Source: Candidatus Krumholzibacteriota bacterium (lineage in GTDB: Bacteria > Krumholzibacteriota > Krumholzibacteriia > LZORAL124-64-63). From it: a stretch of DNA of 42,823 nucleotides. Positions within the stretch are counted from its first letter, which is position 1; each line of letters begins with the position of its first letter. Shown here piece after piece: positions 1 through 42,823 of the stretch. Location of the stretch: the NCBI GenBank assembly GCA_039714075.1, contig JBDLKA010000022.1, positions 1-42,823 on the forward strand. Reading direction: 5' to 3'. A program made the translations under genes and the position numbers. The notes under the pieces were generated by a model, which saw only the letters and a program-made list of their open reading frames with translations, was not told the DNA's origin and did no database searches.

Positions 1-1718
1 GCCGAATACTTGTGCTGCCAGCCGCTGATGGGACCGCCCATGTAGTCGTGCCAGGCGGTTTCGTGCAGGTTGGTCATCATCACGTACCAGCCCGCCTGGG
101 AGATGTTGTTGTTCGGGGCGGCCAGCAGGGCAGTGTAGGCCTCGTTCCACAAGGTGCCGTAGTTCTTGCAGTTTCCGCCGCCGCCGGCGCAGGTACCGTT
201 CACGTCGCCGCCGTTGGCGAAGGGGATGAAGCCGGCCCAGTGGCCGTACCAGCTGTTGTCCGCGCCCCCGTAACCGTCAAAACCGCCGATTTCGTTGTAG
301 GTGCCCGGGGTGACGGTGATCGAGGAACCGTTGAAGTTCGGATTGGCCAGGGCGTCGGCAAGTTTCCAGGTGTGCAACCAGGCGCTTTCGGTGGCGCACT
401 TGGCGATCATCCAGTCGTAGGTCTCCTTGGCGTTGGGCACGATGCCGGCCCAGCCGCCCATCTCGGCCACGGCCTCCCAGTCTTCGGCGAAGACCGCGAT
501 CCGGAACTCGCCCACGCCGCTTCCGGCCAATCCGGTCAGGATGTCCAGCGAACCCTGGCCGTTGCCGCCGATGATGTTGCCGGTGAAGGTGCGGTCGCGG
601 GGAATGAGCCGCAGGCCGTTGGCGGCCAGGGTGTGGATCTGGTGGTTGTCGTGCCCGGTCAGATGCACGTCGTCGTCCAGAATGACTCCGTTCACGCCGT
701 GCCCCAGCCAGTTGTCGCCGATCCAGTCGTTCACGCCGCTGCTTGGGTAACCGGAGGTGTTCAGCCAAACCCTTTCGGGCACCCAGGCCACGGTGGGAGT
801 GTAGCCGTAGAAGGTATTGACCATCTGGGCCTGGATATTGACCGACCAGTCGTTCATTTCGTTGTTCACGAAGGGCATCATGTGCTGGCCGTAGGCCGAG
901 GTGAGCATGCCCGCCCAGCCCGCGGTCACACCCGTGGCCAGCCAGGCGTTGAAATCGACGGGGTCGCCGTTGCGCGCCGACCATTCGGCCGACGTCATCA
1001 GGGTCCCGCTCATATGGAAGTTGCCCGGAACGCTGTTGGTCTCGTGGGCCTGCATGGCCTCGTCGAAACCGCTGCCTTCCAGGTCGTCACTGCGGCCGTG
1101 CAGCACATCGGTGTAGCCGATGCCCTGGTTGCCGTGCAGGACAAAAGCACAGTGGGCCTCGTAGACCTTGTCCGCGGGAAAGGAGGCGAGGATAACGTCC
1201 CGGGGACCGGTCCCCGGATCGGCCATGACGGTGATCCGCCAGGGATCCACGGAGCTCGCCGCCGCCAGCGCGTCCGCCGGCAGGGGGAAGTAGAGCGCGT
1301 CCGGATCCGAGGGGTGGCGCCGGGCGCCGGTCAGGGCCTTGTCCTCCACGGGTGAGAAGTCATGATCGTCCCGTTCCAGCACCGCAGAGTTGATGACCGA
1401 CCCGTCTTGATTGTCCCTGATGGAAATTTCAACCCGACCCGGACGGCCGGATTCGACAAAGGCCCGCGCCAGTTGGCCGGGAACGTTTTCGGTAAGGGAC
1501 AAAAAGCTGACCCGCAGAAACGCCGCCCCCGTTTCGGTGGACCGGTAGACGCCGACCGACAGGACATCCGCCGCGGGATTGAGGCCCTCGGCATCCCCCA
1601 CGCCGTCAACAGCGATGACATCCACAAGTTGTAAATCGCCAGGAACTTCCGCGAACGAAGGAACAAAGGAAAGCAGGACGAAACCAATAAGGAACGAGGT
1701 CAAGCGTGCCAGTTTCAT
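1..1718 (-). CDS. Secreted glycoside hydrolase family 57-like protein (3' end truncated by the window edge)
   Basis: Hand-translated from ATG at 1718, open for 572 codons to the edge; not in the ORF track. Signal peptide MKLARLTSFLIGFVLLSFVPSFA. GH57-like conserved regions occur in the expected order: VLHGNQ, NFHMSGTL, LTSAYGQHMMPF, AWVPERVW (putative nucleophile Glu), VILDDD, VFAEDWE (putative acid/base Asp). The + strand ORF 12..1355 is its antisense shadow. Confidence 0.75.
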   Translation of the reverse strand, partial: MKLARLTSFLIGFVLLSFVPSFAEVPGDLQLVDVIAVDGVGDAEGLNPAADVLSVGVYRSTETGAAFLRVSFLSLTENVPGQLARAFVESGRPGRVEISIRDNQDGSVINSAVLERDDHDFSPVEDKALTGARRHPSDPDALYFPLPADALAAASSVDPWRITVMADPGTGPRDVILASFPADKVYEAHCAFVLHGNQGIGYTDVLHGRSDDLEGSGFDEAMQAHETNSVPGNFHMSGTLMTSAEWSARNGDPVDFNAWLATGVTAGWAGMLTSAYGQHMMPFVNNEMNDWSVNIQAQMVNTFYGYTPTVAWVPERVWLNTSGYPSSGVNDWIGDNWLGHGVNGVILDDDVHLTGHDNHQIHTLAANGLRLIPRDRTFTGNIIGGNGQGSLDILTGLAGSGVGEFRIAVFAEDWEAVAEMGGWAGIVPNAKETYDWMIAKCATESAWLHTWKLADALANPNFNGSSITVTPGTYNEIGGFDGYGGADNSWYGHWAGFIPFANGGDVNGTCAGGGGNCKNYGTLWNEAYTALLAAPNNNISQAGWYVMMTNLHETAWHDYMGGPISGWQHKYS

Positions 1719-1814
1719 TGTTTCAGCCTTGGGCGCAAGGTACAGATTCCACCTCTTAAACCCGGATTCAAGACCGCTTTGAGGGGGATTCATCATCAAT
1801 TTACAGCAAAGCGA

Positions 1815-1823
1815 ATCATACCA
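1815..1823 (-). promoter_or_regulatory. Possible extended -10 promoter (TGgTATGAT) for the GH57-like gene
   Basis: Minus strand reads TGGTATGAT about 100 nt upstream of ATG 1718; no good -35 at 17 nt spacing. Confidence 0.3.
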
Positions 1824-1900
1824 CAAACCGCCCCATGCAAACAAGATTCGTATGGTATTTTGCCGCATAATTCGTAATGATACCTGACATTGACCCGGCC

Positions 1901-1929
1901 TTGGCCGGCGGTCGGGATCGGGGTACAAT
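1901..1929 (+). promoter_or_regulatory. Putative sigma70-type promoter for the CDF gene
   Basis: TTGGCC (1901-1906), 17 nt, TACAAT (1924-1929). Confidence 0.45.
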
Positions 1930-1976
1930 TTCACCCGCTGGAATATTCGTGAAGATGGTTGATCAAAGGTGGACGC

Positions 1977-2891
1977 ATGTCACATTCGGGATCCAGGAAA
2001 GTCATTTTCGCAGCACTGGCGGGGAACGCGCTGATCGCGGCGACCAAGCTCGGGGCCGCCGCGTTCACCGGCAGTTCGGCCATGCTGTCCGAGGGCATCC
2101 ACTCCATTGTCGATACGGGGAACCAGATTCTCCTGCTGATGGGTTTGTCGCGGGCCAAGCGGGCTCCCGACCCGGAACATCCCTACGGGTACGGCAAGGA
2201 GATCTATTTCTGGTCCTTCGTGGTGGCCATCCTGATCTTCGGATTGGGCGCGGGTATTTCCATCTACGAGGGCATCAAGCACATCCAGCACCCCGAGCCC
2301 ATGGTCAACGCCCGGCTGAACTACCTGGTCCTGGCCCTGGCCTTCCTGTTCGAGGGCGCCGCCTGGTTCTTCGCCTTCAAGGAATTCGCCCATATCCGGG
2401 GCAAGCGGAGCATGATGCAGGCGGTCCGCGAAAGCAAGGACCCCACCACCTTCGTCGTGCTGTTCGAGGATTCCGCGGCCATGGCGGGAATCATCGTCGC
2501 CTTTGTCGGTATATGGCTGAGCCAGACGACCGGCCTGTACTGGATCGACGGCGCCGCGTCGGTGGCCATCGGCCTGATCCTGGCCGGCACGGCCTGGCTG
2601 CTGGCGGTGGAAACCAAGGACCTGCTGATCGGTGAAGCCGCCTCGCCGGCCACGATCGCGGGCATCCGCAACCTGGCCGCCAAGGTGGCCGGAGTGGAAA
2701 AAGTCAACGAAGTCCTAACACTCCACATGGGTCCGGAGTATATTCTGGTGAATGTGAGTCTGGATTTCGCGGATCATTGCACCGCGGAACAGATCGAGGA
2801 CGAAGTCGCCCGCCTGACCGAAGCCGTCAAAAAGGAGTGGCCCCTGGTCCGGAAGGTGTTCGTCGAAGCCGAGGAAAAGGAACAACCCTGA
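1977..2891 (+). CDS. Cation diffusion facilitator (CDF) family metal transporter
   Basis: About 6 hydrophobic segments, SEGIHSIVDTGNQ (HxxxD), HPYGYGKE, VLFEDSAA and a C-terminal dimerisation domain. ATG 1977 follows AAAGGTGG. Confidence 0.92.
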   Translation: MSHSGSRKVIFAALAGNALIAATKLGAAAFTGSSAMLSEGIHSIVDTGNQILLLMGLSRAKRAPDPEHPYGYGKEIYFWSFVVAILIFGLGAGISIYEGIKHIQHPEPMVNARLNYLVLALAFLFEGAAWFFAFKEFAHIRGKRSMMQAVRESKDPTTFVVLFEDSAAMAGIIVAFVGIWLSQTTGLYWIDGAASVAIGLILAGTAWLLAVETKDLLIGEAASPATIAGIRNLAAKVAGVEKVNEVLTLHMGPEYILVNVSLDFADHCTAEQIEDEVARLTEAVKKEWPLVRKVFVEAEEKEQP

Positions 2892-2937
2892 CCGAAGGAT
2901 TGGTCGGGTTTCAGGCAAGGAGCCGTTTAATAATTCC

Positions 2938-4746
2938 ATGTTAGGAATGCACGGACGCATCATCACTGGACGCCTCATCACCTGGATCTGCCTGTTGGCC
3001 ATGATCGTGCCGGCGCCCCGTTCGTGGGCCCAGGAGTGGTTGATCCACAAGGTCAAACGAGGCCAGAACCTGACGGTCATCGCCCACAGGCACGATGTCA
3101 CCGTGCAGGAAATCCGCGATTGGAACAAGCTGCGCAGCGACGAGCTGGCCATCGGCCAGCGGCTGAGGATCCCCCGCAAGGACACCGAACTGTACATCGT
3201 CCGCCTGGGCGACACGCTGACCGACATCGCCGACCGGAACGACCTGCCCCTTTCCCTGCTGCGAAAACTGAACGGGATCACCGGCAGCCGCATCTATGTC
3301 GGCCAGCAGTTGAAGCTGCAGCCCACTCCCCTGGACGAAGCCGTGCACGTGGTGCGCCGGGGAGAATCGCTCACCGAGATCGGTCGCCAGTTCGGACTGA
3401 CCGTGGCCGAACTCAAGCGGATCAATGACCTGACCGGCAACCGGATCTTCGTCGGCCAGAAACTGCGGCTGCGCGACGCGGGCAAGACGGTGCACATCGT
3501 GGAAAGCGGGGACGCACTCTGGGAAATCGCGCAGGGCTACGGCATTTCCGTTACCGAGTTGAAACGCCTGAACAACATGAAATCCGACCGGATCTATCCC
3601 GGGCAGGAATTACGGCTCAGCGCCGCGGCGGCCAAACGGACTTCGGTCTACAAGGTCAACAAGGGCGACAACCTGACCGAGATCGCCCGTCTGCACCAGA
3701 TGAGCCTGCGGGAGCTGCGGGATCTGAACGGGATATCCGGATCGGTCATCCATCCGGGCCAGAACCTGAGGGTCCGTCCCATGCCGGGCCTGGGCGGCAA
3801 GGCCAGTTCGCGGCAGACAGCCTCCGGCCTGGACTGGAGCGTGGTCAATGTTCCGGTCAGGGGAGTCTACCGGATCCAGGCCGCCAACGGCCCCTACTAC
3901 TACGAGGCCCCCAAGGCCAAGTACCAGAAACACTCCAACTATTTCGAGGAGAGTTCGATATCACCGCCGGTCGCCTACCGCCACGCCAGGTTGTTGTGGG
4001 AATCCTTTGAAAAAGAGGTCGCGGGCATGGGCAGGGTCGGCAACAGGTTGGCCGGCTGGCATTTTGTCCTGGACCCCGGGCACGGCGGCATCGACCCCGG
4101 CACGACCGTCCGGGCCAAGGACAGCGAGGGCAAGACCTTCACCATCGTCGAGGATGAATATGTCTACGACATCGCGTTGCGCGTCTATGTCCTGCTGAAA
4201 CTCAACGGCGCCGACGTGACCCTGACGCTGCTCAGCCCCAACCACCTGTTGCGGCAGAATTCCCCCGCTTCGAGGACCTTCGTGCACGACAGGAACGAGG
4301 TCATCAACAGCGCGTCCTGGAACAAACGGGACCGGCCGGAAGCCTGGCCCAAGGGCAACCAGAAGCATCTCGACGCCCGGGTCAACGTGGCCAAGCGGGC
4401 TTTCAAGGGCGTGCCCAAGAACCGGCAGGTTTTCCTGAGCTTCCACGCCGACAACGTGCCCGCCCTCGGCGAGGCCGTATCGCTGCTGTACTTCAAGAAC
4501 CGCCATGGCACCGACACGGTGTCCCGGGAACTGGCCCGGAAACTATTGCCCGCCCTGGGAGCCGGTGCCCGGATGAAGGGGCAGAACCTGGGCGTCCTGC
4601 GGACGAACCCCGCCCAGTACAAGCTTCTGGTCGAACTGCGGAACCTGGCCTACGAGGATCATATCTGGGCGATCCGGTACGACAAGCTGCGCCAGCGGGA
4701 CGCCGAGAAGGTGGTCAAGGCGTTGCTGGACGAGTTGGGGGGGTAG
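2938..4746 (+). CDS. N-acetylmuramoyl-L-alanine amidase (Amidase_3) with five LysM domains
   Basis: Signal-like N-terminus; five LysM repeats (HKVKRGQNL, YIVRLGDTL, HVVRRGESL, HIVESGDAL, YKVNKGDNL); amidase motifs LDPGHGG, EDEYVYDIA, LSFHAD, LLVELRN. Start could be ATG 2938 or slightly downstream. Confidence 0.9.
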   Translation: MLGMHGRIITGRLITWICLLAMIVPAPRSWAQEWLIHKVKRGQNLTVIAHRHDVTVQEIRDWNKLRSDELAIGQRLRIPRKDTELYIVRLGDTLTDIADRNDLPLSLLRKLNGITGSRIYVGQQLKLQPTPLDEAVHVVRRGESLTEIGRQFGLTVAELKRINDLTGNRIFVGQKLRLRDAGKTVHIVESGDALWEIAQGYGISVTELKRLNNMKSDRIYPGQELRLSAAAAKRTSVYKVNKGDNLTEIARLHQMSLRELRDLNGISGSVIHPGQNLRVRPMPGLGGKASSRQTASGLDWSVVNVPVRGVYRIQAANGPYYYEAPKAKYQKHSNYFEESSISPPVAYRHARLLWESFEKEVAGMGRVGNRLAGWHFVLDPGHGGIDPGTTVRAKDSEGKTFTIVEDEYVYDIALRVYVLLKLNGADVTLTLLSPNHLLRQNSPASRTFVHDRNEVINSASWNKRDRPEAWPKGNQKHLDARVNVAKRAFKGVPKNRQVFLSFHADNVPALGEAVSLLYFKNRHGTDTVSRELARKLLPALGAGARMKGQNLGVLRTNPAQYKLLVELRNLAYEDHIWAIRYDKLRQRDAEKVVKALLDELGG

Positions 4747-4841
4747 GAACCGGCTCCCCGGGTGTCTTTTCTGGGTGCGTTTTGGTTGATTATTGAAATC
4801 CATAACCAATTGAAAAATTTGCTGTTTAGCTGACTTTTTTC

Positions 4842-4870
4842 TTGCTGTTTTCGCTGTTTGTTCGTATATT
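4842..4870 (+). promoter_or_regulatory. Putative sigma70-type promoter for the HNH gene
   Basis: TTGCTG (4842-4847), 17 nt, TATATT (4865-4870), within an AT-rich tract. Confidence 0.55.
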
Positions 4871-4875
4871 GATTG

Positions 4876-4904
4876 TACCTCCCATGCACCCAACCCTGGA
4901 GGTA
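4876..4904 (+). promoter_or_regulatory. Hairpin sequestering the Shine-Dalgarno sequence in the HNH gene leader
   Basis: TACCTCC (4876-4882) is the exact reverse complement of GGAGGTA (4898-4904), which contains the SD just upstream of ATG 4909. Confidence 0.55.
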
Positions 4905-4908
4905 TATC

Positions 4909-5937
4909 ATGTCCGCTGTTTCCTACGTTCCCGACCAATCCGCCGCTCACGTTCATTCTTCTCTGCGCCGTTCGTTGAAGGCCATGGAGCTGGCCCGGCA
5001 GTGCGCCGTTCTATGGTTCGCCGAGGTCATGCGGCGAAGGTTGTATTGCGAGTTGGGCTATTCCTCCATCAACCAGTACGCCATGAAAGGTCTTGGGTTT
5101 TCCAAATCACGGACCGGTGATTTCATTCGGCTGGCCCGGCAGCTGGATGGCTTGCCGGCCGTGCGAGATGCCATGGTTTCCGGTGAGCTGGGATACACCA
5201 AGGCGCGGGAAATCGTCGGGGTGGCCACGCCCGAAACCCAGGACGAGTGGTTGCAGGCCGCCAAAAAACCACGGCAGGAATTGGTTCGCGAAGTGAAGAG
5301 AGTCAAGCGGGCAGCCCAGGTCGATCCCGGCCAAGGTGAACTTTTACCGGCTGCCCCCACCGTGGTCGCACCGAAGGAACTGCCGGTCCGTTTCCAGATG
5401 GATCTGACCCCCGAACAGGAAGCCCGCCGGTCCGCTTTGGTCGAGCGGCTCCACAAATTGGGCGGCGTCCCCAACGACAAGGCCGAGTTGGTGTTGGAAG
5501 CCCTGGCTTCTTTGGTGGAAACGAAGGAAAAGGCCCCCCGGGGGGCCCTCGCCGGGCGGCCGCCGGTACAAATCCATGTTCACGAAGAAGCCGGCAAAAT
5601 GACAGTGGAAACTGACGTCGGAAAGCGCGAGCTAAGCCGGGCCGAGGCCGAACGAATGAAATGCGACGCGGCCGTCTGTCGTAAAGGAGGCCATAATACA
5701 ACAACCATCCCTCCACGCGTGCGTCGCGAGGTTCTGGCACGCGACCGACACCGCTGCCAGGCTCCCGGGTGCGGAAGGACCCGGTTTCTCGAAGTTCACC
5801 ACAAGGTGCCGCGCTCTGGCGGAGGCGGCAACAGCCGGGAAAACCTGGTGACCCTCTGTGGTTCATGCCATCGGCTTTGGCATGAACGGGGCGCCGGCGC
5901 CATTCCGGATGCCCCGAACAAGGCTCTCATCGGCTAG
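4909..5937 (+). CDS. HNH endonuclease with DUF222/13E12-like helical N-terminal region
   Basis: C-terminal RDRHRCQAPGC...EVHHKVPRSGGGGNSRENLVTLCGSCHRLWHE (Zn-binding HNH); N-terminal LGYSSINQYA...GELGYTKAREI resembles DUF222-type proteins; strong GGAGGT SD. Confidence 0.85.
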   Translation: MSAVSYVPDQSAAHVHSSLRRSLKAMELARQCAVLWFAEVMRRRLYCELGYSSINQYAMKGLGFSKSRTGDFIRLARQLDGLPAVRDAMVSGELGYTKAREIVGVATPETQDEWLQAAKKPRQELVREVKRVKRAAQVDPGQGELLPAAPTVVAPKELPVRFQMDLTPEQEARRSALVERLHKLGGVPNDKAELVLEALASLVETKEKAPRGALAGRPPVQIHVHEEAGKMTVETDVGKRELSRAEAERMKCDAAVCRKGGHNTTTIPPRVRREVLARDRHRCQAPGCGRTRFLEVHHKVPRSGGGGNSRENLVTLCGSCHRLWHERGAGAIPDAPNKALIG

Positions 5938-5974
5938 ATGCCGGGGACCGATTCCACCACGGCCTGGGGCAGCC

Positions 5975-8842
5975 CTACTCCCTGTCCACGCTGATGAATC
6001 CCTGGAGGAACCCCGTGCGCCGCACCTCCCCCGTGTCGGTCGGCAGGGCGCCGATGCTGGTGTTGTCCATCTGGAACATCACCATCACGTGGTCGGTCTG
6101 GCCCGCTGCCGATGGTGTCGCAAACTGCATCAACCGATCGACGACCACCGGATTGCCGGCGCTGCACTGCACCTGAATAGGTTGGGTCGTGGCGTTCACC
6201 GGGGCGAACGTCCCGTCAGGTTCGACCTGCACGGCGATGATGCTGACCATTCCCGACAGCGGCGGAAAACCCGGCGGCGAATAGCTGTCGCAGCTCAGGT
6301 TGACCTTGAGCCGGAAGTTGGCCGCGGTGGTGATGTCGAAGTCGAACCTGCCGGCAATGGACATCATGGCCACGGCAGAGCTGCACTCCATGCCGAGGTC
6401 CGTCCCCAGGTCCTGGCAGTTCGATGCGGCGTCGGTCTCGATGTCGATGTCCAGCCTCGTGCCGTCCGCGGAACCGGTCAGCGTGCCGGTGTACCCTGCA
6501 TTCGCGTTGAACGTCCCGTACACGCACTGGTCCCCTCCCATCGGCATGTCCCCGAATACGCCTCCATCGAACAGTCGGTGCGAAAAGGTCTCGGAGCGGC
6601 CGACCCAGACGTCCCCCGGCGCAGGCGCTACCAGCGGGAGGAGGCCTTCCTCCGGGAAAGTGATTTCCTCGAACTGGTCATCGAGATCCGGGTTGCCGCA
6701 CGCGCCGCCGGAGCCCAGCGGAAAGTTGATCTCGACCAGGTTCCCGTAGTACACGGCCAATCCGGAGCACACTCCATAGCGGAAGGTGATGCGATCCTCG
6801 ACCTCCGGCTTCGACTCGAGGTATGCCCTCAGCGTCACCTCCCCACTTCCGCTGGAAGGGGCGGTATAGTCGACACTGAGGCCGGACGTATTCGACAGAT
6901 CGCCCGCGCCGGTTTCGATCTCCCACATAACCGTGAGTTCGCCCGGTCCGCCTGCGGTCGCGGTGAAGGTCTCCGACTGGCCGGACCCGACACAGACGTC
7001 CTTCTTTTCGATCACCACACGTTCGTCGGCGAAGATTTCGATCCGCCCGCAGCGGGCCGGAGAATCAGGAGGCAGCTCCTTCGACATGCTGCAGACTTCG
7101 ATGTACGTGGGGTAGGCGTCGGCTTCGGACGGTGTCACGAAAGTCAGCGTGTGCACCCCGCCCGAGAAGGTTGGCGTCAGCGGAGGCAGTCCCGGTCCCG
7201 GGGTCAGCTGGATGTCCTCCGGTTTGTTGTGCTTCGAGTTGTCCACGCGGAACTTGATGGTCACGGTTTCGCCCGGGTTTTCCACCAGCAGGGTCCGGGG
7301 AATCCAGACCACTTCCTTGCGGACAACCTCGACCGGCTTGTCCTCGAACCCCATGGGTCCGGGAAACGGCTCGGGCTGGGTTTGCACGCGGAGCGTCACG
7401 GTGCCGATCTCTTCCGGATCGAGCTTGCGGACGTTGGCCACATTGACCAGGACGGCGTTTCCGCCGAAGGTCTCGGCGGTGACCCATCTTTCCCCGGTGC
7501 CGTCGTCGATCACCACGGGGCCAAACTCGGTGACGCCGATGCCCCAGCATTCGGCTCCCCCATCGGGATCATCCTCCAGTTCGCCCAGGCGAATGTTCAA
7601 CGCCTCTTTCCCCAGGATGTCCAACCCACCGGTCGCCGCATCGGCAACGGCACCTCCGAAGCCGCCGGGCAGGGCGGCCGCGGTGGTGATGAGATCGAGG
7701 CCGACCCTGGCCAGGCCCATCCCGTTGTTGGTGGCCCAGACCTTGGCGAAGGACCACTTGATCGGGGGATCTCCGCGCGTGAGGTCCCAGTCCTCCTCGA
7801 TCCGATCGGTGTCGACCTGGAACTCCAGCCGGCTGATCGCACTCGGGTAGAGATTGGCACGCATCTGCTGGACCAGGTTCATGCTGAAGGCCATCCAGCC
7901 GGCAATGGCGCCGACAGGTGGGGAGACGAGCCCCAGCACCGCGAACGCGGTTCCCAGGTTGCCGATGTTCTGGCTCAGCGGTCCCAGGCTGTCACTCGCA
8001 CCGCGGGCCGCCTTGATGAAGTCGCTCAGTTCCTGCGGGCCATTCAGGTCGAACAGGTCCGCCGGCACGGCACCCAGGTCGCCGCATTCCTTGAGCCCGG
8101 AGGCTGCCGCCGTCTTCAAAAAAGCTGGGCTCGGGGTTGGACTCCCGTTCAGCCCTTTCGAGGTGGCGGTGAGATCACCAAGCGCCGTAGCCAGGTCGAT
8201 CTTCGCCAGCAGGGCCTGCAGGAACGCCGCCTCGTCGGACGTCAGGTCGTTCAGGGCCGTGGCCGGATCGATGGCCGCGCGCGCCTCGAGCAGCAAAGCC
8301 ACCGGAATCGCCTGCGGGGGCAGATCGGCCAGGCTGGTGGCGGCCAACACTCCGGGGTCGAGCCCGAACTGGGCGGCCAGCGCGAGGGTCAATTCGTCGA
8401 GAGCGGCTACGGCATCCCCCAACGGGTCGCCCACGGCCGGTTCCAGCGGCATGACCTCGATCTCGAGGGCCGCGCAACTCTCGATCCCGTCGGTAACCGT
8501 CAATTGCACCGTCCCGCCGTTCAGCAGGTCGTCGATATTGGGCGGCACGACGATCTCGGCGCGACCATCGCCGTCGACGAGGACCGCCGTGATTCCGGTC
8601 GCGCCGGACGGCGCCTCGTACGCGACCCAGGTCGCATCACCGATCCCGGATATCCCGGTCACTTCCACCCGGTCGAAGGGTTGGGCGGTGGCGGCGCCGA
8701 GGGCCGGATTCCCACAATTGAGGTCCGAAGTCTCGGGCACGGGTTCGGTCGGCGACGGGTCGTCGCCACCACAGCCGGCAATTATGAACAGGCATAAAAG
8801 TGCGATCGCCAAGCCGAACCGGTTCCGGTGGTGCCGATACAT
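5975..8842 (-). CDS. Large hypothetical lipoprotein (955 aa) with Ig-like beta-rich segments
   Basis: Lipobox IIAG-C followed by a GGDDPSPTEP linker; SD GGAAGGA; acidic, Cys-containing, long uninterrupted ORF. Confidence 0.8.
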   Translation of the reverse strand: MYRHHRNRFGLAIALLCLFIIAGCGGDDPSPTEPVPETSDLNCGNPALGAATAQPFDRVEVTGISGIGDATWVAYEAPSGATGITAVLVDGDGRAEIVVPPNIDDLLNGGTVQLTVTDGIESCAALEIEVMPLEPAVGDPLGDAVAALDELTLALAAQFGLDPGVLAATSLADLPPQAIPVALLLEARAAIDPATALNDLTSDEAAFLQALLAKIDLATALGDLTATSKGLNGSPTPSPAFLKTAAASGLKECGDLGAVPADLFDLNGPQELSDFIKAARGASDSLGPLSQNIGNLGTAFAVLGLVSPPVGAIAGWMAFSMNLVQQMRANLYPSAISRLEFQVDTDRIEEDWDLTRGDPPIKWSFAKVWATNNGMGLARVGLDLITTAAALPGGFGGAVADAATGGLDILGKEALNIRLGELEDDPDGGAECWGIGVTEFGPVVIDDGTGERWVTAETFGGNAVLVNVANVRKLDPEEIGTVTLRVQTQPEPFPGPMGFEDKPVEVVRKEVVWIPRTLLVENPGETVTIKFRVDNSKHNKPEDIQLTPGPGLPPLTPTFSGGVHTLTFVTPSEADAYPTYIEVCSMSKELPPDSPARCGRIEIFADERVVIEKKDVCVGSGQSETFTATAGGPGELTVMWEIETGAGDLSNTSGLSVDYTAPSSGSGEVTLRAYLESKPEVEDRITFRYGVCSGLAVYYGNLVEINFPLGSGGACGNPDLDDQFEEITFPEEGLLPLVAPAPGDVWVGRSETFSHRLFDGGVFGDMPMGGDQCVYGTFNANAGYTGTLTGSADGTRLDIDIETDAASNCQDLGTDLGMECSSAVAMMSIAGRFDFDITTAANFRLKVNLSCDSYSPPGFPPLSGMVSIIAVQVEPDGTFAPVNATTQPIQVQCSAGNPVVVDRLMQFATPSAAGQTDHVMVMFQMDNTSIGALPTDTGEVRRTGFLQGFISVDRE

Positions 8843-8952
8843 ATATTTTTTCCTTCCAAAATCAAGGCTCCCAGAAATGACTTCCCTTCATCCTGCAATT
8901 ACGGAAAACCCGTCGTTTACCGGACAGGTCTAATAATGTGATTTTTCATCAG

Positions 8953-8978
8953 GTTTCAGGGCAACGTTGCCCTGAAAC
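8953..8978. repeat. Perfect 26-bp palindrome between divergent genes
   Basis: GTTTCAGGGCAAC|GTTGCCCTGAAAC with no spacer. Confidence 0.9.
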
Positions 8979-8986
8979 GGGATCTT

Positions 8987-9015
8987 TCGACAAAGCCCCC
9001 TTCTTGGGTTAGAAT
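8987..9015 (+). promoter_or_regulatory. Putative sigma70-type promoter for the ggt run
   Basis: TCGACA (8987-8992), 17 nt, TAGAAT (9010-9015). Confidence 0.55.
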
Positions 9016-9051
9016 CCATGAGCCGAATTCCAATCCAACCGGGAGCGCCCC

Positions 9052-10758
9052 ATGAATCGTCACCGTTTTGTTGCCGCCTTTGTGACTGGAGCCCTGCTCT
9101 TTGGTTTATCCGCCCTGGCCGCCGACCGGATCACCGGCAAGCCCTTCGCCACCCGCAGCGAGGTCATCGCCCAACACGGGATGGCCGCCACCAGCCAGCC
9201 ACTGGCCACCCAGATCGCGTTGGACATTCTGAAAAAAGGCGGTAGCGCGGTTGATGCGGCGATCGCGGCCAACGCCGCCCTGGGATTGATGGAGCCCACC
9301 GGCAACGGCATGGGCGGTGACCTTTTCGCCATCGTTTGGGACGCAAAAACGGAAAAGCTCCACGGGTTGAACGCCAGCGGGCGCTCCCCCCGGTCCCTGA
9401 CCCTGGAGGAATTCAGGAAGCGGGAACTGACCAGTATCCCTCCCTACGGCGTCCTGCCCATCACCGTGCCCGGTTGCGTTGACGGCTGGTTCGAGCTGCA
9501 CGAAAAATTCGGCAGGTTGGACATGGAGGAAGTGCTCACGCCGGCCATCGGCTACGCCCGGGACGGTTTTCCGGTCAGCGAACTGATCGCCTACTACTGG
9601 GATTTGAGCGTGCCAACCCGCGCCGACCAGCCCAACTTTCTCGAGACCTTCACCACGGACGGCCGGGCCCCGGCCAAAGGTGAAGTCTGGCGCAACGAAC
9701 CCTTGGCGCGGACCCTGGAAATGATTGCCGCGGGTGGTCGCAACGAATTCTACAAGGGGGACATCGCCCGCGTCATCGCCCGCACGGTACAGGATGCCGG
9801 GGGATTCCTTTCCTATGAGGACCTCGCCGCACACCGCAGCGAATGGGTGGAACCGGTGTCCGCGAATTACCGGGGCGTCGATGTCTGGGAACTGCCGCCC
9901 AACGGCCAGGGCATCGCCGCGCTGCAGATCCTAAACATCCTCGAGACCTTCGACATAGCCGGCATGGGATTCGGGAGCACGGCATACGTCCACACCTTCG
10001 TCGAGGCCAAGAAACTGGCTTTCGAGGACCGTGCTAAGTTCTACGCCGACATGGAATTCGCTGAAGTCCCGGTCGCGGGGCTGATATCGAAGGAATACGC
10101 CGCCGAGCGCGCCAAACTGATCGACCCCGCGCGCGCCGCCCGTCGCTACGACGCGGGCAATCCGGCCTTGTATGAAGGCGACACCATCTACCTGACCACC
10201 GCCGACAGCGAAGGCAACATGGTCTCGCTGATCCAGAGCAACTACCGCGGCATGGGCTGCGGCGTATGTCCCGAAGGGTTGGGCTTCGGACTTCAGGACC
10301 GCGGTGAACTGTTCAACCTCAAAGAAGACGAAGCCAACACCTACGCGCCGGGCAAGCGTCCCTTCCACACCATCATCCCAGCGTTCGCGACCCGGGACGG
10401 CAAGCCCTGGCTGAGCTTCGGCGTGATGGGCGGCGCGACCCAGCCCCAGGCCCACGCGCAGATCATCGTCAACCTGGTGGACTTCGGCATGAACCTGCAG
10501 GAGGCCGGGGACGCGCCGCGCATCCTGCACACCGGCTCCGGCCAACCCACCGGTGAAACCATGGTCCGGGGCGGAATCGTATCGCTGGAGACCGGCATCG
10601 GGTACGAAACGCGCCGCGAACTGACGGAAAGGGGCCACCGCCTGCAGGTCAACGTGGGGTCTTTCGGCGGCTATCAGGCCATCATGTTCGACGAAGAGCA
10701 GGGCGTGTATTACGGCGCATCGGAGTCACGCAAGGACGGCCAGGCGGCCGGCTACTAG
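9052..10758 (+). CDS. ggt: Gamma-glutamyltransferase (Ntn hydrolase), exported
   Basis: Signal peptide; GGSAVDAAIAAN, PPNGQG, autoprocessing site GD|TIYL (Thr nucleophile), PGKRPFHTIIP, GVMGG, terminal ESRKDGQAAGY. Confidence 0.95.
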   Translation: MNRHRFVAAFVTGALLFGLSALAADRITGKPFATRSEVIAQHGMAATSQPLATQIALDILKKGGSAVDAAIAANAALGLMEPTGNGMGGDLFAIVWDAKTEKLHGLNASGRSPRSLTLEEFRKRELTSIPPYGVLPITVPGCVDGWFELHEKFGRLDMEEVLTPAIGYARDGFPVSELIAYYWDLSVPTRADQPNFLETFTTDGRAPAKGEVWRNEPLARTLEMIAAGGRNEFYKGDIARVIARTVQDAGGFLSYEDLAAHRSEWVEPVSANYRGVDVWELPPNGQGIAALQILNILETFDIAGMGFGSTAYVHTFVEAKKLAFEDRAKFYADMEFAEVPVAGLISKEYAAERAKLIDPARAARRYDAGNPALYEGDTIYLTTADSEGNMVSLIQSNYRGMGCGVCPEGLGFGLQDRGELFNLKEDEANTYAPGKRPFHTIIPAFATRDGKPWLSFGVMGGATQPQAHAQIIVNLVDFGMNLQEAGDAPRILHTGSGQPTGETMVRGGIVSLETGIGYETRRELTERGHRLQVNVGSFGGYQAIMFDEEQGVYYGASESRKDGQAAGY

Positions 10759-10773
10759 GCGAAAGGTCTTTTC

Positions 10774-11883
10774 ATGAAATCGATCAATCTGATCCTGACG
10801 GTCCTGACCATGGCGGCCGTTCTGGTGTCCGGCACCCTGGCCGACGAACCGGCCCCGACCCTGGAGAGCATCGCCGCCCAGATCGACGGCGTCGCCAAGA
10901 CCCTCGACGGTTTCCGCCACCGCCTGGACGCCCTGGAAAAGAAGGTGGACGACGGGCTGTGGTTCGACCGCCTGGGCGATGTCGCGGTGATCGACAAGGT
11001 GCGCCTCTACGGCCCGCCGCGCTGGAAGGAAAAGAGCGAAACGGCCATCGGGGCGGGCAATCCCGTGAAGTTCTATGCCTACATCTTTTTTCCGAAGGAC
11101 CTGGACACCTCGCAGAAGACGCCCCTGCTGGTCTTTCCCCACGGCGGAGTGCATGCCGACTTCAGCACCTATTACATCCACATCGTTCGCGAGATGCTGG
11201 CCCAGGGTTACGCCATCGTCGCTCCCGAGTACCGCGGCAGCACCGGGTACGGGCGCACGGTCTACGAGAACATCGACTACGGCGGGCGCGAGGTGGACGA
11301 CAACCATGCCTGCCGCCAGTACATGATCGACAACTACGATTTCATCGACGCCGGCCGGGTCGGCATGATCGGCTGGAGCCACGGCGGATTGATCAGCCTG
11401 ATGAACATCTTCGCCAACCCCGACGACTACAAGTGCGCCTACGCCGGTGTTCCTGTCAGCGACCTGATCGCCCGCCTGGGCTACCTGGACGACGACTATC
11501 GCGCGCTCTACTCCGCCGACTACCACATCGGCGAAACCGTGATGGAGAACATCGAGGAATACAAGCGCCGCTCCCCCGCCTGGAACGCGGAAAAACTCCA
11601 GACGCCGCTACTGATCCACACCAACACCAACGACGAGGACGTCAACGTGCTCGAGGTGGAACACCTGATCAAGGCGTTGAAGGCCGCGGACAAGGAATTC
11701 GAATACGAGATCTACCAGGATGTGCCGGGAGGCCACAGCTTCGATCGGTTGGACGGTAGCGAAGCCAAAGAGGTCCGGCTGAAGGTCTATGAATTCCTGG
11801 CCAGACACCTGAACCCCACCCGGCCGATAACCGATCTGAAACAGTTGCACACCGCCGGTTACCGGTTGCCGCAGGGGCCCTAG
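10774..11883 (+). CDS. S9 (prolyl oligopeptidase-like) alpha/beta hydrolase, exported
   Basis: Signal peptide; HGG, EYRGSTGYG, nucleophile elbow GWSHGG, DEDV, GHSF; short coiled-coil-like N-terminal segment instead of a beta-propeller. Confidence 0.88.
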   Translation: MKSINLILTVLTMAAVLVSGTLADEPAPTLESIAAQIDGVAKTLDGFRHRLDALEKKVDDGLWFDRLGDVAVIDKVRLYGPPRWKEKSETAIGAGNPVKFYAYIFFPKDLDTSQKTPLLVFPHGGVHADFSTYYIHIVREMLAQGYAIVAPEYRGSTGYGRTVYENIDYGGREVDDNHACRQYMIDNYDFIDAGRVGMIGWSHGGLISLMNIFANPDDYKCAYAGVPVSDLIARLGYLDDDYRALYSADYHIGETVMENIEEYKRRSPAWNAEKLQTPLLIHTNTNDEDVNVLEVEHLIKALKAADKEFEYEIYQDVPGGHSFDRLDGSEAKEVRLKVYEFLARHLNPTRPITDLKQLHTAGYRLPQGP

Positions 11884-11889
11884 ACAACC

Positions 11890-13266
11890 ATGGGCGACCC
11901 TCTGCTCTACCGGATAAACCGCAATATCGTCCGGCTGGGTATGCGCGCCTACTTCCAGGACATTGAAGTGGTCGGCCGGTCCCTGGCCCCGGCGGACGGA
12001 CCGATGATCTTCGCGTCCAACCACCCGCATTCCATTACCGACAGTCTGGTCCTGGGCCTGGCCGCCGACCGCATGCTCCACTTCATCGCCCACAGCGGGT
12101 TGTTCCGCAACCGCTTTAAAGCCTGGTTCATGCGCAAAAGCGGAGTCATCCCCGTCTACCGCCCCCAGGATGTCGAGGGATCCACCGACAAGAACCTCAC
12201 CATGTTTTCCGCCTGCTACGAGATCCTGGACCGGGGTGAAGCCATCGGGATCTTCCCCGAAGGGACAAGCGCCGAGGAAAGGCGGGTCCAGAAACTGAAG
12301 ACAGGCACGGCCCGCATCGCCCTGGGGGCGGAAGAAAGGGCGGGCTGGAATCTGGGGCTGACCCTGGTGCCGGTCGGTCTGAACTTCGAGAGCTGTTCCC
12401 GGTTCCGCAGCCGGGTGCTGGTCAAATTCGGGGAACCCATCGTGCCGGCGGCCTGGCGCGCCGAATTCGAGGCTGACCCCACCACGACGGTCAACCGACT
12501 GACGGATCTGCTGCAGGAACGATTGCGCCGGCAAGTGGTCAACGTCGAACAGTCCGAGTATGAAGCGTTTGTCCTGGACGTGGAAAAGATCTTCAAGGAC
12601 GAGTTGCTCTCCCGTGACGACCTCAATATTCCAGGCAATTCGGCTTACCAGCGTGACCAGGCCGTCACCGCGGGAATTGCCAGGTGTCTGGCCTACTACC
12701 ACGAGCGCAGCCCCGACGTCATCTGGCGGCTGGCCCGTCAGATGAAGGGATACAACGCCAGACGCCACGTTCTGAAACTGAGGGACGACCTGCTTCGCGA
12801 ACAGGAGGGTCCCCTGGTGCGGGGGGAATTGTGGCGCTTGGTTGTCGGAGGAATCGCGGGCCTTCCCTGGGCTATGTTCGGCCTGGTGGGGAACTGGCTC
12901 CCCTACCGTTTGACCGGTTGGCTCCGCAACCGCATCGCGCCCGACCGGACCAAGATCCACCAGGTCCAATTCGGCGTCGGCGCGGCCCTGTTCCTGGTTT
13001 GGTATGCAGCCCTGCTGACGGTATCGTTTCGGGTGTTCGGGACGGCGACCACCATTGTCGCAGGCCTCGGGCTTCCCCTGGCCGGATTGTTCGCCCGCGA
13101 ATATTTTCGTTACATGAAAAAACGCCGGCGCATGCTTCGTTTCGCCGGCCTGGAGTTCAGACTCGGGTTCAGGGTCCAGGAACTGCGGCTCGAGCGCCGG
13201 CGCCTGGTCCGCAACCTGGAGAACGCCATGCAACGGTATCTGCAAGCCATCGAGGAGGAATCGTGA
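11890..13266 (+). CDS. Lysophospholipid/glycerol acyltransferase (PlsC-type) with C-terminal transmembrane region
   Basis: NHPHSITD (HxxxxD), IPVYR, FPEGT, KTGTARIA; C-terminal hydrophobic helices. Confidence 0.88.
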   Translation: MGDPLLYRINRNIVRLGMRAYFQDIEVVGRSLAPADGPMIFASNHPHSITDSLVLGLAADRMLHFIAHSGLFRNRFKAWFMRKSGVIPVYRPQDVEGSTDKNLTMFSACYEILDRGEAIGIFPEGTSAEERRVQKLKTGTARIALGAEERAGWNLGLTLVPVGLNFESCSRFRSRVLVKFGEPIVPAAWRAEFEADPTTTVNRLTDLLQERLRRQVVNVEQSEYEAFVLDVEKIFKDELLSRDDLNIPGNSAYQRDQAVTAGIARCLAYYHERSPDVIWRLARQMKGYNARRHVLKLRDDLLREQEGPLVRGELWRLVVGGIAGLPWAMFGLVGNWLPYRLTGWLRNRIAPDRTKIHQVQFGVGAALFLVWYAALLTVSFRVFGTATTIVAGLGLPLAGLFAREYFRYMKKRRRMLRFAGLEFRLGFRVQELRLERRRLVRNLENAMQRYLQAIEEES

Positions 13267-13949
13267 GCCCCAGCATGCTGGACATCCCCTCGGTGAGGGA
13301 GTACCTGGGCAAAAGGTTGATCTGCCAGGTGGCGACCACTGAAAAGAGGCTGGCCCTGACCTTCGACGACGGCCCCAATCCCCACAACACGACCAGGTTG
13401 CTCGAGATGCTGGCGAGCAAGGGCATCAAGGCCACGTTTTTCGTAGTCGGCCGGCGGGTGCGGCGATTCCGGGACCTGCTGAAGCAGACCTTCGACGCGG
13501 GCCATGAGATCGGGAACCACTGCGATCACCATGTGCCGCTGTCGTTCCTGCCACGGGCCATCATCCGGCGCGAACTGGAGGTCTGCGGCCATCTGGTCGA
13601 AGGCGTCACCGGCCGCCGACCGCGTTTCATGCGGCCGCCCATGGGCTGGTTCAACGACAAGGTACTCGAGGTTGCGCGCGGGGCGGGTTACGAACCGGTG
13701 ATCGGCAGCATTCATCCCCAGGATTCTCGGCAGCCGGGCCTTGAAACCGTCCTGCGCCGGGTGCGCCGGCGCATCGAACCCGGGGCGATCATCATCCTTC
13801 ACGACGGCGGCTGGCGCATCGGCGTGGACCGCAGCCAGACCCTGGCCGCGGTGGACATCATCACGGACGAACTGCTGGAAGCCGGCTACCGGTTCCAGAC
13901 CCTGAGCGAACTGGTGGACGATCCGCACCAGGGAAAGAGCACTGCATGA
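13263..13949 (+). CDS. Polysaccharide deacetylase (NodB/CE4)
   Basis: LTFDDGP, HEIGNHCDHH, RPPMG, IILHDG. GTG 13263 overlaps the upstream TGA (alternative ATG 13275). The track ORF from 12684 is over-extended. Confidence 0.9.
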   Translation: MSPSMLDIPSVREYLGKRLICQVATTEKRLALTFDDGPNPHNTTRLLEMLASKGIKATFFVVGRRVRRFRDLLKQTFDAGHEIGNHCDHHVPLSFLPRAIIRRELEVCGHLVEGVTGRRPRFMRPPMGWFNDKVLEVARGAGYEPVIGSIHPQDSRQPGLETVLRRVRRRIEPGAIIILHDGGWRIGVDRSQTLAAVDIITDELLEAGYRFQTLSELVDDPHQGKSTA

Positions 13950-15088
13950 ATCCCTTTGATCTGCCCCTGGAAACCATTGAAGACCTGGTCGAAAAGCACG
14001 GCACGCCGCTGTACATCGTCAGCCGGAAGAAACTTCTGGAGAACTACCGGCGGCTGGACCGCTGCCTGCCGGCGGTGACCTTGTTCTACGCCGTCAAGAC
14101 CAACCCCCACGCCGGCATCCTGGAGATCCTCAAGGAAGCCGGCGCGGGTTTCGACGTGGCCTCCCGGGGCGAGATCATGGACGCGGTCAACGCCGGGGCC
14201 AACCCGCGCGAGGACCTGATCTTCGCCGACACAGTGAAGGACCCCAAACACATCGCTCACGCCTTCGGCATCGGCCTGGATGATTTCACCTTCGACAACC
14301 GTTCGGAGATCACCCAGATCGCCCGGCACGCGCCGGGCGCCAACGTCCACGTGCGGATCATGGTTTCGAACAAGGGCAGCGTGGCTCATCTGAGCGACAA
14401 GTTCGGCGCCGAGACCGGCGAAGCGGTGCCCCTGCTGCTGGAAGCCCGCGACCAGGGGCTCGTCCCGCGCGGGGTCAGTTTCCACGTGGGCAGCCAGTGC
14501 CTGGACGTGAAACGTTACGTCGACGCCCTAGACCAGGTCCGCGAAATTTTCGACGATGCGGAAAAGCAGGGCCTGAATCTGGAGATGATCGACATCGGCG
14601 GCGGCTTCCCGGTCCGTTACGAAAACGAGGACATCGACATCGAAGGCATGTGCGCGGTGATCGACCGGCACTACCGCAAGTTGTTCGGGACGGAAATCAA
14701 ACTGGTCGCCGAACCGGGCCGGGCCGTCGTGGGCGACGCGGTCATCCTGGTCACCAAAGTGATATCGGAATCGGTGCGGCAAAAGAAGAACTGGCTCTAC
14801 TTCGACGACGGCACCTATGGCAGCTTCATGGAGGTCCTGCTGTACCAGATGAAGTTCCCGCTGAAAACCAACACCGAAGGGCCCCGGCGAAAATACGTTC
14901 TGGCGGGGCCGACCTGCGACTCCATCGACGTGTTTTCCCGGGATAAAAAGGGCAAGATCAAGGAGGTGGAACTGCCGGAGATGCACCTGGACGACCTGCT
15001 GATCGCCGGCAGCATGGGCGCCTACACCTACTCCGAATCAACCCGGTTCAACGGGTTCGATCCGCCCGGGTTCATCTACATCGACTGA
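13946..15088 (+). CDS. Fold-type III PLP-dependent basic amino acid decarboxylase (ornithine/lysine decarboxylase-like)
   Basis: YAVKTN (PLP Lys), FDVAS, KFGA, SFHVGSQ, DIGGGF, EPGR, GPTCDSID, GAYT, FNGF; ATGA overlap with the deacetylase. Confidence 0.92.
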   Translation: MNPFDLPLETIEDLVEKHGTPLYIVSRKKLLENYRRLDRCLPAVTLFYAVKTNPHAGILEILKEAGAGFDVASRGEIMDAVNAGANPREDLIFADTVKDPKHIAHAFGIGLDDFTFDNRSEITQIARHAPGANVHVRIMVSNKGSVAHLSDKFGAETGEAVPLLLEARDQGLVPRGVSFHVGSQCLDVKRYVDALDQVREIFDDAEKQGLNLEMIDIGGGFPVRYENEDIDIEGMCAVIDRHYRKLFGTEIKLVAEPGRAVVGDAVILVTKVISESVRQKKNWLYFDDGTYGSFMEVLLYQMKFPLKTNTEGPRRKYVLAGPTCDSIDVFSRDKKGKIKEVELPEMHLDDLLIAGSMGAYTYSESTRFNGFDPPGFIYID

Positions 15089-15099
15089 CGGGTCCGCCT

Positions 15100-15405
15100 T
15101 CAGGGGCAACCGTCCATTTCGTGCAGGCAGGTCATCTGCCGCAGGTGGGCCAGGGCCTCCTCCTTCGTCTTGCCGGTGGCCGTCTCGAATTCCTTGCCGC
15201 GCTCGGCCGACGCGGACCAGGTCAGCCCGCAATGCACCTGCCAATCGTCAGAGAGCATCGCCTTCAATTCGGGATTGGACTTGCTGCCGCACTCCCGACT
15301 GAGGGTGATGATGGTCTGAAAGACCGTGCGCAGGACTTCCAGGTTGTCCGCCGAGGCCTCCAGGTCGTCAGGCAATTCGACCTGAATGTTGCATGTCTCG
15401 CTCAT
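15100..15405 (-). CDS. Small hypothetical protein, last gene of the acpS-kbl operon
   Basis: 101 aa, SD GGGGAGG, 34 nt after the kbl stop; contains ATGKTKEEALAHL. Confidence 0.7.
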   Translation of the reverse strand: MSETCNIQVELPDDLEASADNLEVLRTVFQTIITLSRECGSKSNPELKAMLSDDWQVHCGLTWSASAERGKEFETATGKTKEEALAHLRQMTCLHEMDGCP

Positions 15406-15439
15406 GATCCTCCCCTTCCCGGCTTTCAGGATTGCGGGC

Positions 15440-16687
15440 TCAGAGCCCGTACATCTCCTTGATCTCTTTCTTGGACTTGCCCAGGATGCCGTACTTGTCC
15501 CCCACCTTGGCGAAGGCTTCCAGCCCCTTTTCCAGGTGATGCCGTTCGTGACCCGCCGAAAGCTGGGTGCGGATCCGCGCCTGCCCCTTGGCCACGACCG
15601 GGAAGAAGAAGCCGACCACGTAAATGCCCTCGGCGTAGAGATCGCGCGCCATGTCCTGGGCCAGTTTGGCGTTGTAGAGCATCACCGGCACGATGGGACT
15701 GTCGCCGGCCTTCAGGTCCAGGCCGATCTCCCGTAGCCCGTCGCGCCAGAATTTCGTATTCCACTCCAGTTTGTCCCGCCGCTCGGTGGTGGCCGAAACC
15801 AGGTCCAGGACCTTGATGGCGCCCGACACGATGACCGGGGCGACGGTGTTGGAAAACAGATAGGGCCGCGCGCGTTGCCGGCACAGTTCGACCAGCTCCC
15901 GGCGGCCGCTGACGCAACCGCCCGAGGCCCCGCCCAGCGCCTTGCCCAGCGTGGTGGTGATGATGTCGATCTGCCCCAGCACCCCGCAGTGCTCGTGGGT
16001 GCCGCGGCCGGTCTTGCCGATGAAGCCAGAGGCATGCGAATCATCCACGAAAACCATGGCGTCGTATTTTTCCGCCAGGGCCACGATCTCGTCCAGTTTG
16101 GCCAGGTCGCCGTCCATGGAGAACACGCCGTCGGTGATGATCAGGCGGATCCGCTTGTCCTGGTGGTCCCGCAGCTTCTCTTCCAGGTGCTCCATGTTCG
16201 AATGCTTGTACGTGTCGCGCATGGCCTTGCACAACCGCATGCCGTCGACGATCGACGCGTGCACCAGGCGGTCGGCGATCATGATGTCCTGGTCACCCAG
16301 AAGGGCCTCGAACACCCCAGCGTTGGCGTCCATGCAGGACGGGAACAGCAGGGTGTCTTCGGTGCCCAGGAACTCGGTCAGCCGGTGTTCGAGATGGCCG
16401 TGGATGTCCTGGGTCCCGCAGATGAAGCGGACCGAGGACAGGCCGTAACCGCGGGTCCCCAGACCGATGCGGGCGGCCTCCACAACGTCCGGGTGGCTGG
16501 AAAGCCCCAGATAATTGTTGGCGCAGAAGTTGATGACCTTCTTGCCCTCGGCCCCGGCGGGGAATTCGACCTCGATATCGGCCGCCTGAGGGCTCTTGAT
16601 CCAGCGTTCCTCCTTGAACAGGCCCGCCTCGCGGATGCCGTCCAGCTCCCGGCTGAAGCTGTCCCTCAATTCGTTTGAATAAGCCAT
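15440..16687 (-). CDS. kbl: Glycine C-acetyltransferase (2-amino-3-ketobutyrate CoA ligase), alpha-oxoamine synthase family
   Basis: NFCANNYLGL, SSVRFICGTQ, HASIVDG, DGVFSMDG, DDSHASG, TLGKALGG (PLP Lys), RQRARPYLFSN, FPVVAKGQARIRTQLSA. Confidence 0.9.
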   Translation of the reverse strand: MAYSNELRDSFSRELDGIREAGLFKEERWIKSPQAADIEVEFPAGAEGKKVINFCANNYLGLSSHPDVVEAARIGLGTRGYGLSSVRFICGTQDIHGHLEHRLTEFLGTEDTLLFPSCMDANAGVFEALLGDQDIMIADRLVHASIVDGMRLCKAMRDTYKHSNMEHLEEKLRDHQDKRIRLIITDGVFSMDGDLAKLDEIVALAEKYDAMVFVDDSHASGFIGKTGRGTHEHCGVLGQIDIITTTLGKALGGASGGCVSGRRELVELCRQRARPYLFSNTVAPVIVSGAIKVLDLVSATTERRDKLEWNTKFWRDGLREIGLDLKAGDSPIVPVMLYNAKLAQDMARDLYAEGIYVVGFFFPVVAKGQARIRTQLSAGHERHHLEKGLEAFAKVGDKYGILGKSKKEIKEMYGL

Positions 16688-16707
16688 GATGTCCCTTTCC
16701 GGCAGCG

Positions 16708-16959
16708 TCAGGCCTGTTTGAAGCGGACCACCAGGGCCGCGATGCTGTCCACGGTGTCGAACGCTTCCGGGCTCGCGTCCGCGTCGGGAATCTGGATCTC
16801 GTACTTGTTTTCCAGGAACCGTTTGAGCGAAACCATGGAAAACGAGTCGACGATGCCGCCGCTGATCAGCTCAGTCTCGTAGGTGATCTCCTCGTCCTCG
16901 TCGTCCTCCAGGTACTCCTTGATCACGTATTCGAGAATCGCCTTCTTGTACTCTTCCAT
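16708..16959 (-). CDS. Stand-alone acyl/peptidyl carrier protein (83 aa)
   Basis: Acidic MEEYKKAIL...LISGGIVDSFSMVSL...FDTVDSIA with the DS phosphopantetheine site; real start ATG 16959 lies inside track ORF 16708..17400. Confidence 0.9.
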   Translation of the reverse strand: MEEYKKAILEYVIKEYLEDDEDEEITYETELISGGIVDSFSMVSLKRFLENKYEIQIPDADASPEAFDTVDSIAALVVRFKQA

Positions 16960-16988
16960 CTTGGTCTCCCGTGTTGTGTGGTCCGTGT

Positions 16989-18692
16989 TCAGTCGTTCAT
17001 GATGGTCGAAAGGTCTCCCACCGGCTCTCCGAATTCCTGCGCGCGCAGGACGCGGCGGATGATCTTGCCGCTGCGGGTCTTCGGCAGGACGTCGACGAAC
17101 TCGATTTCCTGCGGCATGGCCAGCGGCGACAGTTTCTTGCGGATGAAATTCATGATTTCCAGGTCGAGGTCCGCGCTCGGTTCGAAACCGGGTTTCAGGG
17201 ACACGAAGGCCTTGACCACCTCCATATTGACCGGGTCGGGCTTGGCCACGGCGGCCGATTCCGCCACCGCAGGATGTTCGAGCAGGGCGGACTCGATCTC
17301 GAACGGCCCCACCAGATGCCCCCCCGTGTTGATGACGTCGTCGTCGCGGCCGACGAACCAGAAGTACCCGTCGGCGTCGATCGTGGCCTGGTCCCCGCAC
17401 ACGAACCAGCCGTTCCTGAACTTGCCCCGGAAGCCTTCCTCGTTGTTCCAGTAGGTGCGAATGAGCGAGGGCCAGTCCGGCCGCAGGGCGATCACCCCCA
17501 CCTGGCCCTGCTTTTCAACGGGCGTGAATTCCACCGGATCCAGGACCGCCGCGGTAATTCCCGGGAACGGCCGGCCCATCGACCCGGGTTTGACCCGCAT
17601 CCCCGGAAAATTGGTGATGACCATGCAGCCGGTTTCCGTCTGCCAGAAGGTGTCGTGGAAAGGTTTGCCGTAGGCTTCCTCGGACCAGACCACCGCTTCG
17701 GCATTGAGGGGTTCACCCACACTGCACAGATGGCGCAGCGAGCCGAGATCGTGTTTGGCAGCCAGTTCGGTGCCCTCCTTCATCAGCAGGCGGATGGCCG
17801 TCGGGGCCGAGTACCAGACGGTGATCCGGTTGCGGGCGATGAAGTCGTACCATTTGTCGGCGTTGAAACCCGAGTCCAGGACCGCCTGGGTGATCCCGTT
17901 GGCCCAGGGTCCGATGATGCCGTAGGACGTTCCCGTCACCCAGCCCGGGTCGGCGTTGCACCAGTAGATGTCGTCCGGTTGCAGATCGAGCACCCACTTG
18001 GCCGTGATGTACTGGGAAATCAAGGAATAGTGGACATGCTGGGCGCCCTTGGGCTGGCCCGTGGTGCCGGAAGTGTAGTGCAGGATGGAAGGCGATTCGG
18101 CGGTCGTCGGGTGCACGGTGAAATTTTCAGCCGGCGGCAGGTCGTGCAGGGCCAGCGGCACCTCGCGTTCCTTCAGGGCTTTGCCCTCGGCGTCCACTAC
18201 CACCACGTGTTTCAATCCGGGCAGGCGTTCGACGATCTTGCGCACCTTCTTGACGTGCTTGCGCTGGGTGATGACCACCGAGGTGCCCGCGTTGTCCAAG
18301 CGGGTCCACAGCGAGTCCTCGCCGAAAGCCGAGAACAGGGGCTGGGCGATGCAGCCCATCTTCAGGGCGGCCAGCACCCCGAAGTACAGCTCGGGCAACC
18401 GGTCCATGAACAGGCACACCCGTTCGCCCGGCTCCACGCCGAGATCCCGCAGCCAGGCGGCGAAGGTGTCGGTCAGGATCCGCATTTCGTCGAAGGTGTA
18501 GGTCCGCTTATCGCCCTTGAAGCCCTCCCAGATCAGGGCCGGCTTGTCGCCCAGACCCAGCTCGCAGATCCGGTCGGTGCAGTACCAGCCGATGTTGACC
18601 GGGTCGCCCGCCCGGTAACCGAGCTCCTTCTCCACCCTGGCCCAGTCGAAGTCTTTCAGCGCCTCTTCGTATGTCGGTGTGTTGCTCATCAT
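16989..18692 (-). CDS. acsA: Acetate--CoA ligase-like adenylate-forming enzyme (AcsA type)
   Basis: YTSGTTGQPKG, DPGWVTG, SAPTAIR, VGEPLN, DTFWQTETG, GRDDDVI, PKTRSGKIIRR; start ATG 18692 or 18689 after GGGAG. Confidence 0.88.
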   Translation of the reverse strand: MMSNTPTYEEALKDFDWARVEKELGYRAGDPVNIGWYCTDRICELGLGDKPALIWEGFKGDKRTYTFDEMRILTDTFAAWLRDLGVEPGERVCLFMDRLPELYFGVLAALKMGCIAQPLFSAFGEDSLWTRLDNAGTSVVITQRKHVKKVRKIVERLPGLKHVVVVDAEGKALKEREVPLALHDLPPAENFTVHPTTAESPSILHYTSGTTGQPKGAQHVHYSLISQYITAKWVLDLQPDDIYWCNADPGWVTGTSYGIIGPWANGITQAVLDSGFNADKWYDFIARNRITVWYSAPTAIRLLMKEGTELAAKHDLGSLRHLCSVGEPLNAEAVVWSEEAYGKPFHDTFWQTETGCMVITNFPGMRVKPGSMGRPFPGITAAVLDPVEFTPVEKQGQVGVIALRPDWPSLIRTYWNNEEGFRGKFRNGWFVCGDQATIDADGYFWFVGRDDDVINTGGHLVGPFEIESALLEHPAVAESAAVAKPDPVNMEVVKAFVSLKPGFEPSADLDLEIMNFIRKKLSPLAMPQEIEFVDVLPKTRSGKIIRRVLRAQEFGEPVGDLSTIMND

Positions 18693-18717
18693 CGCTCCCG
18701 GCTGCTGCAGGTTGGAT

Positions 18718-19101
18718 TCACTCGCCACCCTCCAGGACCACGGTGGCGGCCGCGAGATCCCGGGTGTGGGTCAAACTCACAAAAACACGGCGGACACCCA
18801 GGGCATCCGCCATCTCTTTCGCGCGGCCGTGCAGTCTGACGACCGGCCGCCCATCCTGTTCATTCGTGATTTCGATGTCCCGCCAGAAGGAGCCTGCCCC
18901 GTGCGCCCCGGCCAGGGCCTTGATGATCGCTTCCTTGGCTGCGAAACGGGCGGCGAAATGTTCGGCGGGGTGATGTTTGGTCCTGCAGTAGGCAATCTCG
19001 CCGAGTAGAAAGACCTCGGCGACAAAATCGTCCGCCGGAGCCTGAACCTTGGCCCGCATGCGCGACACTTCGCAGAGATCGATGCCCGTCCCGAGGATCA
19101 T
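18718..19101 (-). CDS. acpS: Holo-[acyl-carrier-protein] synthase (4'-phosphopantetheinyl transferase)
   Basis: GTGIDL, FAARFAAKEAIIKAL, WRDIEI, GRP, VSLTH. Confidence 0.93.
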   Translation of the reverse strand: MILGTGIDLCEVSRMRAKVQAPADDFVAEVFLLGEIAYCRTKHHPAEHFAARFAAKEAIIKALAGAHGAGSFWRDIEITNEQDGRPVVRLHGRAKEMADALGVRRVFVSLTHTRDLAAATVVLEGGE

Positions 19102-19313
19102 AGGCCCTTGCCCCGCCCACCACTTAAGAAAACGATCCTGATCCTGTTAATTTTTCGACAATTCAAATATAGTCAATTTTCGGGGAATTCAAGGAGCATT
19201 TTCCGCGAAAACAAAGGGTTGCGCTTCCGGGGCCTTGTGACGTTCTTCAAACGACAATCATCCTCATTAGGCAGGACGATATCCCCGTCTCCGACCCTGG
19301 ACTGGACCCCCCA

Positions 19314-20249
19314 TTGAACGCTGCTTCCCCCTACTTCGGCGAGAGCATGGCCATCCTGGCCGCCCTGATCTTTTCCTGGACCAGCGTCTTTTTCACCACC
19401 GCCGGGCAGAGGCTGGGCGTGACCACCGTCAACCTGCTGCGTCTGCCGGGCGCGGCCCTGTGTCTGGGCTCCATGCACCTGTTCCTGTACGGGAGCATCT
19501 GGCCCCCGGGTGTGGCCTGGCAGGACCAGATGTGGATCGGGTTGAGCGGCGTCGCCGGCCTCGCCGTCGGCGATTCGGCCCTGTTCAAGGCCTTCACCCT
19601 GGTCGGTCCCCGTCGCAGCATGACCATGATGGCCCTGGCTCCGGTCTACACGACCGTCATCGCCTGGGGATTGCTCGGCGAGCACCTGAACCTGTGGGCC
19701 ATTTCGGGGATCGTCGTGATCATCGCCGGGGTGATGACCGCCACGGTGGGCAAGGGCAATGGCACCGGCGAATTCGGTGACTTGCCCCGCAAGGTGTTCA
19801 GGACAGGGCTGCTGCTCGCGCTGATCGGATCGCTGGGCCAAGGCGTCGGCAGCGTCCTGGCCAAGCTGGGCATGACCGGCGCCACGGCGGGCAGCGGGGG
19901 CGTCGAACCGCTGGGGGCGACTCTTATCCGCCTGACCTGGGCCACCGCCTTCTACTGGCTGGCCGTCCTGCCCAGGCTCGATGTCCGCGGCACCCTGCGG
20001 GGCCTACGCGACCGGCGCGGCGTCACGGCGCTGACCGTGGCGATCATCATGGGTCCGTTCGTTTCGGTGTGGATTTCCCTGGTGGCCCTCAAGAACACCG
20101 AAGCGGGCATCGCTCAGGTGCTGCTGGGCATGGTGCCGATCTTCGTGGTCGTCCCGGCCTGGCTGGTGTACCGCGACCGGCCCTCGCCGCTGAGCCTGTT
20201 CGGCATCGCGATTGCCGTGGGTGGCGGCGCGCTGCTTTTCCTGCGTTGA
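19314..20249 (+). CDS. DMT/EamA family transporter
   Basis: About 10 TM helices in two repeats, LGEHL motif; start TTG 19314 or ATG 19347. Confidence 0.88.
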   Translation: MNAASPYFGESMAILAALIFSWTSVFFTTAGQRLGVTTVNLLRLPGAALCLGSMHLFLYGSIWPPGVAWQDQMWIGLSGVAGLAVGDSALFKAFTLVGPRRSMTMMALAPVYTTVIAWGLLGEHLNLWAISGIVVIIAGVMTATVGKGNGTGEFGDLPRKVFRTGLLLALIGSLGQGVGSVLAKLGMTGATAGSGGVEPLGATLIRLTWATAFYWLAVLPRLDVRGTLRGLRDRRGVTALTVAIIMGPFVSVWISLVALKNTEAGIAQVLLGMVPIFVVVPAWLVYRDRPSPLSLFGIAIAVGGGALLFLR

Positions 20250-20257
20250 ACCGGCCT

Positions 20258-21556
20258 CTACCCCAACGCCGCCAACACGATTTCCAGGACCGAGAAAACC
20301 CCCACGAACCACATGACCGGATGGATGGCGCGGGCCCGGCCGGCGGCGACCGAGGCAATGATGTGCGCCACGAAACCGAACGCCAGCCCCATGCTGATGC
20401 TCGAGGTCAGGGGCATCAGGACAATGGTCAGGAAGGCCGGCGCCCCGAGTTCGAAGGAGCGGAAGTCGATCACCGCCACGTTGCGGAACATGAACACCCC
20501 GACGACGATCAGGGCGGGCGCCGTAGCGAAGGCCGGCACCATCCCGATCAAGGGCGTGAACAGGAGGGCCACCAGGAACAGGCCCGCGGTCACCACGTTG
20601 GCCAGTCCGGTGCGCGCGCCCGCGGCGATTCCGGCGCCGCTTTCGATGTAGGTCGTCGTGGTGCTGGTGCCCAGCAGGGCCCCCGCGATGGTGGAGATCG
20701 CGTCGGCTTCGAGCACGCGGTCGAGTTTGGCGATGGTCCCGTCCTCGGCCACCAGGTCGGCCTCGTAGGAACACGCGACGATCGTGCCCACCGAGTCGAA
20801 AAGATCGACGAACATGAACGAGAAGATCGCCCCCCACATCCCCCATTGCAGGGCTCCGCCGAGATCCATCCGGAACAGGACCGGAGCCAGGGACGGGGGC
20901 GGCGACATCACCGCGTCCGGCCAGCCCACCTGCCCGCAGACCATCCCGAGCAGGGTGGTGGTCAGGATGCCCAGCAGGATCGAACCCCGGACGCCGCGGA
21001 TTTCCAGAACGATGATGACCAGTAATCCCGCCAGACCCAGCAGAACCGGGACGCCCAGCGGCCCCAGGGCCACCAGCGTGGCGGGATCGTCGACGATCAG
21101 CCCGAGGTTACGCAGACCGATGAATGTGATGAACAGACCGATTCCCGCGGCGATGGCCAGGCGCAGGTTCACCGGAATGGCCGCCACGACGTATTTGCGG
21201 ACCCCCAGCAGGGTGAGGGCCAGGAAGGCGATCCCCGAGATGAAGACCACCCCCAGGGCCGTCTGCCAGGAAACCTGACGGCCCAGGACCAGGCTGTAGG
21301 CGAAAAACGCGTTCAACCCCATACCGGGTGCCATGGCGAACGGAACGTTGGCCCACAGGCCCGCCAGCAGGGTGCCGAAGGCCGCCGCCAGGATGGTGGC
21401 CGTGATGACCGCACCTGTATCCATACCTGCGGCGCCGAGGATGTTGGGATTGACGAAAATGATATAGGCCATGGTCAGGAAGGTGGTGACACCCGCGGCT
21501 GTTTCGCGCGAAACGTTGGTGTCGTGGTCCCGGAGTTTGAAGATCCGTTCCAGCAT
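20258..21556 (-). CDS. NCS2/AzgA-type nucleobase (purine) permease
   Basis: TTFLTMAYIIFVNP, APGMGLNAFF, DLFDSVGT, TTYIESGAG, GARTGL, ATAPALIVVG; ATG 21556. Confidence 0.93.
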   Translation of the reverse strand: MLERIFKLRDHDTNVSRETAAGVTTFLTMAYIIFVNPNILGAAGMDTGAVITATILAAAFGTLLAGLWANVPFAMAPGMGLNAFFAYSLVLGRQVSWQTALGVVFISGIAFLALTLLGVRKYVVAAIPVNLRLAIAAGIGLFITFIGLRNLGLIVDDPATLVALGPLGVPVLLGLAGLLVIIVLEIRGVRGSILLGILTTTLLGMVCGQVGWPDAVMSPPPSLAPVLFRMDLGGALQWGMWGAIFSFMFVDLFDSVGTIVACSYEADLVAEDGTIAKLDRVLEADAISTIAGALLGTSTTTTYIESGAGIAAGARTGLANVVTAGLFLVALLFTPLIGMVPAFATAPALIVVGVFMFRNVAVIDFRSFELGAPAFLTIVLMPLTSSISMGLAFGFVAHIIASVAAGRARAIHPVMWFVGVFSVLEIVLAALG

Positions 21557-21627
21557 GAAGCCGCCTTTGGCCCGAGGGACTGCCGCGAGGGAAAGCGGTA
21601 CCACTTCCGCTGCGGGTACTATACGCT

Positions 21628-22881
21628 ATGGGGGCGGGAACCGGGATCTCAAATCTTCCACCGGCGGGACGGCAACCACCTTTGAAAACAGCCCTGAAAC
21701 CGATCCTCCTGAAAATCCTGTTGAGCCTGGGATCGCTGGTCTTCTTTTTCGCCGCCGCCGAAATGGTCGTGCGGGTCCTGGGAGAACAGGACGCCTCGGG
21801 GAACTTCTACTTCAAGAACCGGATCATCCATCCACACAGGATGCCCCTGAAGATGGTGGCCGACCGGGCCCGGGCCCTGCAGGAGTCCGACGATTCGATC
21901 GTCACCTACCACCAGGTCCTGGGCTGGGCCCCGCGTGCGGACGCCGAATCCGCCGACGGAATGTACCGCTACAACTCCCAGGGAATCCGCTCCCCCGTGC
22001 CGGCCTATGACGACCGGCCGGCCGCGGGCGTGTTTCGCATCGCTTTGTTCGGGGACTCCTTCACGCACGGGGACGATGTGCCCCATGAACACTCTTTCGG
22101 CGCGGTGCTGGAGCAGGAATTGAACAGTGCCGGAATCGCGGCCGAGGTCCTGAACTTCGGGGTCGGCGGGTACGGCATCGATCAGGCCATGCTCCGGTTC
22201 AAACAGCAGGGCGCCGCCTTCGCTCCCGACCTGGTGGTGCTCGGATTCCAGCCGGAGAATCTCAAACGGAATCTGAACCTCGTGCGCCCGCTCTACGATC
22301 CCCGCAGCGGCCTGCCGTTTTCCAAACCGCGTTTCATCCTCACCGAACATGGTCTCAGCCTGATCAACGTGCCGGCCCTGCCTCCGGAAAGGCTGGCCGA
22401 CACGCTGCGCGACTTCGAGGCCTGGGAACTGCGCCCCCACGAACACTTCTACGATCCCGCCGATTTCCAATCGTCCTGGTGGCAGGGCAGCCGGTTGCTG
22501 GCCACGGTGGTCGACCTGAAAACCGACCCCCGCAACGAATGGCTCCTGAAACGGATCATTTTCCGGGAACGAAGCGAGGAGCAGCAGCTGGGCTGGTCGG
22601 TGATCCAGGCCTTCGGGCAGGAAGCGGCCGCCGCCGGGTCGCGTTTCCTGATCGTCCATCTGCCCTCGCATCCCGAGATGGAACTCCACGCGGGCCTGGG
22701 CCGCTGGACCTACCAGACCTTCCTGGACGCCCTGGACGGCGAATTCGACGTCGTCCACCCCGAGGCGGCCCTGATCCGGGCCGCGGGTGACGGGGGCTTC
22801 GGGGAAATCTTCGCCGGGCACTACAACGAAAAAGGGAACCGGATCATCGCCGAGGCGCTGTTCACCCATCTCACCGAGTGA
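21628..22881 (+). CDS. SGNH/GDSL hydrolase-family protein with N-terminal membrane anchor
   Basis: YNSQGIR, FGDSFTHG, NFGVGGYGIDQ, C-terminal GHYNEKGN; start uncertain (possibly TTG 21682). Confidence 0.85.
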   Translation: MGAGTGISNLPPAGRQPPLKTALKPILLKILLSLGSLVFFFAAAEMVVRVLGEQDASGNFYFKNRIIHPHRMPLKMVADRARALQESDDSIVTYHQVLGWAPRADAESADGMYRYNSQGIRSPVPAYDDRPAAGVFRIALFGDSFTHGDDVPHEHSFGAVLEQELNSAGIAAEVLNFGVGGYGIDQAMLRFKQQGAAFAPDLVVLGFQPENLKRNLNLVRPLYDPRSGLPFSKPRFILTEHGLSLINVPALPPERLADTLRDFEAWELRPHEHFYDPADFQSSWWQGSRLLATVVDLKTDPRNEWLLKRIIFRERSEEQQLGWSVIQAFGQEAAAAGSRFLIVHLPSHPEMELHAGLGRWTYQTFLDALDGEFDVVHPEAALIRAAGDGGFGEIFAGHYNEKGNRIIAEALFTHLTE

Positions 22882-22902
22882 CAGCCCTTCCGGGGAGAAA
22901 TG

Positions 22903-22936
22903 AACAGGCCGGAAGCTGCGACGCTTCCGGCCTGTT
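22903..22936. terminator. Hairpin between convergent genes, probable terminator
   Basis: 14-bp perfect stem AACAGGCCGGAAGC / GCTTCCGGCCTGTT with loop TGCGAC. Confidence 0.7.
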
Positions 22937-22957
22937 ATTGCGGAGGGAAGGGTGGAA

Positions 22958-24673
22958 CTATTCGTCGCCCCCGCAGTCGGGAGTGACGGTGTAGCCCATG
23001 CCCTCTCTTTCGACAACTTCGCCGCCCGAGTTGTCGTGGGGCACGACAACCTTGAATTCGGCTTCGGTGCCGACACCGTTTTCGCCCGTGACCAGATAGT
23101 TGATCGTGTAGACCCGGCCCTGGCCGCCGCCCATGCGCTCGGCGCGCAGCATGACACCGTGGGGACAATCGATAACGATATCGTCCACGGTGTGGCCGTC
23201 ACCCTTGTGGTCCTCGGGTTCGTCACTGCTGACCGAAACAACCTGGACATCGGCAAGGTCGATGGTGTTGCCGCAGGCGTCCTCGGCCGTTTCGATGACC
23301 ATCTCCGGGGTGATGACGTGGTACTTGTGATTGGCCGGCCACAGGGCGATCGGTTCGTCACGGACCTCGACGATCGGCGCCCGCTGGTCGTCGAGCACGA
23401 CCACGGCCTGGCACAGCGAGGAATCGATGCCGTCGCTGACCATCAGATCGACCATCAGCGAGTCGGCGCACAGGGCGTCGCCCGTCAGGGTCAGCACGGG
23501 ATTGGCGGCGGTGGCGTCGTCGAGGGAACCACCCTCGAAGTCGACCGACCAGGCGAAGGTCAGGGTGTCGCCATCGGCATCCGAGGAAGCCGAGCCGTCC
23601 AGTTCGACCATCACCGTGTCGGCGTCGAAGGTCGCCAGGTAGGGACCGCCGGCGTCACATTCCGGAGCCGTGTTCAGCCAGGTCACCGTCACGGTATCAG
23701 CAAAGGCCTCGCCGGTGCCCGGATGGAGCGACGCCACCGCAATGACGTCGGTTCCGGCACCGCTGTCGCCGGTGAACGTGAAGGTGGCCACTCCTGTCGA
23801 ATCGGTGGTTACGACGGCCGGATCGGCGGCATTCGGGCCTTCGATGATGGTGAAATCGACGTCATGGCCCACCACGGGGAAAGCCTCGGCGTCTTCGCCC
23901 CGGAAAATCGTGGCGGTGACCGTGTGGTCCTCGCCCTGCATCAACTCGGCATTATCGGGCTCGACTTCCATCTCGACCACGAGCATGTATTTCAAGGCCT
24001 GGGCGCAGGCGCCCTCGAGGTTTTCCATGACCTTCTGGAAATAGCCGCCGGTTGCTTCGGCGCACCCTTCCAGCAAGGTATGGTGAGTGGGATTCTCCCG
24101 GTACAGAAGGGCCGAATTCATGACGCCCGCCGCCTGCACCGCCGCACAGGCATCGGCAATGGCGATCCCGTCGTCGGCCTCGCCGCTGCCGATCAGCAGG
24201 ATGTGCTGGTCATCGACCGCCTTGGCGGAAAGGACCGTCAGGGCGCCGGTGAGGGCACCGGCCAGATCGACACCGGTGGTCGGAACCAGGCGGTCGGTAA
24301 GCAGGCCGGTCAGGGCCGGCTCGATGATGCCCGTGAGGTTTTCCGGGGTTACCGGGACCAGGCCGTCAAGGGCCATGCCGATGGTATCGCCGTAGACCAA
24401 CGCCCCCACGGCAACCATGCCGTCCTGGGGAATCAGTTCGGGATTGGCGAGACAGGCCGTGAGCGAGGCCACGACATCGGCCAGTTCCTCTCCCGAAACG
24501 CTGTCGGAAACATCCACGCACAGAACGATTTCACTGGGCCCGATGGCCTTCGTCCCGGATGATCCGAAATCCATCTTCAAGGAAGTGGGAGAAGACTCTT
24601 GATCCTGGGAACAGCCAACCACCCCGAGCAGGATGATCCCTAGAAACAGAAAAACGTAACCGAATCTGGACAT
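22958..24673 (-). CDS. Lipoprotein with vWA domain, Ig-like/PKD-like domains and a WPxNHK C-terminal domain
   Basis: Lipobox VVG-C; MIDAS-like DVSDS; TTDSTGVATFTFTG (Big_1-like); LDGSASSDADGDTLTFAW (PKD-like); LWPANHK...LRAERMG; ATG 24673 after GGAGGG. Confidence 0.82.
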   Translation of the reverse strand: MSRFGYVFLFLGIILLGVVGCSQDQESSPTSLKMDFGSSGTKAIGPSEIVLCVDVSDSVSGEELADVVASLTACLANPELIPQDGMVAVGALVYGDTIGMALDGLVPVTPENLTGIIEPALTGLLTDRLVPTTGVDLAGALTGALTVLSAKAVDDQHILLIGSGEADDGIAIADACAAVQAAGVMNSALLYRENPTHHTLLEGCAEATGGYFQKVMENLEGACAQALKYMLVVEMEVEPDNAELMQGEDHTVTATIFRGEDAEAFPVVGHDVDFTIIEGPNAADPAVVTTDSTGVATFTFTGDSGAGTDVIAVASLHPGTGEAFADTVTVTWLNTAPECDAGGPYLATFDADTVMVELDGSASSDADGDTLTFAWSVDFEGGSLDDATAANPVLTLTGDALCADSLMVDLMVSDGIDSSLCQAVVVLDDQRAPIVEVRDEPIALWPANHKYHVITPEMVIETAEDACGNTIDLADVQVVSVSSDEPEDHKGDGHTVDDIVIDCPHGVMLRAERMGGGQGRVYTINYLVTGENGVGTEAEFKVVVPHDNSGGEVVEREGMGYTVTPDCGGDE

Positions 24674-24782
24674 GGCAAAACCCTCCACTTAAGACGCTTT
24701 AGAATGATGGATGGTGAAAATGGAAGGCAAAAAACAATGGTATAAACTCGGCAAACCCCACCTTCACCCCAAACCTGCGGAA

Positions 24783-24811
24783 ATCCTATCAATGGAGAGC
24801 AAAAATGTCAA
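24783..24811 (-). promoter_or_regulatory. Near-consensus sigma70-type promoter for the vWA lipoprotein
   Basis: Minus strand TTGACA, 17 nt, TAGGAT, with extended -10 TG (TGATAGGAT). Confidence 0.7.
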
Positions 24812-24945
24812 GCTTTGGATAATTTATTAATCATTTGCACAAAAAATATCAGATAACCGCCCCAAAAATAGACTTTCTGGAATAACGATCCCGTCATTAT
24901 TGCATATCTTATTTATACACAATAGATTGGCAAAAATTCCCGGCT

Positions 24946-27441
24946 CTATTTTCCGAAGAGTCCCTTGAGCTTTTTGTTCACCTCGTCCTTCAGGTCATCC
25001 TCCACCTGGTTCGAGAGCTGGGATTTCAGATTGTCGGTCAGCTCGCTGTAGTCCAGACCCATGGTGGGGCTGGTCAGGGTTCCGCCCACGCTCAGGGGCA
25101 GTCTCAGCCGCTCGGATTTATCCCCGAACAGATTGGCCACCGAACCCACCAGGCCTCCGCTCGCGTAAAGACGGGCCGTCTGATCCTTGGACAACAGGAT
25201 CGACCCCTGGTAATCCAGGTCCCCGGTAAAGCCGTAGGACCCGCCGAGAGAAACGTCGCCGAACGACCCGAGCCTGGTGGTGAATTTGTCCAGGCCCACC
25301 CGGCCGTCCTCCACCTTGATCAGGGTGGTCAAATCCTTCAGGGCCTGTTCCTTGTCCAGTTTCTGCCCCGCCTTGTCGGCCAGGGAACCGAGGGCCGAAT
25401 CCACGAATTCACCCGTGACGACCCTGCCGCTGAGCAGGGACGCCTGCGAATCCATGGTCAGGGTGCTCTTGATGCGCTCCGGATCCCGACCCCGGGCGTT
25501 GAAACTGCCGGTCATGCCCGCCTTGCCGAACACGACCCCGCCGGCGAACTCCGCAAACCGGGTAATGAAGTTGTCGGCTTCGATATCCGTCGCCTCGTAA
25601 ACACCGCTGTAGGCCGGATCGTTCAGGTTGTTCAGGTCGATGGCCACCTGCCCGTGGGCCTGGCCGCCGTACACGTTGGCGGTCACGTCGTAACTTTCCA
25701 GGATCCGGTCCTTCATCCTGATTTTGCCCGCGACCTCTGTGAAAGCCACCTGGCTGTAGATCAGGGTGTCGGCACTGATGGTGCCCTGGCACAACATGTC
25801 CGGAATGGCTTCCGCAGCCAGGGTGTCCTCCAGAACCGCGGCCTGGGCGGTGGGCGGCGCGGCGCCGGGTGTGGCGGCCGGAAACAGCTGGTCGATGTCG
25901 ATCCGGCGCGACCGCACATCAAACGTGAAGCTGGGTTTCGGCAGGTTGGCGCGATTGTCCTTTTCCTCCGGCAGGAAATAGGGCAGGTGATCCACCAGCT
26001 TGCCGGTCACCGCCAGGTCCCCCGCTCCGAAAACGGCTTCGATTTTTTCCAACGTGACCGAACCCGGATCGAAACTCACCGTCCCGTTCAACCGTTCCAG
26101 GGCGTCGGGCAGGACGGGATCACTGTAGGAAACATCCTTGAAGACGACCCGGCCGGCATAGTCCATCTCCTCCACGTTTTCCGTCCGGCCGGAAAACGTA
26201 GCCTCGAGATTGCAGCGGCCCGCCAGATCGGCCTTCTGTTCCGGGGGCAGGAAGGGCTTCATGAAAGCCAGGTCGAGGGAACCCGATACGGCTCCGTTCA
26301 CCTTGGGATCCTCGAAATCCTCCACCGTCAGGGTCAGTTCCAGCGGCTGGTCCGCAAAGGCGCCGCCTTCACTGGCCACCTTCAATTCGTCGGGTTTGAA
26401 ATCAACCCGGATTTCCGGGACCCGAAGTTCCCCGTCGATATCGCGGCTGGACGCCCGCAGCCCGGTGACCTTCGCCTGGCCCCCATACGCCAGGGGTTCG
26501 GTCCGGACCTGGTCGAAATCCAGGTCGACTATCAGTGACACCTCGCCCGCGATGGTGAAGGGTTCCAGCTGCGCGCGCTGTTCGGGTGTCAGGAAAGCAA
26601 AGAGATCGGTCAGGACGAGGCTTTCGGCCCGCACTTGGCCGTTGGCTCGCAGGCTGTCCGGCAGAGTGGTCAACTGGCCCGTGAAACTCAGTGGCAGACC
26701 GTTAATCAGCAGATCGCCCTGCGTCAGTTCGAGGACCTGTCCGTCGGCGGCGAATGAAAGATCGTAGTCCAACTCCGCGGACAACGGCGGCAGGGGCTGC
26801 TCCCCGACCACGAGAAGACTGTCCGCCCGCAACCCGCCCGCCGACCGGAACACGCCCGGCCGCGGATTCGTCAATCCCGCCCCCAGGTTCAGCCCGACCA
26901 GGTCAACTTTTTGACCGGTTGCTTCGTCGAGGTAGACCAGGCTGCCATCGTTGATCTCCAGGCGATCGAAACTGATCGCCACGTCGCTCTGGGCTGCTTG
27001 GTCTCCAGAATCCGCACCCTCCCCGGGACCCTCGGATTTACCCTGCATTTCGAAGGTGAAATTATCGGCGCCGTCGGCTTTCCGGACAAGGCGGACCCGC
27101 GGCTGTTCGATGACCAGGCGGTTGACCTGGAACTCGCCCTTGACCAAGGGGGAAAGCTGGAGTTTCAGATCGATGTTGGCGGCGGCCAGCAGGGGCTCGC
27201 CCGGGAATCCGGCGGGATTCGCAACCTCGACCTGCGCGAGCTCCACTCCCAGCCCGCCGGCAAACGACAGGCCGACATCCCCGACGGAAATTTCCCGGCC
27301 CAGCTTTTCGCTGGCCATGGTCACGGCCATGTCCCTGACCTTCTCGGCCGGGAAAAACACCCGCAGGCCGATCACGGCCACCAGGATCACACCGAGAATG
27401 ATCCCCAACGTCCAAACCAGTTTTCTGGGCATCTTTTTCAT
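24946..27441 (-). CDS. AsmA family protein
   Basis: N-terminal TM anchor, LGREISVGDVGLSF, LQLSPLVKG, RLEINDGSL; C-terminal GDLDYQGSI...LPLSVGGTLTSP; ends GLFGK; ATG 27441. Confidence 0.87.
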   Translation of the reverse strand: MKKMPRKLVWTLGIILGVILVAVIGLRVFFPAEKVRDMAVTMASEKLGREISVGDVGLSFAGGLGVELAQVEVANPAGFPGEPLLAAANIDLKLQLSPLVKGEFQVNRLVIEQPRVRLVRKADGADNFTFEMQGKSEGPGEGADSGDQAAQSDVAISFDRLEINDGSLVYLDEATGQKVDLVGLNLGAGLTNPRPGVFRSAGGLRADSLLVVGEQPLPPLSAELDYDLSFAADGQVLELTQGDLLINGLPLSFTGQLTTLPDSLRANGQVRAESLVLTDLFAFLTPEQRAQLEPFTIAGEVSLIVDLDFDQVRTEPLAYGGQAKVTGLRASSRDIDGELRVPEIRVDFKPDELKVASEGGAFADQPLELTLTVEDFEDPKVNGAVSGSLDLAFMKPFLPPEQKADLAGRCNLEATFSGRTENVEEMDYAGRVVFKDVSYSDPVLPDALERLNGTVSFDPGSVTLEKIEAVFGAGDLAVTGKLVDHLPYFLPEEKDNRANLPKPSFTFDVRSRRIDIDQLFPAATPGAAPPTAQAAVLEDTLAAEAIPDMLCQGTISADTLIYSQVAFTEVAGKIRMKDRILESYDVTANVYGGQAHGQVAIDLNNLNDPAYSGVYEATDIEADNFITRFAEFAGGVVFGKAGMTGSFNARGRDPERIKSTLTMDSQASLLSGRVVTGEFVDSALGSLADKAGQKLDKEQALKDLTTLIKVEDGRVGLDKFTTRLGSFGDVSLGGSYGFTGDLDYQGSILLSKDQTARLYASGGLVGSVANLFGDKSERLRLPLSVGGTLTSPTMGLDYSELTDNLKSQLSNQVEDDLKDEVNKKLKGLFGK

Positions 27442-27568
27442 GATTCGACCGTCCCGGGGATTAACCAGTTGGAATGGTTCCAGCCATGATGCTCGCCACC
27501 ACGGACTCCCTTTCCATCGCCTTCCCACTGTGGCACTTGAGACGAATCAAGTAAACACCGCATGGTAC

Positions 27569-27602
27569 AAAAATGCCCCGCCTCCGGTGGGAGGCGGGGC
27601 AT
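27569..27602 (-). terminator. Rho-independent terminator after the lamin-tail-like gene
   Basis: 13-bp stem ATGCCCCGCCTCC / GGAGGCGGGGCAT, 4-nt loop, followed by a T run on the minus strand. Confidence 0.8.
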
Positions 27603-27635
27603 CGCCGAATAAAGCGCCGAGTACGGCGGTAAGAT

Positions 27636-28322
27636 TTACCGGTACAGGGACTTCAGGCTGCCGAAGGAGGTCTCTTCGGTGGCCACGGTGCAGATATCCA
27701 CGTTGGTCATACCGGGAGTATCCAGGGCACAGAAGGTGAAATCTCCCGTTTTCCAGAAAGTGCCGCACCTGATGGCATGGGCGGGCACATAGGTGCCGTC
27801 CGGGCCCAGAGTGGTGTCGCAGTAGGTCAAATCACCCGAACCGACGGTCTCGATCAGGGCCAGGCAGTCGACGACTCCGGTCCAGATGGGATTGTCGATC
27901 ACGCCGTCGTCATCGGTATCGATGTCGTCGGCAACCGCACCGGTGAACCCGGTCACCAGCAGGTGGGTCACGTTGTCACTGTTCTCGAAGTTGAGGGCAT
28001 TGCTGAGAACGGTCAGATCAACGGCATCCTCGCAAGCGACAACCCAGAGATCCTCGGTTACCAGGAAATAACCGTCGGCGCCGATCACGTAACCGGTCAG
28101 GTCGAGGGCGGTTTCCACGGTACCGCTGCCGGTCGCGCCATCGCCGATGACCACGTAGGTCAGGCCGTCGAGGCTTTCACCGGGACTGCCGTAAAGTTCG
28201 AAGTACTCGTTGTAATCCGAGCCACCCTGGTCGATCCGAATTTCATTGATCACGGCAGCGCCGGCGATCATCGGAACGAGAGCGAGACAGAAGACGGTGA
28301 ACATCACCTTAGAAAATCGCAT
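27636..28322 (-). CDS. Secreted lamin-tail-domain-like protein with C-terminal 'SFGSLKSLYR' motif
   Basis: Signal peptide; VINEIRID...EYFELYG (LTD-like), DTPG end motif, tail TVATEETSFGSLKSLYR; SD AGGAGG. Confidence 0.8.
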   Translation of the reverse strand: MRFSKVMFTVFCLALVPMIAGAAVINEIRIDQGGSDYNEYFELYGSPGESLDGLTYVVIGDGATGSGTVETALDLTGYVIGADGYFLVTEDLWVVACEDAVDLTVLSNALNFENSDNVTHLLVTGFTGAVADDIDTDDDGVIDNPIWTGVVDCLALIETVGSGDLTYCDTTLGPDGTYVPAHAIRCGTFWKTGDFTFCALDTPGMTNVDICTVATEETSFGSLKSLYR

Positions 28323-28406
28323 GGGTACCCCTCCTAGGTAGGGTGTTGAGTGGAGTCAAACCAGGCTGGCGAATTCATGCAACTCAACGCAAAGCCCCCC
28401 CAAACA

Positions 28407-28444
28407 GGATGTTTCCGGATGTTTCCGGATGTTTCCGGATGTTT
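28407..28444. repeat. Tandem repeat (GGATGTTTCC) x3.8
   Basis: GGATGTTTCC at 28407, 28417 and 28427, plus GGATGTTT at 28437. Confidence 0.92.
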
Positions 28445-28485
28445 AGCGGGGATCAAGTTGATGTTGCACCACCCTGTTTCAATGA

Positions 28486-28514
28486 ATCCTATCATATGGA
28501 AAGAGGAATGTCAC
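28486..28514 (-). promoter_or_regulatory. Putative sigma70-type promoter for the lamin-tail-like gene
   Basis: Minus strand GTGACA, 17 nt, TAGGAT, with extended -10 TG; same layout as 24783-24811. Confidence 0.6.
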
Positions 28515-28605
28515 CCTTTGGTATGAAAAATATCGTTTATTACAAAATTTTTACATTTTATCTCAGGATTTAGACTTATAAGGATATTTCGAGGGTGAAC
28601 TATCA

Positions 28606-29451
28606 CTATCCCTTGACACTTCCCAAAGTCAGCCCCGAAACCAGATATCTGTTCAACACCAGGAACAGAATAACCACGGGTACGCACACCAGAAGCGACC
28701 CGGCGGCATAGTTGGCCCACTCGGTCTGGTAGGTGGTGAACAATGATTCCAGACCCAGGGGCAGCGTCATGAGTTCCTTGCTGGCCAGCATCACCCTGGC
28801 GACCATGAATTCACTCCACCCGGTCATGAAGGAAAAAAGCGCCGTGATCACCAGGGCCGGAGTACTCAACGGAAGGGTCACGCGGAAATAGGCCTGGAAG
28901 GGGGAACAGCCGTCGATCAGGGCGGCTTCGTTCAGAGCGACGGGAATGGTGTCGTAGTAGCCCTTCATGGTCCAGACGCAGAAGGGCAGCGCGGTGGCTA
29001 CGTATGCGACCATCACTCCGCCCAGGGTGTCGACCAGGTGCAGTTTGCGCATCATCAAATACAGGGGCAGCAGCAGCATGGTGGCGGGAAACATCTGGGT
29101 CATGAGGATGCCCTGCAAAGCCGCGCCGCGGCCGGTGAAGCGGTAGCGCGACAAAGCGAACCCCCCGAGGCTGGCCAGGGCCACGCCGATCAGGGCCGTC
29201 CCCAGCGACACGATCAGCGAGTTCCGCAGCCACAGGAAAAACGGTTTTTCGGTGAACATGATCCGGTAGGCATCGAAGGTGTGATTGTCCGGAATGAGTT
29301 TCAGATCGGTGCTGTAGAGCTGGTCCCCCGGGCGCAGGCTGATGCCCACGATCTGCAGGATGGGGAAAATGGAAAACAGCACGAACAACCAAACCAGCGC
29401 GTGCACCCACACGTGATTCCAGACACGGCCTGCCGTCAACCTCCGGGCCAT
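28606..29451 (-). CDS. Carbohydrate ABC transporter permease (MalG-like)
   Basis: Real start MARRLTAG at 29451 (TGATG overlap); WLRNSL, TQMFP, MKGYYDTIP..LNEAALIDG (EAA loop), SGLTLGSVKG. Confidence 0.92.
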   Translation of the reverse strand: MARRLTAGRVWNHVWVHALVWLFVLFSIFPILQIVGISLRPGDQLYSTDLKLIPDNHTFDAYRIMFTEKPFFLWLRNSLIVSLGTALIGVALASLGGFALSRYRFTGRGAALQGILMTQMFPATMLLLPLYLMMRKLHLVDTLGGVMVAYVATALPFCVWTMKGYYDTIPVALNEAALIDGCSPFQAYFRVTLPLSTPALVITALFSFMTGWSEFMVARVMLASKELMTLPLGLESLFTTYQTEWANYAAGSLLVCVPVVILFLVLNRYLVSGLTLGSVKG

Positions 29452-30329
29452 CAGTACGCCTCCTCGCGGGCCGCGCGGTTGTAGCCCTTCACGATGAACA
29501 CCAGGACCAGGAAGATGAACACGCTGAAGGCGGCCGCGTAACCGTAGCGGTAGTACTGGAAGGCCGCCTTGTAGACATAGGTGACCAGGATATGCGTCTT
29601 GTCCGCGGGCAGGCCCTGGTCGGTGACCAGCCAGATCACGTTCAGGTTGTTGAAGGTCCAGATCGTGCCCAGCACCAACGCCGGCAGCAGCACCGGTTTG
29701 AGCATGGGCAGGGTGATGCTGAAGAACCGGCGCACCGGCCCCGCGCCGTCGATGCGGGCGGCCTCGTACAGTTCCTGCGGAATACTCTGGAGCCCGCCCA
29801 GGGCTATCACCATGATGAACGGGAACCCGAGCCAGATGTTCGTGATCACCGGCGCCATGAAGGCCCAGAATTCGCTGGTGAACCAGGGCACGGCCTCGAT
29901 GCCGATCTTGCCCAGCATCAGGTTGACGGCCCCGTACTCCACGTTGAACATGCCGCGCCAGGTCAGCGCCGAGATGTACTGCGGCATGGCCCAGGGCAGG
30001 ATCAGCAGCGCGCGATAGATGTTGCGGCCGGGCAGCCTGCGGTTCAGCAGCAGGGCCGCCCCCAGTCCCAGCGTGAAATGGAACACCAGGTTGACGGCCG
30101 TCCAGGCGATGGTCTTGCCGAAGATGCGGTAGAAATCCTCTTCGCCGAACAGCCGGAAATAATGGGTCAGGCCGATCAGTTCCGGATTGCGGAAGTGGAA
30201 CATGTTCCAGTTGGTCAGGGATATGTAGACGTTGAAGAAGAAGGGATACGCCACCACGCCCAGCAACACCAGTGCGCTGGGCAGCAGGAACCAGAAAGCC
30301 AGACGGTTTTCGGTCCGGCCCGCGCTCAT
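29451..30329 (-). CDS. Carbohydrate ABC transporter permease (MalF-like)
   Basis: YRALLILPWAMP, NIWLGFPF, LQSIPQELYEAARIDGA, TFNNLNVI. Confidence 0.92.
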   Translation of the reverse strand: MSAGRTENRLAFWFLLPSALVLLGVVAYPFFFNVYISLTNWNMFHFRNPELIGLTHYFRLFGEEDFYRIFGKTIAWTAVNLVFHFTLGLGAALLLNRRLPGRNIYRALLILPWAMPQYISALTWRGMFNVEYGAVNLMLGKIGIEAVPWFTSEFWAFMAPVITNIWLGFPFIMVIALGGLQSIPQELYEAARIDGAGPVRRFFSITLPMLKPVLLPALVLGTIWTFNNLNVIWLVTDQGLPADKTHILVTYVYKAAFQYYRYGYAAAFSVFIFLVLVFIVKGYNRAAREEAY

Positions 30330-31591
30330 TCACGCATCCTTTCGATCTCGGTGGTGGCTTTGATCTGCATGGCCCGGGCAGCGTCCTCGGGGCTGAGTTC
30401 CCCGTTCATCACGCTCTGGTAGCTGGGGCGCATGGCGTCCCATACGGCGCGCATCTCCGGAACGATGGGCATGACGCGGCCCTTGGCGATCTGCTCGCGG
30501 CTGGCCAATAAAAACGGGTCATTCTGGATCTCTTCGACCTGCCCGGCGGCCCGATCCCCCGGCTGTACGCTCAGACCCTTGGCCAAGGCGATCTGAACCT
30601 CGGTTCCGGTCAGCCACTTCAGTAGTGCGGCCGTGCATCCACTGGTGGCCGGATCCATGTAACGATTTATGGAATAACACTTTGCAGACACCGCCGGTGT
30701 CGGCCACAAACCCGTGGCGGAAACTTTGGGAATGCTGGCCAACTGGATGTCGATCCCCGCGTCGCGGTAGCCTTCCCAGGACCAGGGCCCGTTGATGATA
30801 TAGGCCGCGCGGCCCTCCTTGAAAATGGTGTCGGCCAGAGGGTAATCGCATTCCAGGGGCACGACCTTCGCCTGTTTCAATCCGCTCAGGAAATCGAGGG
30901 CCCCCACCATGGCCGGCGTATCCAGGGTAGGCCAGGATTCATCGTCCATGACCCAACCGCCGAAGCCTCCCAGCCAGGGTACCAGCCAGAAGGGTTCCAG
31001 AAGGTTGAACACCAATCCGTATTGATCCGGCTTGCCGTTGCCGTCGGTGTCCACGGTAAGTTCCTGGAGCTGACGGAACCAGGCGTCCGTGTCCGTGGGG
31101 ATGCTATCAACCAGGGCCATGTTGCCAACCAGGGTCAGGTGATTGCCCACGTGATCGGGCAGGCCGTAGACATGGCCATTCAATACAGGAAGTGATTCGG
31201 GCTGGAACCGGTCGATTTCCTCCTGGGGAAGCAATTCCTCCACGGGCATGAGAAGACCCATGACGGACCAGGGCCCCAGCTTGTCGGACGGCCCGTACAC
31301 CAGATTGGGTCCCCCGTAGGCCAGGGCGGCGGTCTGGAACTGGGTCTGGAGGTCTTCGGTGCGGTAATGGACCCGCTCTATATTAAAGGATGCGAATTCG
31401 GGGTGGTCCCGGCGGAACTGCTCGACGTGCAGGTCGAACAGTTCCTGCTCCTTGGGATCCATCTGTTCCCAGACGATGACGCTGCGGCTGCGGTCCACAC
31501 GGCCGCAGGACAGCAAGCCGGGGATGAGACCCAGAACGATGAAAATGAAAACCGTATTACGAATGAATTTTTGGTCCCGCAGTTTTTTCAT
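30326..31591 (-). CDS. Sugar ABC transporter substrate-binding lipoprotein (maltose/maltodextrin MalE-like)
   Basis: Lipobox LLS-C; GPNLVYGPSD, FKEGRAAYIINGPWSW, MPIVPEMRAVW (MalE-like); start probably ATG 31591. Confidence 0.87.
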   Translation of the reverse strand: MKKLRDQKFIRNTVFIFIVLGLIPGLLSCGRVDRSRSVIVWEQMDPKEQELFDLHVEQFRRDHPEFASFNIERVHYRTEDLQTQFQTAALAYGGPNLVYGPSDKLGPWSVMGLLMPVEELLPQEEIDRFQPESLPVLNGHVYGLPDHVGNHLTLVGNMALVDSIPTDTDAWFRQLQELTVDTDGNGKPDQYGLVFNLLEPFWLVPWLGGFGGWVMDDESWPTLDTPAMVGALDFLSGLKQAKVVPLECDYPLADTIFKEGRAAYIINGPWSWEGYRDAGIDIQLASIPKVSATGLWPTPAVSAKCYSINRYMDPATSGCTAALLKWLTGTEVQIALAKGLSVQPGDRAAGQVEEIQNDPFLLASREQIAKGRVMPIVPEMRAVWDAMRPSYQSVMNGELSPEDAARAMQIKATTEIERMRE

Positions 31592-31715
31592 GGCCGGGAC
31601 CATACACCGATTTCCAGGTTGAAACAACATTTCACCAATTCCCCCTGTTAAAAAAGAGGATTTCAGTGGAATTCGATTGAATCAGCGGTCTCCGATGCGG
31701 TAGATTCCCCCAACT

Positions 31716-34700
31716 ATGAAAATCGTTCCACGCCTCTCTCACGTCCGCGCTTTTCATCTTCCGGTCGTGATCATTATTCTGCTGCTGGCCGCACTCGCGG
31801 TGGCCGCTCCTTTCCATCATCCCACCATTGACGGGACCATCACGGCTGACGGGACCGATTGGGATCCCGCAGACCTGGTTGTCGATGACAGTGGGGATGA
31901 CGATCTGACGCGTTCCTCCAACGTTCGTCGGCTGTGGTGCACCTGGGACCAGGACAGCCTCTATGTGGCGGTCACCTACCAGGATCTGGGAGCCAATGAG
32001 GCCCTGTCGGTTTTTCTGGATCTGGATCGGGGCGTCGGTCCCGACAACGCCGGCATCCTCGACAATTTCCCGGGCAACTTCCTGATGCCCGAGGGGCATC
32101 GCTTCGAGCTGGTCCTGGGACGGCTGCCCTCCGAGGGCCTTGGCGGTAATCCACCCCTGAGCCGGCTGGTCACCGACGACAACGGCACGACCGTCAGCCT
32201 GGCCTCGCAAGTCAGCGCCGCCCAGGGAATGAGTTCGGAGACCAAAACCGCCGCCGGGGAGAACGCGCGCCTTCAGTTCTGGCTCAATGCGGAGATCGCC
32301 CTGCCCTGGTCCGCCATCTATCCCGACCAGGGAACCACGGTACCTCCCCATGCCATCATCAAGGCCGTGGCAGTGTCAACCGTCGCTCACGCCGACAGCA
32401 ACGGCATAGATAGCGCCCCCGACAACGAGGGGCTGGACCGCAGCGGGCCGGACCCTGTGCTGCTGGCGAACATGGCCCCCTCGGTGATCGACGCCGACGG
32501 GGACGGCCAGCCGGACCCGGCCGACGCCACCATCAGCGGAACCGTGACCCTGCCCCAGGATCCCGGTTCGACCACGGTGACGGTGCAGGCGGAACTCATC
32601 GATTTCGCGGGGAACCGGGATCCCGGCGCACCCCTGTCTGTCGTCACGACCGGGGAAGGCATTCGCACCTGGACCCTGGCCCGGTTGCCGGCGGGCACCT
32701 ACCGGATAACCACCAGTTCCCTCGGCTATTTTCAAGACCAAACCACCGTCCAGGTCACGCAGAGCCAAGTGGTCACCGGCATCGACCGTGGATTGATTAA
32801 AGCCACGACAATCAGCGGTTTCATCGGTTTCGAGTCCGGCCCCGGCGGAAAGGGGACCGTGACCCTGGAGAAAGCCGACGGCACACATGTGGAAACCCAG
32901 GAGTTCGACTTCAGCCAGACGGGAGAAAGCTACACCTTCTTTCCGGATGAAGGCGGAGACTTCGTCGTCAGGGTCGATGTCGAGACCTACATGCCGGACG
33001 AAGCCGTGGTGTCCGTCGCCACGGGCGAGGAACAGGCCAACGTCGACTTCACAATGGTCCGCCAGACCGAAATCAGCGGCGCCGTATCCTTCCTGGAGGG
33101 TCCGGGCCAACCGGGAACCATCTACTTCCTGGACAGTGAAGGCAACGAGTTGGACTTCGTGGGCTTCCCCCTCAACGGCGGCCCCTTCCAGTTCTTCACC
33201 CCCGTCGGCGGCAGCTTCACCCTGTCAGCCAACACCAACGCCGGCGAGGTCATCGGGATTTACGCCCCCCTCGCAATGGATGTCGATGTCACGCTGGGCC
33301 AGGACATCACCGGCCTCGCCGTGGAAATGAGTCTGGCTGCCTTCGTGACCGCATCAATCTCCTTCGAAGGCCCGCCCGCCGAGGGTCGTCTGACCCTCAC
33401 CGACAACAACACCGGCGTGGTCATGCTGGACGGAGCGATCAACCCCGTGGAAGGGGACAGTGCCAGCATCTATCTCGGGCCCAGTGAATACCGGCTCGAT
33501 CTGGAAGCCCTCGGGTACTCTCCCCGGACCATCGTCTTCAACGTCACCGAGGCGGACACCTCTCTCGGAGTCCTGCTGCTTTCCGCGGTGCGGGCGACCC
33601 ATCTGGAAATCATCAACGACGACGGTGAAACCCAGCCCGAGATCCGAGCCACGGCCTACGACCCGGCCGACGATCCCTGGACCAGCAGCCGGGTCCTGCT
33701 GGCCGCCCGGGATGACGAGGGCCGTGACGACCTTTACGACCTGGACGGCAGCCTCCAGGGTTTCCGTCTGTCCGCCCTCAAGATGGACGACCTCTCCCCC
33801 CCCAACGGGAATCCCGTATTCTACCCGACCGACCAGGAAGCCCCGGTCGACAGCGTGGTGAGTTTCGTTGATGGGCGCGCCGAATTCTGGATGAGCGACA
33901 CCGCCGTCGAGGTCCTGCGGGTGTATCTGGCCCAGCCGAACAAGGCGCCTATTGCCGGGCGCATCGTAGTGGCTTTCCTTGATCCGGAACCCCGGACCGT
34001 TCTTTTGACGGCCGACCGGGACACCCTGGTCGCCGACGACATGGAAACCATCACCGTCACCGCCCAACTCTTCGACACGGCCGAAAATCTCAGTCTCATC
34101 CCGGATATCCCGGTGACCTTCTCGGTGGCTTCGGGAAGTTCGGGCAAAGGCCAGTTCGTCATTCCCACCGTTCTGACAAATGCCGAGGGGACAGCCTCCG
34201 CCTCCATTTCCGCCACCGGCGCCGGCCTTTTGCAGATCACCGCCACGGTGGTCATCAACAACCGGGTCCTTGATGTCGTGGCCTATGATCTGGATAGCGG
34301 AGAAACCGTTCTGCCTCTCTACTCGGTGGCAGGTCCGACTTCGGGCTGGAAATTGTCCCTGCCCAGTAATCTGAGCGATCTCGTGACCCCCGTCGCGGTG
34401 AATGCCCAGACCGTGGACGATTTCGGCAATCCCACAGCGGACCAGGGACGCACCATCTCGTTATCCGCTGACCCGGCCGGCCTGGGAACTTTCGACCCAA
34501 TCATCGCCACTTCCAATGAGTTCGGACGGGCGTCCAGCACCTATACCCCCTCCGGAACAGCCGGACTTGTCTTCATCACCGGGACCAGCGGCGACCTCGC
34601 CGGTGCCGAAACAGGCCTGCGCCTGCGGGACCTGGTCGTGATCCCCGACCCGGTCTGGTACGAAGAGCCCCTGACCCGGCAGACTTTCGACAAGACCGAC

Positions 34701-37700
34701 CTGACCGCCCTGGTCGTCGCCAACACTCCCGACGAACTTCTCCTGGAGATCCCTTTCCAGTCCGACTGGAACGGCCTCCAACTGCACATTGCCTTCGAAA
34801 CCAATTCCGATGCCGCGGGCGCTTCAGGGGACCCCTTCGGAATGCCGGTCAACTACGGGCACGCCTTGAAACCGGACTATGTCCTGACAACCAAGTACTC
34901 GGCCAATGACTACGGGGACTTCCGTCGCTGGAACACCGGTTCTTCGAGCTGGGATTTCTGGAATCCGACCACCGGCGGCTACGAGGGCAGCGGCAACATC
35001 CAGGGTGAATGGGTGACCAAGGAGGCCGACCGCGTCCTCATCCGGATTCCCAAGGAACCCTTTGGCGGCACCTTCCCGCCCACCATTCTGCTGGAAGCCT
35101 ATCTGACCCAGGAGGACGGGGAAAAGCGTTCGGCCTTCGATTCGGCCCCCCAGGATTCAACCCTGAACCTGACTTTCGACTACGAGGATCCCCAGCCGGG
35201 CGACTGGGATTCGACCAAGGGCCCGGTCACTCTTGAAGCATGGGGGCGCGAATATGTGGTCCGGACCGACTTTCCTGTTCCTCCGGCGGTGGAAAACGTC
35301 AGCGTAACCCCTGCGGAAATGGATGCGGGTGCAACGCTGATCCTGGAGGCCTTGATCACCGAATCCGTCAACGGCATCGGGGATGTCGTGGCGGACCTGA
35401 GCGCCATGGGAGGCAGTTCGCTGGCCCGCATGTACGACGACGGGGATGCCGGGCACGGCGATTCGGTGGCCGGCGACGGGGTGTACAGCCTGCTGACCCT
35501 GGTGCCCATCTCGAACCCCGGCGGGGCCCAGGACCTGATCGTCAACGCCTTCGACGGTGAGAACATCTGGGCCAATACCGGTATCGCCACCATCAACGTG
35601 ACTGCCCTGGTCACGCCCATCATCGTGGCCACCGACCCGGTCGGCGACGACCATGGTCCGAACCAGCCGGGGGTCCGGCGGAAATTCTACACCTACCCCA
35701 CCAACATCGCCTTCGTGCAGGGTGGTTTCGACCTGACCGGGCTGACAGTTTTCGAAACCAAAGCCAACGTCGGCGGCGAGTTGATCGACATGATCGCCTT
35801 CCAGGTGTCGATGGGGGACTTCCCCGACCCGGCTGATCCGGGCACGGCCAACTGGAACCCGCTCTACGCGGACCTGAACATCACCAAGATCGATATCCTG
35901 ATCGATAACGCCCCCGGGGGCTCCATCTCCTCGCTGCCCTGGAGGCAGGCCGCCTTCCAGCCCTGGGACGCCTGGGACTGGGCCATCATCATGGACGGTT
36001 GGTACAAGGCCCTGATTCCTTCGCTGGGCCAGAACACGGTTGATTCCTGGCGCGACAACGCCCTGCGCAACGACAAGAATATTCTGCTCCTGAGCGATCC
36101 TGACCTGGATACGGTCACGGCGCTTGTTTCCAAGTCCGCCCTGGGCGACCCCACCCCCGAGGACATCGCCAAATGGGACATCGCCGTCTGCATGGCCAGT
36201 CATGATTTCGGAGGAGAAGAGGTCCTCGGGGGCGTCCGCTGGGTGGAGGAAGCCCGTAGCGAGTGGCAATTCGGGGGCGGTCAGAGCGGCGACCGTGACA
36301 GCAACTACATGGACCTGCTTCTGGTGGCCGGGGCCGGTACGGTGGCTGAACCGGAGGAATTCAAGACCCAGGAAGAAATCCTGGATTACGACTCGCCCGA
36401 CGCCTTGGCCCGTATGGAACGTGGAATGACCCCGGTGGCCATCGAGATGACCCCTTTCAAGGACAGCGGCCCTCCGGTCATCGATCCGGGCGGCGATGGT
36501 TCCGTCGTCACCAAAGTCGCCCCCATCCTGGACACCCCGTTGGCCATGGCGATCAACATCAGCGACGACAACCGGGTCGCCGAGGCCACCTTCCGGTATC
36601 GCTCCACCGGATTCGAAGAGGAAGGCTGGCAACGTGAAGTCCCCATGGGGTTCCTGGGCAGAGACGCCTGGGTTGTGGACATCCTGCCCAGTTGGCTCGA
36701 TTCAAACCTGGTCTACTCGCCCATCGACAGCACCCGGTACCTGGAATTCGAGGTCGAAGCCTCCGATCCGGGCGATCCGAACGCCGATCCGCCCGTGGCC
36801 CCCAAGACTTCAATCTCTCCGGTGACCACCCTTCAGATCGAAAAAAATGCCATCTGCCGCCCTCGTGACAGTGATTTGGACTTCGGGGATCTGCTGTTGA
36901 TTCAGGTCGAGGGCGCCCTGTTGAACGTGCCCGACAAGCTGCGCCGGGATCTGGTCCGCCGGCACATCGCCGAAGTCTGGACCGGTGGACAGGTCAACCC
37001 CGACACGATGGGCGCGGACATCGAACTTCAATGGGACGTGTGCAATATCGCGGAAGAGATCAGGAACGCCCCCAGAATTCCCGACGGTCGACCCATCGGT
37101 GTATTCAGGCAGGTATACATTGCCACTTCCGACACCCTGGGAGGCTACCTCGATTACGGAGGCCCGCTACCCGGCAACGCACAGCTTTCCCTGCACTACC
37201 CCCAGGAGTGGGTACCGGAGGGCATCGACGAAAACCTTATCGCCCTTTACCAGTACAACTCTGAATCGGACCGCTGGATCAAGGTCGGCGGAAACGTCAC
37301 CCCCACGGGCAACAACGTGACCGCGACCATCAACCAGGTGGGAACCTTCGGTCTTTTCGTGACCGAGGCCAACTCGCACGACTCCGGCGAGGTCATCTCG
37401 GGCATCACCATTTCGCCCAATCCCTTCTCCCCCAACGGGGACGGGCTCTATGACGACACCAACATCTCCTTCTTCCTGACCCAGGAGGCGACGATCACCG
37501 TCGAGGTCTACAACATCTACGGGGACCGCAAGAACATCCTGGCGCAGACCTTCCCCTTCTCCGGCAGCGATCTCACCGACCCCGTCCCCCGGCGCGTGCC
37601 GGGGTTGATCTGGGACGGCACCGAATCCAACGGGAAACCCGTCCCCTATGGAATCTATATTCTGAGGGTCCTGGCCACCTACAATTTCGGCGGAGGAACC

Positions 37701-37742
37701 CGGACCGTCCGCAGCAACCATCCCGTGGCGGTGATCAGATGA
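31716..37742 (+). CDS. 2008-aa secreted multidomain protein: DOMON-like modules, beta-sandwich/Ig repeats, choice-of-anchor-X-like motif, glucodextranase-C-like DOMON, FlgD-Ig/T9SS-like C-terminal domain
   Basis: Signal peptide; LWCTWDQDSLYVAV (DOMON-like); repeated ISG.V...G.Y beta-sandwiches; Big_1-like TNAEGTASA and SNEFGRASSTY; MYDDGDAGHGDSVAGDGVYS; DPVGDDHGP...YTYPTN...FDLT; C-terminal SPNPFSPNGDG...WDGT...GIYILRV...VAVIR. Confidence 0.8.
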   Translation: MKIVPRLSHVRAFHLPVVIIILLLAALAVAAPFHHPTIDGTITADGTDWDPADLVVDDSGDDDLTRSSNVRRLWCTWDQDSLYVAVTYQDLGANEALSVFLDLDRGVGPDNAGILDNFPGNFLMPEGHRFELVLGRLPSEGLGGNPPLSRLVTDDNGTTVSLASQVSAAQGMSSETKTAAGENARLQFWLNAEIALPWSAIYPDQGTTVPPHAIIKAVAVSTVAHADSNGIDSAPDNEGLDRSGPDPVLLANMAPSVIDADGDGQPDPADATISGTVTLPQDPGSTTVTVQAELIDFAGNRDPGAPLSVVTTGEGIRTWTLARLPAGTYRITTSSLGYFQDQTTVQVTQSQVVTGIDRGLIKATTISGFIGFESGPGGKGTVTLEKADGTHVETQEFDFSQTGESYTFFPDEGGDFVVRVDVETYMPDEAVVSVATGEEQANVDFTMVRQTEISGAVSFLEGPGQPGTIYFLDSEGNELDFVGFPLNGGPFQFFTPVGGSFTLSANTNAGEVIGIYAPLAMDVDVTLGQDITGLAVEMSLAAFVTASISFEGPPAEGRLTLTDNNTGVVMLDGAINPVEGDSASIYLGPSEYRLDLEALGYSPRTIVFNVTEADTSLGVLLLSAVRATHLEIINDDGETQPEIRATAYDPADDPWTSSRVLLAARDDEGRDDLYDLDGSLQGFRLSALKMDDLSPPNGNPVFYPTDQEAPVDSVVSFVDGRAEFWMSDTAVEVLRVYLAQPNKAPIAGRIVVAFLDPEPRTVLLTADRDTLVADDMETITVTAQLFDTAENLSLIPDIPVTFSVASGSSGKGQFVIPTVLTNAEGTASASISATGAGLLQITATVVINNRVLDVVAYDLDSGETVLPLYSVAGPTSGWKLSLPSNLSDLVTPVAVNAQTVDDFGNPTADQGRTISLSADPAGLGTFDPIIATSNEFGRASSTYTPSGTAGLVFITGTSGDLAGAETGLRLRDLVVIPDPVWYEEPLTRQTFDKTDLTALVVANTPDELLLEIPFQSDWNGLQLHIAFETNSDAAGASGDPFGMPVNYGHALKPDYVLTTKYSANDYGDFRRWNTGSSSWDFWNPTTGGYEGSGNIQGEWVTKEADRVLIRIPKEPFGGTFPPTILLEAYLTQEDGEKRSAFDSAPQDSTLNLTFDYEDPQPGDWDSTKGPVTLEAWGREYVVRTDFPVPPAVENVSVTPAEMDAGATLILEALITESVNGIGDVVADLSAMGGSSLARMYDDGDAGHGDSVAGDGVYSLLTLVPISNPGGAQDLIVNAFDGENIWANTGIATINVTALVTPIIVATDPVGDDHGPNQPGVRRKFYTYPTNIAFVQGGFDLTGLTVFETKANVGGELIDMIAFQVSMGDFPDPADPGTANWNPLYADLNITKIDILIDNAPGGSISSLPWRQAAFQPWDAWDWAIIMDGWYKALIPSLGQNTVDSWRDNALRNDKNILLLSDPDLDTVTALVSKSALGDPTPEDIAKWDIAVCMASHDFGGEEVLGGVRWVEEARSEWQFGGGQSGDRDSNYMDLLLVAGAGTVAEPEEFKTQEEILDYDSPDALARMERGMTPVAIEMTPFKDSGPPVIDPGGDGSVVTKVAPILDTPLAMAINISDDNRVAEATFRYRSTGFEEEGWQREVPMGFLGRDAWVVDILPSWLDSNLVYSPIDSTRYLEFEVEASDPGDPNADPPVAPKTSISPVTTLQIEKNAICRPRDSDLDFGDLLLIQVEGALLNVPDKLRRDLVRRHIAEVWTGGQVNPDTMGADIELQWDVCNIAEEIRNAPRIPDGRPIGVFRQVYIATSDTLGGYLDYGGPLPGNAQLSLHYPQEWVPEGIDENLIALYQYNSESDRWIKVGGNVTPTGNNVTATINQVGTFGLFVTEANSHDSGEVISGITISPNPFSPNGDGLYDDTNISFFLTQEATITVEVYNIYGDRKNILAQTFPFSGSDLTDPVPRRVPGLIWDGTESNGKPVPYGIYILRVLATYNFGGGTRTVRSNHPVAVIR

Positions 37743-38632
37743 CCGGTCGCAGACACATCCTCCGCTCGGTGGCGGGATTTGTCCTGCTGGCGCTGCTGGC
37801 CGGGGTGGCTCCCACCGCCCGCGCCGATTTCCGCCATGCCCGCATGGGCGCCCGGCCCCGGGCCCTGGGTTCGGCCTTCGTATCCCTGGCCGACGATGCC
37901 AACGCCGCCTACTGGAATCCGGCGGGCCTGGTGCGCGACAACAGGGCCTCCCTGATGCTGACCAATTCCTGGATGTACGGCATCTCCGACCTGACCAACA
38001 CCTATCTGGCGGTGGACCTGCCCCGCCTGGGCGATTTCCACTTCGGCGCCAGCTGGGTGCGCCTGGGGATCAAGGATCTCTATTACGAGGACACCATCAA
38101 TCTGGCCGTGGCCGGCAACATGCCGTTTTTGGAAGGACTGTCCCTGGGTTTGACCGGCAAGATGTTCCTTTTGGCCGCACCGGGTTATGAAAAATACAAC
38201 GACCCCCACTACAACGGCGGGGACCAGGGATTCTCCTTCGATCTGGGCGCATTGTACGACAGCGGGGGCCCCTGGACCCTCGGGGCCACGGTCTACAATC
38301 TGGTGGAGACCAAGCTCCAACTTCTCGAAAGCACCTCCGACCCCGATCCGATCTTCACCGAATGGGCTGCTGGCGGCAGTTACCTCTTCCGTGAAACGCT
38401 TCTGGTGACCGCGGACTTCAGGAACCGGGAAGGCGAATTCAACAACATCATTCTGCACGGGGGCGCCGAAATCTGGTTTTACGACGCGCTGGTCCTGCGC
38501 TCGGGTCTGGACAAGGGACTGGTGACCCTGGGGGCCGGCCTGCAGGACGATCATTGGCAGGCCGATTTCACGCTCAAAACGGAAAAAGCGCTGGGCAACG
38601 TCTACATGCTTTCTTTCACGGTGAGGAAGTAG
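37739..38632 (+). CDS. PorV/PorQ-like (FadL-related) outer-membrane beta-barrel
   Basis: Signal peptide then MGARPRALGSAFVSLADDANAAYWNPAGL, followed by amphipathic beta-strands; ATGA overlap with the upstream gene. Confidence 0.8.
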   Translation: MTGRRHILRSVAGFVLLALLAGVAPTARADFRHARMGARPRALGSAFVSLADDANAAYWNPAGLVRDNRASLMLTNSWMYGISDLTNTYLAVDLPRLGDFHFGASWVRLGIKDLYYEDTINLAVAGNMPFLEGLSLGLTGKMFLLAAPGYEKYNDPHYNGGDQGFSFDLGALYDSGGPWTLGATVYNLVETKLQLLESTSDPDPIFTEWAAGGSYLFRETLLVTADFRNREGEFNNIILHGGAEIWFYDALVLRSGLDKGLVTLGAGLQDDHWQADFTLKTEKALGNVYMLSFTVRK

Positions 38633-38640
38633 GGGTGCGG

Positions 38641-40245
38641 ATGATACGGAAGACATCCCGAATCGGCCTCGTCCTGATGGTTTGCTCCCTTGCGCTCCTG
38701 TTCACTTGTCCGGCCTTGGCAGCCAACAAGGTCGAAGGTTTCTACGAGGCCGAAGTCAGCGCCCAGAAGGAGAACGGCAAGTGGCTGTTCGGCCCTCCGG
38801 GCGGCAACGGCATGCCCAAACATTATGCCGAACTCAAATTCTGGTCCTGGCCCAACGACAAATTCGAGGTCTTCGCCAAGGTACGTGCCGAATCAAATCG
38901 GGAGGACGACCGTTCCCCCGCCGTGGACTACTACGCGCCCCCCTGGTTCAGCGGTGAAGGCCACATCAAGCTGCGGCAGAACAAATACGAGGCCTATCTT
39001 TTCTACCGGCAAAACCGGTTCTACATCAACGACCAGCCCCTGCTGCGCCTGGTCGGCGACGGAAACCTGAAAAACGATGATTGGGGTCCCAAGGCCCAGG
39101 GCGTGAGGTTCGATTTCTGGGAGACCGACCTGGGAATCAAGAACATGGGCGGGACGTTCATCGTCAGCGACGACGGCGGCACCTTCAATTTCAATGAATC
39201 ACCCGTCCCAAACGGGGCCGACAGCAAGATCTTCCGACTCAGGCACAAGGCCTGGGACGGGCGTATCGAATCGGCTGCCATGTACCTCCGGAAGGACTGG
39301 ACCGACACCTCCCAGGACGACATATGGACAGACCTTCTGTCCCTGATGCACAACAACGTCTATTCCTTCGATGTGGCCTTCACACCACGCAATCTGATCA
39401 ATACCGGCCTGCGCCTGGGCCCCATCAACCTGGAACAATCGCGCTGGACCACCGAAATGGCCTGGAGCCAGCGACCCTACCATGAGTTCATCTTCGGGGA
39501 ATCGCGTCACCGCGCGAGGGCGATTGCGGTCGAAGAGCGTGATATCCACATCGGTGATTTTACCATCCACTCCTGGTACAACGACTTCGGTGAGGACTTC
39601 CGCAGCTACGTCTCCAACCGGTTCGAAGAGGGCGGCGAATACAACAAGATCCAGAAGCACGCCGAGCTGATCTGGTTGGTTCCACGCAAGTCCGTAACCA
39701 CCAAACTCATCTGGGATTCCCAACGCCAGCGGACCCTAGACGAGGAAGGCGGAGGGCTGCGGCCTTCCGAGGAGTGGTACGGCGAGATCTACATGGAGTT
39801 CATCAATGGGTTCAAGGCCCGCTTCGCCTACAAGAACTGGCACGGGTACGATAAGGATTCGGCCATCAGCGACTTCCGGACGTATCCCGACTGGTTCGGG
39901 GAGGTTTCGGTGGAGAATTTCCTGGCCAAGATCCGCCTGCAGGGCCGCATCCACGACGCAGGAACCTTCCGTCAGGTAACCATCTACGGTTTCGATATGA
40001 ACGTGAACCTGACCGAGCGGCTCAAGGGGTACCTGCGGGCCATGAACGTCAACGAGGAAACCGAAGCCCGGCACACGATCTTCGCCCAGCTCAAGTACGA
40101 CATCGGCTGGGGCGCGGAGTTCTATTTCGAATACGGCGACGCGGGCCAGTCGGACAATCTTGTCTATACGGACTGGTTCGTTAACGAAGGAAGCGATTCC
40201 AACCTGACCGACCGGTTCAAGGTGTTGGTCAAGGCCTGGTTCTGA
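38641..40245 (+). CDS. Putative outer-membrane beta-barrel protein
   Basis: Signal peptide ending ALA; very aromatic-rich alternating strands; C-terminal FKVLVKAWF (BAM-type terminal Phe); start ATG 38641. Confidence 0.72.
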   Translation: MIRKTSRIGLVLMVCSLALLFTCPALAANKVEGFYEAEVSAQKENGKWLFGPPGGNGMPKHYAELKFWSWPNDKFEVFAKVRAESNREDDRSPAVDYYAPPWFSGEGHIKLRQNKYEAYLFYRQNRFYINDQPLLRLVGDGNLKNDDWGPKAQGVRFDFWETDLGIKNMGGTFIVSDDGGTFNFNESPVPNGADSKIFRLRHKAWDGRIESAAMYLRKDWTDTSQDDIWTDLLSLMHNNVYSFDVAFTPRNLINTGLRLGPINLEQSRWTTEMAWSQRPYHEFIFGESRHRARAIAVEERDIHIGDFTIHSWYNDFGEDFRSYVSNRFEEGGEYNKIQKHAELIWLVPRKSVTTKLIWDSQRQRTLDEEGGGLRPSEEWYGEIYMEFINGFKARFAYKNWHGYDKDSAISDFRTYPDWFGEVSVENFLAKIRLQGRIHDAGTFRQVTIYGFDMNVNLTERLKGYLRAMNVNEETEARHTIFAQLKYDIGWGAEFYFEYGDAGQSDNLVYTDWFVNEGSDSNLTDRFKVLVKAWF

Positions 40246-40269
40246 TTCATTGCTGGTAGGGAGCTGATC

Positions 40270-42747
40270 ATGTTTGCGAAAGTATCACGAGTCCTGGTTC
40301 TGACGGTGGCAATTGCAGCCGTTCTGCTGACCACCGGTCCTCCGGGCGCGGCGCTTGCGGCGGCTCCAGAAAAAGGCGAAGACGGCATCGTGTTCTCCTA
40401 CCACGCCCCAAAGGCCCAGGCTGTGTTTCTGGCCGGCGACTTCAACAACTGGAATGCCCAGGACCTGGCCATGGTCCGCCAGGATTCGGGCGACTGGACC
40501 CTTACGATTGCCCTCGACTCCGGATCCTATGAATACAAGTTCATTGCCGACGGCAATTGGTTGGAAGACCCCGACAATCCCGAAAAGAAATCCGATCCGT
40601 TCGGTGGCTCCAATTCGGTCGTCACCGTCGGCAGTGACGGCGCCGTTGTCGCGGCCGCCGGTGCGGTCGCTCCGGTGGCCACCGGTGAAAAGACCGACGC
40701 CGCCGTACCCGATGATTTTTCCGTGGGCGCGCCCCGTGCCGTCGATGGCGGGATTCTTTTCACCTACCGTGATCCCGGTGTGGGAACCGTCAACCTGGCC
40801 GGATCCTTCAACGGCTGGAACGCCGACGATATTCCCCTGACGAATGACGGCAAGGGCAACTGGGCCGTGGTACATTCGCTCGATTCGGGCGAGCACGAAT
40901 ACAAATTCGTGGTCGATGGCGCCTGGTTCGCCGATCCGGAAAACCCGGACACCAAGGCCGACCCCTACGGTGGCGCCAATTCCCTGGTGATCGTTGACGA
41001 CGGCGGCCAACTCATCGCCGCGCCGGAAACCGCGGACGGCGATGGCGACGGCCACAAGCCGAATACGAATCTCAACGCCCGCCTGTATCTGGGTGGCCGG
41101 TACCTTACCCGTTTCGAATTCGCCAAGAACGTGGAGACCCAGGTTGGGGACACCGCCATGTTTGATCCCCGTTACCGCCTGCAGCGGCCCAGCCAGAGCG
41201 TGGACCTGAATTTCGAAGCCGAAGTAAGTGATATCGCCGCGACCTTCATGCGGATCCGGTTGGACTCGGACCAGAACATCATCCAGAACAACATCGCCGG
41301 ATTCCTGGACGAGGCCAACCTGACCATCGAACCGAGTAATTTCAAACTGAAGGCCTATTGGAACCAGGAGGTCTATACCGGAGAAGACCTGCTGCTGTTG
41401 GGCGGCAACACCGACCTGCCCGGAACCATTTTCCACGACCACCTGGATTACGGCAAGGGCAGCGCGGGCGCCCTGTTCGAGGCCGATCCGGTCGGGGTCA
41501 AGACGGTGCTGTTTTTCGCCAACGTGCACAATCACGACTATTACGGCGACCCGAAACTGTTCGACAACACCGGTGAAGACAAGGTGGGCCTGCGGCTGTC
41601 CCGGAAGTTCGGCCCGGTGGAAATCGGGACCCCGGTGTGGTTGGAGCGCTCGGTTGTCGAATTGGATTTGGGCGATATTGTCGGTTTGGCCGACACCGGC
41701 ATCCCCGCCCTGAACGAATATCTGAAAACAGACGACGACAGTAATATGTTCAATACCGAAACCAGGAATTTCAACTTCGGTCTGGATCTGCGGTTCGACC
41801 TGACCGACAAGCTGATGTTCGGCGCCCAAGGCAACTACGTCGACATCAAGCAGGCGTTTGTGGCCGGAAACCACGCCGGCCTGGACAACAACTGGGCCCA
41901 GATCGACGTGCCCTTCCTGGAGCGGGACCGCCGCATGTACATGGGCCAGGTCGATTTCCGGCCGACCGAGAACATGGAATTCAGCCTCAAGCACATCGTG
42001 GCGGACATGAATGGAGCGGATCCGGACCAGCGAAGAGTGGCCTTCGAGTTCCGCGACCAGAATCCGACCAACAACAGAATCTATTTCACAATCGAGGACA
42101 GCCCTGCCGCCGTTGAGGCCGATTCGACGGACCTGACCTGGGACTGGCACAAGGATGACCTGGACCTGGGTGTCTGGCTGCGCCGGGTGTCCCGCGACTG
42201 GGACTACGAATCGTCGGATCTGACCGTTCCCGAAGACGAATCCCTGACCAGCCGAACCGAGGAAATCTACAAGGCCTCGCTCATGGCGGGCCTGGGAAAC
42301 CCCGGGGATTTCCTGGGACACGGTGAAATCGAATTCGCCTACGTTACGGCCGATGCCGGTGTGGCCGCGAAAAAAATCGACACCTATGAGATGATCTTCC
42401 GCTACGATCGCGACCTGTCCCGCAACACGGGCCTTATCGCGGATCTGCGTTTCATCCAGTATGATTTCGAGGGGAACGATTCCAACGGTGAGTTGATTGC
42501 CGACAGCCCCGACTACTTCGCCCCCTTTGCCGGGTTCCGGTACACACCGATCAGGAAGCTGGAACTGGTTCTCGCCTACGGTGTGGACCCGCTCGAATAC
42601 TCGATCGATTATGAGGGTCGACATCTGGGACGCTGGTGGTTCCGCCAGAACTACCTGTTCAATAATTCGGACGCGACCCAGTTGGACGCCGAGAACTATC
42701 TGTCCAAGGCGGATGTGTTCACCCTGCGGGCCCAACTGCTCTTCTAG
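40270..42747 (+). CDS. Tandem CBM48/AMPK-type glycogen-binding domains fused to a putative outer-membrane beta-barrel
   Basis: Signal peptide; two repeats LAG[D/S]FN[N/G]W...[Y/H]EYKF..DG.W..DP.NP....DP[F/Y]GG.NS (about 40384-40630 and 40750-40995); beta-strand-rich remainder ending FTLRAQLLF. Confidence 0.8.
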   Translation: MFAKVSRVLVLTVAIAAVLLTTGPPGAALAAAPEKGEDGIVFSYHAPKAQAVFLAGDFNNWNAQDLAMVRQDSGDWTLTIALDSGSYEYKFIADGNWLEDPDNPEKKSDPFGGSNSVVTVGSDGAVVAAAGAVAPVATGEKTDAAVPDDFSVGAPRAVDGGILFTYRDPGVGTVNLAGSFNGWNADDIPLTNDGKGNWAVVHSLDSGEHEYKFVVDGAWFADPENPDTKADPYGGANSLVIVDDGGQLIAAPETADGDGDGHKPNTNLNARLYLGGRYLTRFEFAKNVETQVGDTAMFDPRYRLQRPSQSVDLNFEAEVSDIAATFMRIRLDSDQNIIQNNIAGFLDEANLTIEPSNFKLKAYWNQEVYTGEDLLLLGGNTDLPGTIFHDHLDYGKGSAGALFEADPVGVKTVLFFANVHNHDYYGDPKLFDNTGEDKVGLRLSRKFGPVEIGTPVWLERSVVELDLGDIVGLADTGIPALNEYLKTDDDSNMFNTETRNFNFGLDLRFDLTDKLMFGAQGNYVDIKQAFVAGNHAGLDNNWAQIDVPFLERDRRMYMGQVDFRPTENMEFSLKHIVADMNGADPDQRRVAFEFRDQNPTNNRIYFTIEDSPAAVEADSTDLTWDWHKDDLDLGVWLRRVSRDWDYESSDLTVPEDESLTSRTEEIYKASLMAGLGNPGDFLGHGEIEFAYVTADAGVAAKKIDTYEMIFRYDRDLSRNTGLIADLRFIQYDFEGNDSNGELIADSPDYFAPFAGFRYTPIRKLELVLAYGVDPLEYSIDYEGRHLGRWWFRQNYLFNNSDATQLDAENYLSKADVFTLRAQLLF

Positions 42748-42759
42748 AAAGGAACGGAA

Positions 42760-42823
42760 ATGCTGAAAAAATCAGGAATTTTCGTTCTGGGCACGCTTCT
42801 CCTTGCCGGTGCCATGGTATCCG
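42760..42823 (+). CDS. Start of another exported protein (truncated by the window edge)
   Basis: SD AAAGGA then MLKKSGIFVLGTLLLAGAMVS..., a signal-peptide pattern starting 12 nt after the previous stop. Confidence 0.6.
   Translation, partial: MLKKSGIFVLGTLLLAGAMVS

Follow-up and report, generated by a model that had tools for sequence, protein, structure and literature searches.

Bacteroidota use SusC/D and enterobacteria use LamB plus MalEFGK for glycan uptake, while to our knowledge the passage of polysaccharides over the outer membrane in diderms outside Bacteroidota and Proteobacteria is largely unknown. The locus analyzed here raises the question of how alpha-glucan could be captured and taken up by a member of Krumholzibacteriota with neither of these arrangements. 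The window, a stretch of 42,823 nucleotides, is an entire contig, and the last gene of the module is interrupted by the contig end.

Gene content of the locus

The following genes were considered.

28606-29448, minus strand: malG, MalG-like ABC permease, 280 aa (Pfam BPD_transp_1)
29451-30329, minus strand: malF, MalF-like ABC permease, 292 aa (Pfam BPD_transp_1)
30326-31630, minus strand: malE, MalE-like solute-binding protein (Pfam SBP_bac_8 and SBP_bac_1)
31716-37742, plus strand: big2008, giant secreted protein, 2008 aa (Pfam Glucodextran_C)
37739-38632, plus strand: porV297, barrel of the PorV/PorQ/PorP superfamily, 297 aa, its ATGA overlapping the big2008 stop
38641-40245, plus strand: bar534, barrel 1, 534 aa, barrel predicted by AlphaFold2, after an 8-nt gap
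40270-42747, plus strand: cbmbar825, CBM48-barrel, 825 aa, after a 24-nt gap (two Pfam CBM48 modules)
42760-42823, plus strand: cut gene, small CBM48 lipoprotein, first 21 codons, after a 12-nt gap

The genes from big2008 to the cut gene are co-directional and tightly packed, with malEFG divergent from them. All coordinates given in an earlier note on this DNA were exact, as were its ATGA overlap and its gaps of 8, 24 and 12 nt, and the divergence of MalEFG-type ABC genes from a run of exported proteins, also described there, was confirmed by gene coordinates and Pfam. Neither a sigma-70-like promoter nor a terminator was found in the malE-big2008 intergenic region. The operon had been said to run past the window, and the cut gene at 42760 agrees with this; since the window is the whole contig, the continuation was traced through relatives and contig C112 of the same genome (G000), and it was seen in both.

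The ABC importer and the search for other uptake systems

The top NCBIfam names of the three divergent genes were MalE (102.7 bits, cut-off 291, runner-up GanS), MalF (170 bits, cut-off 392) and MalG (182 bits, cut-off 261). Because these scores lie under the equivalog cut-offs, the sugar specificity of the importer rests on its context. The malE product is probably a lipoprotein, as judged from an LLSC lipobox, and translation of malE may really begin 14 codons further in, at the internal MKKL.... The malG orthologues in syntenic loci shared 65-94% identity. A MalK-type ATPase (ABC_tran, OB_MalK and TOBE_2) was encoded on contig C112 and in the loci of relatives.

Three alpha-glucan signals had been proposed for this locus, and Pfam recovered each of them, namely Glucodextran_C, two CBM48 modules and MalEFG-type ABC parts. 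The Glucodextran_C/DOMON module by itself is a weak alpha-glucan signal and no proven alpha-glucan binder.

The 34 ORFs of the window (8 plus 26) gave no Pfam match to a Plug/TonB receptor, SusD or LamB, in agreement with the claim that the window holds no TonB-dependent receptor, SusD-like lipoprotein or LamB. SusD_RagB and the LamB family PF02264 were found in 0/5 genomes, with the B. thetaiotaomicron and E. coli controls positive, respectively. Genome-wide, eight Plug matches were obtained, all of them on other contigs.

The giant protein and its PorV-like partner

The giant protein big2008 starts with a signal peptide, followed by Ig-like/CarboxypepD_reg repeats and Big_1, and carries Glucodextran_C at residues 1303-1560 (Pfam, 86 bits). 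Its last 117 residues (~1892-2008) matched CHU_C at 26.8 bits, just under the cut-off of 27 (E 5.6e-6), and FlgD_ig also matched the C-terminus (17.7 bits). Among 86 homologues, named in the source as "glucodextranase DOMON-like domain-containing protein", none had a glycoside-hydrolase domain, and some of the more distant ones carried precomputed PF13585 or PF13860. Borderline as the C-terminal scores are, big2008 appears to be a non-catalytic secreted protein with a CHU_C/FlgD_ig-like sorting domain. Its earlier description as a "T9SS-like" surface protein thus holds as far as this borderline CHU_C match carries it. No sequence relative of big2008 was found in the PDB, and the protein atlas gave no usable match. 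A relationship with the 973-aa CTD protein of the C41 trio was rejected, as BLASTP detected no similarity.

The product of porV297 matched NCBIfam PorV_fam at 63.6 bits (E 2.3e-17, cut-off 90) and PorP_fam at 23 bits (cut-off 90.55). A profile built from 13 syntenic orthologues matched F. johnsoniae PorV (6h3i_F, E 2.8e-5) and, weakly, FadL-type TodX/CymD. The same PorV-like subfamily, also under the cut-off, occupied the equivalent position in G015, G031, G011 and G008. The T9SS protein SprA was above cut-off in 5/5 genomes, as was PorU, which was accompanied by a canonical PorV (PorV_fam above cut-off, 5/5). GldL and GldM were found in 0/5 genomes, and the control genomes likewise had no match over cut-off for these models.

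Published work shows PorP-like barrels to bind and anchor their T9SS cargo (PMC9143113, PMC12618676). In kind, the pair of giant and PorV-like barrel is not new; it resembles T9SS type-B cargo with its PorP/SprF-like anchors.

Two predicted outer-membrane barrels

The two proteins without annotation had been taken for outer-membrane barrels, and both AlphaFold2 models and fold searches support this prediction. The bar534 model (pLDDT 84.1, pTM 0.76) has a signal peptide followed by a ~24-strand beta-barrel without plug domain. In cbmbar825 (pLDDT 82.8), a signal peptide is followed by CBM48 modules at ~34-120 and 156-242, a low-confidence linker at 252-269 and, at residues 271-825, a ~22-24-strand barrel with a C-terminal Phe. 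Neither model has a globular N-terminal plug, which in cbmbar825 is replaced by the CBM48 modules, and neither sequence matched Plug or TonB_dep_Rec in Pfam at E <= 0.01.

The two CBM48 modules of cbmbar825 exceeded the family cut-offs (AMPK1_CBM, 100 bits, cut-off 26.8; CBM_48, 82.4 bits, cut-off 22.4; two copies each). They matched the AMPK beta CBM of the PDB (E 1e-10) with the FNGW, EYKFxVDGxW and N motifs aligned. In comparison with the AMPK beta-1 CBM, FNxW, YKFxVDGxW and the late N are kept, and these positions are invariant in 39 homologues; we take the aligned residues to be the AMPK-beta-type sugar-binding positions. Structurally, the CBM48 part aligned with that of the amylase 4aef_B (Z 13.7, rmsd 1.9). 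By cut-offs and motifs, the modules qualify as CBM48 members. The CBM48 fusion was carried by nearly all of the 82 homologues of cbmbar825.

No Pfam family was assigned to residues ~260-825 of cbmbar825, and no credible one was found across 35 members of the bar534 family. For bar534, 127 homologues were detected, and among the 120 matches listed all were without Pfam domain. The two barrels represent two new families, which have no Pfam or NCBIfam model and are annotated as "hypothetical" or "glycogen-binding domain-containing". The protein atlas placed bar534 in unnamed clusters (Eiseniibacteriota, Cloacimonadota) and, through language-model features, with DUF6029; the latter was not confirmed, since Pfam returned no DUF6029 on the 35 members. 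The idea that both barrels are paralogues was dropped, because hhalign (probability 3.3%) detected no homology between the two families.

The best structural matches of both barrels were 22-26-strand barrels. With VIA-align, bar534 was closest to the usher pores PapC (2vqi_A, Z 16.5, rmsd 6.0) and FimD (3ohn_B, Z 16.5, rmsd 5.5), with 370 residues aligned in each case, and its Foldseek matches were ushers and TBDT barrels. The best match of cbmbar825 was MtrB (6r2q_B, Z 16.2, rmsd 5.9, 399 aligned), followed by FyuA (Z 16.1); maltoporin aligned partially (Z 14.9 over 305 residues). Ushers pass protein, and MtrB sheathes protein rather than conducting solutes. These matches, together with the lack of an identified plug or constriction in either barrel and the eight TBDT genes of the genome, could suggest that the role of the barrels and the PorV-like protein is confined to anchoring the CBMs and the giant at the outer membrane, as an "amylosome"-like adhesion device, while dextrins released outside enter by unrelated general porins or one of the eight TBDTs encoded elsewhere. 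We consider this unlikely. Two different giant barrels would be a costly anchor where a lipid anchor and a PorV-like barrel are already used in the locus, the barrels are strictly linked to the ABC importer in two phyla, and TBDT and GH13 genes lie on separate contigs throughout.

The usher-like matches of bar534 also bear on a role in protein export, which would be served by barrel 1 and/or the CBM48-barrel. The proteins concerned would be secreted proteins of the locus itself, encoded further downstream.

Genes beyond the contig end

The translation of the cut gene begins with MLKKSGIFVL..., as does its G007 orthologue, a 141-aa protein with an ATGC lipobox and a CBM48 fold. A CBM48 lipoprotein gene also follows the CBM48-barrel in G015, G023, G011 and G031. 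Downstream, the relatives encode this lipoprotein, CBM20 proteins and a GH13 with three CBM48 modules (~1000-1150 aa); a second GH13 (~630 aa), MalK, GDE_C, glucokinase and G6PD are found further along. The equivalent set on contig C112 is oriented as a continuation of the window into C112 would require. A susC/susD pair immediately downstream, which could have accounted for uptake, was thus not encountered.

Signal peptides but no recognised T9SS CTD were seen in the 1013-aa GH13 and in the CBM20 proteins, and the latter end in a WGxxKxxYR tail. It could be supposed that the two barrels translocate the GH13 with three CBM48 modules and these tailed CBM20 proteins to the surface. This is quite improbable in view of the surroundings: Pfam gave no Usher family match at the locus, no chaperone gene was found there, and only the barrel of the ushers aligns with bar534. 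The same tail occurs on 58 ORFs genome-wide, yet there is a single copy of barrel 1, and in 90 of the 151 sampled genomes it was not detected. Moreover, the loci of Eisenbacteria keep the module by the ABC genes, and in the flanks read there the queries detected neither a separate catalytic GH13 gene nor a gene for CBM20.

Structural matches (Z 11-14) also included AlgE, Wzi and PelB, which are barrels of polysaccharide export, and CBM48 occurs in branching enzymes too. The module might accordingly export or organise an alpha-glucan made by the cell, either a capsule or a glycogen-like polymer of the periplasm, and the barrels would then be polysaccharide secretins. Such a role is very improbable indeed, because the neighbours are catabolic or import genes (the MalEFGK-type importer, amylo-alpha-1,6-glucosidase, glucokinase and G6PD), and no glycosyltransferase, Wza/Wzc or synthase was found by Pfam in the loci read.

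Conservation of the module

The giant, the PorV-like barrel, barrel 1, the CBM48-barrel and the CBM48 lipoprotein were present in this order, beside sugar ABC genes, in the 12 other Krumholzibacteriota genomes examined (G007, G015, G023, G011 and G031, and G029, G034, G028, G058, G082, G057 and G081, the latter seven from families f3, f5, f6, f7 and f9). For the giant, tblastn gave no match in G028 and matched the C-terminal domain alone in G058. Genes for GH13, CBM20/CBM48, MalE/F/G(K), GDE or glucokinase were located within ~10-20 kb of the module in these 12 relatives.

In 22 of 22 distant loci, eight of them titled Candidatus Eisenbacteria, the PorV-like barrel, barrel 1 and the CBM48-barrel were again in order. 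A homologue of the giant was encoded in 20 of these, the remaining two beginning at a contig end, and ABC genes followed in 17, the other five stopping at a contig end. At each locus inspected, homologues of both barrels were linked with alpha-glucan genes. A MalEFG-type importer always neighbours the module, and in Krumholzibacteriota GH13 amylases, CBM20 proteins and MalK are encoded next to it as well.

Within the phylum, the distribution of the module is patchy. Barrel 1 was detected in 61 of the 151 genomes sampled and the barrel part of the CBM48-barrel in 54, all of which fall within the 61.

Proposed function

The reading of these genes as a glucan capture and uptake system, put forward in the earlier note, is supported at the level of genomic inference, and none of the refuting observations named in that note was made. 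The cluster is fairly likely to represent the outer- and inner-membrane core of a Krumholzibacteriota locus for the utilisation of alpha-glucan (starch, glycogen or maltodextrin), operating as follows. The giant protein would be exported via the genome-encoded SprA-type T9SS translocon. A PorV/PorP-like barrel of its own would keep it at the surface, in the way of Bacteroidota type-B cargo with PorP/SprF-like proteins, and there it could capture the polymer. Glucan chains or dextrins would cross the outer membrane through the two large TonB-independent barrels. The CBM48 modules of barrel and lipoprotein would bind the chain at the channel, CBM48-carrying GH13 enzymes would trim it, and the lipoprotein MalE would pass the dextrins on to MalFGK.

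Domains at the N-terminus of a barrel protein normally lie in the periplasm, so the CBM48 pair may not face outside, which weakens a simple role in surface capture. A plug-less barrel of 22-24 strands would also be a very leaky pore, and hence some occluding element must exist. The CBM48 modules may serve as a ratchet in the periplasm, or else as a gate or plug.

A more specific proposal would see in the module an undescribed TonB-independent glycan translocon common to several FCB-related candidate phyla. In this proposal, the giant, delivered by the T9SS and held by a PorV-like barrel of its own, would pass entire alpha-glucan chains to one or two plug-less barrels of ~24 strands, with CBM48 modules as gate and as a ratchet that draws the polymer into the periplasm. 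We regard it as possible, with the odds against it.

Comparison with known systems

No description of the barrels or of the module was found in the open-access literature searched, and the terms CBM48, type IX and TonB-independent have no occurrence in a 2026 review (PMC13543919). The module is a concrete candidate that combines two new barrel families, a barrel-fused CBM and T9SS-type anchoring in nutrient uptake. The uncultured phyla carrying it are common in sediments, soils and wastewater.

The giant and its partner can be compared with the T9SS type-B pairs SprB-SprF and PG1035-PorP. As there, the gene of a huge protein, here with a borderline CTD, is directly followed by a small barrel gene of the PorV/PorP superfamily, which in this locus overlaps it, and the genome encodes SprA, PorU and PorV. 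Unlike in those systems, the host is not a member of Bacteroidota, CTD and barrel score just under the curated cut-offs, and the pair belongs to a module for nutrient uptake, not to a locus for motility or adhesins.

The barrels resemble PapC/FimD ushers and MtrB in size and shape. A fimbrial usher carries a plug and further domains at both its N- and C-terminus, and a chaperone is linked to it. The present barrels share 7-8% identity with ushers and MtrB. Pfam gave no Usher or MtrB family match for them, and plug, usher N- and C-terminal domains, chaperone and cytochrome genes are all absent. The resemblance is one of strand number only.

With the Bacteroides Sus system (SusC/SusD, the binding lipoproteins SusE/F and the amylase SusG), the locus shares a clustered arrangement of glycan-binding surface or envelope proteins, GH13s with starch modules and downstream sugar catabolism. 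In both, the gene of a comparably wide barrel (Z 11-15.5 in the alignments with SusC-type barrels) precedes that of a small lipoprotein. TonB-dependent transporters have an N-terminal Plug inside a 22-strand barrel, and the inner-membrane step of Sus uses an MFS permease. In contrast, SusD was not found in any of the five genomes, the present locus carries binding modules on the barrel polypeptide itself, its large surface subunit is not a lipoprotein but a putative CTD protein served by its own PorV-like barrel, and the inner-membrane step is an ABC importer. Transport through the barrels, which lack both Plug and TonB box, would be TonB-independent.

The inner-membrane part is like that of the E. 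coli maltose system (LamB, MalE/MalFGK2, MalS), which also has a MalE/F/G/K-type ABC importer, and the most economical reading is a passive, TonB-independent outer-membrane passage as in that system. LamB is an 18-strand sugar porin. Its family was not found in the five genomes, and the module differs in having two different barrels of ~22-24 strands, one of them with CBM48, and a giant surface protein. If the barrels conduct glucan without TonB, they would form a new class of large gated channels for structural biology, and the inference of carbohydrate uptake from metagenomes, for which SusCD counts are the current proxy, would change. If the translocon proposal is true, the module would add a third way of taking up polysaccharides to the two provided by specific porins and by SusCD/TonB transporters.

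Gene organization of the putative glucan locus

The genome is a MAG in 260 contigs (92% complete, 4.3% contaminated), and the window is one complete contig (C22). Orthologues and almost identical proteins from public records bear the label Candidatus Krumholzibacteriia/-ota. The gene map of the earlier note, with its coordinates, overlap and intergenic gaps, proved exact on re-reading. The plus-strand genes listed here are referred to as the module.

Genes of the putative glucan locus in the window
28606-29448, minus strand: malG
29451-30329, minus strand: malF
30326-31630, minus strand: malE
31716-37742, plus strand: giant gene (2008 aa), divergent from malEFG
37739-38632, plus strand: PorV-like gene (297 aa), ATGA overlap with the giant gene
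38641-40245, plus strand: barrel 1 gene (534 aa), 8-nt gap after the PorV-like gene
40270-42747, plus strand: CBM48-barrel gene (825 aa), 24-nt gap after the barrel 1 gene
12 nt after the CBM48-barrel gene, plus strand: first 21 codons of the CBM48 lipoprotein gene, cut by the contig end

The remainder of the window was occupied by unrelated housekeeping genes (Pfam, 26 ORFs). Pfam detected neither glycoside hydrolases nor a TonB receptor, SusD or LamB there, which upholds the absence of the last three from the window claimed earlier. Long overlapping ORFs without a Pfam family were found on both strands at 5858-8842 (955-979 aa) and at 22952-24688 (536-576 aa). The 576-aa minus-strand ORF of the latter region weakly matched the C-terminal region of myxosortase-dependent M36 peptidases (E 2.9e-8).

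Domain content of the encoded proteins

Pfam identified Glucodextran_C (86 bits), Big_1 and weak CarboxypepD_reg matches in the giant protein; the N-terminal part of the 825-aa protein contained two AMPK1_CBM/CBM_48 modules. MalE was assigned to SBP_bac_8, and MalF and MalG to BPD_transp_1; the best NCBIfam names of the three were MalE, MalF and MalG, all below their equivalog cut-offs. The three alpha-glucan signals proposed from the sequence were recovered, the MalE-like one below cut-off.

The CBM48 modules aligned with the glycogen-binding domain of AMPK beta-1 (E 1e-10) and retained its FNxW, YKFxVDGxW and late Asn motifs, whose positions were invariant across 39 homologues. CHU_C is a T9SS type-B signal domain. 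When the giant protein's C-terminal 117 residues were scanned alone, CHU_C scored 26.8 bits against a cut-off of 27, and several of the 86 homologues of this protein carried PF13585 or PF13860. A catalytic domain was present in none of these 86 homologues.

The two large barrels

Pfam assigned no family to barrel 1 (534 aa) or to residues ~260-825 of the CBM48-barrel (825 aa). The model of barrel 1, built from an alignment of 35 homologues (pLDDT 84.1, pTM 0.76), displayed a signal helix and then some 24 long strands. Fold searches (Foldseek, VIA-align) returned outer-membrane barrels only. The best matches were the 24-strand usher pores PapC (2vqi_A, Z 16.5, rmsd 6.0, 370 aligned) and FimD (3ohn_B, Z 16.5, rmsd 5.5, 370 aligned), followed by TonB-dependent and LptD barrels.

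In the CBM48-barrel model (39 homologues, pLDDT 82.8), two CBM48 modules with a beta-sandwich fold precede a low-confidence linker (252-269), and the barrel takes up the rest of the chain, from residue 271 up to a C-terminal Phe, with helical segments at residues 787-812. The CBM48 modules matched amylase CBM48 with Z 13.7 and rmsd 1.9. The barrel part was closest to MtrB (Z 16.2, rmsd 5.9, 399 aligned), with TonB-dependent barrels at Z ~15-16; maltoporin aligned to a portion of the protein (Z 14.9, 305 aligned).

The models and fold searches back the earlier assignment of both proteins to outer-membrane barrels. Pfam detected a Plug domain in neither, and both are predicted to be large barrels without a plug. 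Homology between the two barrel families was not detectable (hhalign probability 3.3%). The barrel 1 family had no Pfam model, with 0 credible matches over 35 members, and a search of 1.84 billion representative proteins with its profile retrieved only 109 clusters, of which one carried the label Cloacimonadota.

Conservation and linkage of the module

Using tblastn, the order giant, PorV-like, barrel 1, CBM48-barrel was found adjoining malEFG in four relatives (G007, G015, G023 and G011). The same module order was present in G031, and no mal genes were found with the window's proteins in the stretch read of that genome. The order was also kept in seven genomes that represent five other families in the class (G029, G034, G028, G058, G082, G057 and G081), together with the lipoprotein, malE/F/G(/K) and a large GH13 within the 20-30 kb read. 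The contig of G057 stops at barrel 1, which places its CBM48-barrel and lipoprotein beyond reach. A giant homologue gave no match in G028, and in G058 only its C-terminal domain was matched. Linkage to malEFG and GH13 genes, which the earlier note had named as a check, therefore recurs in relatives along with the module order.

Barrel 1 was detected in 61 of the 151 sampled genomes of the phylum (51/118 high-quality genomes; 27/69 genera). The barrel part of the CBM48-barrel occurred in 54 of the 151, and all 54 also encoded barrel 1.

A scan of one genome per species yielded 64 loci. Among the 26 distant loci (L081-L106), 22 with at least 9 kb were examined, L083, L088, L100 and L102 being too short; L107 and L108 were excluded as partial matches. 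PorV-like, barrel 1 and CBM48-barrel genes were in order in 22/22. A giant homologue lay upstream in 20, the remaining two beginning at a contig end, and the CBM48 lipoprotein followed the CBM48-barrel in 21, one locus stopping before it. MalF-, MalG- and MalE-like ABC genes followed in 17 loci; the other five were cut at the contig end. Eight of the 22 were titled Candidatus Eisenbacteria. This survey indicates that the module is shared by two or more candidate phyla, with invariable linkage to a sugar importer. The barrels might instead form an anchoring scaffold without a transport role, or the module might be a dedicated protein-export device or serve glucan export. All three alternatives explain the invariant link to an ABC importer less well than uptake does.

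Eight further loci (L051, L054, L056, L058, L069, L071, L076 and L078) had barrel 1 homologues 47-67% identical to that of the window and, in public records, were labelled in conflicting ways by their submitters (Fibrobacteraceae, Fibrobacter sp., Gemmatimonas sp., Thermoplasmata archaeon, Patescibacteria group). The probable cause is mislabelling or chimerism of the MAG bins, not true spread of the gene.

Genes beyond the contig end

The earlier note had the operon continuing past the window, and this is borne out by the cut lipoprotein gene and by downstream genes read elsewhere. In G007, from the same genus, the gene after the CBM48-barrel starts MLKKSGIFVL..., as does the cut gene, and encodes a 141-aa lipoprotein with a CBM48 domain. 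Such a gene also follows the CBM48-barrel in G015, G023, G011 and G031. Further on, these relatives encode CBM20 proteins (one or two), then a GH13 of ~1000-1150 aa that carries three CBM48 modules, a second GH13 of ~630 aa, and MalK; some add amylo-alpha-1,6-glucosidase, glucokinase and glucose-6-phosphate dehydrogenase. Contig C112 of the window's own genome carries exactly this set (two CBM20 proteins, GH13-1013, lipoprotein GH13-642, MalK). Its orientation fits a placement after the window, with a short gap holding the rest of the lipoprotein gene.

A tail of the form ...[WF]G.[IVL]K..[YF]R-stop ends both CBM20 proteins of the locus (C112, L020, 187-1338 and 1598-2728, minus strand) and a 228-aa secreted protein next to malG (27636-28322, minus strand), which no Pfam or NCBIfam model matched. 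Fifty-eight ORFs of the genome end in this tail, often after Cys and a V-x-V-E-E stretch. The tail has the look of a short C-terminal sorting tag common to the lineage. The tagged 228-aa protein is in turn flanked by an AsmA/YhdP-like 860-aa protein (24946-27528, minus strand), shared with G007 and not detected at more distant loci.

Secretion background

The genome encodes the SprA translocon and a PorU sortase adjoining a canonical PorV; searches without a positive control found no match to GldL or GldM. NCBIfam placed the 297-aa protein nearest to the PorV/PorQ family, at 63.6 bits against a cut-off of 90. It represents a distinct sub-cut-off subfamily, in the same position in relatives, and a profile of 13 orthologues matched the PDB entry of F. 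johnsoniae PorV (E 2.8e-5). Of 12 PorV_fam matches in the genome, 7 exceeded the cut-off, and a first look with the CTD part of the PorU model gave 142 candidates. These counts suggest that the T9SS-type secretome is very large, with numerous specialised barrels of the PorV-like type.

On another contig (C41, 1-6999), a TonB-dependent receptor of >1023 aa, cut by the contig start, heads a trio; its second member (973 aa) has a C-terminal end of T9SS type, and its third is a 328-aa PorV-family barrel. This repeats the logic of a large CTD protein with a private PorV-like barrel, here in company with a classical receptor. By BLASTP, the 973-aa protein was not similar to the giant protein of the window.

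Proposed mechanism and comparison with known systems

From gene content, fold predictions and conserved linkage we infer a function of the module in glucan uptake. The giant protein would be exported by the T9SS and remain bound to its private PorV-like barrel, as PMC9143113 and PMC12618676 describe for type-B CTD proteins, which stay attached to PorP/SprF-like proteins. On the surface it would be the subunit that captures glucan. The two plug-less barrels may provide TonB-independent passage, and the CBM48 modules on barrel and lipoprotein may keep the chain at the channel. The chain would then be cut by the GH13 enzymes and the products imported by MalEFGK. With the usual barrel topology, the two CBM48 modules would lie in the periplasm and would be a ratchet or docking site rather than a surface binder. 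Barrels of such girth would need an occluding element.

SusD_RagB and LamB were found in 0/5 genomes (this one and four relatives, 92-100% complete), with positive controls. Eight Plug-bearing receptor genes were encoded in the genome, none on C22 or C112 and none on the same contig as any GH13 gene. No description of the module was found in the open-access literature searched. The module is real, deeply conserved and undescribed in that literature. In its predicted function the locus would belong to a known kind, the starch-utilisation loci. Its outer-membrane machinery lacks the defining features of SusCD, LamB, TonB-dependent transporters and ushers, and consists of two barrel families without a curated model.

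Follow-up and report, generated by a model that had tools for sequence, protein, structure and literature searches.

Towards the end of the window (the whole 42,823-nucleotide stretch of DNA that was analysed) lies an intact open reading frame for a protein of 825 residues, in which two CBM48 modules precede a predicted outer-membrane barrel. The ATG start codon has an RBS-like GGGAG located 8 nt 5′ of it. The genes and features that matter here are the following.

28606..30329, − strand: two ABC permeases, MalF-like (29451-30329) and MalG-like (28606-29448); Pfam BPD_transp_1
30326..31630, − strand: MalE-like maltose/maltodextrin-binding protein, divergent from the module; Pfam SBP_bac_8
31716..37742, + strand: non-catalytic giant surface protein of 2008 aa, with CarboxypepD_reg, Big_1, Glucodextran_C (aa 1303-1560) and a type-IX-style C-terminal tail, CHU_C/FlgD_ig (Pfam)
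37739..38632, + strand: small outer-membrane barrel of 297 aa, PorV/PorQ/PorP-like; NCBIfam PorV_fam, PorVQ2 and T9SS_PorP_fam
38641..40245, + strand: exported protein of 534 aa, the second large predicted barrel, ending ...KAWF; remote paralogue, by profile, of the C-terminal part of the CBM48 barrel
40270..42747, + strand: CBM48-barrel open reading frame, 825 aa, intact, ATG start
40270..40359, + strand: its signal peptide (aa 1-30), read from the translation
40372..40635, + strand: CBM48/AMPK-beta-like module 1 (aa ~35-122; Pfam stretches 41-122 for AMPK1_CBM and 35-111 for CBM_48)
40732..41004, + strand: CBM48/AMPK-beta-like module 2 (aa ~155-245; second Pfam stretch, and alignment to 4yef/1z0m/4zhx_B)
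41062..42747, + strand: C-terminal region (aa 265-825 and stop), with ...VFTLRAQLLF as its last residues; by prediction a large outer-membrane beta-barrel, from a family without a model
42760..42823, + strand: first 21 codons of the next gene (MLKKSGIFVLGTLLLAGAMVS...), truncated where the contig stops; relatives have the CBM48 lipoprotein at this position

The window contained no Rfam family and no tRNA, and promoter and terminator scans did not rise above chance.

Two CBM48 modules behind a signal peptide

As read from the translation, the N terminus of the CBM48-barrel protein (MFAKVSR, then a hydrophobic run and a predicted cleavage between AALA and AAP) is a type-I signal peptide lacking a lipobox Cys. 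In the part that follows, Pfam detected both AMPK1_CBM (PF16561; E 8.5e-29, 100 bits, cut-off 26.8) and CBM_48 (PF02922; E 2.9e-23, 82.4 bits, cut-off 22.4), each in two stretches. NCBIfam GlgB matches were confined to this part of the 825-residue protein. The second repeat aligned with structures of the carbohydrate-binding module of AMPK beta-1 (4yef and 1z0m; E ~1e-10) and, with numbering taken through 4zhx_B, its W183, K212 and W219 are the counterparts of W100, K126 and W133 of AMPK beta-1. According to a passage in PMC6274970, mutation of these AMPK residues abolishes or weakens glycogen binding. All three were invariant in the 54 homologues of alignment A1. For module 1, the translation places W61, K90 and W97 at the glycogen-binding positions, by analogy with repeat 2. 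The original prediction had posited a signal peptide followed by two CBM48/AMPK-beta repeats, and this was borne out; judged by profile and alignment, the modules are genuine and the residues known to bind glycogen are retained.

The protein belongs to a family of 82 homologues, 31-73% identical to it over the barrel part and collinear with it over the full length; the database name of the members is 'glycogen-binding domain-containing protein'. CBM48 is located on the same chain as the barrel in 79 of the 82, so the fusion is no assembly artefact. The three homologues without it lie on contigs of at most 2.8 kb. Fused or CBM-swapped relatives did not appear in word-limited and length-limited searches, the A6 profile (76 proteins) and the A7 profile (106 proteins) carrying no other domain. 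Our literature search found no published description of the CBM48-barrel fusion or of the five-gene module in which it lies.

The predicted barrel and its paralogue

Residues ~260-825 (~560 aa) matched no Pfam or NCBIfam family, and thus none that is catalytic; the best score was that of OMP_b-brl, at E 0.09. No PDB sequence was matched at E<=10, either by the single sequence or by a profile. The last residue, Phe825, was invariant in the 54 rows of A1. Among the 82 homologues, 79 also ended in F, the three exceptions being truncated matches that cover 72%, 65% and 27% of the query. The protein thus shows two marks of BAM-inserted barrels, a signal peptide of the Sec type and an aromatic residue at the C terminus (beta-signal).

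When the period-2 hydrophobic moment was calculated for residues 265-825, it was found to lie 5.3 to 6.6 SD above that of 300 column shuffles. The same test on soluble controls gave -1.1 for the MalE-like protein, 0.3 for GH13 and -0.5 for the CBM48 part itself. The autocorrelation of conservation in the barrel part peaked at lag 2. Strand counts based on amphipathicity ranged over 23-30 for the barrel; they were unstable and not usable, the PorV-like control coming out at 7-12, below the 14 strands of PorV-type barrels. Mean-field covariation over 110 sequences (effective ~70-86) yielded anti-diagonal and diagonal tops that were alike (1.57 vs 1.39, sd 0.26), and hence no contact signal that could be used.

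The ESM Atlas model of residues 264-825 was only moderate (pLDDT 0.60, pTM 0.55). Its neighbours included a CBM48+barrel cluster (TM 0.68) and, at TM 0.52-0.59, MtrB/PioB, TonB-receptor barrels, an SLH outer-membrane protein and DUF6029. Families of outer-membrane barrels matched a few of the 54 relatives, and weakly (OMP_b-brl_2 in three, OMP_b-brl in two, Autotransporter and BBP2 in one each). From the period-2 signal, the ESM Atlas neighbours, the C-terminal Phe and these scattered family matches, we infer that the C-terminal part is probably a large outer-membrane barrel and not an enzyme. A C-terminal beta-strand pattern with a terminal Phe and no catalytic domain had been anticipated from the DNA, and the data agree with it.

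Several known barrel types were tried and rejected. The two domains that mark a TonB-dependent transporter, SusC/RagA included, are Plug (PF07715) and TonB_dep_Rec (PF00593), and neither was found in the protein at E<=0.1 or in the 54 relatives at E<=1; the Plug model does find the true receptors of the same genome. No profile match was obtained for the LamB maltoporin (PF02264). The classical autotransporter family (PF03797) did not match the window protein and matched only one of the 54 relatives (E 3.5e-6). The DUF6029 model (PF19494) missed the CBM48-barrel gene at E<=10, its sole match in the genome being a 674-aa open reading frame on another contig (C12), which is neither of the two barrels. 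By hhalign, the probability was 0.1% against a 33-row DUF6029 alignment and 1.4% in a second comparison, which indicates no homology and leaves a likeness at the level of the fold alone. The same holds for the other large barrels among the neighbours, to which there was no sequence or profile relation, while the Plug domain of the TonB receptors is missing here.

DUF6029 was present among both the feature and the structure neighbours in the ESM Atlas, and a passage of PMC9603273 links it by HHpred to Wzi-like polysaccharide barrels. This would suit barrels that export an alpha-glucan exopolysaccharide made by the cell itself, in the manner of PgaA, BcsC, AlgE or Wzi-type proteins, with CBM48 guiding the chain out of the periplasm. 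The DUF6029 comparisons given above speak against such export, as do the scanned flank proteins, which include an importer and hydrolases but no glycosyltransferase or synthase. We consider it extremely unlikely.

Across the 54 homologues the barrel part was unusually rigid and almost free of indels, and its most conserved stretches were polar motifs. It could therefore be a plugged or partner-filled barrel and not an open channel.

The 534-aa protein encoded upstream gave a period-2 z of 4.5, and 103 of the 106 members of its family end in F or Y. When the profiles of the two large barrels were compared (hhalign, A6 vs A7), the probability was 95.3% (E 2.3e-8, 172 columns), and 86.9% over 463 columns in global mode. 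With the A1 columns the value was only 40%; the more diverse alignment gave 94-95%. Controls against the PorV-like and DUF6029 profiles stayed at or below 1.7%, and single-sequence BLASTP between the two barrels returned nothing. On these profile comparisons, the 534-aa protein is a remote paralogue of the CBM48 barrel. The paralogy suggests a two-barrel unit, which is unusual.

A conserved five-gene module

Gene order puts the CBM48 barrel fourth in a conserved outer-membrane module of five genes: giant surface protein, PorV-like barrel, 534-aa barrel, CBM48 barrel and small CBM48 lipoprotein. Synteny was counted over 23 loci holding at least 300 aa of the barrel part. The 534-aa barrel lay directly upstream of the CBM48 barrel in all 22 assessable loci; the PorV-like gene was upstream in 21/21 and the giant in 20/20, and the order of the first four genes was kept in each of the 20 loci in which it could be assessed. 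By tblastn, the CBM48 lipoprotein was located downstream of the CBM48 barrel in 23/23.

In relatives this lipoprotein has 128-153 aa, or 259-268 aa with two CBM48 modules in loci of the Eisenbacteria type. A lipobox Cys and an R-x-P-x-P motif were invariant in 19 sequences. The remainder of the window's own lipoprotein gene was not found elsewhere in its assembly; a genome of the same genus (G106) has the CBM48 lipoprotein. A complex prediction for the nearest named relative, pairing its barrel (locus L009, aa 36-825) with its own lipoprotein (aa 35-153), gave an ipSAE of 0.00, which is no answer and carries no weight either way.

For the two genes at the upstream end of the module, the likeness is to the type IX systems SprB-SprF and PG1035-PorP, in that a CHU_C-tailed giant is followed by the gene of a PorV/PorP-like barrel. 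The start of the PorV-like gene overlaps the stop of the giant by 4 nt. The tail of the giant matched CHU_C, a type B CTD, in 7/7 orthologues, the window's own copy scoring 25.9 bits against a cut-off of 27. Glucodextran_C was present in 9/9 further orthologues of the giant, none of which had a catalytic family. PorV_fam gave 63.6 bits on the 297-aa barrel, below its cut-off of 90. Neither the giant nor the PorV-like protein matched any PDB sequence. In PMC9143113, type B CTD proteins are described as binding PorP-like barrels, and the gene of such a cargo is paired with that of a PorP/SprF-like barrel in SprB-SprF.

These features, together with a SprA_N match in a 2234-aa open reading frame of the same genome and the gene order kept in 20/20 loci, raise an alternative in which the two large barrels and the PorV-like protein would make up an attachment complex of type-IX kind, which exports the giant and keeps it in place but conducts no sugar. 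In comparison with type IX itself there are several differences: the tail and the PorV_fam match of the window lie below curated cut-offs, the organisms are outside Bacteroidota, and for the CBM48 barrel no type-IX counterpart is known. GldM gave no match in the genome, though the control was silent too. Against the accessory role, it would leave unexplained why all complete family members carry CBM48 and are then followed by a CBM48 lipoprotein, and some genomes have the module in the same orientation as malEFG. Moreover, four WOR-3-like loci (L054, L058, L068, L074) keep both barrel genes, among housekeeping genes, and their flanks, as covered, hold neither a PorV-like gene nor a tailed giant; L074 also encodes a small CBM48 protein, confirmed by Pfam. 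We regard this alternative as quite unlikely. The flanks of the same four loci, over the range covered, showed no amylase and no importer either, so the link of the barrels to starch loci is not universal.

Alpha-glucan context and a putative uptake route

The MalE-like protein encoded divergently from the module matched PDB 6ffl_A at E 4e-89 and E. coli MalE at ~1e-22; NCBIfam MalE (1.8e-29), MalF (6e-50) and MalG (1.4e-53) matched the binding protein and the two permeases, all below their cut-offs. In relatives, amylases, GH57, a debranching enzyme and MalK adjoin the CBM48-barrel gene, and GH13, GH57 or GDE was located within 10 kb in all 15 loci that have at least 4 kb of downstream sequence. 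The same-genus genome G106 has malGFE followed by the giant, PorV-like, barrel, CBM48-barrel and lipoprotein genes and then by GH13-CBM48, GH13 and MalK. Among more divergent genomes of the class, two (L102, L105) have the module and then MalE/F/G-like genes on the same strand, and in two others (L103, L104) this is reversed. An alpha-glucan uptake context had been proposed for the gene, and gene neighbourhood supports it.

No member of the Plug, TonB_dep_Rec, LamB or SusC/D families was found among 71 flank proteins scanned. LamB had no match at E<=0.01 in the window's own genome, which is 92% complete, while the control matched in E. coli. Elsewhere the genome encodes eight Plug-domain receptors, and maltodextrins might be imported by any of these. 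As read from their sequences, the GH13-CBM48 and GH57-CBM48 enzymes carry a type-I signal peptide but lack a type-IX tail, which makes a periplasmic location probable. From such a location it follows that chains of sufficient length to engage CBM48 get as far as the periplasm.

Taken with the module, these data indicate that alpha-glucans (starch, glycogen, maltodextrin) are probably taken up by an outer-membrane apparatus of several parts, with the CBM48 barrel as its glucan-binding barrel. For the particular reading that we prefer, a TonB-independent route for alpha-glucan chains across the outer membrane with periplasmic capture by CBM48, we put the probability at about 0.5 from the sequence evidence. 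In the arrangement and protein-protein contacts that we infer, the tailed giant would be exported and then kept on the outside of the cell by the PorV/PorP-like barrel, where it would meet the polymer. One or both of the paralogous large barrels would pass alpha-glucan chains across the membrane. On the periplasmic side, the two CBM48 modules of the barrel and the CBM48 lipoprotein would bind the incoming chain and stop it from sliding back, acting as a passive ratchet without TonB. The chain would then be trimmed by Sec-exported amylases that also bear CBM48, and the products would be carried by the MalE-like protein to a MalFG(K)-like importer. The barrel carries two CBM48 modules, the lipoprotein one or two and each amylase three to five. 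The first proposal, a porin with built-in glucan-binding domains, thus stands as regards the modules and the barrel-like part. It does not stand as a self-contained device, the protein being one of two paralogous barrels in a five-gene module.

The periplasmic placement of the CBM48 modules is taken solely from the general rule that N-terminal extensions of BAM-inserted barrels are periplasmic. Were the modules instead to reach the surface, for example threaded back through the lumen, the barrel would be mainly a membrane anchor; together with the lipoprotein and the giant it would hold starch as SusE/SusF do, and import would proceed via the 534-aa barrel or elsewhere. Weak SusF_SusE matches on the CBM48 part (Pfam, E 5.9e-4; also in 11/54 relatives) are consistent with such display. 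So are the neighbouring giant, a surface-targeted protein whose tail is of type-IX style, and the PorV-like barrel. In the translation, a linker of ~20 residues between the second CBM48 module and the first predicted strand could span the membrane. The rule for BAM-inserted barrels argues the other way, however, and no autotransporter-type architecture was recognised, the Autotransporter family being matched in a single relative. The CBM48-bearing amylases, too, lack an outer-membrane export tail. We judge surface display to be unlikely.

In a further alternative the barrel would be an envelope tether, its CBM48 modules binding a periplasmic or wall-linked alpha-glucan and stapling the outer membrane to it. 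We know of no wall-linked alpha-glucan in these phyla. The architecture is that of OmpM, a glycan-binding domain at the N terminus and then a barrel, and the SLH outer-membrane protein cluster was among the ESM Atlas neighbours at TM 0.52. PMC10628300 describes for the OmpM/SlpA type an N-terminal periplasmic polysaccharide-binding (SLH) domain with a C-terminal outer-membrane barrel, and gives OmpM as both a tether and a nutrient channel. Here, in contrast, CBM48 takes the place of SLH, and the neighbouring genes point to catabolism (amylases, debranching enzyme, MalEFGK), not to envelope biogenesis. Moreover, of 151 genomes that sample the phylum no more than 57 were found to have the barrel part, mostly in single copy, a distribution too patchy for a core tether. 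Such a role seems very unlikely.

The preferred route across the outer membrane may be compared with known systems. With LamB/MalS/MalEFGK of E. coli it shares the passage of maltodextrins through the outer membrane beside a MalE/F/G/K-type importer and an exported amylase; passage through LamB needs no TonB. Unlike that system, the present one has no LamB family match in the protein or the genome, its barrel part has ~560 aa against ~420 aa for LamB, and there are fused CBM48 modules, a paralogous partner barrel, a CBM48 lipoprotein and an adjoining giant surface protein. Bacteroides SusC/D/E/F/G likewise form a starch locus, in which a barrel of the outer membrane is combined with one or more glycan-binding lipoproteins, with starch binders at the surface and with amylases. 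Inner-membrane uptake in Sus is by an MFS carrier, whereas here it would be by an ABC importer. The protein and its loci have no Plug/TonB_dep_Rec domain and no SusD-like family, and the barrel carries the binding modules on its own chain.

ScrY and DcaP barrels are 18-strand trimers. Their type of extension is reportedly the subject of Dumas et al. 2000, 'Extended sugar slide...'. These proteins are the nearest precedent for a hand-off of substrate, but their extension consists of a coiled coil in place of a true carbohydrate-binding module, and no sequence relation to the CBM48 barrel was found. In a passage of PMC6173795, the N-terminal periplasmic extension of such substrate-specific porins is thought to guide the substrate toward the inner-membrane system.

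The passage of polysaccharide fragments across the outer membrane of diderms beyond Proteobacteria and Bacteroidota is largely unknown. The present family puts a bona fide carbohydrate-binding module and a predicted outer-membrane barrel on one chain, in a gene set that several uncultured phyla have conserved. Importers of the MalEFGK type and amylases lie next to this set; genes of TonB-dependent or LamB type do not. A more far-reaching proposal is that the two barrels and the lipoprotein form a new glycan translocon, which would thread long alpha-glucan chains while a periplasmic cluster of CBM48 rectifies their diffusion. This would allow a 'selfish' uptake of whole starch chains without TonB or ATP at the outer membrane, and would serve Krumholzibacteriota, Eisenbacteria, Latescibacteria, Zixibacteria, WOR-3 and allied groups as a starch system distinct from LamB and SusCD. 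We offer it tentatively, as a possibility with the odds against it. If the preferred reading given above, a TonB-independent route with periplasmic capture, is right, it would provide a third design for starch uptake and a simple, testable case of binding-driven (ratchet) import. The family would then also serve as an annotation marker for alpha-glucan use in phyla whose genes now read 'hypothetical' or 'glycogen-binding domain-containing'. Among the sequencing runs listed, which include no RNA run, two DNA runs contain the sequence, and these belong to one marine-metagenome study.

Glucan-binding modules and a predicted barrel in one protein

The bin from which the window comes measures 4.06 Mb at 92% completeness, and the window is one entire contig of it (C22; 42,823 bp). 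The CBM48 barrel is encoded by the fourth gene of a tight run, all on the same strand.

Genes of the run in the window (coordinates, strand, product)
31716-37742, +, giant protein, 2008 aa; module gene 1
37739-38632, +, PorV/PorQ/PorP-like barrel, 297 aa; start overlaps the giant's stop; PorV_fam 63.6 bits, under the cut-off of 90
38641-40245, +, exported protein of 534 aa, ending KAWF; module gene 3
40270-42747, +, CBM48 barrel, 825 aa; GGGAG 8 nt 5' of the ATG
12 nt after the CBM48 barrel, +, 21 codons of an exported protein, then the contig end

When the translation of the CBM48 barrel was read by eye, residues 1-30 formed a type-I signal peptide (AALA/AAP) without a lipobox. Pfam matched two stretches behind it (AMPK1_CBM, E 8.5e-29; CBM_48, E 2.9e-23), and the NCBIfam matches were to the CBM48 part of branching enzymes only, with scores far under the cut-offs. 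Repeat 2 aligned with the solved carbohydrate-binding modules of AMPK beta-1 (4yef, 1z0m; E ~1e-10), placing W183, K212, and W219 at W100, K126, and W133 of AMPK beta-1 (numbering via full-length 4zhx_B). Mutants of these AMPK residues are described in PMC6274970 as losing glycogen binding or binding more weakly. The three residues are invariant across 54 homologues of the CBM48 barrel, and repeat 1 carries W61, K90, and W97. The Pfam stretches, the AMPK beta-1 alignments, and the conserved binding-residue equivalents thus confirm the original prediction of two CBM48 repeats behind the signal peptide.

The C-terminal part (aa ~260-825) had no Pfam or NCBIfam family, the top match being OMP_b-brl at E 0.09, and no PDB chain was matched at E<=10 with the single sequence or with a 19-row profile. 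In 79 of 82 homologues the chain ends in Phe; the other three are truncated sequences. The earlier description of this part as lacking a catalytic domain and ending in Phe therefore held, and nothing suggests that it is an enzyme.

The ESM Atlas contains exactly this protein (pLDDT 0.60, pTM 0.55). The neighbours of aa 264-825 of that model were a CBM48+barrel cluster (TM 0.68) and, at TM 0.52-0.59, MtrB/PioB, TonB-receptor barrels, an SLH outer-membrane protein, and DUF6029. Hydrophobicity averaged over the alignment gave a period-2 moment 5.3-6.6 SD above 300 shuffles, compared with -1.1 for the MalE-like protein, 0.3 for GH13, and -0.5 for the CBM48 part; the helical-period signal of the barrel part was under chance. 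Among the proteins measured, conservation autocorrelation was maximal at lag 2 only for three putative outer-membrane proteins. Weak barrel-family matches appeared among 54 relatives (OMP_b-brl_2 in three, OMP_b-brl in two, Autotransporter and BBP2 in one each). Taken with the terminal Phe, the Atlas neighbours, the period-2 moment and these matches favour a large outer-membrane barrel, predicted to span the C-terminal ~560 aa. It may be noted that this part is nearly indel-free down to 35% identity, with polar motifs as its most conserved stretches. Such a pattern is odd for a porin, and a specific lumen, plug, or partner interface may lie behind it.

A search with the barrel part gave 82 proteins, which share 31-73% identity with the window protein over that part and are named in their sources only 'hypothetical' or 'glycogen-binding domain-containing protein' (Krumholzibacteria and Latescibacterota bins). 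By core-motif count, the CBM48 module is double in 48 of these, single in 31, and absent from three, all three of which lie on contigs of at most 2.8 kb. With a profile of only the barrel part, 76 proteins were found, none with another domain partner. The barrel part occurs in 57 of 151 sampled genomes of the phylum, mostly as a single copy. Full-length matches came from bins labelled Krumholzibacteriota, Eisenbacteria, Latescibacteria, Zixibacteria, Gemmatimonas, or Fibrobacteraceae, all of them metagenome bins, while matches in Cloacimonadota, WOR-3, and Gemmatimonadota bins extend just part-way into the barrel.

Gene order and the alpha-glucan neighbourhood

The window proteins were compared with 76 related loci, and synteny was counted in the 23 where 300 aa or more of the barrel part are present, leaving out CBM48-only or weaker matches. 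The 534-aa gene lay immediately 5' of the CBM48 barrel in 22/22 assessable loci, with the PorV-like gene (21/21) and the giant gene (20/20) upstream. A small CBM48 protein was encoded immediately 3' in all 23; it is a lipoprotein, with an invariant lipobox Cys and R-x-P-x-P shortly behind (n=19 sequences). Wherever the DNA continued for at least 4 kb downstream (15 loci), a GH13, GH57, or GDE gene lay within 10 kb.

Divergent from the module in the window are genes for a MalE-like binding protein (PDB 6ffl_A, E 4e-89; E. coli MalE, 1e-22) and MalF/MalG-like permeases. In G106, a genome of the same genus, the order is malG, malF, malE / giant, PorV-like, barrel, CBM48 barrel, lipoprotein, GH13-CBM48, GH13, MalK, and a matching amylase pair lies on contig C112 of the window's own genome. 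Divergent genomes from the same class have malEFG-like genes after the module, on the same strand. Pfam assignments for 71 flank proteins included GH13 amylases with 3-5 CBM48, CBM20 proteins, GH57, amylo-1,6-glucosidase, stand-alone Glucodextran_C proteins, and MalK, with no Plug/TonB receptor, LamB, or SusC/D among them. The own genome has no LamB match (the control was positive in E. coli), and its eight Plug-domain receptors all lie away from the module.

Four WOR-3-like loci (L054, L058, L068, L074) speak against a universal alpha-glucan link of the barrels. By tblastn, both barrels were detected there, together with a protein that matches the first 260 aa of the giant and has a CarboxypepD_reg module. 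Pfam confirmed a one-CBM48 barrel in both L058 and L074, and in L074 the small CBM48 protein as well. The flanks examined hold housekeeping genes, and no PorV-like gene, tailed giant, amylase, or importer.

Several other genes of these neighbourhoods were observed. A 228-aa ORF without a family match (27636-28322, -) adjoins the MalG-like gene and has the same place in G106 (64% identity). In Eisenbacteria-type loci, exported Glucodextran_C proteins of 258-269 aa (L031:16167-16973, L034:16143-16916, L046:10942-11715; E 1e-33 to 6e-41) are encoded directly after the MalE-like gene; the same module lies within every giant. Within the alpha-glucan loci of relatives, proteins of 339-830 aa whose only family match is a FlgD_ig (type-IX-like) tail (L014:12571-14934, L012:15984-18473, L024:15828-16844, all -) may be surface enzymes or binders.

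A second predicted barrel and the giant protein

BLASTP gave no match between the CBM48 barrel and the 534-aa barrel. When a 19-row alignment of the barrel part was compared as a profile with a 22-row alignment of the 534-aa family, they matched with a probability of 95.3% (E 2.3e-8, 172 columns), the alignment beginning at the mature N-terminus on both sides. Repeat runs gave 93.8% (local) and 86.9% (global, 463 columns); control profiles (PorV-like, DUF6029) gave at most 1.7%. By this comparison the two are paralogues, and the module therefore contains a pair of related large predicted barrels, of which one only has CBM48. All 106 members of the 534-aa family are named 'hypothetical'; none has a Pfam domain, and 103 end in F or Y.

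No catalytic family was found in the giant. Nine of nine further orthologues have Glucodextran_C (E 1e-25 to 4e-38) and Ig-like modules, and the tails in 7/7 match CHU_C (a type B type-IX signal) and FlgD_ig; the tail in the window scored 25.9 bits where the cut-off is 27. In Bacteroidota, PorP/SprF-like barrels hold type B cargo, as described in PMC9143113. An SprA_N match in the own genome lies in an ORF of 2234 aa, and a GldM search gave no match, its control being silent as well. These tails would suit barrels that are accessory to secretion or anchoring of the giant, a reading to which we give a low probability; the WOR-3-like loci have both barrels and, in the flanks examined, no tailed giant.

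The N-terminal ~260 aa of the giant (aa 32-262, 31716-32500) recur at ~30% identity as the N-terminal part of stand-alone CarboxypepD_reg proteins of 450-617 aa, just 3' of the barrel/lipoprotein genes in WOR-3-like loci (L074:4579-6132, L058:6940-8790); this piece may work with the barrels. Weak PorV-like paralogues in the own genome (contigs C79:7579-7749 and C41:6115-6345; loci L144, L145) lie 2-5 kb 3' of Plug-domain (TonB-dependent receptor) matches on the same strand, a hint at pairing between PorV-like barrels and further outer-membrane transporters of this organism.

A candidate alpha-glucan conduit

The CBM48-bearing GH13 and GH57 enzymes are probably periplasmic, since their signal peptides are plain and an export tail is lacking; this implies that chains of a length able to engage CBM48 reach the periplasm. 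In BAM-inserted barrels, N-terminal extensions are normally on the periplasmic side. For these two reasons we favour, at a probability of about 0.5, a reading in which one barrel or both make up an outer-membrane alpha-glucan conduit with periplasmic CBM48 capture. The tethered modules and the CBM48 of the lipoprotein would catch the incoming chain at the periplasmic face, biasing its movement inward. The chain would be trimmed in the periplasm and taken up by MalE/MalFGK, with the giant, anchored on the PorV-like barrel, as a surface binder. Display of the CBM48 modules at the cell surface would place an N-terminal extension on the unusual side; we consider it unlikely. An export porin would lie beside importer genes, and is very improbable.

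On the favoured reading the module would belong with the substrate-specific outer-membrane uptake systems. LamB/MalS/MalEFGK is nearest to it by function and SusCDEFG in logic. In architecture the CBM48 barrel comes closest to the ScrY/DcaP porins, which have a periplasmic N-terminal extension according to PMC6173795, and to OmpM as presented in PMC10628300. An OmpM-like tether would account for that likeness, and we hold it to be quite improbable beside the conduit. Full-text searches of the literature turned up no account of either a CBM48-barrel fusion or the five-gene module.

The CBM48 barrel did not qualify as a TonB-dependent transporter, LamB, or autotransporter, and the DUF6029 kinship failed in profile tests; it had been suggested by Atlas likeness and by one paper connecting DUF6029 with polysaccharide barrels (PMC9603273). 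A genuine DUF6029 protein is encoded in the own genome (contig C12:13202-14506, -; 674-aa ORF, 96 bits), and the family occurs in 56 of 121 sampled phylum genomes at loci apart from the starch module.

Elsewhere in the window, an HNH endonuclease/DUF222 ORF (4873-5937, +) has a third-position GC of 0.69 against ~0.8-0.9 in its neighbours and may be a mobile insertion. Two long ORFs, of 955 aa (5975-8842, -) and 643 aa (3-1934, -, running off the contig end), have no Pfam family and a gene-like codon bias.
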